Under the pieces are notes generated by a model. That model had not been told where the DNA came from, did no database searches, and saw only the letters and a program-made list of their open reading frames with translations. Shown here in pieces: positions 1 to 60,790 of a stretch of 60,790 nucleotides of DNA; within the stretch, counting starts at the first letter, position 1; the number at the start of each line of letters is the position of its first letter. This DNA comes from Octopus bimaculoides (taxonomy: Eukaryota): assembly GCF_001194135.2 (NCBI RefSeq), contig NC_068996.1:30276817-30337606 (forward strand), given 5' to 3'. A program made the translations under genes and the position numbers.

Positions 1-38
<38 letters not shown>

Positions 39-75
39 CATACACACACACACACACATACGTACATACATACGT
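1..75. repeat. (TA)n/(CA)n microsatellite
   Basis: Directly visible dinucleotide runs. Confidence 0.95.
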
Positions 76-559
76 ATGCACTCACAACAAAGCTGTTGCA
101 AAATTGGACAACCAAGGTAGAATAGTGGAAGAAACTCAAATTCCATGATTCCTTTGCTCTCATTAGGTAGCACATTGACACCCTTGACGCCTTTCTGGAG
201 ACTGATTGCAGCAAAGATGTTAAGAATTATGGTTAAAGTGAAAAGGAACAGAAAAACCAGCAGTCCCTCTAAAGAACAAAGCCAAAACGGAAGCCATGAC
301 ATAGGGGCTGCAAATGAAGGAAACATTGATACTGGCTCTTCCCCCACCATGGGATTACCAAAGAGTTGAGAGGGCTGTAAAAGTAAGGAAATAAAAACTC
401 ATAACTAACAAAACAAAGGCTCTCAGAAACAAGGAGTGAGGAGTAAAAGGAAAGGAAAAGGAAGAAATAACAAAGCATTTTGGAGCAAAACATAAGATCC
501 CCAACAAAAGACCCAGGAGGTGCAAAAGTATAAGTAAAAGCAGAAACTTATGCAAATTT

Positions 560-1380
560 TACCTGCAACGAGAAACTGCTGGCACTGATGATGGTGCAAA
601 CTGCTGTTTTGTGCATCAGAAGCTCTAGCAAGACTGCATGGGCCTAAAACAATACTTCTTTCCAGGAAGAGGACAAAAAGAAAGGCACCAAGAAGAAACA
701 ATTGCACACTGTCTACTCTGCAAAGATGATATGCAGATGTAGTACATACCCCAACAAACAGCCAGCTTCACCCAGAGGTGAAAAGAGCAGCAGCTGTCCT
801 AGATACATCAAGTGCAGACTTGGAACCATCCCTACCACCACACAAGGCCACCTCAGTCAACAGATACAAGATGGCCACCATTAACATCAACACAGGTGTC
901 ATTTGAACATTGGAAGTTTGTTTGACCTTAACTGCAAAACAAAAATCTCTTTCCTGAGAGACCTTGTTGCATGCAATCAAGCTCTATGCATAACATATGT
1001 GGAAGCTCATATTAGACTTGATATAGGAGATACAGAAGTACACATGCCAAAATATGTTGTAATACAAACAGATAGAACAGAAAGGAGCCATGGTTGATTT
1101 GCAGTTTACATCTGAGAGGACCTCATGCCATAGGTCCTATTGTCATATTCAAATACAATGTGTGACACTCAAATTGTACACATAAGATAATTTAATATTG
1201 TATGTACTACATATCGCCAACTGGGTGCTCAAAATCATACAAGTAAGTTTGAAGACTGCCTAGCAAAGATCTCACAAAACTGGTGCAACACATCAGTGTT
1301 TCAGTGTATTCGTTTTGGGTAACTTTAACTTCTCCAATGTGGGATGGCCTGAGGGCCAGATGCTCTCAGAAATGACACAC
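560..1380 (+). mobile_element. Degenerate CR1/L2-like LINE fragment (APE endonuclease region)
   Basis: Broken frames give DRTERSHG*FAVYI (~1070-1113) and GNFNFSNVGWP (1318-1350). These resemble the APE motifs DR..GGGVAVY and GDFN.P.IDW. Stops present. Confidence 0.5.
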
Positions 1381-1398
1381 CACCAACAAGCACAGGCA

Positions 1399-2035
1399 GA
1401 GTCCTCTCCTGTTTTCACTTTTCCTAATACCTGATTTCCCGCTGTCAATTAGGTTCTCCAATATTTCATACAGTTCCATATAAGGCTTCTCATGTTTTCT
1501 GCTACTCCATACATTTCCAAGTGTTTATACAGTTCACTGGCCAAAGCACCTAACAATAGTTTCCACATTAGTGGGAAGACATGTTATTGGTCGAAAGTTG
1601 GGTACAATATTACCCTTTTCAGGATCCTTGATACATAACAATTGTCTTTCCCTTTGTCATCCAGCTGAGTACTGCACCTTCCTGCAAGCATTCATCCAGC
1701 TGTTGCACTATTCTTTTATAGAGCCCTCGCAGCTTCATCTAATAACCTTGGACCCCATCTTGTCCTTGGCTCTTCCAGTTTGGAAGTTGCTGCTTTTTTA
1801 TCATTTCTGTAGTTATTTTTATGTTGTCTTGGCCTTCTATATTGCTTAACCTATCTTGGATTTCATACAGCCACTCTGCTACATCTTTAATGTCCTGTTT
1901 TCAACTGCATCTGGTATCATTATGTGTAATTGCCCAATTAGTTCCTGAAACAGTTTTTTTCTAATTTGCTTCAAACAATCTGTTTTGCCTAAACTGTTTT
2001 CTTCTATTGTTATATCTTTCCTGTTTTTTTCTTTT
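1399..2035 (-). mobile_element. R4/Dong-like non-LTR retrotransposon, N-terminal/early RT part, degenerate
   Basis: Broken minus frames give QFRQNRLFEAN, a KLPNWK.PG.DGVQGY-like segment, NFRPITCLP and TAGNQVLGKVK. These match R4-clade RT N-terminal motifs. Confidence 0.75.
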
Positions 2036-2040
2036 GGTGA

Positions 2041-3631
2041 TTATTATTTTTTTTCTTTTTATCTTGAGTTTTGTTGGAACTCCTAGAGTCTTGCATGCAT
2101 AGTAGTCTTGCATGCTCTCTGTTCTTTTGAACTATCTAATAGTTTCCTGATTGTTTTGGCCATGCCAAGGAAGCAAACCTTCTGTAAGAGTTCCTGGGCA
2201 ATCTATTCCAATTTCCTTTTTATTCCTCTTGATACTGTTCCCAAGGACCCAATAATAATTGGCACTATCTTCATCTTCATTTTCCATGGCTGGGCTATCT
2301 CATACTGAAAAGAGTTGTATTTGTCTATTTTTTTACCTTCTTGCTTGACTATTCATGGGTCAAAGAGGCACGCAACATCAACAATACAACACGTGGTGCA
2401 TCTTGTCCATCACCACTAGGTCTGGTCTGTTATGCTCTAGCACCAGGTCTATTTAGATTGGGAAATCCCACAGGATTTTCCAAGTCTCCAACTCTGCCGC
2501 TCTCTGCGGTTTGTGCTCATACCATGTCTTGCCTCTCTCTAGTCCACACTTTTTGCACAGTTTCTTATGTAGTATTTTTGCTACCTCATCATGTTGTCAC
2601 AACTTGAAGTGATTTCAGGCCAGTCTAGGCATTCATTCATGATATGGGCAATGGTTTTGTTCACCCTTTTACAGATGCAGCATAGTGGAGACACTTGCTC
2701 ATTCCTAAGGTTAACTCTCCAATTTGTGGCCAAAGCTTGGTCTTGTGCTGCCAGTATAGAGCTCTCAGTCTCTTTTTTCAGTGTGCCTTTCTTCAGCCAA
2801 TCCCATCTATTTTTTCCAGCAACTTCATTTGTGGCTACATGGAATTGGTTGTATAGTCCCTTGTTACATACTCCTTCATTCCTGACACTAGCAAGGTTTC
2901 CTTACTTTGGGATAGGTATCTCATTATGCTCCCAAGTTCGATATGTACACAGTCTTCCACACTTATCAGTCCCCTTCCTCCATGTGCTCTCTTCATGTAT
3001 AGGTGATCAGTGTCTGCACATGGATGATGGGCTCCATGCATTGTTTGGAGCGTTCTTGTCTTCCTGTCCAACTCGGCTCCTCCTCTGTCCACTTCAGGAT
3101 TCCAGCACCATACCAAACTACTGTAACCGTGTGAGCTTATTGCCAAAATTATGTTTCTGGCATTCAACTTTGAAGCCAATATTCTTCTCACTTGCCACAG
3201 GTACTCTTTCTTTGTCTTTTCTTTCATATCATTGTGTTTAATTCCATCTGCCTCAAGTAATCCCTGATATTTACAACCAGATTCAAGTTCAGTTGCCTTT
3301 ATCATTTCACCACTTGGAATACATATGCATTCTGTCTTGACAACCTTTCCTCGTCTTATCACCATCATAGCACATTTTGAGAGTCCAAACTCCATCTTGA
3401 TATCATTTGAATAACTTCACAGACTGGACTAAGCAGTCCAGTGTTGCCTTACTTCTTTTGAACAACTTTGTTCATGAATAGCAAGTGGTTCAGTTTTCCC
3501 TTACCTCTTCCCAGATCATACCCCAATTTTGTCTTCTGTTAGTATTTCACTCAAGGAAATCATTCCCTACACAAAGATGTCTTGAAGATTCCTCTCTTGA
3601 TTTTCACCTCTCCTAATACCTGATGTCAATT
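2041..3631 (-). mobile_element. R4/Dong-like non-LTR retrotransposon, 3' half (RT C-terminus, REL endonuclease, A/TAA tail)
   Basis: ORF 2835-3395 reads MEFGLSKCA...LEADGIKHNDMKEK...LDRKTR...LYMKRAHGGRGLISVEDC. Downstream are CIVDVACLFDP*IVKKEGKKIDKY and IVPIIIGSLGTV (REL region). The minus strand ends A-rich plus aataataat at ~2041. Confidence 0.85.
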
Positions 3632-3679
3632 GCTGTTGTTATTATCATCAATAATTGGAATTTACAAAAAAAAAAAAGA

Positions 3680-3790
3680 AAAAGACGAAGGCATGTGTGT
3701 AAACAACAAACAGATATATTAGTTTAATGCTCAGGAAGTGAGAAAATCTTTTAGTTTCGAGCCTACACTCTTCAACAGAAAGGAACAGAA
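3680..3790 (-). repeat. Dispersed repeat with a minimal hammerhead-like motif (same family as 57560-57700)
   Basis: Reverse complement reads ttccttt-CTGTTGA-agagtgtaggctc-GAAA-ctaaaag. The flank is similar to 57590-57700. Confidence 0.6.
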
Positions 3791-4313
3791 AAATACGCCA
3801 ATTAGTTTTAAGTACTTACTTGACGTGTGTCATGCTTAAGAGAAAGAAATTGTTGAAAGAAACTTTGCTGCTTAAATAAAAATTTTTAACTAGATCTTTT
3901 GTAATTTCTGGAAGAGATTTGAAACCACCACCTATGATATTGTATTACTACTTCTCAACATCCATGCTTACAGGGCCACCAAAGCAGCAATAATCTTAAT
4001 GAGAAAATTAAGATACTGAAATTTGACACGTTGTGCAAGGGAGAGAGAGAGGGGGGTGGCTGATAAGTACTTGAATTCCTTTCTATGATTGAACTGAAAT
4101 TGACCCCTGCTATTAAAGACCCCCACACACACACATTTGTTTTAGGTCTTCTACCCATTTGAATTTGGCTATACACCAGATAACATGTTAAGTCTTATGT
4201 TCTGAAATTAAAATTTTGAATTTGTTTTAATTATAAAATTACACCTCAGCTAAAAAGCATCTTTTGGCTTTTGAATACAACCTTTTCTTTATCTATATTT
4301 TTTGTTGAGTTAC

Positions 4314-4730
4314 AATTTCTCTGTTTTGGTCAGGATTTTTCCAATTACTTTTTTCTTGTATCAAGTAATGGACGAATGCATTTTTAAAAAAAATGAAATT
4401 CATAGAGCCGAACAAAATGAAAAATATTAATTCTATTTTTTCCTTTTCCTTAATACAAGAGCATAGTATGAGAGATTTGGCTGTTATTTCTAGGTGTGTA
4501 TAAGTAAACAAAAACTAAAAGACACACATATGTATATATATGTGTGTGTGTGTGTGTGGAAATAAACGCAACTTTCTCTTTCTATATTTTTTTTAAAGTT
4601 AGAATTTCTCTGTTTCAGTCAGGTTCTAACTTCTTTTTTCTTGTATCAAGCAATTGATGAAAGCATTTAAAAAAAATTAAATTCATAGAGCCGAACAAAA
4701 TCAAAAATATTAATTCTATTTTTCTCCATT
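4314..4730. repeat. Imperfect local direct duplication (~135 bp, copies ~4314-4445 and ~4603-4730)
   Basis: Both copies contain aatttctctgttt...ttcttgtatcaag...aaattcatagagccgaacaaaat.aaaaatattaattctatttt. Confidence 0.85.
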
Positions 4731-5227
4731 ACTTTTCACTTTCCTACAATATAATTAATTACCGTATCCTATATACTGTGTCCATGCATATTAGGTGAGT
4801 ATTTCAGAAATATTTTTACCTTTTAAACAAAAACTGTCTAATATGTTCATATATGTTTTTCAATTGAAACACTCTGAATCATTTTGGAGATTTATTGTTT
4901 TAATAACAAGTTTTAAAATATGGGTAATTGCATGAGAGACGCAGCATAACAGCGTCAGTGTAGAAGGAGAGAACAGTTGCGGGGGAAATAAGGAATTAAA
5001 ATTGTGCAAGGATGAGATAGAGAAGAAATGAAATAAACCAAGAGAAAGGGGAGCAATTCCTATGGCGTAGGAGGGAAAGAAATCAGCAAAGAATAGAGCA
5101 AATGAGCCAGGACCAAAGAGAAGTGTATTTCCAAAATAAAGAGAGATAGAGATCAACAGAATCATGAACACACGAGTCAAAAGCAAAGGCATCTCTCTTG
5201 CATTATCAGCATCACTACCACCTCCAA

Positions 5228-5480
5228 GCCCATCATATATGTATGTATGTATGTATGTATATATTTGTGTGTGTGTGTCCTGTGTTTGTCCCCCCACCAC
5301 CATTGCTTGACAACTGATGTTGGTGTGTTTGCACTCCTGTAACCTAGCTGCTCAGCAGAAGAGACTGATAGAATAAGCAACAGGCTTACAGGGAATAAGT
5401 CCAGGAGTCAGTTTCTTTGACTGAAAGGTGGCGCTCCAGCATGGCCACCGTCAAATGACTGAAACAAGTAAAAGAATACA
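5228..5480 (+). mobile_element. tRNA-derived SINE, 3' part (family of 20795-21186)
   Basis: Shares gaagagactgatagaataag...ctccagcatggcc...caaatgactgaaacaagtaaaaga with the full copy. Confidence 0.85.
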
Positions 5481-5646
5481 AGAAAAATGTTCCATACCAC
5501 TAAACCAAGAGGGTTCTCTGAATATGTAGGATGTATTTTAAGGCTAAATAGTAATTCCGTTTACATTTGTGTAACTGAGATATTTCAGTGGGATTATATA
5601 GTTATCGGTTTTACACTTCTTTCTGTATTCTGTAACTGTCACAATA

Positions 5647-5871
5647 AACTTTTCTACTGTAGGTACAAGTTCTGAAATTTGGTGGTGGTGGAGGAGTCAA
5701 TTAGATCAACCCCAGTATGCAACTAGTCTTAATTTATTGACCTCGAAAAGATGAAAGATGAAAGGCAAAATCAACCTTGCCAGAATTTAAACTCAGACCA
5801 TTGTTAAGACAGAAGAAATACCGCTAAGCATTTTGCCCAGCATGCTAATGATTCCACCAGCTCGCCGTCTT
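5647..5871 (-). mobile_element. tRNA-derived SINE with a Meta-like central domain, 14-bp target-site duplication
   Basis: The minus strand starts aagacggcgagctggtggaatcattagc (A-box-like) and carries a gcctttcatc...gaggtcaataaattaag core. It is flanked by taactgtcacaata at 5633-5646 and 5872-5885. Confidence 0.85.
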
Positions 5872-6054
5872 TAACTGTCACAATATAGAAACATTTCTCA
5901 TGGTACCAGCACACAATCTACAGATGCTTACATTTTCTGTTTTTTGTGAATTTCTCATGGGTCCAGTTAGTCAATAATATTAATATGCCAACTTGTTCTT
6001 TTTGTACATACCTGTGGTGCATGTCATACTTACGTGAAAGGAAGAAATGAGTGA

Positions 6055-6086
6055 CAAAGCGAGAGAGAGGAGGTCAGAGAGGAAGT

Positions 6087-6125
<39 letters not shown>

Positions 6126-6130
6126 AGAGA
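6055..6130. repeat. (GA)n microsatellite
   Basis: Directly visible. Confidence 0.9.
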
Positions 6131-6619
6131 CAGTGAGTGGTGACAGCATTCATCTTGTGTTTTTAAATGTTTATCACATTGCAAGAAAATTAGACACATG
6201 GAGCAAAAGAAAAGTCAGATATATACACATTGTTAAATTAAAAGCAGGAGAGTGGAGGGACACAGGAAGTGAAAGAGAAAGTGAGAGAGACAGTAGATAC
6301 ATAGATCAAAAGAAAAGTTGATACATAGATTGGAAGTCACTTACACTTTCCATTACCACATGAGGGTGTTAATCCATTTCTAACAGCAGCATTTGTGGGT
6401 CACACAGATCTGGAGACCAAGACCCCAGATAAACACTGAGGCACAGGCTGTTATCAAACTGAGCATGAGTCAAGGGCAAATACATGATGGAATAGCAATT
6501 ATTTCATCTCAGCTTTCACTGCTTATACTAAACACATGACATTTTTGCCTTACGATATGGAACATTTCCTTTTCTATCACTCTTTTTAAAAAATGGCACT
6601 CCATTGCTTATGACAATGA

Positions 6620-6917
6620 AGTTCCTATTTATCTGATCAATGGAACAGTTAGCTCGTAAAATTAATGTGCAAGTGCCCGAGTACTCTACGTACATGCATA
6701 CCATAAGGTAATTCTCAGGGAGATTCAGTCTCACACAGAATGAGACAATGCTGGCCCCTTTGAATTACAGCTACAACTCATTTTTGCTAGCTGAGTGGAC
6801 TGCAGCAAGGTGAAGTAGAGTACCTTGCTCAAAAACACAGCATGCTACAGGGAATTGTACTCATGACTTTATGATCGTGGGCCAAATATCCCTAACCACT
6901 GAGCCATGCACCTTCAC
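6620..6917 (-). mobile_element. tRNA-derived SINE (different body)
   Basis: The minus strand begins gtgaaggtgcatggctcagtggttagg (A-box TGGCTCAGTGG), followed by a degenerate B-box and a ttgagcaagg core. Confidence 0.7.
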
Positions 6918-7369
6918 TCTCTTAACCATAGAGAAAAGGAGTGAAGCGTAGAGACAGAGAAGGGAAAGCCTCAGTCATTTACAATGACGATTAGACTGAA
7001 ATATGATCGATCTTTTCTAGCTTCTTTACTTTTAACAATGAAGAAAAGGGAAAGACATTTAGTAATGAATAAAGGCAAAGTCTTTCAGGTGTTTACATTT
7101 TTATTCTGGGAGTTCTAGAATGATCGAGTGTTAGTTCTCTTTTCTTTCCCCACCCCCGGTACTCATTTGCCTTTCATAGTTCTTCATGTCTTTTAGTTGG
7201 TGGGGAAAGACCATGTTTTTTTTTAATGTTTTTCTCTACAAACTCCTTTGCCCTTTTTTCATGCAAAAACTAATGCAAATTTTGAACGGGGTATAGCTGT
7301 GAAAAGAGCCCAGAAAATTGGGTAATACTCCCTACCAAATGGGTGGGGGAGAAAAGTTGCCAACAGGTG

Positions 7370-7705
7370 GCTACACGAAATTCAACTCTATACTTTAAAG
7401 TGTGTCTTCTACTATAGTCACCAAAGCCTCGTGAGTGAATTTGGTAGACAGACACTGAAAGAAGCCCGTCATATATATATATATGTGTGTGTGTGTGTTT
7501 GTGTTTGTCCCCCACCACCACTATTGTTTGACAATTGATGTTGGTGTGTTGGCATCCTGTAACTTAGCTGTTCGGCAGAAGAGACTGATAGAATAAGCAC
7601 CAGGCTTACAGGGATAAGTCCAGGGGTTGATTTCTTTGACTAAAGGAACGTGCTCCAGCATGGCCACCGTCAAATGACTGAAATAAGTAACAGAATACAA
7701 GAATA
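7370..7705 (+). mobile_element. tRNA-derived SINE (family of 20795-21186)
   Basis: Contains caaagcctcgtgagtgaatttggtagac...aaagaagcccgtc and the 3' tail gaaataagtaacaga. Confidence 0.85.
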
Positions 7706-9489
7706 CTGGAAGAACGTTCCATACCACTAAACCAAGAAGGTTCTTTGAATATGTACAATGTATTTTAAGGCTAAATAGTAATTCTGTTTACGTCTGCGTA
7801 ACTGAGATATTTTGGTTGGATTATATAGTCATCGGTTTTACACTTATTCTGTAACTGTTACAATATAGAAACATTTCTCATGACACCAGCACACAATTTA
7901 CAGATGCTTACATTTTTTTAATATATTTCCCTGAATTTTTCATAGGTCCAGTTAGTCTTAGAATAATTCTGCTTGTCAACCCATTGGTAACATTTTCACT
8001 TGATTAGAGAAAAAGAGGGAGAGAGAAGTATCCATGATGTGAAGTAGAGGGATTGTAATTGCAACACTTTTATGTGATTAGTTGAAGGGAAAGAGAGAGA
8101 AAAGTGGATAAGGCAAAGAGGGAGAAAAAGAGGGACAGAGAAGCATCCATGATGTAAGGTAGGGAGAACATAATATTTAATATCTGGTTAAAAAGTTAGT
8201 TGACGGTAGTGATGATATAGAGGAGTTAAAAATATAATTTTAGCAGAGGGGTGATGTTCTGATGGTGAAGTTAAGAAAACCAGAGAGATGAAATTGGACA
8301 TGGTGGTGGTGATGTAGGTGGCAGTGGTAATTGGATTGTGAAAAGTATATTTTTTTTTAATTGAACTAAGTTTTTTATATCATCAATCACTTAACGTATG
8401 CACATAAGTGAAATACCATGAAATATTGATGCTTTATTTACATGGCAGATATATGCAATTTAACTAAAGGTTGTATCATATGTACGGGATTTTTGTTTTT
8501 TTGTTTATGGGGGAAATGGAAAAATAAGAGTGAATATTTATTTTATAAGTGTTGTGTATTAAGTCTATAAAATTGTGCATAAAGTATATAAAGTATAGTA
8601 AGTAATCATCGTATTTCAATTTCTTTCACTTTTCAATGAGTTGTGGATGAGTGACTGTCTTTCCATACAAACAATACAGGCTACGCCTTCAGGTTTTTTG
8701 GATATAGTTTTCAGAAAATAACCCTAACCCTAATTCTATGAAATATTCATGGATCCCACTAGTTATTATTATTATTATTGTTGTTTTGTTGGCTTCTTAC
8801 AGAAACAGCCCACCAGACTCAGCTGAATGTATATGTGTATACACACATGCACACACATATTTGCCATTGGTTTTAAAGAAGGTGGTAAGAGGTACCCAGA
8901 ACAGATCCCTAAAATCTAGTGGTTGTAAAGTGAACTTCTTAAACACATTTTCTTACTTTTGTGGTAATTATAATTTTTTTCGCAGTCTCACAGCTTTCAG
9001 TTTTAAAATTCAGCAACACTATTTAATATTTCATATCTCTCTCTAATAAAAGATTCATCCTAAAATGTTAAAACTTCCCTTCTTCATACCATAACATTTA
9101 TTTTGACATCGTTACCAGAGTGTGTTTCCAAATAATTCTCTAAATTCATTATGTTAGGAAACTGAGTGAAAGAAATAATTTCTCATATATCATTGTACAT
9201 TGCTTTACAGTAATTTTTAGTGATTCTCTTATTGCTATTTTAGCACATAGAGAATGCTATGCTTCACTAGGGGATTCTAATGAGTCTGAAACTTGTCTGA
9301 AGCTGTTACATGTTAATGCCAGATTAAAATATATTTATCATTGCGCTAATCTTTTCTTTGTGTATTGTTTAATTTTTTTACCCCCACTACACTCAGAATG
9401 CACTAGCTTCACGGTTAATTGTTTAGATTGAGCACCCATATCTTGTAACACCTTTCTTAACTATATGTAATGAAGTAAATAATTATAAA

Positions 9490-10388
9490 TAACAAGGCAG
9501 ACTGTATGACGCACGTGTACGAACAGCCATGCTACATGGGCTGTGACTGCTGAGGACATGCGTAAGCTCGCAAGGAATGAAGCCAGTATGCTCCGCTGGA
9601 TGTGTAATGTAAATGTGCATACCTGTCAGAGTGTAAGTATCTTGAGAGAAAAGCTGAACATAAGAAGCATCAGTTGTGGTGTGCAAGAGAGACGATTGCA
9701 CTGGTATGGACATGTGGTGAGAATGAATGAGGATAGCTGCGTGAAAAAGTGCCACTCCCTAACAGTTGAGGGAACCCGTGGAAGAGGTAGGCCCAGGAAG
9801 ACCTGGGCTGAGGTGGTGAGGCAAGACCTTCGAACATTGGGCCTCACTGAGGTGATGACTACNNNNNNNNNNNNNNNNNNNNNNNNNNNNNNNNNNNNNN
9901 NNNNNNNNNNNNNNNNNNNNNNNNNNNNNNNNNNNNNNNNNNNNNNNNNNNNNNNNNNNNNNNNNNNNNNNNNNNNNNNNNNNNNNNNNNNNNNNNNNNN
10001 NNNNNNNNNNNNNNNNNNNNNNNNNNNNNNNNNNNNNNNNNNNNNNNNNNNNNNNNNNNNNNNAGCGTGACCGTTGCCAGTACCGCCTGACTGGCCTTGT
10101 AGGGTTTTCGAGCAAGATCGTTGCCAGTGCCCCTGGACTGGCTCTTGTGCGGGTGGCACATAAAAAGACACCATTTCGAGCTTGGTCATTTTCGTGCGGG
10201 TGACACGTAAAAGCACCCAATACACTCTCTGAGTGGTTGGCGTTAGGAAGGGCATCCAGCTGTAGAAACTCTGCCAAATTAGATTGGAGCCTGGTGTTGC
10301 CATCTGGTTTCACCAGTCCTCAGTCAAATCGTCCAACCCATGCTAGCATGGAAAGCGGATGTTAAACGATGATGATGATGATGATGAT
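9490..10388 (+). mobile_element. 5'-truncated RTE-clade LINE (family 1) with 3' UTR and (GAT)n tail
   Basis: ORF 9543-10070 reads MTAEDMRKLARNEASMLRWMC...RRLHWYGHVVRM...GRGRPRKTW. It is near-identical to 29284-29660 and ends ccatgctagcatgg...gatgatgatg. Confidence 0.9.
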
Positions 10389-10974
10389 TTTCCCTGAATT
10401 TGCTGATTTGCAAAATGAACATTTCACTTACAGTTTGGTTTCTGTATTTTTATATGTGAATTTGTTTCAGATGCTTTCAAATTACTCCTATTTATTTATA
10501 CTGATGTGACAAATGTGTGATGGATACAGGTACGGGTGTGTGCTTAAGGAGTTTGCTTTGAAAATATATAATAGTAGGGTAAGATCCCACTGTGTCTTTT
10601 ACTGTAAAAGACTAATCCTTTGTGGTTGGAATTTGGTACGCAGAAACAGTGCAGAAGACTGTCTTGTATATGTGGATATGTGTACCTGTGTATTTTTAAT
10701 GGTATATATATCAATGAAAGATGTAAATACCAGCATAGAAACACACAAAAAAAAAAAACAGAAAAACAGTGCTCTTTGAGCAAAGCCTCTAATAATATTT
10801 CTTCTACACTGAGTTATAGACACTCCTCTGTTACTCTCACTACTTTGCAGCTTATTGGAAACTTCTAATGTGCCATAGTGTTGTACACCAACTGTCAAAT
10901 AAAATAAATTAAATTAAAAATGCTTTGCAAATTTTATAAATTATGTTTTTTTTTTGTTTCTTTTTTTTATACAG

Positions 10975-11076
10975 GACATTCTGTTCCCATATGTAGCAGA
11001 TAATTTGCAGAATTATCTAGAAACACACTTTGATGATGATGGTTGTTTATGTGATATAGAGTCTTTGAGGCAATTG
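10975..11076 (+). CDS. ENOPH1: ENOPH1 coding exon 2
   Basis: Boundaries ttttatacag| and |gtaaga. Encodes DILFPYVADNLQNYLETHFDDDGCLCDIESLRQL; phase 0/0. Confidence 0.95.
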
Positions 11077-14000
11077 GTAAGAGTATTCAAACATGATAAT
11101 CATCTTTCTTGTATTATTAATTGCTGCAAGTGGAATCGGAGTCAAGCTATAGATGTATCCCTGGAAGTAAACTTTTGCTGAACTGTTACATTTAGTACCT
11201 CTTATTAATAAACTGTTTCATATTTTAATTCTATTAGCCATTCTGAAAACTTGACATTCAGAGATTTGATATGAACTCGTTTTCAGTTACTACAAAACAG
11301 ATATTTAAATCACACTAGAACTGACTACAGAGCTTAAACATTGACATTCATTCTTTTATATGTGATGATCTCCCTTCCTTTGTTCCATAAATGGTTTCTA
11401 ACTTTATGAATTTCAGTGATGTTAGCACTTCAATATTTGCAAATCCTGAAGAGTGCCATATCAACTGGTAGATGTGATTCTATGGAAAGCATATTGTAGG
11501 ACATTAGAGAGAAATTCAATTTGCATTGCACAGCCTTAAAGCAACTAAGGTGATTGGAATAAAGACAATAACTTGGTAGGTGGTATGAGTACAGAGGTTT
11601 CACTTTTTACAACAATATCTGGTTGCATATCTCCATAGATTGGAATTGGCTTCCATAGACAAAGCTTGAAGAGTCTAATAAAAATAGAAACTACCTCTAA
11701 AGTACATTGTTTGGCAGTAATGGAAAAGGAAGCCCTAAGGCTAAAAGGTGGATCATCTTGAATTACAAAGAGGAGAATAATGAAAAGTTACAAATATTTA
11801 GTTGCAGATTTTTCTCTTTTTTCTATTTTTTAGTAAGACACTAAACTGCAAAAACTTAGTGTTTTGATAATATCAGATGGTCCAACAGTCTTTGTCTTTA
11901 TTTATTTCAAACTGTCAATTTAGTGGAAGGCTGAGTTTATTTTTCACACTTAATGTGAAGAAAAATAACATGGATGGCTTCAGTAATTTACTTTCACCTT
12001 CAATAATTAAAAGAAACTTGTATAAATGTATCATATCTTGGTAGCTGTTGTTTGTTCTGAATTACTGGAATATAAAAAACACATGAAATTAAGAATGTTT
12101 AAACTTTTAGCATTTTAAATTTAAAAAGGCCATATCTGACCAAATATTCTACCTATTTTATGTTTAAACTGGCCAGACCCAGACTCTTACTCCCACCCTA
12201 CAATGTCTTTCTAAAAATAAACTATTACATCATCAAAATTCTCAAAGCTATAAGTCCTGATTAATTCAAAGAAGTGTGAATAAATATGCATTACATTTGA
12301 CAGAGTTATCTGGATACTAAAGGATTAATCCTTATTTTCTAAATAAAATTAGTTTTTCCTTATTATCATTACTGCTATGATGATATAAAAACAAGTTTAG
12401 GGCAACTGTCTTATTACTTATGCATTTCTTTTTTTTTTTAGCATTATTTTAATAAAATTTAGCAATTTTGACTTAAGAAGTTAACCTATTTGATTCAAAC
12501 ATAAACTTTCAGTTCACTTCATTTTCTTTTATGGATAGAAATATCAAAGTTGTGTTGATCAGAATATGGCTGGTTTTAATTAACTGTTTCTGTTCCAGGC
12601 AAAGCAGGATGAAGAATCAAAAGTTATTGGTGCTACAAGGATTTCAAACACAGATGCTGACAAAGATGTCATAATTCAAGATGTTGTTGCAAATGTGAAG
12701 TGGCAGATGTCACTGAATCGTAAAACTACAGCCCTGAAACAGTTACAGGGTCATATATGGAAGGAAGCATATAAGCTTGGAGAAATTAAAGGAGAGTATG
12801 TAAATTAATTGTTATTTACTTGTTGTATTATTCATGATATTGTTTCTTTTCTCATCCTTAATCTTCCCATAGAAATGATTGCAAGGACTAAAATTTATGA
12901 TACTATAGGTTCTCTTCTCTATAAAGTTATTTACAACTTGACATTTTGTTATAATTTCAAAACTAAATACTTTTTGTGGTACCAATTTCTTTATCTTCCT
13001 CAATTTATTTCATTTTGTCATCCTCATTATCATCAACACTGCTATTATCATCACTAGTCACTCTAGTGACTTCAACTTTGTATAAAGAGATGGTCTATCA
13101 GTTTGATGTCAGTGGTTGCCTTTCACTGATGCACCTTTAGCTGTTTGTAGGATTATTGCTACACCAATCAATTTCTGAGTAGAAACTTGTATAGTGTTTA
13201 AATAACCTAATATTTACAATGTCAACACTAACTATTCCTGGTGCACTTGCAGTTTTCTCTGCCTTAACAACCTTGATTGCTTTAACTGACAATGTTGAAA
13301 CTTATATTGTTTGTCCTTTTGTTTCATTATAAGATACATCCCTATCTCAATTCTAATTTCTTCAACAATATATAAGAACACTTCCATTCCACTGTCTTTT
13401 CACTTAGTCTTAGTGACAAGGGCATTGATGTTCTTTCACACACACATGCTTTACCCCAATTATGTTTCACATGAAAAACAGTCTGGCAATTTAATTTACT
13501 ACATTTTTTTCATGTTCATGATGTACACTTGAGCTCTTTCATTATTCCTACTTTGCCTCCTGACTTCTCTCCTTGCCACTCTTTTATTACTTCAAGATTT
13601 TTCTAACATCTTTTCAATCTGCTCCTTCACACTGTCCTGCTACCATGTTATCAGCCATCTGACAGGAGCCTTATCATCATCATCATCATCATCGTTTAAC
13701 GTCTGCTTTCCATGCTAGCATGGGTTGGACGATTTGATTGAGGACTGGTGAAATCTGATGGCTACACCAGGCTCCAATCTGATTTGCCAGAGTTTCTACA
13801 GCTGGATGCCCTTCCTAACACCAACCACTCTGAGAGTGTAGTGGGTGCTTTTACGTGCCACCGGCATGAGGGCCAGTCAGGCGGTACTGGCAACGGCCAT
13901 GCTCAAAAAGGTGTTTTTTACATGCCACCTGCACGGGAGCCAGTCCAGTGGCACTGGCAATGACCTCGCTTGAATGATTTTCAAATGTGCCACCAGCACA

Positions 14001-17000
14001 AGGGATAGAAGGTAACGCTGGTAACGATTACGCTCTAATGGTGCTATTTACAGGCCACTAGCACGGAAGCCAGACAGCTGCTCCTGGCTACAAAATTTGC
14101 CAAAGGCTTCCTGCAGGTATCCATTAATCTTTTTTTGTGTATGACTAAGGTAAAACATTTTGAGAAAAACTGTGGAATTTAATTACTTATAACTAAATTT
14201 ATTGGATGTTGTAATGTGGTTTAATTCTAATGGTTTTTAACTCTAATCATAAAGAGATTTAACATCTCTTTTTTAAGCTCTGATAATTTTAGCATTTGTT
14301 GCTTCTATAGGATCCTGAGTTAGGTACTATTATTGTTGTTTAGTCTTTTTATGAGTGGTATTTCAGCCATGATCAAGCTGTTGTTAAAGAGGTTGGGTTT
14401 GATTTAAGAGAATTTGATTGCTATTTCTAATACACTGCAACTATATAGAGACTCCCTTGTTGGATTAAAGGAACATAGGCTAGGCATTATTTATGGAGCA
14501 TTGATAGCTGAACTTTATAGTATTTGGGAACCAATCTACTTAGTGAGGTAATGTAGATAGTACACTCAACATATTGCATCATTTGACACCATTAACTAGT
14601 GCAAACAATATTCACTCAAAATTTCTGTTACATTATACAGCTTAGTATTAGATTGAGTAAAGCTATACAAAATACACATCACAGCAATCACAACACTTTG
14701 TATGCATGCCAGCTAAACTCCAGAATGCGACACATTCATAGATGATATCTTTTGAGAATTAACATTTTATTAATAATCTACTCATTGTAAACTTTTCTGA
14801 GCATGAATATGAATATTGTTTTTGAGAGCTCCTTTAAAGGGAGAAGAGGAGATTTGCTAATGTTCTACAGCATGAAGATCAGAGGCATGAAGTGTTCCAA
14901 ACTGCAAAACAGTGTATCAGAAAGATCATGATGTGAGTGAGAAGTGTGTGCTGATGGATAATGCTGTACTTACATTTAATAACTCTGTAAAGAAAGAGAC
15001 ATGGAAATACGTCTTTGAATGGCTATTAAACATAGAGAACATTTAAGAGAAAGAGTGTTTTCCTAATGTGGATCCAACAGAGAGACAGCAATATGATAGA
15101 TAAGGCAAGGAAAGTCTCTGCTCCATCAGGAACTACTGCTGAGATGCTTAAAATATTCTGGCAGAATATGACTGCCTAGTCACTTGTACAGTTAATCAGG
15201 TTGTTCAGAAAGGTGTTGTACACAATGACTAGTGGAGCACCATTAAAGTCAGCTGTTACTAGGCTAAAGCAGATGCATTAAATAGAAGTAATTACAGGGA
15301 GAGTTATAACCCAGTTTATTGGGAATGGAATTAGACGTTTTGTGCCATCTTCTTACTAAGACAACTTCACCTAGCTAAAAGAAGACCATTGCACTTGACA
15401 TTCATTGACCTGGAAAAAACATTTGACAGGGTCCTTGCTTTGTGATGTGGTGTAAGTGTAGATAATGTGGTTTATGAAAGCCACACAGGCCAAATGCAGG
15501 GTGTCATTAGTAAGGTGAGACTTAGCCATGAGTATAGTGTTGAATTTAGGGCACAAATGAGTTTATCAGGGCTTGGTTCTCAATCCCCTTTATTCATTTT
15601 TTTATTCATTAGTGTCCTTCGGGCCATAAGGGAATTTAGGATCAGCTACTTATTATATACTGATGACCTCATTCTCAGAGCAGAATCTGTAGTAGAAGTA
15701 GAAAAGAAATCATGGGAAATATTTTTTTTTTATATGTCCTTGTGGATCCCTCAACATGGTAGATATTTCATTTACCTAGGTGACCTAATTAAGGTGGTGG
15801 AAGATATTCTGAAAGTATAGTTGCTAGGATAAGAATAGGTTGGAGGAAGTTCAAAGGGTTATTACCCCTGTTGGGAACAAGGTCTCTCTTCCCCAGAGTG
15901 AGAAGCATCCTGGTTATGCTTGTAAACCCATTCTACTCTTTCAGCATTCCCCACACCTCATACCCCTAACATCTAGCCATCCATCACTCCTCTTTGACAT
16001 TAACTGGCAGCTATAATTACTTGAGGGTAGTATCAGGACATATTATTCTTCCCCATTTCTTTGCACTACCAGTTACTTCCTCCCGAGTGGAATCACTTCC
16101 ATCCCTTATTCTCATTATATTCTCTTTCTCAACCACACTATTTCCACTAACTACCTCTTTTCTGTGCCTTCAGTTATCTTTCTTCTCTGCCATACTCCAT
16201 TTCAGCACCCTCTCATATCTGCCATCATGTCCTATTCACTATAACCACCCTTATATATACCCTGTCTCTCTCCTCCACTCCTAGACCTTACAAATCACCC
16301 CACTACATTCTAATCCTTTCTGAACCACTTTTATCTCTCCCTCATTGCATTTCTCAATACTGATATTTCACATCAACTGCATCACCACCTTTGTTCATCA
16401 CTCACTACATTCACATCCACCCCCATCAATAACCATTTGTTACTCTCCCCTCACACTCTTATGACAGTACCCATTCTTTTTTGCCTCTCTTATGTTCACT
16501 TTGAGAGCTTGCTCTGATGCCCCATGACTACCATCTTTATCTCCTTCTCAAATACTCCCACCTACAACTATATGATGTACAGTAGCCATGTATCTCCTGT
16601 ACAAGGGTAAGCTGGAAAGTTCATAGGATAACTATGAAGGAGTGATGCTAGTGTTGTGAAGTCTTGCGTACATCAATTTCAACTCTTCTTATTAATGGTG
16701 TTATTTGTTTCCAAGTAAACCTACATCTAACTGTTTAAAGAAGACTTCAAAAGTAACTAGTAGCAACTTCTCTTGAAAATATGCAAAATTTTGGCTTGTA
16801 GTATTATCAAGTACCTGCTGAAAAAGGTTTTTAGCTCTCTAGGGCATTCATACTGACACGGTTGCTATATAAGGGATAACCCTCCAGCTTTATCAGCAGA
16901 GCAAAAGTGGGCAGCTACCACCACCAAGGAAAACATTGATTGTGTTCACCACATGGTGATGGATGGCAGACAATTGACTAAATAGCCAATGCTATAAGCA

Positions 17001-20000
17001 TATCCCATGGGAGAGTTGAGAATATTCTGAAAATTTGACATTGTTCGAGTTTCCTTGAACATTTCCTAAGCCAGTGTTGGTTTCATCTCATTGAACCAAA
17101 GGCAAAGAGACAATCCATGCAGTAGAAACATCCCTCTCCACCTGCTCCAAAGAAGGCCAAGGTCATTTCATCTTTGGGGAAGTGATGGCCTCAGTTTTGA
17201 GAGATGTAAACACCCTTGTGTTTATTAACTGAGGGCCACACCATCATTGGAGAGTACTTTACCAACTTGCTGAGACAGTTAGAAAAGGCTATCAAGACCA
17301 TGTGCCCAGGAAAACTGACAAAAGAAGTCTTGTTGCACCAGGACAATGTTCTAGCACACAAGTCCTTCGTTTCAATGGATGCTGTGCATGATTGTGACTT
17401 TTGAACTAGTTGATCACTCTCCCTATTCTCTTAACTTGGCCCCATCTTACTATCATCTGTTCCCCAACATGAAAAAAGACTTGGCTAGGAATAATGTTTC
17501 ACAGAGATGATGATGTCATATCTGCTGTTGATGACCTCATTTGGTCACATTCCATGAGAATATCTTGGTCAGCATATGAACTTTTTGACCAACTATTGTA
17601 TAACAGATTACCTATTCTTGTCCCTCTATCATACTTTAGCCCTTCAACATCTGGCACAAAGCACCACCACCCACTCTGTCTCTCAAATGCTCTTCTCCCT
17701 CGGGAGGACCTTTTACTCTTTTTTTTTTCTGCCAACCTCACTATTGCTGGTGGCACAAAAAATACACCCAGTACACTCTGTGAATTGGTTTGCATTAAGA
17801 GCACCCAGCTATAGAAATTGTATCAAAGCTTACACTGGAACTCAGTGCAGCCTTATGGCTAGCTGGATCCTGTCAAACATCCAGTCCATGCCAGCATGGA
17901 AAACAGATATTAAATGATGATGATGGTGACCAGTGCTGGAGACGCACACTTTCTGTTGGGGTAGAGGCATCAAACATTAGAGTGAGCTGAGTTTTAATAA
18001 AGCTGGTAAATGGTATTTAGCAGCCATTCTAATCATTGTAGAACATTTGATACAGCACATTTGGATGGGAGTTACTTAGTCTACTTTGCTTTTATACTCC
18101 CTCTCACCTCAAACTGCATACACACATGCAGTTGATAGTACAGATATTAATTGTATTATCTTATTCCTAGTAACTGGGTATGGTTGCTGTTAGCAAATTC
18201 TTATGAAGTCATGTCAACAATTTGAACTGGCTACTGTACCTACATTCATCCTAACACAACACTTTGAATGGCTATACATGTGTTTGGTTGCTGTGACAAC
18301 TCTGGGAGGAATGCATATTATAGTATTTTGGCCAGAAATTTATACTGATTCATACTTTGCTTCAGTTGAAGTTTGTTGGTTGTCAGTAAATCTTTTATGA
18401 AAGTGTTATCCCTTGATTGCTGCAGCATGTGATATGATTTCCTTTCTGTGGGATGCTCAAGACATTATTTTTTCAGTCTTCAAGAACAGATTTATAGTTC
18501 CAGAACTAGTTACATATTTTGCACATTCTGCTAACAACACATTCTCTCTGGACTATAAATCTTGCATTAATTCCATCAAAGCTAAACAATTATTTTTCAA
18601 CCTCTCAAACTTCAAAACAAATGAACTTCAGTGGTTAAGATTGAAAAGGCAAGGGGTGGGAGACATAACAAGGATGATGAGAGGAAGATTGAGACTAAGT
18701 TTCTCACAGAGTTCAGAGGCAGCAGGTTTTATGCTCACAAAAGCTGAGCAATACTTCATTGTGAACCTCACCTGAGTTTCAAAGATTATCGATGGTTATT
18801 CATAGCCTAAATTATTTTCTGGTCCTCAAGAGATGATTGAGCTGCAGACCTAGCAATAGGATGTATGTTTATAACATACATCCTAGCAATAGGTGATAGT
18901 GAGTGCTAACATTTTCAGTGATTATGAGGACTCTATTTGTGTATTGTAGACAGAGTGCAATGATTTTTTTCTTGACGTGACTAAAAGATACAAAATTAGC
19001 ATGATACCTTTGAAGATGGTGTGGAAAAGACCATACCTTAGGACATACCAGAGTATGGCAAGATTTGAAGCTTTATTTCAAATACAAATATTTGTTTCTT
19101 TGTATTTTTTTTTTAATATTATAACTCTCTGATTATTTGAAATGTTTGTTCAGGCTTTTCAGTGATGTTGTACCTGTTTTGCATCAGTTGAAAGAAATGG
19201 GCATGAAACTTTACATTTATTCTTCAGGAAGCATTGAAAGCCAAAAACTCCTTTTTTCTCACATACCAGAAGGAAATATTATTGATGTGAGCATTATATT
19301 TTTTTAAATATGAAATTTTGATAAAATTTTGCTTTAAAAAATATTTGATAAGCATTTTGGTGCATGTGGATGTGTAAGTGTATGAATAGATATTTTTGTT
19401 TGTCAATCTAGGAAAGCTGGCTGGCTTCAAACATTTTCCGGCATTTCTTGCTGGACTACAGGCATAAGAACTGGATTAATGTTCAGTTACAATTGTTGCA
19501 GACCACTGATTGAATAAAAGGAAATTGTTCTGTGGTTGAAATACTTGAACTAAATGTTTAATATAGCACTAGTACTAGAAGTGGAATAAGGAATGTCACC
19601 AAATTTAAAGAATATAAAGAGCTGTAAAGATGAGCAAGTGATTAAAGTACATAGCAAAACGAAGCTTGCTAACCAGGCAGAGTTTTGTTTACTGTTCAGA
19701 TGTACTGTTACATATGTATTAAACTTGAACACTCTTGAACCTAATAGAAACTGAGAAACAGTATCTCTTGTAGCCAATTTTGTCCAAGTAAGGTAATAAT
19801 CTCTAAATCTATTAAACAACAAACCGTTTGGACGTGCCTTTGCAGTGGACTAGAAGCCAATAACACTATCAGGAAGTCATTGTTTACAAACCAGTGAATG
19901 CAAAGAAAATACAAACTCACTCACACAAACATACACATATTTATACACAATGGGCTTCTTTCAGTATTCGTCTACTCAATACATTGATTACAAATATATA

Positions 20001-23000
20001 CCATATGTTTTTTAGATTTCCTCCTTAGGGAAAACTGAACAATATTTTCGCCATAAACCAAATATATCAAGGAAATAATCATTTATTTTTAAAAAAAACT
20101 TTTCTTCAATATCTAATATGGCTCAATTCCACATTATTATATTTTATGACAATTATGTAAGTGCTTCCCTTTTAATACTTCTTTACTTGAGTTTGTATGT
20201 ATTTTGTAAAAAATTTTCCCCTCTACTAATTCAGGGATGATACAACCTGTAGCCAACAAATTAGTAAAGAGACTCCCTTTATTACAAAATACAGACCACT
20301 TTTGAACGCGTCTACAATAAATGACATATCCACTGCAGCCTTAGAATAACGCAAACACACGCAAATGTTAAAAATGATACATTCAAGAGATTCCCAAGAA
20401 TTCATAAAAAAAGTCCCAATCACTGCTATAATCCACAACGAGCCACTTTTAGGTCACTTGACCATTTAACATCCTACTACTATCATACCACCTGCATTCC
20501 TTTATTATTCTCTCTTCTCTTTTCCTTTCTTCTTCTTTGTTTTCTTCCTCTCCGCTACCTCCTTCCTTACTTTACTACTATTGCTGTTTAGAATAACACC
20601 TACGCAAATATTATAAACAATACATTCAATAGAAATGTCTCAAGAATTCAATCACTACTACCATCCACAACAAGTCACTTTCGGGGCACTTGACCATTTA
20701 ACATCCTACTACTATCATGCCACTCCTGCATTCTCCTCTTCCTCCTCCTTCTTCTTCATCTTCTTCTACATCTTCTTTGCTAAGAATTCATAATAGGCGC
20801 AGGAGTGGCTGTGTGGTAAGTAGCTTGCTTACCAACCACATGGTTCCGGGTTCAGTCCCACTGCGTGGCACCTTGGGCAAGTGTCTTCTACTATAGCCTC
20901 GGGCCGACCAAAGCCTTGTGAGTGGATTTGGTAAACGGAAACTGAAAGAAGCCGTTCGTATATATGTATATATATATGTGTGTGTGTTTGTCCCCCCACC
21001 ATCGCTTGACAACCGATGCTGGTGTGTTTATGTCCCCGTAACTTAGCGGTTAGGCAAAAAGAGACTGATAGAATAAGTACTAGGCTTACAAAGAATAAGT
21101 CCTGGGGTCAATTTTCTCGACTAAAGGCGGTGCTCCAGCATGGCCGCAGTCAAATAACTGAAACAAGTAAAAGAGTAAAGAGAATGACCTTGAACCCAGA
21201 AGAGTAAACAAGAGAGACAGAGGCAGGCAGAAACAAGGAAAATACCCCTTGTATTTGAATACTATGCAAATATTCTTTTAAAAAGCATTTCTTTTAACTT
21301 TTCCAAAATTTGTTTTCCATACTTACAGTTGAAAAAGTCTCAATGACTGAAACAGGTACTGAAATGTTTTTTATTAAATTATTTTACAATNNNNNNNNNN
21401 AATAATAACAATAAATGGAGCAAAACGCATATAAATAAAAGTTCCTTTAATTCCTACATATGTCTCAAAATATATGTGCACTCTACTCCAAAGAAGTAAG
21501 AGCTGCTGGAATTGCACATATATTCATCCAAGACACATAACTAGTAATTTGGTTAGGAGTATCTCAATTAAGCTTTCCAAACTTTCCTCTAACTCCCAAA
21601 TTTTCAATAAGGAGGCTGACTTTTATAATTCAGCCTTATTGAAGGCAGGTTATAAAGACAAGGTAAGGTACTTTGGCTCTTTTAGTGATCTTTCTCCTTT
21701 TACACAACATGATGCCCCCTCTGCTGGCATAGATAAACCCACTTCTATTTCTTCCCATTTTTCTCACTTTACTGAGAAAGTGGAACATGCTTATCACTCA
21801 CATAAGAGAGGAGGCCCAACTGGCTCTAAACACTTTAACAAATACAAAAATATTTATTTATTTAACCACACTAATACTGTATCTAGATCTGTTGATAATA
21901 TCTGGCTCATCCTCCCGTTTGGGAAGCAAGTTAAATCAAATTTGATCCGCCAGTTCCAAGACGCGGTGAGTAGGAACTTTCCTAGGGGTTCCCACTATTA
22001 CCCAATAATCAACTCGCATAAGGTTAGATTTGGGTTTTCTAATACTAAAAAGTTGTTACAAATTATTTCTTCCCATAATTTCAGGCTTTTAGATTCATCT
22101 CTAGACAGCCATCCCAGTTATGATGATAATAATAGTAATGTTCATATCAATAACAATAATAATTACTCTAATAATTTAACACACACATATGATGGCAATA
22201 GTCATTTAGGTATAAATATAGGTAGTATGTGCAATATTAGGAAACATAACAATAGCTGTAACAATAATATTAGCATCTCGGAATTAAATCCTAATAAAGT
22301 TAAGTTTTTAAGTGCAAATGCCAAGAATGTGGTTTATCAATGCAAGGTAATGTCTCATGCTGATGTCTCGTTTTACGTAGGTAGCTCATCGACGCAGGTC
22401 TCCAAGAGAATATCAAACCATTATTCTTCATATAGGGATAGAAATAAAGCTAACACCACGGCCTAAGTAAATTTATTTGGGAACTGAAAGATTGCAATAA
22501 ACAATTCTCTTTGGAATGGTCTATATTGGCTACCTCGGTTCCCTACGACAAAGGTAAGGATTTTTGTCCTCTTTGTAACTTAGAGCTTTTCCATATTCTG
22601 TTCTCCAAGAATCGCCTAGTTAACCAGATAACACAGAGAGTGTATCGATGTCAGCACTGGCAGAGACATACCTTCATTTATTATCATTAATTCCATTCTT
22701 CCAACTAGTTTAAGGCTTTAGGTATTATTATTATTATTATTGTTTTTTTTTTGTTTTTTTACCAAATGTCCTCTGAATAATATCTTTTAATATAGTCTTA
22801 AATAATATCTATTTCTGCATCCATAGCCACTTGTCTTTTATTTTCCCCTTCTATAGTTGGTTAAGTAATTCCTTCCCAGTAATGCTACATTAGCTGTCTT
22901 TGTACCACTAGTAACTTTAACTAAATATACCTGATCTTCTCCTTGTAAGCATGTATATTATTGTTGTTATTATTTCTCAACAAAATATCTTGTACCTTGT

Positions 23001-25471
23001 TCTACCACTGATTTGTGTTAACATCCGTATATTAATATATTACAAGGCAATGATGTTTCATTTATCATGATTACATTCTTCGCTTCAAATCAGTATGTTA
23101 TTAACTTTAATATTTTTATTATAATCTTAAACAATATCTATTACTGCCTCCATCGCCACTTGTCCTTTATTTTCCCCTTCTAGAGTTGGTTAAGTAAATT
23201 CTTCCTAGTATTGCCACATTGGCTGTGTTTGTACCATTAGTAACTTTAACTAAATATTCCCGATCTTCTCCTTGTAAGCTTACATATTATTATTATTATT
23301 ATTATTATTTCTCAACTAAATATCCTGTACCTTGTTTTACCATTAATTTGTGTTAATATCCGTATATTACTATAATATATTACAAGGCTATAATGCTTTA
23401 TTTTTTATATTTACATTCTTCGCTTTAAATTAGTGTTATTATTTTTTTCCTTAAGGAGAATTTTTTTTTTTTTTTTATATATATAGGATGAACTCTCTTG
23501 ATTCTCTCCCTTCCTTCACATTTGATTAGCTTATAGTTTACGGCTTCAGTTTACTTTGCTGTGATCCATTTTGCCCCCCTCCCCCATATTTTAACAATTT
23601 AATTTAAACCTTTAGTATAGTGTTTACAGCACCCCCTCTCGTTATAACTCTATGTAAACCAGCATTCTTACTTCTAACGGTCACTTACTTGGCCATATAA
23701 TATTATAATTCGTAAGTGACCGTATCATTTCGCTTTTGTCTTGCTTCTATATATTGGTTCCCTGACGATGAATATATATGCAATTCCAGCAGCTCTTACT
23801 TCTTTGGAATAGAATGCATATATATTTTGAAACATATGTAGGAATTAAAGGAACTTTCATTTATATGCATTTTGCTCCATTTATTGTTATTATTCATATC
23901 TACTCAAAATGCATCACTTTAACTTGGTATCTCTACCTATATAACGAGTCTGATATCCTTTCTTTGTGTGATTTTTGCTACCCATGGTAACCATTAACAT
24001 ATTTACATTGTCNNNNNNNNNNNNNNNNNNNNNNNNNNNNNNNNNNNNNNNNNNNNNNNNNNNNNNNNNNNNNNNNNNNNNNNNNNNNNNNNNNNNNNNN
24101 NNNNNNNNNNNNAACTTGTCTACTACCTTCAGAATCGTTCCTTCAACCAAGATAGCTGGTTTTTACATACGGATTTCTTGATGCAGGCTGGAACATTACA
24201 ACAGTCTTGTCCAGGCTAATGCCAAGTCCAAATGCCTTGCAAGACACAGAAATGCCATTCATGAGTATTTGCATGTCATCCACTGTATGAATGACTAAGT
24301 CACAGTCATCTGCATAAAGGAGGTCACGAATAATAGACTGGAGAACCTTTGAATTGGCAGCAATTACTGTGCATGTGTACTGACATCGCTTCTCTACAAC
24401 AAGGGATTCACCTAAGCCAGTTGTGGAAATTCCCACCCCTGAGAGACCAATACTGGTGATTCCTGGTGGGCCAGGGACTTTCTCTGACTTCATATCTTTA
24501 ATTGCTTTATCTACTAAGCTACTGTCAATTCAAATAGCCAGCCTCTCTGTTGGGTCCACATTAGGCAGGCTCCCCTTATCCCATGCATTCTCAACCTTTC
24601 ATGGTTGGCATTTCCAAGCTTCCTTCTTTGCAGAGTCACTAACTGCAGCTGAGCCATTATCCATGTGAATATACTTCTACAACATCACGGTTTTCTCTGA
24701 CACACTCTCTTGAAATCTGAAACTCCTCTAGCCTTTTTGTCCCTCTCTCATATTCCTTAATCCCTTTACCCCCTCCCTCTTATCTCTCAATCTCTTTTGC
24801 TTTCCTTCCTCACCTTCCTTGTACCTTGTTTCTCTCTCTCTCTCCCACTCACATTCTGTAATCCCTCCCTCTCGTTATTTGGTCCTGATTTCTTTCCTCT
24901 CTCACATATTCCTTAGTCCCTCCACCTTCTTCAACTCCTCTCCTCCTCGACCACGTGATCACTGTCCGGTTTATGCATTGTCGTTCTTTTTCGGCTGACC
25001 GCGTTCAAAGTCAGTTGCATCTGTTGTTCTGTCTCACCACCCGGTCAGTAAGATTTTTCCATCTCCTTTTTCCTTGCGCTAGCTTACTACACCGTCTGAT
25101 AGTCAAAAGACTGTTTTGTTTTATTTTTGTTGTATAGCCGAAAGGCTTTTGTCCATTGTATATGTATAATTCTATTTCTTATGTTACATTTGTCTGATAT
25201 TCGAGGGACCCTTTCTGTTTGTTATTTCCTTGTGTTGGTATATGTACATTAGTTTGCCTTGCTCAGGGGCTTAATGCCATCAGCTTAAGCCCTTGGTTGA
25301 ACTGGTTTTGAGTAGTATCGGAAAGGATTGGGCAAAACTATGTAGACATTCCAGACTCTGACTGCGAATGATCCGTGTATCTTGTTTTGTCCTGTTTGCC
25401 ATTATTGTGCTATTGTCCTTTTCCTGCTTGTAATGTTTTGATGATTTCTGTCTGTTTTGTTTTTACCTTTG

Positions 25472-25523
<52 letters not shown>

Positions 25524-28500
25524 TATACAATGGGCTTCTTCCATTTTGTCTACCAGATCCACTCTTAAGGCTTTAACAGGTTGGATCTATAATAAATACT
25601 TTCTCAAGGTGTCATGCATTGAGACTAAGCCTAAATCTTATGGTTGAGAAAGACCTAACCACACACACCTTCATATGTATCCCCTTGCTTTTGTTTTTGC
25701 AATATCAGCCTAACCACACACACCTTCATATGTATCCCCTTGCTTTTGTTTTTGCAATATCAGCCTACATTTCTGTTTCTTCAACCTCAAACACTTGAGC
25801 CTTTCATGGGATAAGTAGAAGTACAGGAGTATTTGCTAGTTAACATCTAAGATCTTGCACATTCCTGACTGAAATGTGCACCAGCTTCTTGTTTATAGAT
25901 TCCTAGTTTATATAGTTGAGTCCCATCCTTTCAAACTGTCTATCTTCACTATCTTACGATGCTAGTCGTTGCTTTCAAGTATATCTTGTCATGTTCACTT
26001 CTCATTTCTCAAATCCATCTCCTCACATATCATCTTTCCTCAACATCACAAAGAACATTTTAGTTTTATTGCATGTGACAATTTCCCCCACCTTCTATGC
26101 CACCCTCTCCCCACCAAAAAAACATTGGGCTTAAGCCAGCATCTGTTCCATTGTTCAATTTTTCTTTTCCTCTTTCCCACCCCTACCACCATTATTACAG
26201 CTCCAAATATCTTTATTTGCATCTTTATTATTTCATTCTTATTTTTATTATTTTATTTTTTGTTGCTTTATTTTATTCGAGCTGTTCCAGGTTTCACCCA
26301 GGTTTCACCCAGGTTTCACCCAGGTTTCACCCAGGTTTCACCCAGGTTTCACCCAGGTTTCACCCAGCAAGTTGGACATTTTACTGTGGGTGTTATTTAT
26401 GATTACTAATGATTTAGTGTATGTTAAGGAGGCCAGAATCCAAGAACTAAGATTCTATTAAATTTGTAATGTTTCAGATTTGATACAGTTTTAAGACACT
26501 GGTATTTTCAAGTTCACAATATTTTTCTCAGGATGTGAGCAATAACTATGAGAACAATTTTTTGTAGCTCTGATATCTTGGAGGTTCCCAGTATTTGGCC
26601 ATAATGTTTAAGAGTACTTTTTAGTATTGCCCCAAAGTTCTAATGATTACAGGTACAGTTTTTTTTAGATGTCACATTTTTGTGACCTCTATTTCAAGGT
26701 CCTTAATTTACTTAATTTTCCTCATCCCAGGGTCTTACAGGCCCACACCTCCCACACCCTCAGAGTTGGCACGCTCAACGTTGGCATGCTCAATGTCGGC
26801 ACGCTGAAAGGTAGGTCTGGTGAGATTGTTGAGATGCTTGAACGGAGACATGTAGATTTGTGCTGCATCCAAGAAGTAAGGTGGAGAGGAGGTTCCGCTA
26901 GGTTCCTCACAGGCAAAGAACACAGGTACAAGATTTTCTGGGCAGGGAACACTGACAGGGTCGGGGGCGTGGGTATACTTCTTGTGGAGAAATGGGTTGA
27001 TAAAGTAATCAAGGTAGTCAGAGTATGTGACAGTACTTAAGATTAGATTAGTGCTTCACCATAGGTTAGGTACCGTTATCTCAGCCTATGCCCCTCAACC
27101 GGGGCTACTGGATGGGCAGAAAGACCAATTTTATGACACCCTATTGCAGACTACCTCATTGACGAATGGCAGGGACCTTCTCTTTGTGGCTGGTGATTTC
27201 ATTGAACATGTTGGACAACATGCAGGGGGCTTCTATGGCGTACATGGAGGCTATGGCTTCGGTTCCTGCAATGAGGAGGGAACCAGACTGCTGGAGTTCT
27301 GTGATACAAATGATCTTATGGTTTGCAATACCAACTTCAGGAAACCTGCCTGTCACCTAGTCATCTACCATTCCGGCAGACACACTTGCCAAATCAACAT
27401 CCTCACCAAAAAAAGGGAAAGAGGACTGCTTATAAATGCCAAAACCTTCCCAGGCAAAGAATGTACCCCTCAACACGGATTAGTAGTTAGCAACTTTGGT
27501 ATCAGGGCTAAATGGATGCCCAGAAGTAGGCCAGCTTGGAGGAAAAGGGTCTGGAAACTTAAAGATCCTGCAAATGGACAGAGATTTAGAGACGTGTTAC
27601 TCGAAACCTTCAACGAAACAGAAGGGGATATAGCATCAGATAATGTGGAAGACAACTGGAGGTTTCTACAGGACAACCTGCTGAGAGCCATTGAGCAGAT
27701 CTGTGGATGGTGCAAAGTCCCCTCTCAACCCAAAGTAACATGGTGGTGGAACAATGTGGTTGACAGGGCTATTAGACAAAAGAAATAGGCTTGGAAGGAC
27801 TGCAAGAACAGAGGTAGCAGGGAATTGTATCAGACTGCCAGAAGGGAAGCTAGGAGACAGGTTTATTTAGCCAGAGGCGAAGCAGATAAGAAAAAATTTG
27901 CCAATGTTCTGCACCATGAAGACCAAAGACTTGAAGTATTTCATGTTGCAAGACAGTGTGTGAGAGAGAATCGTGATGTCGTAGGAGAAAAATGTGTCTG
28001 CATGGATGATGGCTCACTTGCACTAAACGAGGCTGCAAAGAGAGAGGTTTGGAGATGCCACTATGAAAGGTTGCTCAATAAACAGAATGAATGAGAGAAA
28101 GAGAGTCTGCCGAATGTCGACCCAACAGAGGGACCAGCTATCCTAATTGACAGTACCTTGGTAGATAAAGCAATTAAGAGTATGAAAACAGGGAAAGCCC
28201 CCGGCCCATCAAGAATCACTGCAGAGATGCTCAAAATATCTGGCAGTGTCGGCTATAGCCTNNNNNNNNNNNNNNNNNNNNNNNNNNNNNNNNNNNNNNN
28301 NNNNNNNNNNNNNNNNNNNNNNNNNNNNNNNNNNNNNNNNNNNNNNNNNNNNNNNNNNNNNNNNNNNNNNNNNNNNNNNNNNNNNNNNNNNNNNNNNNNN
28401 NNNNNNNNNNNNNNNNNNNNNNNNNNNNNNNNNNNNNNNNNNNNNNNNNNNNNNNNNNNNNNNNNNNNNNNNNNNNNNNNNNNNNNNNNNNNNNNNNNNN

Positions 28501-31500
28501 NNNNNNNNNNNNNNNNNNNNNNNNNNNNNNNNNNNNNNNNNNNNNNNNNNNNNNNNNNNNNNNNNNNNNNNNNNNNNNNNNNNNNNNNNNNNNNNNNNNN
28601 NNNNNNNNNNNNNNNNNNNNNNNNNNNNNNNNNNNNNNNNNNNNNNNNNNNNNNNNNNNNNNNNNNNNNNNNNNNNNNNNNNNNNNNNNNNNNNNNNNNN
28701 NNNNNNNNNNNNNNNNNNNNNNNNNNNNNNNNNNNNNNNNNNNNNNNNNNNNNNNNNNNNNNNNNNNNNNNNNNNNNNNNNNNNNNNNNNNNNNNNNNNN
28801 NNNNNNNNNNNNNNNNNNNNNNNNNNNNNNNNNNNNNNNNNNNNNNNNNNNNNNNNNNNNNNNNNNNNNNNNNNNNNNNNNNNNNNNNNNNNNNNNNNNN
28901 NNNNNNNNNNNNNNNNNNNNNNNNNNNNNNNNNNNNNNNNNNNNNNNNNNNNNNNNNNNNNNNNNNNNNNNNNNNNNNNNNNNNNNNNNNNNNNNNNNNN
29001 NNNNNNNNNNNNNNNNNNNNNNNNNNNNNNNNNNNNNNNNNNNNNNNNNNNNNNNNNNNNNNNNNNNNNNNNNNNNNNNNNNNNNNNNNNNNNNNNNNNN
29101 CTTCTGCCACATTCCAGGGAGAAAAACTAGAAGTAGTTGATAGCTTCCGTTACCTAGGTGACCAAGTCAGTAGTGGAGGAGGGTGCGCTGAAAGTGTAGC
29201 TGCTAGAATAAAAATAGCCTGGGCAAAGTTCACAGAGCTCTTACCTCTGCTGGTGACAAAGGGCCTCTCACTCAGAGTAAAAGGCAGACTGTATGACGCA
29301 TGTGTACGAACAGCAATGCTACATGGCAGTGAAACATGGGCTATGACTGCTGAGGACATGCGTAAGCTCGAAAGGAATGAAGCCAGTATGCTCTGATGGA
29401 TGTGTAATGTCAGTGTGCATACTTGACAGTGTGTAGGTACCGTGAGAGAAAAGTTGGACTTAAGAAGCTTCAGTTGTGGTGTGCAAGAGAGATGATTGCG
29501 CTGGTATGGTCATTTGGCGAGAATGGATTGGGATAGCTGCGTGAAAAAGTGCCACACCCTAGCGGTTGAGGGTACCTGTGGAAGAGGAAGACCTGGGTTG
29601 AGGTGGTGAAGCACGATCTTTGAACATTAGGCCTCACCAAGGCAATGACTAATGACCGAGACCTTTGGAAATATGCTGTGCGTGAGAAGACCCGGCAAGA
29701 CAAGTGAGACCATAACCCATGGCCTTTACCAGGAGTGTAGCCAGCCTACTTATGCGTACCTTTCCTTCTTTGGACATAAACCCTGCTTGTGAAGACCTGT
29801 TGACGCAAGTGAAATCGAAATTGAATCAAATTCGTTGACTGGCACCCATGCCAACTTTCCTTCATTGGACACTAAACTCAGTTTGTGAAGACCTGTTGGG
29901 GCAAGTGAGATCGAAACTGAACCAAGTTTGATGACTGGCACCCGTGCCAGTGGAGCGCTAACAGCACCATCCGTGCGGGATCACTGCCAGAGCAGCGGTC
30001 TCGATCCTGTGCCAGTGGCACGTAAAAAGCACCATATGAGCGCGATATTTCCAGCTTAGCCTTACTGGCACTTGTGCCCGTGGCATATGAACAAAACATT
30101 GGATTGACTCCTGTGCAGGTGGCACATGAAATACATCATTTGAGCGTGGCCGTTGACAGTACCACTGGACTGGCCTTCATGCCGGTGGCACATAAAAAGC
30201 ACTCACTACATTCTCAGAGTAGTTGGCATTAGAAAGGGCATCCAGCTGTAGAGACTCTGCCGGATTAGATTGTAGTCTGGTGTAGTCATCTGGTTCGCCA
30301 GTACCCAGTCAAATCGTCCAACCCATGCTAGCATGGAAAGCTGACATTAAATGATGAATTTTACAAAAGTGTTTTAGTCTGCCAGGATTGACATATCTAT
30401 GAGCATACATTTTTGTCAATGTGAATTTTTATGACAATATCTGGTCTTTTGGTCTGTATTTCACAATCAGTTTGGATACTAAAGTCCCAAAGAATGGTGA
30501 TGTATTTATTTTCTACTATTTAACCTCTGAAATGTCATATGTTAGTGCAATATGTTTCTTCTAAGAATGACAAGTTCCAATTTCTTTGATAAATACATTT
30601 CCATTGTTATTATTTCCTGATAGAATTTTCACCATGTTCACAGCCATATCTTCAGATTTGTTTAGACTACAGTTGGTTGTCTATGAATTTGTTTACCATT
30701 TACTGAAAAGCTTTCTATACTACCTTGTAAATATATGGGTCAACAAAATCGTTTTGTTGTTTAGTTTTGTTTAGTAAGCGTTAGAAATTTATTAGGTTGT
30801 GGGAAATGTTTGGTGTATCCCCTTTATAATTGCTTTTACTCTGATTTGGGAGATATATGAGGAATAGAAGAGGATAAGTGAAGATTGTCGAGTTCATTTT
30901 CCCTTCACATTCTTTCTTGGTTGGAAATACATAGGAAAAATAGTAGTCATGTATATAATGACACTGTTTTGGTACTACAAAAAGCAGGCTTAGTTTTAAA
31001 ATTCTAGTACTGATAGATGCATGTGTGTATATATGTATATAGCTGAATAGTTCTTGCCTCAGTCTTCCAATCTTTAATCCAAATAATGTTATGGGCCTTC
31101 TTCAACATAGATTATGTTTTTGTAATGCAGTTCTCTATAAATATAACCTTGTTTCATACATTCAAAATTTTAAAGACCATTTTCAAAATTGGTAACAGAA
31201 TTATTAAGATGTGCAATTTTTATGGGAATAGTAAGTGACAAGACTTATTTGTTGAAGTTTTCTACTAGCAGAAAATGTGAAAAAAATATCAGTATTGAAT
31301 TTCATTCAAAATATTTTTTTTATTTTTGATGTTGATTTCTTTAAAAAATTATAACGATTTCTTAATTTTATTTCCATAAAGTTATTCTCTGGATTTTTTG
31401 ATACTCTAACTGGCAGTAAAGTGGAAAGTGAGAGTTACAAGAAAATAGCTGAAGAAATAAATGTAAAAGCTGATGAAATTATGTTCCTTACAGATAATCC

Positions 31501-34496
31501 TAAAGGCAAGTTTATATTTTGTTTATTCTTTTTCTAATCTTTCACAGTAGGATGATTTTTACAATTTTAGACAATAGCATATTTGAGCAAGCATTTTTAT
31601 AATACTGTAGGACATGGTGCTTATCGACAAACAGGCTGACTTGAGCATATGCAGTTATATTTCTTATCTTAGAGCTATAAATAGGATAAAGCAATATTTG
31701 AACTTTTGACCTTTGATTAATAAGTCAGCACCTTTATTGTATAATAATTATTCTTTAAATTGATTCTAAATATATTGTTTTATAACTGTGGCAATTTCAT
31801 TAAATATTTACTGTGTCATGAATATATTTCTCATAACTATTCAATAATGCATGGTGGAATTACTGAAAGTTGCTACTTAAGGAAGAGAGAATTGCTTCAA
31901 AGTTTATTTTTCTGATGTTGAGAAATCATTATCAAAAAGTGAAAAAAGCATTCATATATTTCCCTATAATTCTTTTATTTTTTTCATGAGATAAAAGTCT
32001 TTGAAGTGTCTAGTAGCTGTGGATGGCACTATTTCCTCCTCTTTCTGGACTGATCAACATGACATAACTTAATATTTTAAAATTAGTTCATCTAAATTCA
32101 TTTAAAAATTAAAAACAATTTATTTGTTTTTTCTTTACTTTTTCCTTCTAACAGTGGAGAAAAGAAAAGAAGGGAAGATAGAGGGAGAGAAACTTTTTAC
32201 ATGTTTTTGAAATATCTTGCATATTTTTTCAAAGTACATTTGATTGCTTTCTCTATTTTCTTAATGCTAGTTTTTCAGCTAAATTATTTGAAAAGATATG
32301 AGACTTAAAGAAAAAGGGATAAAAGAGCACCAGAATGAACGTAGGGCTAGATTCTCCAGCAAATGCCTATATAGATTTACTAACCATGCTATGTTAATTT
32401 CCATATAACTTTGTAATTATCACATCCTTAGACTATTATGTTTTTCTTTTGTTTTGAGGTTATTTACCTTTTTCCTTTAAGTTCATATGATATATCAAGC
32501 ACTTATTGAAGCTCGGATGATTGTGTATTTCTTCTGTAAACTGCCATTTCATCTTGTCCTAAAATTGTTTGTAATTAGCAATCAACAACAAATATTTTAT
32601 TTTAAATGCTGGTCAAATGAACAAGTTCAATATATAGTCAAATAAGTTGCCAACTTTGTCCTCTGCTGATAAAAAAATTGTTCTTCTATGCTCAATTCTT
32701 GAGTAACACAAATTATTTTTATTTTGAAGCTAATTATTATGGAAATATTTTGAAGTTGAAAGTCAGGTGAAAAATATCTAATCAATACATCTATAATGTG
32801 TGTGTGTGTTATGCTGAATATATGCTGTTTTAATACATTCGCATGTACAGCAGAACTGACTACAATTATTCAAAAGTAAAACTATGCAACTCCTTTCATG
32901 AAAATTATAATTGAAAACCAGCTTAAACTGAAAAGTAGCCTATCTGACATCATGGCTATGTAGGTAATTCATTTACAAGTGATCAGTTAACTATCTCTGT
33001 AACAGTGGTTTGCTCAAGCTGGAAGATATTTGAAGAATGCAGATAACTCAAGACAATATAATAAAATGATAGCATCAGTTGTATTACAGGACTCCAGAAG
33101 CCTTGATATTTGTTCATTTTTTTAAAAATTGTCATCACTGCTTCTATGCATTGATACTAGAAAAATCAAGGCTCTTAGGGTTTTAAGATGCACATCACCT
33201 TTGCCAAATGAACTTTGTACTTATCAGGAGATAAGGCAGGCTCGGAATGTGAATAATAGATTCTCTCCTGTTGAGGAATATATCAATGCACACCTCAGAA
33301 TAGGACTGTAGATTGTAACTTCAGGTTGAAGGCAAAGAAAATTGGGAAACAAATGACAAATGAAAGAAAGATATGCGATTTTACTGTTACACTAAATTTC
33401 CATTTCATATCATATGTTCTCATCTTCACAGAGATAGAGAACAAAGGGATTTTCTGTATGATATTGATAGTATTCAAATGGATAGAGCAATTCTATGCCA
33501 GGAGCAGATGATGATGAAGTAGTGCTAAAAGACCTAAGTGGTAGGCCTGGAAAGAGAAGAGTTGTAGGGGGCTAGGCTGGAAGAGCAATGATCAGTTTAT
33601 CAAGATAGGATAGAAGCTAAGAGTAAATTTACAGGCAACAAAACAGTAATATAGTATTGGGGATAAGCTTGTAACAACTAAGTGACTGGTGTGGAAAGGG
33701 TGACAAGCAGCGATATCAGGAATGACTAAATAGGAAGCTAAGTTTAGGTGGTTGATTGATGTTCTAAATTGTATAAGGATCATGTATTTTCAATTGCAGA
33801 TTATGTGTTTGTATGAAGTGGTAACAAATATGTGGTGAACAGAGGTTTTATTATATGAACTTGTTGAATAAGAAATAGAAGAGATATTGTAAGAATCTAT
33901 ATTTTGAGGAACCAATAGAGAGGTCACCTCAAACATGATTAATAAGGTAATCAAGTAGCTGAAATCAAAGGAAGTTATAGTTTACCTTGCTATAGCTGCT
34001 AAAATAATCCAAGCATATGATTGTGAGATATAAACACTGGATGCAGATTTGCTGAAACTGGATACAATAGAATATGGTGAGTATGAACCAGTTGATGAAT
34101 AATGTTAACCTGCATAAAAAACAATGCTAGTGATATGTGAAAGCTGCTGGATGTTATCAGCATTGTCCAAAGGGTACTAGTAAGAAGACTATACTTTATG
34201 ATGGAAAGTATATGTTGAAAAATTACTTTAACTTATTGGAAATGTTAAATGGAGTGTCATTCTTGCGATAGTTTGTCATAGTAATCCTTAATATGTTTTG
34301 CTTCTATTCAACAGAAGCTGCAGCGGCAACATCTGCTGGTATTAAGTGTTATATTGTTATACGAGATGGAAATGAAGCACTATCTGAAGATGATCTCAGT
34401 AAATTCTGTACAATTCATAGTTTCACTGAACTTATGAACAACGAAGAATCAAAACCCCCAGTTTCTAAAAAGAAGAACTTAAAAACTGAGGAATAA
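10975..34496 (+). CDS. ENOPH1: Enolase-phosphatase E1 (HAD family, methionine salvage); spliced exons 2-6, first coding exon not in view
   Basis: Five exons (102+197+133+124+182 = 738 nt) join in frame to 245 aa plus TAA. Family motifs seen: [48 protein letters not shown], SFTEL. Confidence 0.95.
12599..12795 (+). CDS. ENOPH1: ENOPH1 coding exon 3
   Basis: Boundaries tgttccag| and |gtatgt. Encodes AKQDEES...[34 protein letters not shown](E); ends phase 2. Confidence 0.95.
13676..14095 (-). mobile_element. RTE family 1 3' UTR fragment
   Basis: Reverse complement of the 30200-30357 tail; begins (cat)n cgtttaacgtctgctttccatgctagcatgg. Confidence 0.9.
14800..15900 (+). mobile_element. Heavily degenerate RTE family 1 internal fragment
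   Basis: Similar to 27860-28240 (ttcctaatgtggatccaacagagag). Contains FIDLEKTFDRV and LLYTDDLIL (decayed YADD). Confidence 0.7.
16600..17600 (+). mobile_element. Internally deleted mariner (Hsmar/SETMAR-like) transposon
   Basis: Degenerate TIRs: tacaagggtaagctggaaagttcatag, and rc tacaatagttggtcaaaaagttcatatg. TA ends. Transposase remnants GEYFTNLLRQLEKAIK...VLLHQDN...HSPYSLNLAPS. Confidence 0.85.
17740..17925 (+). mobile_element. Diverged RTE family 1 3' end
   Basis: Contains ggtggcacaaaaaatacaccc...ccatgccagcatggaaa...aatgatgatgatg. Confidence 0.65.
19154..19286 (+). CDS. ENOPH1: ENOPH1 coding exon 4
   Basis: Boundaries tttgttcag| and |gtgagc. Encodes [44 protein letters not shown]. Confidence 0.95.
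20370..20733. repeat. Imperfect tandem duplication, period ~232 bp
   Basis: cacttgaccatttaacatcctactactatcat occurs twice, with similar flanks. Confidence 0.8.
20795..21186 (+). mobile_element. Full-length tRNA-derived SINE (resembles octopus CORE-type OR SINEs)
   Basis: A-box-like gtggctgtgtggt, B-box ggttcagtccc (20849-20859), CORE-like gcaccttgggcaagtg, internal (TA)/(TG) tract, tail gaaacaagtaaaagag. Several paralogues in the window. Confidence 0.9.
21401..23894 (+). mobile_element. 5'-truncated Penelope-like element (RT C-terminus + GIY-YIG) with an inverted terminal segment
   Basis: ORF 21474-22466 reads HPRHITSNLVRSISIKLSKLSSNSQIFNKEADFYNSALLKAGY and NVVYQCKV...FYVGSS...KRISNH. After a frameshift at ~22463 it continues LSKFIWELKD...EWSIL...FCPLCNLE...CQH, stopping at ~22690. 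21401-21528 is the reverse complement of 23767-23894. Confidence 0.9.
23754..23848 (+). ncRNA. Type I hammerhead ribozyme (Penelope-associated)
   Basis: Stem I UUGGUUCC (23754-61) pairs with GGAAUUAA (23841-48). Core CUGACGA at 23762-68. Stem II is 13+6 bp (23770-88 / 23805-27). GAAA at 23829-32; palindromic stem III ACAUAUGU; cleavage triplet GUA at 23838-40. Confidence 0.85.
24113..24365 (-). mobile_element. RTE-BovB-like (family 2) RT fragment
   Basis: Encodes SIIRDLLYADDCDLV...FGLGISLDKTVVMFQP; near-identical to 43640-43890. Confidence 0.9.
24450..24730 (-). mobile_element. RTE family 1 fragment
   Basis: Reverse complement matches 28030-28230 (DKAIK.MKSEKVPGPPGIT). Confidence 0.75.
25654..25767. 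repeat. Perfect 55-bp tandem duplication
   Basis: cctaaccacacacaccttcatatgtatccccttgcttttgtttttgcaatatcag occurs twice (25654-25708 and 25709-25763). Confidence 0.95.
26287..26367. repeat. 11-bp minisatellite (GTTTCACCCAG)x7
   Basis: Seven identical units from 26291 to 26367. Confidence 0.95.
26730..30357 (+). mobile_element. Near full-length RTE-clade LINE (family 1), disrupted; RT core in an N-gap
   Basis: APE: TLRVGTLNVG...DLCCIQEVRW, SAYAPQ, VAGDF. RT flanks: KTGKAPGPSRITAE and VDSFRYLG...LHGSETW. The 3' UTR ends ccatgctagcatgg...atgatg. Stops and frameshifts present. Confidence 0.92.
31382..31505 (+). CDS. ENOPH1: ENOPH1 coding exon 5 (GC donor)
   Basis: Acceptor tttccataaag|. Encodes [41 protein letters not shown] plus 1 nt, then |gcaagt. 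The phase matches exon 6. Confidence 0.9.
34315..34496 (+). CDS. ENOPH1: ENOPH1 last coding exon
   Basis: Acceptor ctattcaacag|. Encodes (E)AAAATSAGIKCYIVIRDGNEALSEDDLSKFCTIHSFTELMNNEESKPPVSKKKNLKTEE*. Confidence 0.93.
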
Positions 34497-34685
34497 AGCA
34501 AATTTCTACAGGTTTTTTAAATTTCATTATGTAAACTGATTTTCAGAAAGAAATTCATTATTGTTGTAAAGCATATATAGTAGATCAGTGATTCAAACTC
34601 ACCTTCTATCATTATAATTTGTATTTTATGTAAGTTACTCAGATACCAGACTATATCTGAGTTAATGAAAGCAAGCTTTTTTTAA

Positions 34686-34691
34686 AATAAA
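34686..34691 (+). terminator. Candidate ENOPH1 polyadenylation signal
   Basis: AATAAA ~190 nt after the stop codon, followed by T-rich sequence. Confidence 0.5.
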
Positions 34692-36589
34692 AATCAACTT
34701 TTGCTTTACATTTTATTATTGCAGTCTCTACTTATTATTACTGTTGTCACATTTGGGACAGATCTGGCTTTCAACTGAATCCATTGTGAAGATTGCCCTG
34801 CCGCCTTCTTTTAACTGGGAAGAGCATGCAATTTTTATATGCTTGGTGGCCATGGCAAAAGAGGTTGTATGATGGTTGTGATTGAAGAGGCTGAAGACAT
34901 ATACTTTTCCTTCATCAACTTCAAGTTTCACTTGAAAGGTAAAGTAAGTGGAGAGAGGGAAATGGTACCTTCCAACAATTTTGTTGAAAGATGGATGAGA
35001 GTAGTAAATATGGTACAAGTGAATGGGCTTGCCCTAAGCATACACCTGTAAACTGGAGATAAGGAACTGAGAAAAGGCACCTGCCCCAGAAGTCAGGACA
35101 TCTGTGGTTTTATGGGGTTTTTCAATGAGCAGTCCTTAAATGTCTCTTCTCTATTGAGGAATTCTCATTGTTTAAACTAATTATTTTCTTTTTCATTCTT
35201 TTCTTTTTTTTTTTTTTGTTAAACCTATTCACATGTAAAACCCTCAGACCAACACGTGCACACACATACACACCCACCCAATGTTTTGTTCTGTGCCGTC
35301 CTTAATGTTTTTCTTACATTCAGAATCTTTCTTAGGAATCATGCAGAATATGGGATGGTACTTTTCTGCAGATCTATAGTGTGATTCTTAATTCCAATAT
35401 CTTTCAGTCTTTTAGATTGCATTTCAGGAATTGTGTTAAGTGCACCAATTACCTCAAGAATAATTATCGTACTCTACTGCAGTCTCTTCAGCTGTCTGGC
35501 TAGATCCTGATATTTCTCAATTTTTTTTCAATTTTTTTGGTATCAGCTCTGCTCGTCATTATCATCATCATCATCATCTATTTTCCATGCTGGCATGGTT
35601 TGGACGGTTTGACAGCAGTTGCTCATCAATATCATCATCATCATCGCCATCATACATCTGTTTTCCATGCTGGACAGTTTGACAGCAGTTGGTAAAGCTG
35701 GGGGCTGCATCAGGCTCCATTGTCTGTTTTGACATGGTTTCAGTGTCTAATGCCAACCATTTTACGGAGTGTACTGGTTGCTTTTTACATGGCACTAGCA
35801 GCAGTGCACCAGCACTGACAGTCACAAAGTACCTTGCAAGACAAAGAACCCTCAACTGGGAGTGGGGAGTAGTATTTAGGGATTGCGGATTTGTCAGTTG
35901 AGAGATTAAATTTATAGAGGGACAGAGATAGGTGTCTTTCTGTAGTGTAGATACATGGGTCCCCCAGTTGGAAAAGAAAGGAGAGCAAGGTAAAGAGTAG
36001 GATACAGAAAGCAATAGTGAGAGAGATGATGGCATAGACATGCATGCAAGGGATATTGAGGGTGATGAGACTAGATGAGGTGACACAGAGGTTTAGACTG
36101 GGTGGGTGGATGGGTAGGACAGAGGTTACAGTAGCAAATGATGGAGAGAAATATAAGAGAGGCTTGGGGGTGGAGTTTGCAGTACATATGTGAGGGTATT
36201 GAAGGTAATAGCAGGTAAGAGAGGTATTGATAATGGAGAAGAGAAGGTGCAGAAAGGAAGTGATTAGTGGAGACAGTACACAGTGGAAGATAATGAGAAA
36301 TGGAAGTAGTCTGGGGTCGGGGAAAAGAGGTCACTGAGAAAACCAGTGAAGGAATGTAGTATGTGCCTTTTCTGATCTCAGGGGATAAAGACATGATGGG
36401 TATTAGAGGATGAAATGTGGTGGGGATGGGGAAGAGCCCCTTATGGACAAGCATTACCAAGATGGTTTTAGGACTTCCGTTCTGCTATGGTGGGCATGTC
36501 TTCTTGAGTGAAGCAAGGTGCCAGATATCTCAGTCCTTTCTCATTTACTTTGTAAGGCTTAGCATTTGGAGATTGACCTTCTATAATGC

Positions 36590-36996
36590 CAACGTCGTCT
36601 CCTTCATTGGACACTAAACTCGGCTTGCGAAGACCTGTTGGGGCAAGCGAAAGTGAAATCATGATGGCACCTGTGCCCAGCGTCACCTTCCTGGCACGTG
36701 TAAAGACAATCAAGCGAGATCTTTGCCAGTGCCACTGGACTGGCTCCTGTGAAGGTGGCACGTAAAATACACCATTTTGAGCGTTGCCAGTACTGCCTGA
36801 CTGGCCTTCGTGCTGGTGGCACGTAAAAGCACCCACTACACTCTCGGAGTGGTTGAAGTTAGGAAGGGCATCCAGCTGTAGAAACTCTGCCAGATCAGAT
36901 TGGAGCCTGGTGTAGCCTTCTGGTTCACCAGTCCTCAGTCAAATCATCCAACCCATGCTAGCATGGAAAGCGGATGTTAAACGATGATGATGATGT
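36590..36996 (+). mobile_element. RTE family 1 3' UTR copy
   Basis: Matches 29860-30357; (GAT)n tail. Confidence 0.9.
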
Positions 36997-36999
36997 TAG

Positions 37000-37760
37000 T
37001 TCACCCCATGTCTTCCAGGTCTCCCTCATCCCCAAGTACCATCCACTTTGAGTGATTGACACTTCTTTATGCAACTCTCCTCATCCAGGCATATCACATG
37101 ACCAAACCAGCACAATACTCTCTTGCACATGAAATCTAATTCCTCTTATGCCTAACTTTTCTCTCAATACATTAACACTTTGTCATACATACCATTGACA
37201 TTGCACATCTAATGGAGCATACTAACTTTGTTCCTCTCTAGTCTTTGCCTGTCATCTACTTTCATGGCCCATGTAGCATTGCAGTTCATACACATGCATC
37301 ATACAATCTTCCTTTCAGTTAGAGAGAGAGACCTTTGGTTACCAACAGAGTTAAAATCTCTCTGAACTTCCTCCATCCTATTCTTATTCTAGCAAATTGC
37401 TCTTTTGGTACATACTCCTCCACAACTAATTAGGGACCTAGGTAACAGAAATTATCCACTGTCTCTACAGAACCTGCAGGACATTTGAGAAAATCAATTT
37501 CCTGTGTATTTGTAGATTGTCTCTTGTACATCTTCCTCATATAAACAATACTTTCTCTGTTAACCTTCCTATTATTTCACTGCACCTCTGTTATCATAGG
37601 AAATTGCAAAGTCTATGATCTTACACTGTCTATTTTGTCCTCTGTTATCATATTTGGTCTTCTTGCTTGGGAAAGTCCCATAAAATCCTGTCATTCTCAT
37701 TCTTTGTCACAACTTCTGGTTTGTGTTCATACCAATTTCCTGTTATTTCAAAGCCACACA
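37000..37760 (-). mobile_element. Degenerate RTE family 1 C-terminal fragment
   Basis: Reverse complement resembles 29100-29620 (ctggtttggtcatgtgat, aaagtgtcaatcactcaaagtgg). Confidence 0.6.
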
Positions 37761-38229
37761 CTAAAAAAAAGACTTGATAATAAATGAATAGCTTTTATGG
37801 CATTTATATACTGATGATCTAGTTATTGAAGTATTTGCCAAAGAACTGCAGAAAAAGTTTAAAATTTGGAAAATGTTTTTGAGATCATGGTGAAAACTAA
37901 AGAGCTTGGTGGTTAGTGAGTCTAAGTACTCCTACTCAAGTTGTAGTAAAGAAGTTAGCAGCTGTTCAGACTCACAAAAAGTAATGTGATCTCTGGTAAG
38001 ATACCCCAATGCACTCTTTTACCTACACAGTCATACCTGCATGTATACTCTTTTTGTGCTAGCTTACTGCACTCACTCAAGAGATAATTGATACTTTCAT
38101 CTCCTTTCCTGCAGATTCTATATTTACTGGCTGACTGAGTTTATTGATCTTTGCCTTTATTAAATTCATCTTAATGGCTTGTTTTTGAGCAGCTATAATT
38201 AGCACTTTGATCTCTTGTTTCAGGTTTCC

Positions 38230-38960
38230 ATCTATCAGCCACAGTGAGCATTACTTCCAACATTGTCAGTTTGTTGCATGAATTGGCCATGTAATTCCAC
38301 TTCTTTCCATCTGCTTACCCTGTTGTTCTTCCTTCTCTTCTTGAACTCTCCAACTGGTTCTTTAACTTGGGCATCTGTGACTGCCCATAGTATTCTTTCT
38401 TCATTCCACACAGCATGATTTTCAATCCTGATATCATGGTATTTATAGTGTTGTCTGCATTTAGTAATAATTTGCCTCGTTCCTTTCTTGGTAGTTAGTG
38501 CATTGCTATTACTTTTAGAATGGTATGCATTGTGAGCAGCTTTCAAGTTCTTCTATCCAAGTTCTGTAGCTCAACCTTTGTCCATTTCAGTAGGGAGCAG
38601 AATGTCTTAATACTTGTATAACCCATGTATTGCTATAATGATATTCCATCCATTTAATTTTGTTGTGAGTACATTCCTAGTTCTCCTCCATGTGTTCTTT
38701 AAAGATTTCTCTCCCTCATTTCTTTTCCCATTATCCTAAAATCTTGCAGCACCCCTAGTTATTTGTATCTCTCATTATTCCACTGCAATATAAAGATGTG
38801 GAAATTTGATGGCATCAGGTTTTATCTTCTGTCCTCTCTTCATAATTAGAACTGCACACTGATCTGTAGTGGAGTCACCAAAATGTAGTGTGTTTTTGTT
38901 GAGTGTCAGTGCAATAGGCATGTGTTTGCCTGAGAAATGACAAAGTGATAACTGGTTCAA
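38230..38960 (-). mobile_element. Degenerate R4/Dong-like fragment
   Basis: Contains WKEVELHGQFMQQT and remnants of YKYLG/KLNGWNII, homologous to 2800-3400. Confidence 0.65.
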
Positions 38961-39719
38961 TTATAACATTTTTATTAGCTGGAATTAATAAATAATAATT
39001 GCCACTACAATCAATTTGGACAACTTGCTTCGAGTTGCTAGACAAATGATGGAACCAGGATATGTTTGTGTGTGTGTTCTCTCATCTTGCTTGGCCGGCG
39101 AAAAATCACTGTCTCATCGTAGCAGAGGTCTCATAGCAGCAGTCTCCCTGTCTGTCTGTCCCTGTGTGTTGCTGACCACTCTATTTATAAGAATCGTGGC
39201 AGCTAGAAGGACATACATACTGCAGCAGAGTTTGTACCTAAATAGGTCAGATGCTGACCAGTTGAACTTCGCCTGACATTATAAGGTCGAAGGTTAAAGG
39301 GAGATGATCAATCACTTTTTGACAGGACAAAGAAAACCTGTTTTTCGCGCCTGTTGATTGTCGTGTTTTGGAACCGAGAATTCTTAGATTCGGTTTCGAA
39401 TCTAGGCTTGGAGAAGGAAGTGTTAATTTTTACACTACCCCACTTCTAGTGAGAAAGCCACAGAGATCGAACGATATTAGAAATGTTATCTTTTTGTGTA
39501 TGCAGAAAAAATTTTACAAGTTGCAACAGACAAATGAATGTCAAAAACATGGGATACAAAAAATATGAAGCAAAGATTCACTGTTGGTGTGTGCTATATG
39601 GTGGGCAATGCATATGTGTGCCCAGGCAGAAGCATGTTGGCGCGTTGAAAGAGACGTGCCTCTATTTCACCTTTCACCATTATATACAAACAAACGCGAG
39701 CGTAGTAGAAAACATCTCT

Positions 39720-40500
39720 TTCCCTGTCATCACCTGACTGACTATTATTTAGGCGGCAATTGTCTCCACACCGTTCGAGCCAGGACGCAAATCGACCAAC
39801 CGTAGCCCCTAATAAGGTCACATGAGAGTGTTCTTCTGATGCTTCTCTGGAGCCCCTATTTTACTATAAATAGCCTAAATTATACCCGCCAATTCGTCGT
39901 GGCTCAGATCTCCTAGATCTGGCTGCTGACCACACACGCGTAACACAGCACCAACCAACCAGCCAGTTTCCAGCGACGACATTGACACCATCGTCCAACT
40001 ACGACTACCAGCATCGCCGCCAGCGTCGACATGACTCTACACGTACACAAGCTACCAACAGCTAACCAAACAACTACCGCAGCACTTCTCGACCCTGTTT
40101 GTGTGATTTGCTCACCACGAAACCAACAGCCAGAATTCAGTCTGCGAAGAACATCTGTATTCAAGAACCCGGCGCGGCATCGAAGCCCCAACATCACGAC
40201 GAGTGACCGCTCTGCCTTAACGCCTTAACTTTTTATGTACAGACACTAACCACTGTGTACTCTAACTAAGAACTGGTATATTTCCTTATCCGTGTTACTG
40301 ACTATTCAATACTATGTATCTCTCGCATTTACATACATGTATTACTTGCACACACTCTTGTTTACATGACGGCCAGTTTTATATTGTGTTTTATTATGTC
40401 GCATTCACACACAGACAGACATACAGTTTAATGCTCCAATAAATCTTACTGTTATTCATCTTTATCGGTTGAGTCCTATCTTGTCCTTCCTGGCATTTCT
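39720..40500 (+). mobile_element. Possible solo LTR or similar CpG-rich TE segment
   Basis: CpG-rich island in AT-rich DNA, with TATAAATA at 39865-72 and AATAAA at 40438-43. No TSD could be fixed. Confidence 0.3.
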
Positions 40501-40861
40501 TAGTTCTCTATGTTATATTATTATAACATAATATATATCATTTTATATTTTTGTGTTCGACCGTGTGACGCATATAAAAAAGGAGCCTGTTTTTCCATTC
40601 GTCACCATTTCTCCTTTTGGTTCGCACGGTCGTTCTTACAGATCTACCCCAAACTGTATTCCAATGTTCTTGCTGAATATGCTTCCTGTTTGGGTCAGAG
40701 ACTCCAATTCTTTCTCAGTTTTTGTAATACAGCTTGGTCATCCATATAAAGCAGGTTCTTCATTTTCACCTTGGTTTTGGTAAATTCATAAGCAGGCCTG
40801 GATTTTCTCAGTATATTTATCAGAGCGATTAAGACAATGACAAAGAGTATTATTTCTATTT

Positions 40862-41090
40862 AAAAGGTGCAAACTGGCAGAACTGTTAACACACCAAGCA
40901 AAATGCTTAGCATCTTGTCCATCTTTATGCTCTGAGCTCAAATTCTGCCAAGTTTGTCTTTGCTTTTCATCCCTTCGGGGTCAATTAAATAAGTACCAGT
41001 TGAACACTGGTGTTGATGTAATCAATTTTTCCCCTTCTCAAAATTGCTGACCTTGTGCCAAAATTTGAAATCATTATTATAACTAGCAAA
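40862..41090 (+). mobile_element. Meta-like tRNA-derived SINE (family of 5647-5871)
   Basis: Contains aaggtgcaaactggcagaactgttaac...gcttttcatcccttcggggtcaattaaataagtacc. Confidence 0.8.
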
Positions 41091-41092
41091 TG

Positions 41093-41880
41093 CACCCATC
41101 CTTTGGACAGTGTAATTTATTATAATGGTGCACTCCTGTGGATGGTTTAAGTTGAATTAGCCCACAGTTAGAAGTCATTTCAAGTTGATAAGCGTAAAAT
41201 GTATAATTACCATTTGCCATAGCAGTTTTCGATGTAGTAGTAAGTCATTTCAAGTTGATAAGCGTAAAATGTATAATTACCATTTGCCATAGCAGTTTTC
41301 GATGTAGTAGTAAACAACTTAGGTAATGAATAAATTTTTTTTGAACACAAGTTTGGTAGTTAGTAATAAATGAAAGTCCATGAAATGAGATCACAATTGC
41401 AGTAGGCTTTTTTCTTCAGGAGCATAGATGAATAAGTTGTCTAGATGGCCAACTCTGGAACAACTGACACAGAACTGTCTGTGTGAAAAGGATGATGTTC
41501 AAAGGACCACTCCAACAACTTTCAGGGACTGGTCTTGTGCTTTGTTAATTGTCCTGGTGAAGTTGAGTTTGTGAGGGAACTGAAGTCTCTCCATAGGGTG
41601 GGGGCAGTCTGTTGAGGTTAGCAGAATTTTTGGAATGAAAATGGTATCGTTTTTGCCTTGTCCCATGATAATTCGGGCTTCAATGACATGGTCTGTCATT
41701 TGTTTGACCGCAAGGCAAGTTCCATTGCATAGTGTAGGTGCATTTAGATTGCATAGGAGGATGACAGGGCAACCAACATTTAAGTGAAGTTCATGGGGAG
41801 GGAGTCCTGAAGGATCTTGGGAGTTGAGAAATTCTGTTAGAAAGTGTGTAACCTGATCGAGGTCAGTAATGGTGTCAACT
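41093..41880 (-). mobile_element. Helitron remnant: PIF1-like helicase C-terminus and CTAG 3' end
   Basis: Encodes LNVGCPVILLCNLNAPTLCNGT...VIEARI...FIPKI...RLQFP...TINKAQDQSLKVVG...SCSRVG. The minus strand ends with a small hairpin, then CTAG|T at 41093. Confidence 0.8.
41172..41313. repeat. Perfect 70-bp tandem duplication
   Basis: aagtcatttcaagttgataagcg...gatgtagtagt at 41172 and 41242. Confidence 0.95.
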
Positions 41881-42843
41881 GATCTGTAAAAACATTCTTG
41901 AGAAGGTAGCTGACCAAAACAGTATATATGGGATAATATCCCTTACAGAGCAGAAAAATCTGTCAGCAACTAGCCTATCTAAATTGCATAAGAATTTGTT
42001 AGTAAAGCAGTTTAGCTTAATGGGAGAGCACTTCACTAGAAAGCAAAGGGATGTGAGTTCGATTCTCATGGCTGGTTGCAAGGGATATTATCCCATATAT
42101 ACTGTTATGTCAGTATTTATACATTGCAAAAATATATCTTTATATATATATATATATATAAACAATATATGAGTATATGCATATATATATGTACATGTAT
42201 GTACATACTTTCATCTACATGTACACATAGATACATAACTGGGTACATGACGTGGCAAAAGAACATGGACAAAATGATAAACAAGGTACAACAAACAAGC
42301 AGGCCACATAGAAACATTTCCTTCATCAGCTGCCACCATTAAAACACTGGCGTTTCGAAGAATTAAGGCAATACACATCGTTAAAATGGTTCTTCCCACG
42401 AACACAAATAAAATTTTTTTCGTGGAGGGTAGTGGCGGACAGAAAACGAAACGGTGGAATAAACAAACAAAAAGGCTGTACAGCCAGACGTGAAGTGTGT
42501 ATGTATTGAACGCTGTGAGGCACGAACAGGAGGGGCTAAGAAGTACGTGCAAGCTTGGGGAGTCCAAGAACGAAAAAAATAGCAGCCAGACACACGTGAC
42601 CAGCGAGGAGTAGGGAGAAAGAGTAGCAGAGGGAGAAGAAGGGGAGGAAGTAGAATATAAGAAGTGAGCAATGAGAGGTAGAGAGGGAGAGAGATAGTAG
42701 TAGTAACGGTGAGAGGCGAAGGATGAGCAACAAGAGAGAGAGATAATAGTGACAGGGAGAGGCGAAGAACAGTAGAGGGAAGAATGAGAGGGGGAGATAG
42801 ATATAGAGAGAGTCGCGTTAGAAAAATAGTTAAAACTTACTGT

Positions 42844-45800
42844 ATGATGGCTGTCCACTCGTGACTGAGGAAGACCATTGCCGACCTTCAGGAACATTGT
42901 GCGCTTTAGGACTAACTTATATTTTGCATTTACAGCTCCATTGGTGACAAGCATACACGACTGCAAACATTGCAGACCAAGCTTTCCCCATCCACTATAC
43001 GAGCCATGCGCTTTCGTGCAGCTCGCTTAAGTTCTTCATGCTGGATACATGCTCTCTCAAAAGTATCAATCCCCTCCTTAACCTGCTTCTTCCATCTGTG
43101 GCGATGACAGGCATTGTTCTCCCAGTCAGTGTCCTGCATATCACAGGCCTTTAATGAGGACTTGACTCAGTCCTTAAAGTGCAGCCTTGGTTTCTGCCGG
43201 AGTGTCCTTCCATTCACAAGTTCTCCATAGAGCATCTGCTTAGGAATCCTACTATCCTTCATTCTAATAAGGTGTCCAGTCCAATGTAACCGGTGCTTGT
43301 GCACCATCGCCTCAATACTCAAAATATCAGCTGTCCTCAAGACCTGTGTGTCTGGAATTTTTGGGGTCCAGCCAACATTGAGAATGTGCCGGAGACATCT
43401 CTGATAAAAGCATTCAAGGAGCCTTACCTGACGTTTGTACAGAGTCCATGTCTCATATGAGTAGAGGAGCGATGTTAGTACACATGCACGGTACACAGCA
43501 ATTTTTGTTTGCCTTGCGATGCCATGCTGGGACCAGACACGAGACTGAATAGACCGGAAGGAATTAGTTGCTCTCTGCAACCTGAAACATATTTCCTCAT
43601 CCAGGGAGCAAGAATGGCTGAATGTGCTGCCCAGGTAGACAAACTTGTCTACTACCTTCAGAATTGTTCCTTCAACCAAGATAGCTGATTTCACATACGG
43701 ATTTCTTGATGCAGGCAGGAACATTACAACAGTCTTGTCCAGGCTAATGCCAAGTCCAAATGCCTTGCAAGACACAGAAATGCAATTCATGAGTACTTGC
43801 ATGTCATCCACTGTATGAGTGACTAAGTCACAGTCATCTGCATAAAGGAGTTCACGAATAATAGACTGGAGAACCTTTAAATTGGCAGCAAAACGGCGAA
43901 GATTAAAGAGACAACCAGAAGATCGATATCTGACATATATTCCCAGAGAGCTAACCTTAGCAAAAGTATGAGTAAAAACAGCAGCAAAGTACAAAGAAAA
44001 GAGAGTTGGGGCAAGGATGTCACCCTGCTTGACACCATTCTCTACAGGAATGGGTCCCGCCATGCCACCACCAACATTGACCCAAGCCTCCATCGCATCA
44101 AGAAATGATTTAATTATAGATACAAAGTGATCCGGACATCCAAGTTTGCCAAGTATTTTCCATAGTAAGGCCCTATAAATCAATGAATACCTGGACAAGA
44201 TCCATATTCTGCTCATAGCACTTCTCCTNNNNNNNNNNNNNNNNNNNNNNNNNNNNNNNNNNNNNNNNNNNNNNNNNNNNNNNNNNNNNNNNNNNNNNNN
44301 NNNNNNNNNNNNNNNNNNNNNNNNNNNNNNNNNNNNNNNNNNNNNNNNNNNNNNNNNNNNNNNNNNNNNNNNNNNNNNNNNNNNNNNNNNNNNNNNNNNN
44401 NNNNNNNNNNNNNNNNNNNNNNNNNNNNNNNNNNNNNNNNNNNNNNNNNNNNNNNNNNNNNNNNNNNNNNNNNNNNNNNNNNNNNNNNNNNNNNNNNNNN
44501 NNNNNNNNNNNNNNNNNNNNNNNNNNNNNNNNNNNNNNNNNNNNNNNNNNNNGCTCCTTTTCCTTTATATAGAGGAAGAATAATTGCATCCTTCTAGTCC
44601 TTAGGCATTGCACCATCCCTCCAGACTGCACTAATGAGTTCATGAAGGGACTGTGTGATGTAATTACCACCAAATCGCAAGACCTCAGCACAAATTCCAT
44701 CCTTTCCAGGTGCCCTACCAAGATTCACTTTACTTATTGATGTCATCACTTCATCTGTTGAGGGCGAAGAGTCTAAGGAGCCAATGATAAGTCTTTGTTG
44801 CATAGTAATAATCATTGTTTCACCCACAACTGACTCATGGTTTAGGAGTTCAGAGAAGTGTTTGATCCAGCAACCTGTGATTTCTGTTGATTTAGTAAAC
44901 CGGGTGGAAGACTCCTTGGAAAGCAAAGGGGCTGATGTGGAGCACTTAGGTCCTTAACCTCGCTTCATAAAATGGTAGCCTGAACATCACGAGCAAGATC
45001 CTCCCACCAAGTGTTCTGCATCTTCCTGACAGATCGTTGCAGTAGTGATTTTACACTGTTATAGTGGGCAAGTGCTAGACTTCACTGCTCAGTAGACAGT
45101 TCTCTGTGAGCATGGCGCTTTACCACCAATAGTCACTGAACTTCAGCATCATTTTCGTCAAACCAGTCTCTGTGTTTGGCAGTAACATATCCCAGGGTTT
45201 CGGCTGCACATTGTAGAACGTGGTCTTGAAAATCCTCCCATGCTGCAGCAGTTTCAATGCTGGACAAGCGAGTCTGAAGTTCTTTCCTAACCACATCATA
45301 TACCTTGTGGACATTTAGACGGCGAGGAATGCAGACTGGTCCTCTTCTCTCTTTCATTCTAATTAGCATTCAGAACTTTGCTCGCACCAGACTGTTGTCT
45401 GTCCAGCATTCTGATCCATGGAAGGACTTGACATTACAAATGTCATAAATGTTGCGCCTGCGGATGATGACATAATCCAGCAAGTGCCAAACTTTGGACC
45501 TTGGGTGCATCCATGTTGTTGTGTGATCACCTTTGTGTATAAAATGAGTGCTTGCGATGTAAAGTCCATGTTCTTCGCAAAGCTCCAGTAGCATGAGACC
45601 ATTGCTATTCATTTTCCCTACTCCAAAACTTTCTAGAGAGTTCCATGTTTGCCAGTCTGTTCCAACTCTGGCATTAAAATCCCCCCAGTAGAATGACTTT
45701 ATCAGAATTGGGGATTTTTCTAAGTATGGCTCTCAGCTGGGTATAAAAGATTGTTTTATCTTCATCACAGCTAGTCAAAGTAGGTGCATAGGCACTTATT

Positions 45801-46638
45801 AGAGTAGCAAACCGCTTACCTTTCAAGTGCAACCGTAGCGTCATTATACGTTCATTTATAGGAACAGGGAGCTCTTCCAACTTCTTAAGGCAATCAGATC
45901 GGACTGCAAAACCAACACCAGCCACTCTGCACTCCTCCTTCTGCCTTCCTTTCCAAAAAAAGGTGTATCCACCTCCTACTTCCTCAAGCTGACCATCACC
46001 TTCTATATGAGTCTCTGAGAGTGCAGCTATATCAATTTTATAACGGTTCAGTTCAGGAACAACAAGTGCAGTGTGTCTTTCAGGCCTACAATCACTCTCG
46101 TTGTCCAACAGAGTGCGCACATTCCAACATGAAATGTTTAAATTCCGTCCAGATTTTATAAATAAAAGACTCTTTGTTTTTCAAGCGCAGGATGGACATC
46201 CGTCAGTCTCGCTAAATTGACCAGATATGGAAAGACAGGCAATTTTGGTTCACCTTTTCTAGAACCTCCCTGGTCTCTGGGTGAGCAGTGCCCTCTCCAA
46301 ATGGAGCTGCCCAGACACCCATGCAGCAACCGAATCCTACCGCTATCTTGGGCGACAAGGAGACGACTTTATATCTAGCATGGGCCACCTACATGCAGGT
46401 CGCTGACTACATGCTTCTAACACGTCAGGTCTGCATGCTTCACCACCTTCCCATCGTCGCAGGACTTCTGAATAAAAAAAAATTAAAATATATACTAAAA
46501 GTGACGATAAATATATACTAAAAATAAGATAAATATATATAGGAAAAAAAAAAGCAGAGGTCGGCAATGCCTGTGCAGAGTGTTAGGTCCAATAAGGCTT
46601 GCACAACACCTCACAGACCCTCTCCACTTTATTGACAT
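42844..46638 (-). mobile_element. Full-length-sized RTE-BovB-like LINE, copy 1 (frameshifted)
   Basis: APE ORF 45674-46120 (CWNVRTL region, IAALSET, SAYAPT). RT ORF 43167-44216 (GVKQGDILAPTLF, LLYADD, FVYLGS). About 3.8 kb. Confidence 0.93.
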
Positions 46639-46949
46639 TATCCAGAGACAAGCTGGAGCAAGATGTCTGGTGCCAATATGAGTCGCAGGCTCAGAGATGT
46701 GGGAGCGCCGTGATCTCTAGCACAAACCAAAGATCCCCAAAATGTCCAATGCCATTCCCTGCATATTTGGTTTTATATCAGAGTGACCTTCTCCTAGAGA
46801 CATGCTTCAACAAAAGCTGAGGGGCGCCTCACTCCCAGTGGTCTTTCAGCACGCCGGACACCATCCCAGAATTTCTGCGTACCTGTGCTATTGCTAGATA
46901 GCCGTTGAGCCTGCACTGGGTCCATCCGAGCTTTCAAATATATATATAT

Positions 46950-47050
46950 ATGAGCCTGGTGTAGCCATCTGGTTTCACCAGTCCTCAGTCAAATCGTCCA
47001 ACCCATGCTAGCATGGAAAGCGGACGTTAAACGATGATGATGATGATGAT
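46950..47050 (+). mobile_element. RTE family 1 3' terminus
   Basis: gagcctggtgtagcc...ccatgctagcatggaaagcggacgttaaacgatgatg. Confidence 0.9.
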
Positions 47051-47844
47051 ATATATATATATATATATATATANNNNNNNNNNNNNNNNNNNNNNNNNNN
47101 NNNNNNNNNNNNNNNNNNNNNNNNNNNNNNNNNNNNNNNNNNNNNNNNNNNNNNNNNNNNNNNNNNNNNNNNNNNNNNNNNNNNNNNNNNNNNNNNNNNN
47201 NNNNNNNNNNNNNNNNNNNNNNNNNNNNNNNNNNNNNNNNNNNNNNNNNNNNNNNNNNNNNNNNNNNNNNNNNNNNNNNNNNNNNNNNNNNNNNNNNNNN
47301 NNNNNNNNNNNNNNNNNNNNNNNNNNNNNNNNNNNNNNNNNNNNNNNNNNNNNNNNNNNNNNNNNNNNNNNNNNNNNNNNNNNNNNNNNNNNNNNNNNNN
47401 NNNNNNNNNNNNNNNNNNNNNNNNNNNNNNNNNNNNNNNNNNNNNNNNNNNNNNNNNNNNNNNNNNNNNNNNNNNNNNNNNNNNNNNNNNNNNNNNNNNN
47501 NNNNNNNNNNNNNNNNNNNNNNNNNNNNNNNNNNNNNNNNNNNNNNNNNNNNNNNNNNNNNNNNNNNNNNNNNNNNNNNNNNNNNNNNNNNNNNNNNNNN
47601 NNNNNNNNNNNNNNNNNNNNNNNNNNNNNNNNNNNNNNNNNNNNNNNNNNNNNNNNNNNNNNNNNNNNNNNNNNNNNNNNNNNNNNNNNNNNNNNNNNNN
47701 NNNNNNNNNNNNNNNNNNNNNNNNNNNNNNNNNNNNNNNNNNNNNNNNNNNNNNNNNNNNNNNNNNNNNNNNNNNNNNNNNNNNNNNNNNNNNNNNNNNN
47801 NNNNNNNNNNNNNNNNNNNNNNNNNNNNNNNNNNNNNNNNNNNN

Positions 47845-47886
<42 letters not shown>

Positions 47887-47897
47887 CACACACATAT

Positions 47898-50800
47898 ATG
47901 ATGGCCGTCCACTCGTGACCAAGGAAGACTATTGCTGACCTTTAGGAACATTGTGCGCTCTAGGACTAGCTTATATTTTGCATTTGCGGCTCTGTTGGTG
48001 GCTAATGCACCCTGCTCTTGACAAGCATAAATGACTGCAAACATTGCAAATGATGCTTCCCCATTCATTACACCAGCAGTGGGCTTTTGAGCAGCATACT
48101 TAAATGTTGACCCTCTCCTTAACCTGTTTCCTCCGTCTGTGGCAATGACAGGCATTGTTCTCCCAGTCAGTGTCCTGCATATCACAGGCCTTTAATGAGA
48201 ACTTGACACAGTCCTTAAATTGCAGCCTTGGTTTCTGCTGGGGTTTCATTCCATTCAGAAGTTCCCCATATAGCATCTGCTTAGGGATCCTGCTTTCCTT
48301 CATTCTAATAAGGTGTCCTGTCCAACATAATACTCAAGATAACAGCTGTCCTCAGGACCTGTGTATCTGTTCAGAATGTGTCGGAGACATCTCTGACGAA
48401 AGCATTCAAGGACCCTTACATGACATTTGTAAAGGGTCCATGTCTTAGATGTGTAAAGGAGTGATGTCAGTACACATGCACGGTACACAGCAACTTTTGT
48501 TTGCCTTGCGATGCCATGCTAGGACCAGACACGCGACTGAAGAGACCGAAAGAAATTAGTTGCTCGCTGCAACCTGAAAGATATTTCCTCATCCAGGAAG
48601 CAAGAATGGCTGAGTGTGCTGCCCAGGTAGACAAACTTGTCTACTACCTTCAGAATCGTTCCTTCAACCAAGATAGCTGGTTTCACATATGAATTTCCTG
48701 GTGCAGGCTGGAATGAGAGTCTTGTCCATGCTAATACTGAGTACAAATGCCTTGCAAGAAGCAGAAATACGATTCATAAGTATTTGCATGTCATCCACTG
48801 TATGAATGACTAAGTCACAGTTATCTGCATAGAGGAGTCACGAATAAGAGTCTGGAAAACTTTTGAATTGGCAGCAAATCGGTGCAGATTAAAGACACAG
48901 AGAGCTAACCTTAGCAAAAGCTTGAGTAAAAGCAGCAGCAAAGTACAAAGAAAAGAGAGTTGGGGCAAGGATGTCACCCTGCTTGACACCATTCTCTACA
49001 GGAATGGGTCCCACCATGCCACCATCAACATTAACCCAAGCCTCCATCCCATCAAGAAATGATTTAATTATAGATACAAAGTGATCCGGACATCCAAGTT
49101 TGCCAAGTATTTTCCATAGTAAGGCCCTATACACAGTATCAAATGCCTTCATTAAATCAATGAATACTTGGACAATATCCATATTCTGCTCATAGCACTT
49201 CTCCTGCATCTGTCTTGCTGTGAAAATCATNNNNNNNNNNNNNNNNNNNNNNNNNNNNNNNNNNNNNNNNNNNNNNNNNNNNNNNNNNNNNNNNNNNNNN
49301 NNNNNNNNNNNNNNNNNNNNNNNNNNNNNNNNNNNNNNNNNNNNNNNNNNNNNNNNNNNNNNNNNNNNNNNNNNNNNNNNNNNNNNNNNNNNNNNNNNNN
49401 NNNNNNNNNNNNNNNNNNTTTTCCTTTATATAGAGGAAGAATAATTGCATCCTTCTAGTCCTTAGGCATTGCACCATCCCTCCAGACTGCACTAATGAGT
49501 TCATGAAGGGACTGTGTGATGTAATTACCACCAAATCGCAAGACCTCAGCACAAATTCCATCCTTTCCAGGTGCCCTACCAAGATTCACTTTACTTATTG
49601 ATGTCATCACTTCATCTGTTGAGGGCGAAGAGTCTAAGGAGCCAATGATAAGTCTTTGTTGCATAGTAATAATCATTGTTTCACCCACAACTGACTCATG
49701 GTTTAGGAGTTCAGAGAAGTGTTTGATCCAGTGACCTGTGAGTTCTGTTGATTTTGTAAATAGAGTGGAAGACTCCTTGGAAAGCAAAGGAGCTGATGTG
49801 GAGCTCTTAGGCCCATAAGCTCGCTTCATAAGCTTCTTGCAGTATTTGCATCAGCAGCAGCCTGAACATCACGAGCAAGATCTTCCTGAGAGATCACTGC
49901 AGTAGGGCAAGTGCTAGATTTCACTACACAGCTGAAAGTCCTCTGTGCAGCAATACATTGTGGGCATGGCGCTTTACAGCCATTAGATGCTGAACTTCAG
50001 CATCATTTTCATCAAACCAGTCTCTGTGTCTGGCAGTAGTATATCCCGGTGTTTTAGTAGCACATTGAAGAACCTGGTCTGAAAATTATTCCCATGTTGC
50101 ACTATTTTCAATGCTGAACATACGTGTCTGAAGCTCTTTCCTCAACACAGCATTATATATCTTGTGGACATTCAGATGCTGAGGAATACCGACTGGCCTT
50201 CTCTCTTTTACTCTAATCATCATCCGGAACTTTGCTTGCACCAGACTGTGGTCTGTCCAGCATTCTGATTCATGAAAGAACTTGACATTACAAATGTCAT
50301 AAATGTCGCGCTTGTGGATGATGACATAATCCAGCAAGTGCCAAACTTTAGACCTTGAATGCATCCATGTTGTTGTGTGATCACCTTTGTGCATAAAATG
50401 AGTGCTTGCGATGTAAAGTCCATGTTCTTCGCAAAGCTCCAGTAGCACGAGACCATTGCTGTTCAATTTCCCCACACTAAAACGTCCTAGTGAGTTCCAT
50501 GTTTGCCAGTCTGTTCCAACCCTGACAGTGAAATCCCCCAGCAGAATGACTTTAAAAGAATTCAGGATTTTCCTAAGTATGGCTCTCAGCTGGGTATAAA
50601 AAATAGTTTTATCTTCATCACAACTAGTCAAAGTAGGTGCAGAGGCACTTATTAAAGTAGCAAACCACCCACCTTTCAGGTGCAATTGTAGAGTCACTAG
50701 ACGTTCATTTATAGGAACAGGAAGCTCCTCCAACGTCTTAAGGATATCAGATCAAGCTGCAAAGCCAACACCAGCCTCTCTGCGTTCCCCCTCTGCCTCC

Positions 50801-51521
50801 CCTTCAGAAAAAGATGTATCCACCTCCTACTTCTTCAAGCTGACCATCACCTTTTATACGAGTCTCTGAAAGTGCAGCTATATCAATGTTATAATGGTTC
50901 AGCTCATGAGCAACAACTGCAGTACATCTTTCAGGCCTACAATCACTTGTTATCCAACAGAATGGGCACATTTCAACATGAAATGTTCAAGTTCCATCCA
51001 GTTTTTGTAAATAAAAGTTTCTTTGTTTTTCGAGCACAAGATGGACATCCATCAGTCACGCTAAATTGACCAGATATAAACAGGCAATTTTTGGTTCAAC
51101 TTTTCTAGAACCTCCCTGGCCTCCAGGTGAGCAGTGCTTTCTCCAAATGGAGCTGCTCAGACACCCATGCAGCAACTGAATCCTACCTTGAGCGACAAGG
51201 AGACGACTTTATATCTAGCATGGGCCACTTATGTGCAGGTCACTGACTACGTGCTTCTAATCCATCAGGTCTGCATGCTTCACCACCTTTCCATCGCTGC
51301 AGGACTTCCGAATAAAAATAAAATAAAATATACTAAAGGTAAATAGATATACAAATATATACTAAAAATAAAGATACATATATGCTGAAAATAAAATAAA
51401 TATATATAGGGGTGGGGAATAAGCAGCATATATCGAGCAGAGGTCAGCAATACAAGTGCAGAGTTTTATATCCAAGAAGGCTTCCATGACACCTCATAGA
51501 CCCTCTCCACTTTATTGACAT
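47898..51521 (-). mobile_element. Full-length-sized RTE-BovB-like LINE, copy 2 (more degraded)
   Basis: Colinear with copy 1, with the same 3' end (atgatggc.gtccactcgtgac) and the same 5' end (ctctccactttattgacat). ORFs 50086-50733, 49455-49829 and 48889-49230. Confidence 0.93.
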
Positions 51522-51634
51522 CATATAGCTTACTGTTGGTGATATCATGTATCCATATATGTATACGTGAGTCTGTGTATATATATATATAATTTATATT
51601 ATTACACACACACATATACATATATATACATATG

Positions 51635-51890
51635 TTGCTGTGTGGTAAGTAGCTTGCTTATCGACCACATGATTCTGGGTTCAGTCCCACTATGTGGCAC
51701 CTCTGCCTTATGTCTTCTAGTATAGCCTTGGGCCGACCAAAGCCTTGTGAGTGGATTTGGTAGATGGAAACTGAAAGAACCGATAGAATAAGTACTAGAC
51801 TTACAAAGAATAAGTCCTGGGGTCGATTTGCTCGACTAAAGGCGGTGCTCCAGCATGGCTGCAATCAAATGACTGAAACAAGTAAAAGAC
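51635..51890 (+). mobile_element. tRNA-derived SINE with internal deletion
   Basis: gctgtgtggtaagtagcttgctt...gggttcagtccc...gaaacaagtaaaaga. Confidence 0.88.
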
Positions 51891-52096
51891 ATATATACAC
51901 ACACATATACATTTCTATACACACACACACACAAATATAATGTGCGTGCTTGAATCTTTGAGAGGAATCTATAGTGTTTTTCCCTTCAAGTCCGGCTTGA
52001 AGTTTTTTTTTTTTCGCTAGACAATAGCGTCATCCAAGTTTCCGTTTACTTTTGACATTTAACTCGTTTGTTTCTCAGTGTATGTCTCACTGTATA

Positions 52097-52153
<57 letters not shown>

Positions 52154-52468
52154 GCATGTGCACGAGAGAAAATCTATTCAATATATGTACTAATTTTTTG
52201 CTCCTTTTCCCTTTATTGTGACGTTCCTTAATATATATGTATTCACACGGAAAAAAATAAAACTCGCAGCTTTGTCGTTGTACCAGCTAGAAATAGCAGC
52301 CAAATTTCCAGAAATTAAACCCTACCTTTTTGTGTAAAGGAAGGATACATTGGCAAATGTAGGATTCCGCACCCCTAGAATAAGAAGTAATGTCGTGTAT
52401 CAGAGATGATTTGAGGTTAAACAACGCTAAGCACAGTTAATTCCCATGAATCTACCTTGACGTTCCAG

Positions 52469-52549
52469 ATTGGAGTGCGCAGACGCACGCACCACTCTTC
52501 TCTATTCTGATTGGTTACGACATTCTGCTCTATTCTGATTGGTTACGAC
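52469..52549. promoter_or_regulatory. Cluster of three inverted CCAAT (NF-Y-type) boxes
   Basis: ATTGG at 52469, 52510 and 52538. The last two lie in a 21-bp direct repeat tctattctgattggttacgac (period 28), with full CTGATTGGTT context and CpG-rich surroundings. Confidence 0.5.
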
Positions 52550-53359
52550 CATTCTACTGGTGGTGTGAGCCTTACATTTCATCACAGATCTCCAGTGCTC
52601 CCCAAAGGCGACGTACTGTACCTTCTCGTTTTAATATCACTTGCCGCACCATGACAGCTGTAGAGACTCTAATGGTAAGGCTATCTAGCAACCTTTCTAC
52701 ACACGTATTCATTATATTCATATGTATGTACAGACATTCATTATATATGTACACTTTTGATATAAGCTATTAATATATATTTTGTTTTATATGTAAACAT
52801 AATAACCATAATGTATATTTGACTGTTCATGTATATATTTTTGTCTATCGTTTACTTTATAATAATTCATCAGAAATATTCCAGCTGTGACCTCACCGGT
52901 TCTTCCTTTTTGGAGGCAGTGTGCATCACTTTAAGATAGATAGCGGGAGGAGGTGTAATTGACAGTTATTTCTAGTAGTTCAAGTGACCGCGTTGAGTAT
53001 TCCTAGTTGTTTTCCTGTTTACTCTGGAGATGGTCTATCTTCTAAAGTGTTGTAAGAGCTTAAATAACATTTCTGAGAATTAGCTATGCATATTTTAATG
53101 TTGTGCAAGTATATATTTCTAGATTTCCAGCTGTATCCGTATCTATATCCTTTTGTCAATTCTATCGACGTTTCTAAGTAAATATTTCTTCAATCTATAT
53201 TTCTGTCATCTCTTTCTTTCTCCCATCCCCTTTCACTATATATTCGTATGACGATCTTCCTTATATTTCGAACCTTCTACATCAATATTTCTCCACCCAC
53301 CCATCCATCCATTCGTTTCTTTATCTTTCTATCTCTTTTTATCTACTCTCCCTCTCTCT

Positions 53360-53394
<35 letters not shown>

Positions 53395-55016
53395 NNNNNN
53401 NNNNNNNNNNNNNNNNNNNNNNNNNNNNNNNNNNNNNNNNNNNNNNNNNNNNNNNNNNNNNNNNNNNNNNNNNNNNNNNNNNNNNNNNNNNNNNNNNNNN
53501 NNNNNNNNNNNNNNNNNNNNNNNNNNNNNNNNNNNNNNNNNNNNNNNNNNNNNNNNNNNNNNNNNNNNNNNNNNNNNNNNNNNNNNNNNNNNNNNNNNNN
53601 NNNNNNNNNNNNNNNNNNNNNNNNNNNNNNNNNNNNNNNNNNNNNNNNNNNNNNNNNNNNNNNNNNNNNNNNNNNNNNNNNNNNNNNNNNNNNNNNNNNN
53701 NNNNNNNNNNNNNNNNNNNNNNNNNNNNNNNNNNNNNNNNNNNNNNNNNNNNNNNNNNNNNNNNNNNNNNNNNNNNNNNNNNNNNNNNNNNNNNNNNNNN
53801 NNNNNNNNNNNNNNNNNNNNNNNNNNNNNNNNNNNNNNNNNNNNNNNNNNNNNNNNNNNNNNNNNNNNNNNNNNNNNNNNNNNNNNNNNNNNNNNNNNNN
53901 NNNNNNNNNNNNNNNNNNNNNNNNNNNNNNNNNNNNNNNNNNNNNNNNNNNNNNNNNNNNNNNNNNNNNNNNNNNNNNNNNNNNNNNNNNNNNNNNNNNN
54001 NNNNNNNNNNNNNNNNNNNNNNNNNNNNNNNNNNNNNNNNNNNNNNNNNNNNNNNNNNNNNNNNNNNNNNNNNNNNNNNNNNNNNNNNNNNNNNNNNNNN
54101 NNNNNNNNNNNNNNNNNNNNNNNNNNNNNNNNNNNNNNNNNNNNNNNNNNNNNNNNNNNNNNNNNNNNNNNNNNNNNNNNNNNAAATGCGTTCTTGAAGG
54201 TGAGATGCGAAACTGCCTTAGCCACTTTTCTTTACCCATATTTTAAGATAGCATTTTGCAGAAATACGTTTTCTAGAGTGTAGATTACATTGGATTGAAA
54301 ATTTAAACAAGTTTGAAAAGAATAAAAAGTGAAAATTCTGAAGTTATAAAAATTAATGGTAACGAAGTCTGAACAGGAGAGAGAAAGAATGATATAAAAT
54401 CTTTATAAAAACCACGTTAGTGTTTGTGTGTGTGAAACAAGTAAAATTATAATATCAAAACAAAATATCTTTTACATACCTCTTAAAAATCACTGGATAT
54501 ATTAATCCCAGATTGCAGTTTGTGGCATATTAGGTCACCGTAATTCATTCATCGAAAAAAAGAAAAGCATTTTCCAATAATTACGGTTTCTCCTCGCCCT
54601 TTTTTTTCTGAACTAAAATAAGGGGTTTGCGACACATTAGACATCCGCAACGCATGCCTTTTGAAAGGTATTTATAGACAATTTCATTAAAAGATATGCA
54701 TTATCCTTAAAGTTACGAGGGAAAAACATCGGATCTTGTGAATTTTCCGAAGCCCCCCCCCCGTTGCTTTCGACGCATTTTTGTTTTCATATTCGTTTCC
54801 TACACCCGCTGCATTATTTTCATTTTCGATTTCGTTTCCCGGTAATAATGTAAACATTAACCATATATATATATATATATATATTGTCAGTATCTAACAT
54901 CGCCTATATATTAATGTTATATAATGTTAATATTTATTATGTAAGGCATACCCACGCACACTTATACAGGTATGCCTATAATGTGTATTATATAATGTAT
55001 ACCTATAATATATATA

Positions 55017-55200
55017 TCGTCATCATTTAACGTCCGCTTTCCATGCTAGCATGGGTTGGACGATTTTACTGGGGACTGGCGAACCAGATGGCTACACTAG
55101 NNNNNNNNNNAACCAGATGGCTACACTAGACTCCAATCTGATCTGGTAGAGTTTCTACAGCTGGATGCCCTTCCTAACACCAACCACTCCGAGAGTGTAG
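55017..55200 (-). mobile_element. RTE family 1 3' end fragment
   Basis: catcatttaacgtccgctttccatgctagcatggg...; a 10-N gap lies inside. Confidence 0.88.
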
Positions 55201-55654
55201 TAACATTCGGATATTTATTTGCAATAAAACAATGTTCAAAGAAACTTGCTTTGCTTTGCAGCCGTGTGATTTAGGGTTCGGTCCTACTGTGTGGCACCTT
55301 CTACTATGGCTCTGGGTCAACCAATGCATTGTAAGTTTGGTAGACAGAAATTACATGGAAGCTTGTTGTATATAAATAATGGACTTATTGTATTCAGTGC
55401 TCAGGTGGTCTACAAGTTATCAGAAAAAGTAACCAAAACTGCATGAACAGTACATGGAACAACACACAGAAAGTGAATTGTGAATAAGTCTTCAAAAAGC
55501 AAAAGAAATGGCAGGGGGGAGTAGGTGAACTGTTGGCAAATTTCAATCCAAAGTTAAAATCATGACCAGTTAAAAATTGGACAAAGGGACGTCTTTTAAT
55601 TTTCCTTGATCTGCTAGAAATAGCAGCCAAATCTTCAAATTACATCTTATTAGG

Positions 55655-56040
55655 TGTGGCTGTGTGGTAAGAAGCTTGCTTCTCAACCACATGGTCCTGG
55701 CTTTAGTCCCACTGCATGGCACCCTGGGCAAATGTCTTCTGCTATAGCCTTGGACTGACCAAATCCTTGTGACTGGATTTGGTAGATGGAAACTGAAAGA
55801 AGCCCATTGTATGTGTGTGTGGTTTGAGTCTTTGTGTCTGTTTGTTTGCCACCACCACCATTCAACAACCAGTGTTGGTGTGTTTACATCTCTTTGACTT
55901 AGCAGTTCTGCAAAAGAGATTGATAGAATAAGTACCAGGCCTTATAAAATAAGTCCTGGGGTTGATTTGTTCAACTAAAACTCTTCAAGGCAATGCCCCA
56001 GCATGGCTGCAGTCAAAAGGGACTGAAACAAGTAAAAGAT
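55655..56040 (+). mobile_element. tRNA-derived SINE, full length, diverged
   Basis: Same architecture as 20795-21186. Confidence 0.85.
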
Positions 56041-56507
56041 AAAAGGCAGAAAGACATTGACTAATGTATTCTTAGATACACTATACTTGAAAAATAAAAT
56101 GTCTGATGGTCACAGCTAGAATGGACTTTGATCACAAGGGTTGCTTGGTTAGAACTAAGTATCAGCAAATCAAATGCCTATTTCAAGTGAAGTGCTGCAA
56201 CCATATGCTGGAAGTTTTAAAATCTGTTGCCAGCCTTATTGAAAGAATGCTAGTCTACTCAATATGTCATGTTTCCACAAAACAACAACAACAGGATGAA
56301 TACTCACCAAGGAAAGGGACACATGGCGGATTTATTGATCGCAATTTTTCTATGTATTTTTTGAAGTGGTCAGAATTCAATTCTATAGATATGCCTATAA
56401 TGTGCATTATATAATGTATACATATATAGATACTGTATTATACATTATATAATGGGTGCGTGTGTGTGTGTGTGTATACATATATATCTCGTTCATGTAT
56501 ACCTTTT

Positions 56508-56810
56508 ATTTGGTTCAGTCATTAGACTGCGGAGCCATGCTGGGGACACCGCCTTGAAAGGTTTAGTTGAACAAATCGATCTCTGTACGTATTCTGAACT
56601 GCTAAGTTATGTGGACAGGAACAAACCTACACCAGTCATCGAGGTGGGAGGGGCAAACACTCACACGTGCATATACAACAGGCTTCCACCAAATTCATTC
56701 ACAAGGCATAATCAACCCAGGGCTACAGTAGAAGATATTTGCCCAAGATACCACATAATGGGGCTGAACCTGAAACGACGTGGTTGCAAAGCGAGCTTTT
56801 TACCACACGG
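56508..56810 (-). mobile_element. tRNA-derived SINE, diverged
   Basis: Reverse complement of the same family (ccgtgtggtaaaaagctcgc...ttcagccc). Confidence 0.75.
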
Positions 56811-57493
56811 TTAAATACTAAATCTAATAATATAGCTTTACTATCTTTTAAATTATTCTCTATTCCAAGCTGTGTAGTGTACTTTGATAAGGATAGGATG
56901 ATGTTTAATTTCTCTATCTGAAAAATCTTAGTCGATCAAATGTGGGATCACAAGTATGGCTGTATGGGTAAGAAGCTTGCTTTCCAACCTCATGGTCTCG
57001 GGTTCGGTCCTTTTGTGTAGCACCTTGAGTAATTATCTTCTGCTCTAACCTTGGGCTGATTAAAGCCTTGTGAATGAATTTGGCAGGCAGAATTTCCATT
57101 GTTGTATATATGTGTGTGTCAAAGTGCTTGTGCTTCCTTTGACAGATTGAAGGAAAAACTGCATTGCAGTGTCTGGGAATTTGCTAATGTCTCCAAAACA
57201 TGCATAAGCTGATTAAATAATTCGCCTTCTCTTGTGTTTTTCCATACTTTGTAGTCTTATATTAAATTTATTCAGTGTTTGAACTTTACATTTACAAATT
57301 ACAGGCAGTGGAAAGTAATTTTATAGCCTACATGGATTACAATGGCTTTCACTTGACAATCACTTAGCCAAGTTTGATTCCTACAGAGTAATTATAAAGT
57401 ATTCACCTGAATGTTTAATCCCTTTTTCCGTGCGCGCGCGCGTGTGTGTGTGTGTGTGTGTGTGCGCGCGCATAAACACACACACACACACAT

Positions 57494-57538
<45 letters not shown>

Positions 57539-57591
57539 AGATTGCTAACCACTACACACATTTTTTTTCTCCCCTTGTCTCTTTCTGAGTT

Positions 57592-57628
57592 CCTTTCTGT
57601 GGAAGAGCATAGGCTCGAAACGTTAAAG
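57592..57628 (+). ncRNA. Minimal hammerhead-like motif with a non-canonical core
   Basis: CUUU-CUGUGGA-A-GAGC(AUAG)GCUC-GAAA-CGUU-AAAG. Position A6 is U. Confidence 0.45.
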
Positions 57629-57807
57629 ACTTTTTCAATTCCCGAACATTATACTAATACATCTGTTTGTTTTCTACACCACTTGTCTTCGTCTATTGTT
57701 TTTTTGTGAATTCTCCATATATATATATATGGGAGAATATACAAATAATAACAGACGAGGACAGGTGGTGTAAATAACAAAAGTATATATTAGTATGACG
57801 CATATAC

Positions 57808-57838
<31 letters not shown>

Positions 57839-58304
57839 CACACACACTATCACCACCATCATCATTTGACATTCGTGTTCAGTGCTGGCATGGGTAAGAT
57901 GGTGATGTTTTCACATAATCCAACAAGTCCAAGAACTGCATTCTGCTCCAATATCTATCTGCTTTGACATGATTACTATGGATGGATGCCTTTCCTAGTA
58001 TCATTCATTTTAAAGTGTGTACTGGCTGCTATTTTTTTGAGGGTGCAGTACAAGTGAAATTGCCATGCAGCTTGTAAGAGTACATGGCAAAATGAGAGAC
58101 AGAGATAGGGAAGGAGTGAAAAGGAGAACATAATGAACAAATATTAAGGAATAAGTAAAGAACAAAGAGGTGATGACTATAGAAATTGTGTAGGGTTCAT
58201 TGTTGACTAATGATATATCTCGGGATTGCTGGGTGGCTCGACAAAAGTGGTGACTCATTGGAAAAGGGGAGTGTTTGAAAAGACACAATAGGAATAAACA
58301 AAAT

Positions 58305-58346
<42 letters not shown>

Positions 58347-59025
58347 CATTAATTTTATGCATAAAATGTTATGAATATGTTCATATGTATTATATAAATA
58401 TAGCATACACAATATAATATGCAAATAGATTATATGAAAGAGTTAATATATATAATATTGCTATATACATGGGTGTGCACGTTAGTCTTTGTGAATTTAT
58501 TTTACATATATAATACACACACACACGTATATATGTGTGTATATATATGTATGAAATGTATTATATATATATATATATATATAGTTGTGTGTATAAATGT
58601 CAAAATGTTTAAAATATACATAATGCCTATGGCATAAATGTGTTCTACTCTTTGTATAAGCCTAAATCCCTTGACTACTGAAGATAAGATTGGACGATTA
58701 TTGTGCTGATGATATCGATTGAGACAGAAACACATGTCCACAAGTGTCCTCTTATCTCCAGACAAGTTCCTTTTCTTCACAGTGTGTTAGTTTTGAAGAA
58801 TTTCTTGAATCTTGAGATTATCTCCACTACTCAAGTTGTGTTCATGTTGTCATTTGGTAATTATGATATATCCCCTAGAGGTGAAGATAATTTTAATAAT
58901 CAAAGATTTATGTTGTATGTTATTTGATATCGTTATCTGTGTGTCTGTGTATAAATATGTGCATGCACATGTATTTGCGGATGTGTGTATATATGCATTC
59001 ATATATGTCTGTATAGATACGTGTG

Positions 59026-59857
59026 TATGAGATGCATTCAAAAAGTATCCAGCTTTATTTTTTTCTCCCACAAAAACTAATGATGCTTGGGCAAAATCCT
59101 TTGGGTGAGAGGCAACACTACCCTTCCTACGCATGTGTGAAAATGTTGGCGCTGTTATGCCTTGAGTACAGAATAGTAGTGCACTCTCGTTAGATTTTCG
59201 TTTTCACTCAAGATGGACCGAACACATCAAGTAAAGACCATAAACCCATGTCTCTTCTCCAGTAATGATGGCTTTTATGAAGGCTGGGTGGTTAGCACAG
59301 TCTAGCATCTCCTGAGTGATTTCCACTCTTCACATGCACAAATCTTCCATTAAAATGGAATCCACTGATGCTGTTCTTATTCCCACTTCATGACCAATTT
59401 TCTAGATTGTTACACAATGGGCTTCCATGACTATTGGTCAAACCTTCTCAATTGGCTTCTTGTTGCAGCTTGTGGATGGCCCTGCCTCCCTTTCCACTGA
59501 GATGTGACCATGTTTGTAGCAGTTGTATCACTCCTTGATCTGAGTTTTGCTTGTGGCATCATTGCTAAAGGCCTGCTGAATCTTCTGGTTGGTTTGAGCT
59601 TAAGTACCACCAAGCTTTTGGCAAAACTTGATGCAATATCTTTACTCAATGCATTTGGTGAAACAAAAATCTAATGATTGTGCTCTACATATTTGTACTC
59701 TAGACATAAGGGCTGGGAACTGACACAGCCTACTGGTGTGAAAACTTTCTTGCATGCACAGGAAGGGTGGTGCCCTCTCCCATCCAAAGGATTTTGCCCA
59801 CATGGCAGAAGTTTTGGCAGGGAAAAATAGTTGAATATTTTTTTAACACACTTTGTA
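59026..59857 (-). mobile_element. Internally deleted mariner transposon
   Basis: Degenerate TIRs (tatgagatgcattcaaaaagtatcc / rc tacaaagtgtgttaaaaaaatattc). Remnants IKFCQKLG and IITGEETWVYG. Confidence 0.8.
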
Positions 59858-59873
59858 TTCATGTGTGTGTGTA

Positions 59874-60790
59874 TACGGGTTATTTCAAAAACTTCGATAT
59901 CATTTGAGATGTAAATATCACAGAAACTACATAGTCAAAGCAAATGAAACTAAACAGACTTAATGTTGAGCAACATCAGATTTATTCCTCCAAATTTGAA
60001 TGAGAAATTCAAAGGTATGTGGCTTCCATGAACAATTTCATATTGCCGATCACATTTCCCTCAAAGAAAAACAGGCCATGAAGATGCTTCTTGGAGATGG
60101 CGCAGAACACATTCACTTTTGGTGAGTCCCTCTCATGCTCAACTGTGCATGGAGATTTTTCGCCCCAAATGCAAACATTATGCTTGTTGACTTTGCCATT
60201 CGTATGAAATGTGGCCTCATCACTGAAAACAAGATGTTCCTTGAACTCAGCTTCTTCAAGTTTCTTTTGCATATCAACACAATTGTTTGTGCTTTCGCTT
60301 GTCATCTGCCATTATGGTCTGAACAAGCTGAAGGTTGTAGGGTTTCATTAGCAAGCCTTTCCTCAGGACGTGCCAAACTGTTGTTGGAGGAATCTGGGTT
60401 TCCAGACTTGTTCTTCTTATGGACTTCTTGGGACTTTGCAAGAGTTTTTGGCGAACCTGCTTGACCATCTCTTTCAATGTTAGTGGTTGTCCAGATGTCT
60501 TCAGATATTAGTGGTCGTCCAGATCTCTTCCGATGTTAGTGGTTGCCCTGCACAGACAACCTTTCTCTTTGAATTTTTTGTGCCATGTCCAAATCTGCAT
60601 TGCTGTGGGTGACTTTTCAAAGAACTCTCACAAATGCACGCTGCACAGTCTTGTTCGACTGTGTTTGAGCATATTCCAACACACAAAATGCCTTTCTCTT
60701 CCAGTGAATGCCATTTCTATAACTGAAAAGATAAACATATCAAACATTGGCAAGACTTGCCCCCACCACCACACTTTCTTTAAGTTTTCC
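59874..60790 (-). mobile_element. Tc1/mariner-superfamily transposase relic (DUF4817-like HTH), internally deleted
   Basis: KAFCVLEYAQTQSNKTVQRAF; SPKKSIRRTSLETQIPPTTVW; FSDEATFHTNGKVNKHNVCIWG...ERDSPKVNVFCA. The terminus ta|tacggg lies at ~59874. Confidence 0.85.

What the first reader, a model, noticed from the sequence alone, without database searches (positions are those of the whole stretch)
23754..23848. Intact type I hammerhead ribozyme inside ENOPH1 intron 4, sense to the pre-mRNA
Seen: all canonical core nucleotides are present (CUGACGA, GAAA, A15.1-U16.1, GUA triplet). Stem I is 8 bp, stem II is unusually long (13 bp, bulge, 6 bp, 16-nt loop, U.U first pair), and stem III is a minimal palindrome (ACAUAUGU). 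Known: Penelope-like elements carry type I hammerheads with minimal palindromic stem III that can cleave as dimers. Inference: ENOPH1 nascent RNA could self-cleave after A23840, linking a retroelement ribozyme to the processing of a methionine-salvage gene.
Basis: partly seen in the sequence, partly recalled or inferred. Interest (0 to 1): 0.85.

Follow-up and report, generated by a model that had tools for sequence, protein, structure and literature searches.

The report
Retroelement hammerhead relic in ENOPH1 intron
The motif is a real hammerhead-ribozyme sequence, but it is the usual 3'-end ribozyme of a dead Penelope-like retroelement that landed in an ENOPH1 intron, a well-known kind of passenger that probably does not cut the host transcript to any useful extent.

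Summary
Window 23754-23848 (+) carries a complete type I hammerhead core (CUGACGA, GAAA, A15.1-U16.1, GUA), an 8-bp stem I, a 60-nt stem II and the palindromic stem III ACAUAUGU. It lies sense in an ENOPH1 intron.

It is not a chance motif. Dinucleotide shuffles give about 0.017 such motifs per window. It sits downstream of, and on the same strand as, a 5'-truncated, frameshifted Penelope-like element (PLE) ORF at 21525-22666. An inverted truncated copy of the element's 3' end lies at 21401-21528.

I collected 65 loci of related PLEs, which look like the Hydra clade. Nearly all with sequence downstream of the ORF carry a hammerhead there. A covariance model built only from those loci ranks the candidate first in the window (19.3 bits, E about 0.006).

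Rfam gives no hit, but it also misses every U/U-type family member I tested, so that negative says nothing.

Self-cleavage of ENOPH1 RNA is unsupported and unlikely. There is no tandem partner, monomer stem III is unstable, stem II is an outlier, and an upstream antisense copy in the same transcript can trap the motif. This is a new member of a known kind, of low interest.

The parts
23754..23848 (+). Type I hammerhead motif. Stem I 23754-23761 with 23841-23848; core CUGACGA 23762-23768; stem II 23769-23828; GAA 23829-23831; stem III ACAUAUGU 23832-23839; A17 at 23840 (predicted cut after 23840).
   Evidence: Sequence. Only descriptor hit in the window, about 0.017 expected by shuffles. Top hit of clade model R1, 19.3 bits, E about 0.006. 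Second hit of R2, 19.3 bits, E about 0.03.
21525..22666 (+). Remnant of a Penelope-like element ORF, probably Hydra clade: the region after the RT core, the linker and the C-terminal GIY-YIG endonuclease. The RT core is missing (5' truncation), there is a frameshift near 22463, and there is an N-rich low-complexity insertion.
   Evidence: Protein search hits P0001 and P0002, E 4e-19 and 1e-18. Alignment A2. tblastn of P0001/P0002 on the window. P0002 carries RVT_1 plus the DKT and CxCX5C motifs that define the Hydra clade (sequences against PMC8557442).
21401..21528 (-). Inverted, 5'-truncated copy of the element's 3' end. It equals the reverse complement of 23767-23894 and abuts the truncated ORF. 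It holds the 3' four-fifths of the hammerhead but starts at G8 and reads GAGA instead of GAAA. An N gap lies directly to its left (21391-21400).
   Evidence: Inverted repeat I1, 128 nt, 95% complementary. Alignment A1. blastn. Homology to the PLE protein starts at 21525.
23767..23894 (+). Right arm of the inverted repeat, the 3'-terminal region of the PLE. It overlaps the hammerhead from G8 onward.
22776..23441 (.). Two copies of a 329-bp tandem repeat, followed by a T-run plus (TA)n at 23462-23486. It lies between the end of the ORF and the hammerhead and accounts for much of the unusually long spacing.
   Evidence: Tandem Repeats Finder; repeat families D2, D5, D10; sequence.
21323..21364 (+). 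Second hammerhead-like motif, 2433 nt upstream on the same strand: core UUGAAAA (U3-A8 covariant), stem II AGUC/GACU, GAAA, stem III ACAGGU, A17, and 5 of 6 stem I pairs. Probably the ribozyme of another, older PLE copy.
   Evidence: Top hit of model R2, 19.9 bits, E about 0.02; 12.3 bits with R1; relaxed descriptor hit. L001:4581-4626 has the same UUGAAAA core. Its flanks are not similar to those of the main motif.
19155..19289 (+). ENOPH1 exon (human residues about 131-175), upstream of the intron that holds the motif.
   Evidence: tblastn; TIGR01691 156.7 bits on the joined exons.
31376..31495 (+). ENOPH1 exon (human residues about 173-212), downstream of the intron that holds the motif.
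   Evidence: tblastn; TIGR01691.

Best explanation
The motif is the 3'-terminal hammerhead ribozyme of a Penelope-like retroelement, most likely of the Hydra clade. The element inserted in sense into an ENOPH1 intron and is now dead: its ORF is 5'-truncated and frameshifted.

In a live element the ribozyme sits in the terminal repeat (pLTR), a median of about 110 nt after the ORF in the relatives I collected. It is thought to cut multimeric or read-through element transcripts after H17, leaving 5'-OH and 2',3'-cyclic phosphate ends. It works poorly alone and needs either a second copy (dimeric stem III) or the element's own protein.

This copy keeps every core nucleotide and the clade's signature: U/U flanking stem II, an AC...GU palindromic stem III, and A17. 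It has an outlier 60-nt stem II.

Shown: the sequence anatomy, the PLE context, membership of the clade's hammerhead family, and sense placement in the ENOPH1 intron.

Inferred: that it is a neutral passenger whose cleavage of ENOPH1 pre-mRNA is absent or very inefficient.
For: (1) All motif parts are present. It is the only descriptor hit in the window, with 0.017 expected by chance.

(2) A PLE ORF remnant lies 1088 nt upstream on the same strand. An inverted 5'-truncated copy of the 3' end abuts it. This is the arrangement described for PLEs in PMC8557442, Fig. 2 legend.

(3) In 65 loci of related PLEs, model R1 finds 53 hammerheads at E<=0.002. Nearly all are on the ORF strand, 59-297 nt (median 110) after the protein match. 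Where two flank an ORF they are 2405-2497 nt apart.

(4) Family signature: U/U at 10.1/11.1 in 26 of 38 distinct hammerheads, GAAAC...GU palindromic stem III of 8-10 nt, and H17 mostly A. All three stems covary: score 0.77 against 0.19 in shuffles, 0 of 500 shuffles as high. The candidate has all of these features.

(5) Model R1, built without the window, ranks the candidate first of about 121 kb searched (19.3 bits, E about 0.006).

(6) Between the two arms, the three differences that fall in stem II all keep pairing: 23778 A>G with 23819 U>C gives A-U to G-C, and 23809 A>G gives U-A to U.G. Chance of a paired double hit is about 0.05 (my estimate).

(7) Against host-transcript cleavage:
- Single metazoan PLE hammerheads gave no detectable cleavage in vitro, and dimers gave low cleavage (PMC4209133).
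- The Anolis PLE hammerhead cut only with its ORF protein, and no RNA-seq reads ended at its cut site (PMC11167929).
- Monomer stem III costs +0.6 kcal/mol, and the hammerhead-compatible fold is about 0.7% of the predicted ensemble.
- The upstream antisense arm can form a 128-bp duplex of -179 kcal/mol covering G8 to the 3' strand of stem I.

(8) An intact core needs no selection. At the 2.7-5.5% divergence seen between the arms, 15 core bases all survive with probability 0.43-0.66.
Against: - No Rfam hammerhead hit, even at E<=10 on 301 nt. The same models miss the family's clean members.
- The clade-model score (19.3 bits) is at the bottom of the family range (20-54 bits).
- Stem II (60 nt) and the distance from the ORF (1088 nt) lie outside the family ranges.
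- The 329-bp repeats and the T/(TA)n run in between leave open that the hammerhead-bearing end and the ORF come from two separate insertions of the same family.
- No other copy of this exact family could be examined, because the host genome is not available here. Family-wide conservation of the long stem II is therefore untested.
- Activity was not measured. Nearest-neighbour folding ignores tertiary contacts in the core.
Confidence: 0.85

Rival explanations
1. One reading: the hammerhead is active in the ENOPH1 pre-mRNA, as a monomer, in trans with other PLE transcripts, or helped by PLE protein from live copies. Its cleavage after 23840 affects ENOPH1 RNA processing or output.
For: The core is complete, stem I is long (8 bp) and the motif is sense in the intron. 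A second sense hammerhead-like motif lies 2.4 kb upstream. From my own knowledge, not checked here: conserved sense-strand intronic hammerheads are known in amniotes (HH9, HH10).
Against: - There is no partner with a complementary stem III in the window.
- Single PLE hammerheads were inactive in vitro, and the tested Anolis PLE hammerhead cut only with added ORF protein.
- The local ORF is dead.
- A cis antisense arm competes for the same sequence.
- The hammerhead-compatible fold is a minor part of the predicted ensemble.
- The intact core is explained by the young age of the copy.
- HHR-bearing retrozymes are very common in introns, 42-44% of copies in Xenopus, so intronic placement alone signals nothing.
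- From my own knowledge: ribozyme cuts inside introns need not disturb splicing (exon tethering, Dye et al. 2006).
Confidence: 0.06
2. Chance motif: an AT-rich palindrome in an intron that happens to be flanked by CUGANGA and GAAA, with no ribozyme ancestry.
For: No Rfam hit. The first stem II pair is non-canonical. Stem II is built on a (TA)n-like palindrome of a kind common in this window. A genome of gigabase size would hold hundreds of chance matches at 0.017 per 60 kb.
Against: - It lies on the correct strand downstream of a PLE ORF, inside the element's terminal repeat.
- It carries three features that my descriptor did not demand but the clade shows: U/U, AC...GU palindrome, A17.
- It is the top hit of an independent clade model.
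- The Rfam negative is shown to be uninformative.
Confidence: 0.04
3. Vestigial ribozyme: the region's live role in the element is the long 3'-terminal hairpin, for example as a recognition structure for the element's RT. The hammerhead core is a decaying leftover that is no longer catalytic in this family because stem II has grown to 60 nt.
For: Stem II is far longer than in any of 38 relatives. The hairpin keeps its pairing between the two arms. The Naiad clade of PLEs thrives without canonical hammerheads (PMC8557442). Hammerhead mutants did not affect insertion in vitro in the Anolis element.
Against: All roughly 15 core positions and both flanking stems are still intact in the only full copy available. 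Long stem II variants (36 and 44 nt) occur in relatives with otherwise perfect motifs. There is no direct evidence for an RT-binding role.
Confidence: 0.05

Closest known systems
Hammerhead ribozymes in the terminal repeats (pLTRs) of Penelope-like elements (Cervera & de la Pena 2014, PMC4209133), specifically those of the Hydra clade (Craig et al. 2021, PMC8557442)
   Same: Type I topology and a full catalytic core. An extra nucleotide after A9. A small palindromic stem III (AC...GU). Location near the 3' end of a GIY-YIG-bearing PLE, on the ORF strand. An adjacent inverted 5'-truncated copy. Most genomic copies belong to truncated, dispersed elements.
   Different: - Stem II is 60 nt, against 6-8 bp in the 2014 consensus and 10-44 nt in the relatives examined here.
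- 10.1/11.1 is U/U, typical of this clade in my sample, rather than the G-C stressed in 2014.
- The motif lies 1088 nt from the ORF, against 59-297 nt, with a 329-bp tandem repeat in between.
Rfam Hammerhead_1 (RF00163): canonical metazoan type I hammerheads (Schistosoma, newt satellite, retrozymes)
   Same: The same core and type I topology, a short palindromic stem III, and action as dimers in tandem repeats.
   Different: Canonical members have a 4-bp stem II with G10.1-C11.1 and loop-loop contacts with stem I. The candidate scores below E=10 with this model. A canonical tandem pair in L008 scores 35.9 bits.
Conserved intronic hammerheads of amniotes (HH9, HH10; Rfam RF02275, RF02277)
   Same: A sense-strand hammerhead inside an intron of a protein-coding gene.
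   Different: Those are stable monomers, conserved across species and not embedded in a recognisable young retroelement (my knowledge of the literature; not tested here). The candidate has no such evidence and gives no Rfam hit.

Membership tests
Hammerhead ribozyme, type I (motif level) | Conserved core: C3 U4 G5 A6 N7 G8 A9, G12 A13 A14, A15.1-U16.1, H17 not G | tested here: met
   CUGACGA at 23762-23768, GAA at 23829-23831, A23832-U23839, A23840 (descriptor).
Hammerhead ribozyme, type I (motif level) | Three helices around the core, with the open ends in helix I | tested here: met
   Stem I 8 bp, stem II 13+6 bp, stem III 2-3 bp as a monomer. Monomer stem III is not stable (+0.6 kcal/mol).
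Hammerhead ribozyme, type I (motif level) | Watson-Crick 10.1-11.1 pair, usually G-C | tested here: not met
   U23769 opposite U23828, followed by a G.U pair. U/U is nevertheless the majority state in the related PLE hammerheads, 26 of 38.
Hammerhead ribozyme, type I (motif level) | Mg2+-dependent self-cleavage 3' of H17 | not testable with these tools
   Needs in vitro transcription and cleavage assays.
Rfam Hammerhead_1 (RF00163) and other Rfam hammerhead models | Score at or above the family's gathering threshold | tested here: not met
   No hit at the gathering score or at E<=10 on 301 nt. Control: the same search misses clean family members in L002 and in 10 other loci. It finds only a canonical G-C-type tandem pair in L008.
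Hammerheads of Hydra-clade-like PLEs (model R1/R2 built here) | Significant score with a covariance model built from relatives only | tested here: met
   R1: top hit of the window, 19.3 bits, E about 0.006. R2: 19.3 bits, E about 0.03. E-values are rough, and the score is at the low end of the family (20-54 bits).
Hammerheads of Hydra-clade-like PLEs (model R1/R2 built here) | U/U flanking stem II; GAAAC...GU palindromic stem III of 8-10 nt; H17 = A, U or C | tested here: met
   U...U present, ACAUAUGU (8 nt), A17.
Hammerheads of Hydra-clade-like PLEs (model R1/R2 built here) | Stem II total length 10-44 nt; position 59-297 nt after the ORF, on the same strand | tested here: not met
   Stem II is 60 nt. 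The strand is the same, but the motif lies 1088 nt after the end of the protein match, of which 666 nt are a tandem repeat.
Penelope-like element, Hydra clade (Craig et al. 2021) | Single ORF with RT followed by a C-terminal GIY-YIG endonuclease | tested here: inconclusive
   The window copy keeps only the post-RT region, linker and GIY-YIG, aligned to residues 353-621 of P0002. The RT core is missing through 5' truncation. The relative P0002 has RVT_1.
Penelope-like element, Hydra clade (Craig et al. 2021) | DKG motif changed to DKT; linker CxCX5C; CxxC next to the conserved E; short unit under 3 kb; (TA)n targets | tested here: inconclusive
   In relatives: DKT and CxCX5C are seen in P0002, and CxCX5C in P0001. 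Unit spacing is 2.4-2.5 kb. (TA)n follows the L002 element. In the window ORF: CPLC-x2-E is present, CxC has degenerated to CNI, and the DKT region is missing. No phylogeny was run.
Penelope-like element, Hydra clade (Craig et al. 2021) | pLTR or inverted-repeat architecture, with an inverted 5'-truncated copy next to the element | tested here: met
   The 128-nt inverted copy of the 3' end abuts the ORF remnant, as in PMC8557442 Fig. 2 legend.

The most novel reading that the evidence does not exclude
Both sense-strand hammerheads that flank the dead element (21323-21364 and 23754-23848) are active in vivo, perhaps helped by protein from live PLE copies. ENOPH1 transcription would then feed a roughly 2.4-kb ribozyme-excised, possibly circularised, retroelement RNA, or ribozyme cutting would modulate ENOPH1 output. 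Alternatively, the 60-nt stem II marks a functional structural variant of the PLE hammerhead.
Probability: 0.04. Interest if true: 0.5.

Novelty: new member of a known kind. Interest (0 to 1): 0.15.

Why it matters
The biological weight is small. Hammerheads in PLE terminal repeats occur in thousands of copies per invertebrate genome, many of them in introns, and this copy belongs to a dead element.

Two practical points came out of the check:

- Rfam's hammerhead models miss this whole U/U-type subfamily. None of 11 or more clean members tested was found. 'No Rfam hit' therefore cannot be used to dismiss such candidates in a scan, and a clade-specific model is needed.
- A complete core in a young retroelement copy is what neutral decay predicts, so 'intact' should not be read as 'functional for the host gene'.

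If the host-gene reading were true, it would be a rare case of a retroelement ribozyme acting on a housekeeping transcript. Nothing here points that way.

Tried and rejected
- **Rfam cmscan** on the whole window at gathering score and on 301 nt at E<=10 gave no hammerhead. I rejected this as evidence after positive controls failed in the same way.
- **The apparent 23-nt deletion** of stem I and CUGAC in the left copy, seen in the MAFFT alignment, is an alignment artefact. The left copy simply ends there, at its 5' truncation point, and PLE coding sequence follows.
- **Pfam** on the window ORF gave no GIY-YIG or RT hit, even at E<=10. Homology was established through the protein database instead.
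- **Viral contigs** held no relatives.
- **Exact-protein look-ups** of two window ORFs, tried to identify the host genome, found nothing on record. The host species stays unidentified.
- **blastn** of the element against the 65 loci found no nucleotide-level relatives, so conservation of the long stem II within its own family could not be tested.
- **A tandem partner**: the only other copy of the region is the inverted truncated arm. The upstream U3-A8 motif has stem III ACAGGU, which would extend pairing with ACAUAUGU by no more than 3 bp (by inspection).
- **Other model hits**: 52835-52879 (-) is AT-rich and lacks the GAAA/stem III half, so I treat it as spurious.
- **ENOPH1 exon 1 and last exon**, searched by motif, were not found in the window.
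Full report
**1. Observation**

The sequence at 23754-23848 (+) reads UUGGUUCC / CUGACGA / U-GAAUAUAUAUGCA-AUUCCA-[16-nt loop]-UGGAAU-AGAA-UGCAUAUAUAUUU-U / GAA / ACAUAUGU / A / GGAAUUAA.
- an 8-bp stem I with two G.U pairs;
- the CUGACGA and GAAA boxes;
- a stem II of U.U, 13 bp, a 4-nt bulge, 6 bp and a 16-nt loop;
- the palindrome ACAUAUGU as stem III;
- the GUA triplet with A17 at 23840.

A descriptor scan I wrote finds this as the only hit on either strand of the window. 300 dinucleotide-preserving shuffles give 0.017 hits per window with relaxed stems and none with stems as long as observed. On its own the 95-mer folds better than shuffles (z = -2.6).

**2. Gene context**

tblastn with a recalled human ENOPH1 sequence finds four colinear + strand exons at about 10960-11118, 12590-12799, 19155-19289 and 31376-31495, covering residues 24-212. 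Their joined translation scores 156.7 bits against TIGR01691, acireductone synthase/enolase-phosphatase, whose cut-off is 128.1.

The motif is therefore sense in the 12-kb intron between the third and fourth detected exons. 'Intron 4' is right if one further exon lies upstream. I could not find that exon or the last one in the window.

**3. What surrounds the motif**

The region 23767-23894 is repeated in inverted orientation at 21401-21528: 128 nt, 95% complementary.

Directly to the right of that left arm begins an ORF on the + strand (21474-22466, continuing in another frame to about 22666). The protein database returns two relatives for it, P0001 and P0002, with E 4e-19 and 1e-18.
- P0002 is a 631-aa protein with a reverse transcriptase domain followed by a GIY-YIG-type C-terminus.
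- It carries the DKT and CxCX5C motifs that Craig et al. 2021 give as marks of the Hydra clade of Penelope-like elements.
- The window ORF aligns only to residues 353-621 of P0002. The RT core is missing, there is a frameshift near 22463, and there is an N-rich insertion.

The element is thus a dead, 5'-truncated PLE. The left arm is an inverted, even more truncated copy of its 3' end, an arrangement described as typical of PLEs. The '23-nt deletion' suggested by the first alignment is just the truncation point of that inverted copy.

**4. Do relatives carry a hammerhead at this place?**

The P0001 locus (L002) has a clean type I hammerhead 104 nt after its stop codon, followed by (TA)n.

A scan of metagenome contigs with the protein alignment returned 63 further loci. 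A regex and descriptor pass found hammerheads downstream of most ORFs. I aligned 27 distinct ones (A3), checked the structure, and built model R1 without any window sequence. All three stems covary, with a score of 0.77 against 0.19 in shuffles.

R1 finds 53 hammerheads at E<=0.002 in the 65 loci.
- Nearly all are on the ORF strand, a median of 110 nt (range 59-297) after the protein match.
- Pairs flanking an ORF are 2405-2497 nt apart.

The family signature is:
- CUGA[A/U]GA;
- a U on each side of stem II, in 26 of 38 distinct sequences (G-C in 6, A-U in 3, G.U in 2);
- stem II of 10-44 nt in total, median 17;
- GAAAC...GU palindromic stem III of 8-10 nt;
- H17 mostly A.

One relative, L001, has the U3-A8 covariant core UUGAAAA.

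**5. Scoring the candidate**

- R1, run with filters off on the window, ranks 23756-23846 (+) first: 19.3 bits, E about 0.006.
- R2, rebuilt from all 53 locus hits, gives it 19.3 bits, E about 0.03.
- The score is at the bottom of the family range because the 58-nt interior of stem II is treated as an insertion.
- The candidate shares the U/U, the AC...GU palindrome and A17, none of which my first descriptor required.
The real outliers are the 60-nt stem II and the 1088-nt distance from the ORF, of which 666 nt are two copies of a 329-bp tandem repeat followed by a T-run plus (TA)n.

**6. Rfam**

No hammerhead model hits the candidate, either at gathering score or at E<=10 on 301 nt. Controls show why.
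- The clean L002 hammerhead is also missed at E<=10.
- Among 11 loci with strong family hammerheads, RF00163 detects only a canonical G10.1-C11.1 tandem pair on the other strand of L008 (35.9 bits), and none of the U/U type.

**7. Will it cut ENOPH1 RNA?**

This cannot be measured here. The evidence points to 'hardly'.

(a) Published tests: a single Schistosoma PLE hammerhead gave no detectable cleavage. Dimers and trimers gave low cleavage, mostly at unphysiological Mg2+. The Anolis PLE hammerhead cut only when its ORF protein was added, and no RNA-seq reads ended at its site.

(b) The window holds no second sense copy of this sequence. The upstream hammerhead-like motif has a stem III (ACAGGU) that cannot extend a dimeric helix with ACAUAUGU beyond 3 bp.

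(c) As a monomer, stem III costs +0.6 kcal/mol. The hammerhead-compatible fold (-19.7 to -20.3 kcal/mol) loses to an MFE fold of -23.1 that pairs core bases, and makes up about 0.7% of the predicted ensemble.

(d) The inverted arm is transcribed 2.2 kb earlier in the same pre-mRNA. It can pair with 23767-23894 in a 128-bp duplex of -179 kcal/mol, against -22 for either local fold. That would bury everything from G8 to the 3' strand of stem I.

(e) The intact core needs no selective explanation. With 7 differences in 128 nt between the arms, 15 core positions all survive with probability 0.43-0.66.

(f) HHR-bearing retrozymes, which the same preprint relates to PLE pLTRs, are common in introns: 42-44% of copies in Xenopus, although depleted relative to intergenic DNA.

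**8. A hint of structural constraint**

The 7 arm differences are all transitions. The three that fall in stem II keep its pairing: 23778 A>G with 23819 U>C turns A-U into G-C, and 23809 A>G turns U-A into U.G. I estimate about a 0.05 chance of a paired double hit. This suggests the long hairpin matters to the element, or reflects repair within a DNA palindrome. It does not bear on the host gene.

**9. Comparison and verdict**

The motif works like, and by sequence belongs to, the hammerheads of PLE terminal repeats (PMC4209133), in the Hydra-like clade for which hammerheads were already reported (PMC8557442). It is a further member with an unusually long stem II.
- I found no paper linking ENOPH1 and hammerheads.
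- The PLE-hammerhead identity has my confidence at 0.85.
- The host-gene cleavage idea has about 0.06.
- Interest is low, 0.15.

Noticed in passing
window 21323-21364 (+): A second hammerhead-like motif with the U3-A8 covariant core UUGAAAA, stem II AGUC/GACU, stem III ACAGGU and A17. It is the top hit of model R2 (19.9 bits, E about 0.02) and lies 2433 nt upstream of the candidate on the same strand, just left of an N gap. This is close to the 2.4-2.5 kb spacing of hammerhead pairs in relatives, but its flanks are unrelated to the candidate's. Likely a remnant of another PLE copy.
   Followed up: partly
window 58700-58744 (+): A solo hammerhead-like motif: AUUGUG CUGAUGA [14 nt] GAAAC ACAU GU C CACAAG, 14.8-16 bits. 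Its stem II is degenerate and no PLE ORF lies nearby. Probably the end of a heavily truncated PLE.
   Followed up: partly
window 21401-21528 and 23767-23894: The two arms would form a 128-bp, -179 kcal/mol duplex within the ENOPH1 pre-mRNA, the kind of long intronic dsRNA that editing or dsRNA-sensing enzymes act on. All 7 differences between the arms are transitions. At 5 of them the right arm has A where the reverse complement of the left arm has G.
   Followed up: partly
L008 2636-2682 and 2917-2963 (-); L045, L020, L003, L021, L038, L017, L042, L010, L041, L061, L002: Rfam RF00163 detects only the canonical G10.1-C11.1 tandem hammerheads in L008 (281-nt spacing, retrozyme-like). It misses every U/U-type hammerhead of the related PLEs, so the Rfam seed does not cover this subfamily.
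   Followed up: yes
L001 471-516 (-) and 4581-4626 (+): A marine-metagenome contig with two full PLE ORFs head to head. Each is followed by a hammerhead with the U3-A8 core UUGAAAA, showing that this core covariation occurs in the clade.
   Followed up: partly
window 22776-23441 and 23462-23486: Two copies of a 329-bp tandem repeat (83% matches), then a T-run plus (TA)n, lying between the PLE ORF and its hammerhead. No hammerhead lies inside the repeat. Its origin is unknown: an expanded 3' UTR or a separate insertion.
   Followed up: no
window 42006-42077 (+): A tRNA-like sequence just above the Rfam tRNA threshold (30.1 bits against 29), in a TE-rich stretch. Possibly a tRNA-derived SINE head.
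   Followed up: no
window 24143-24493 (-), 26669-27788 (+), 43167-46120 (-), 48889-50733 (-): Several ORFs that look like fragments of non-LTR (LINE-type) retrotransposons; RVT_1 hits were confirmed only for 24143-24493 and 43167-44216. Two are near-duplicate copies at about 43-46 kb and 49-51 kb, interrupted by N gaps. The ENOPH1 introns are largely made of retroelement debris.
   Followed up: no
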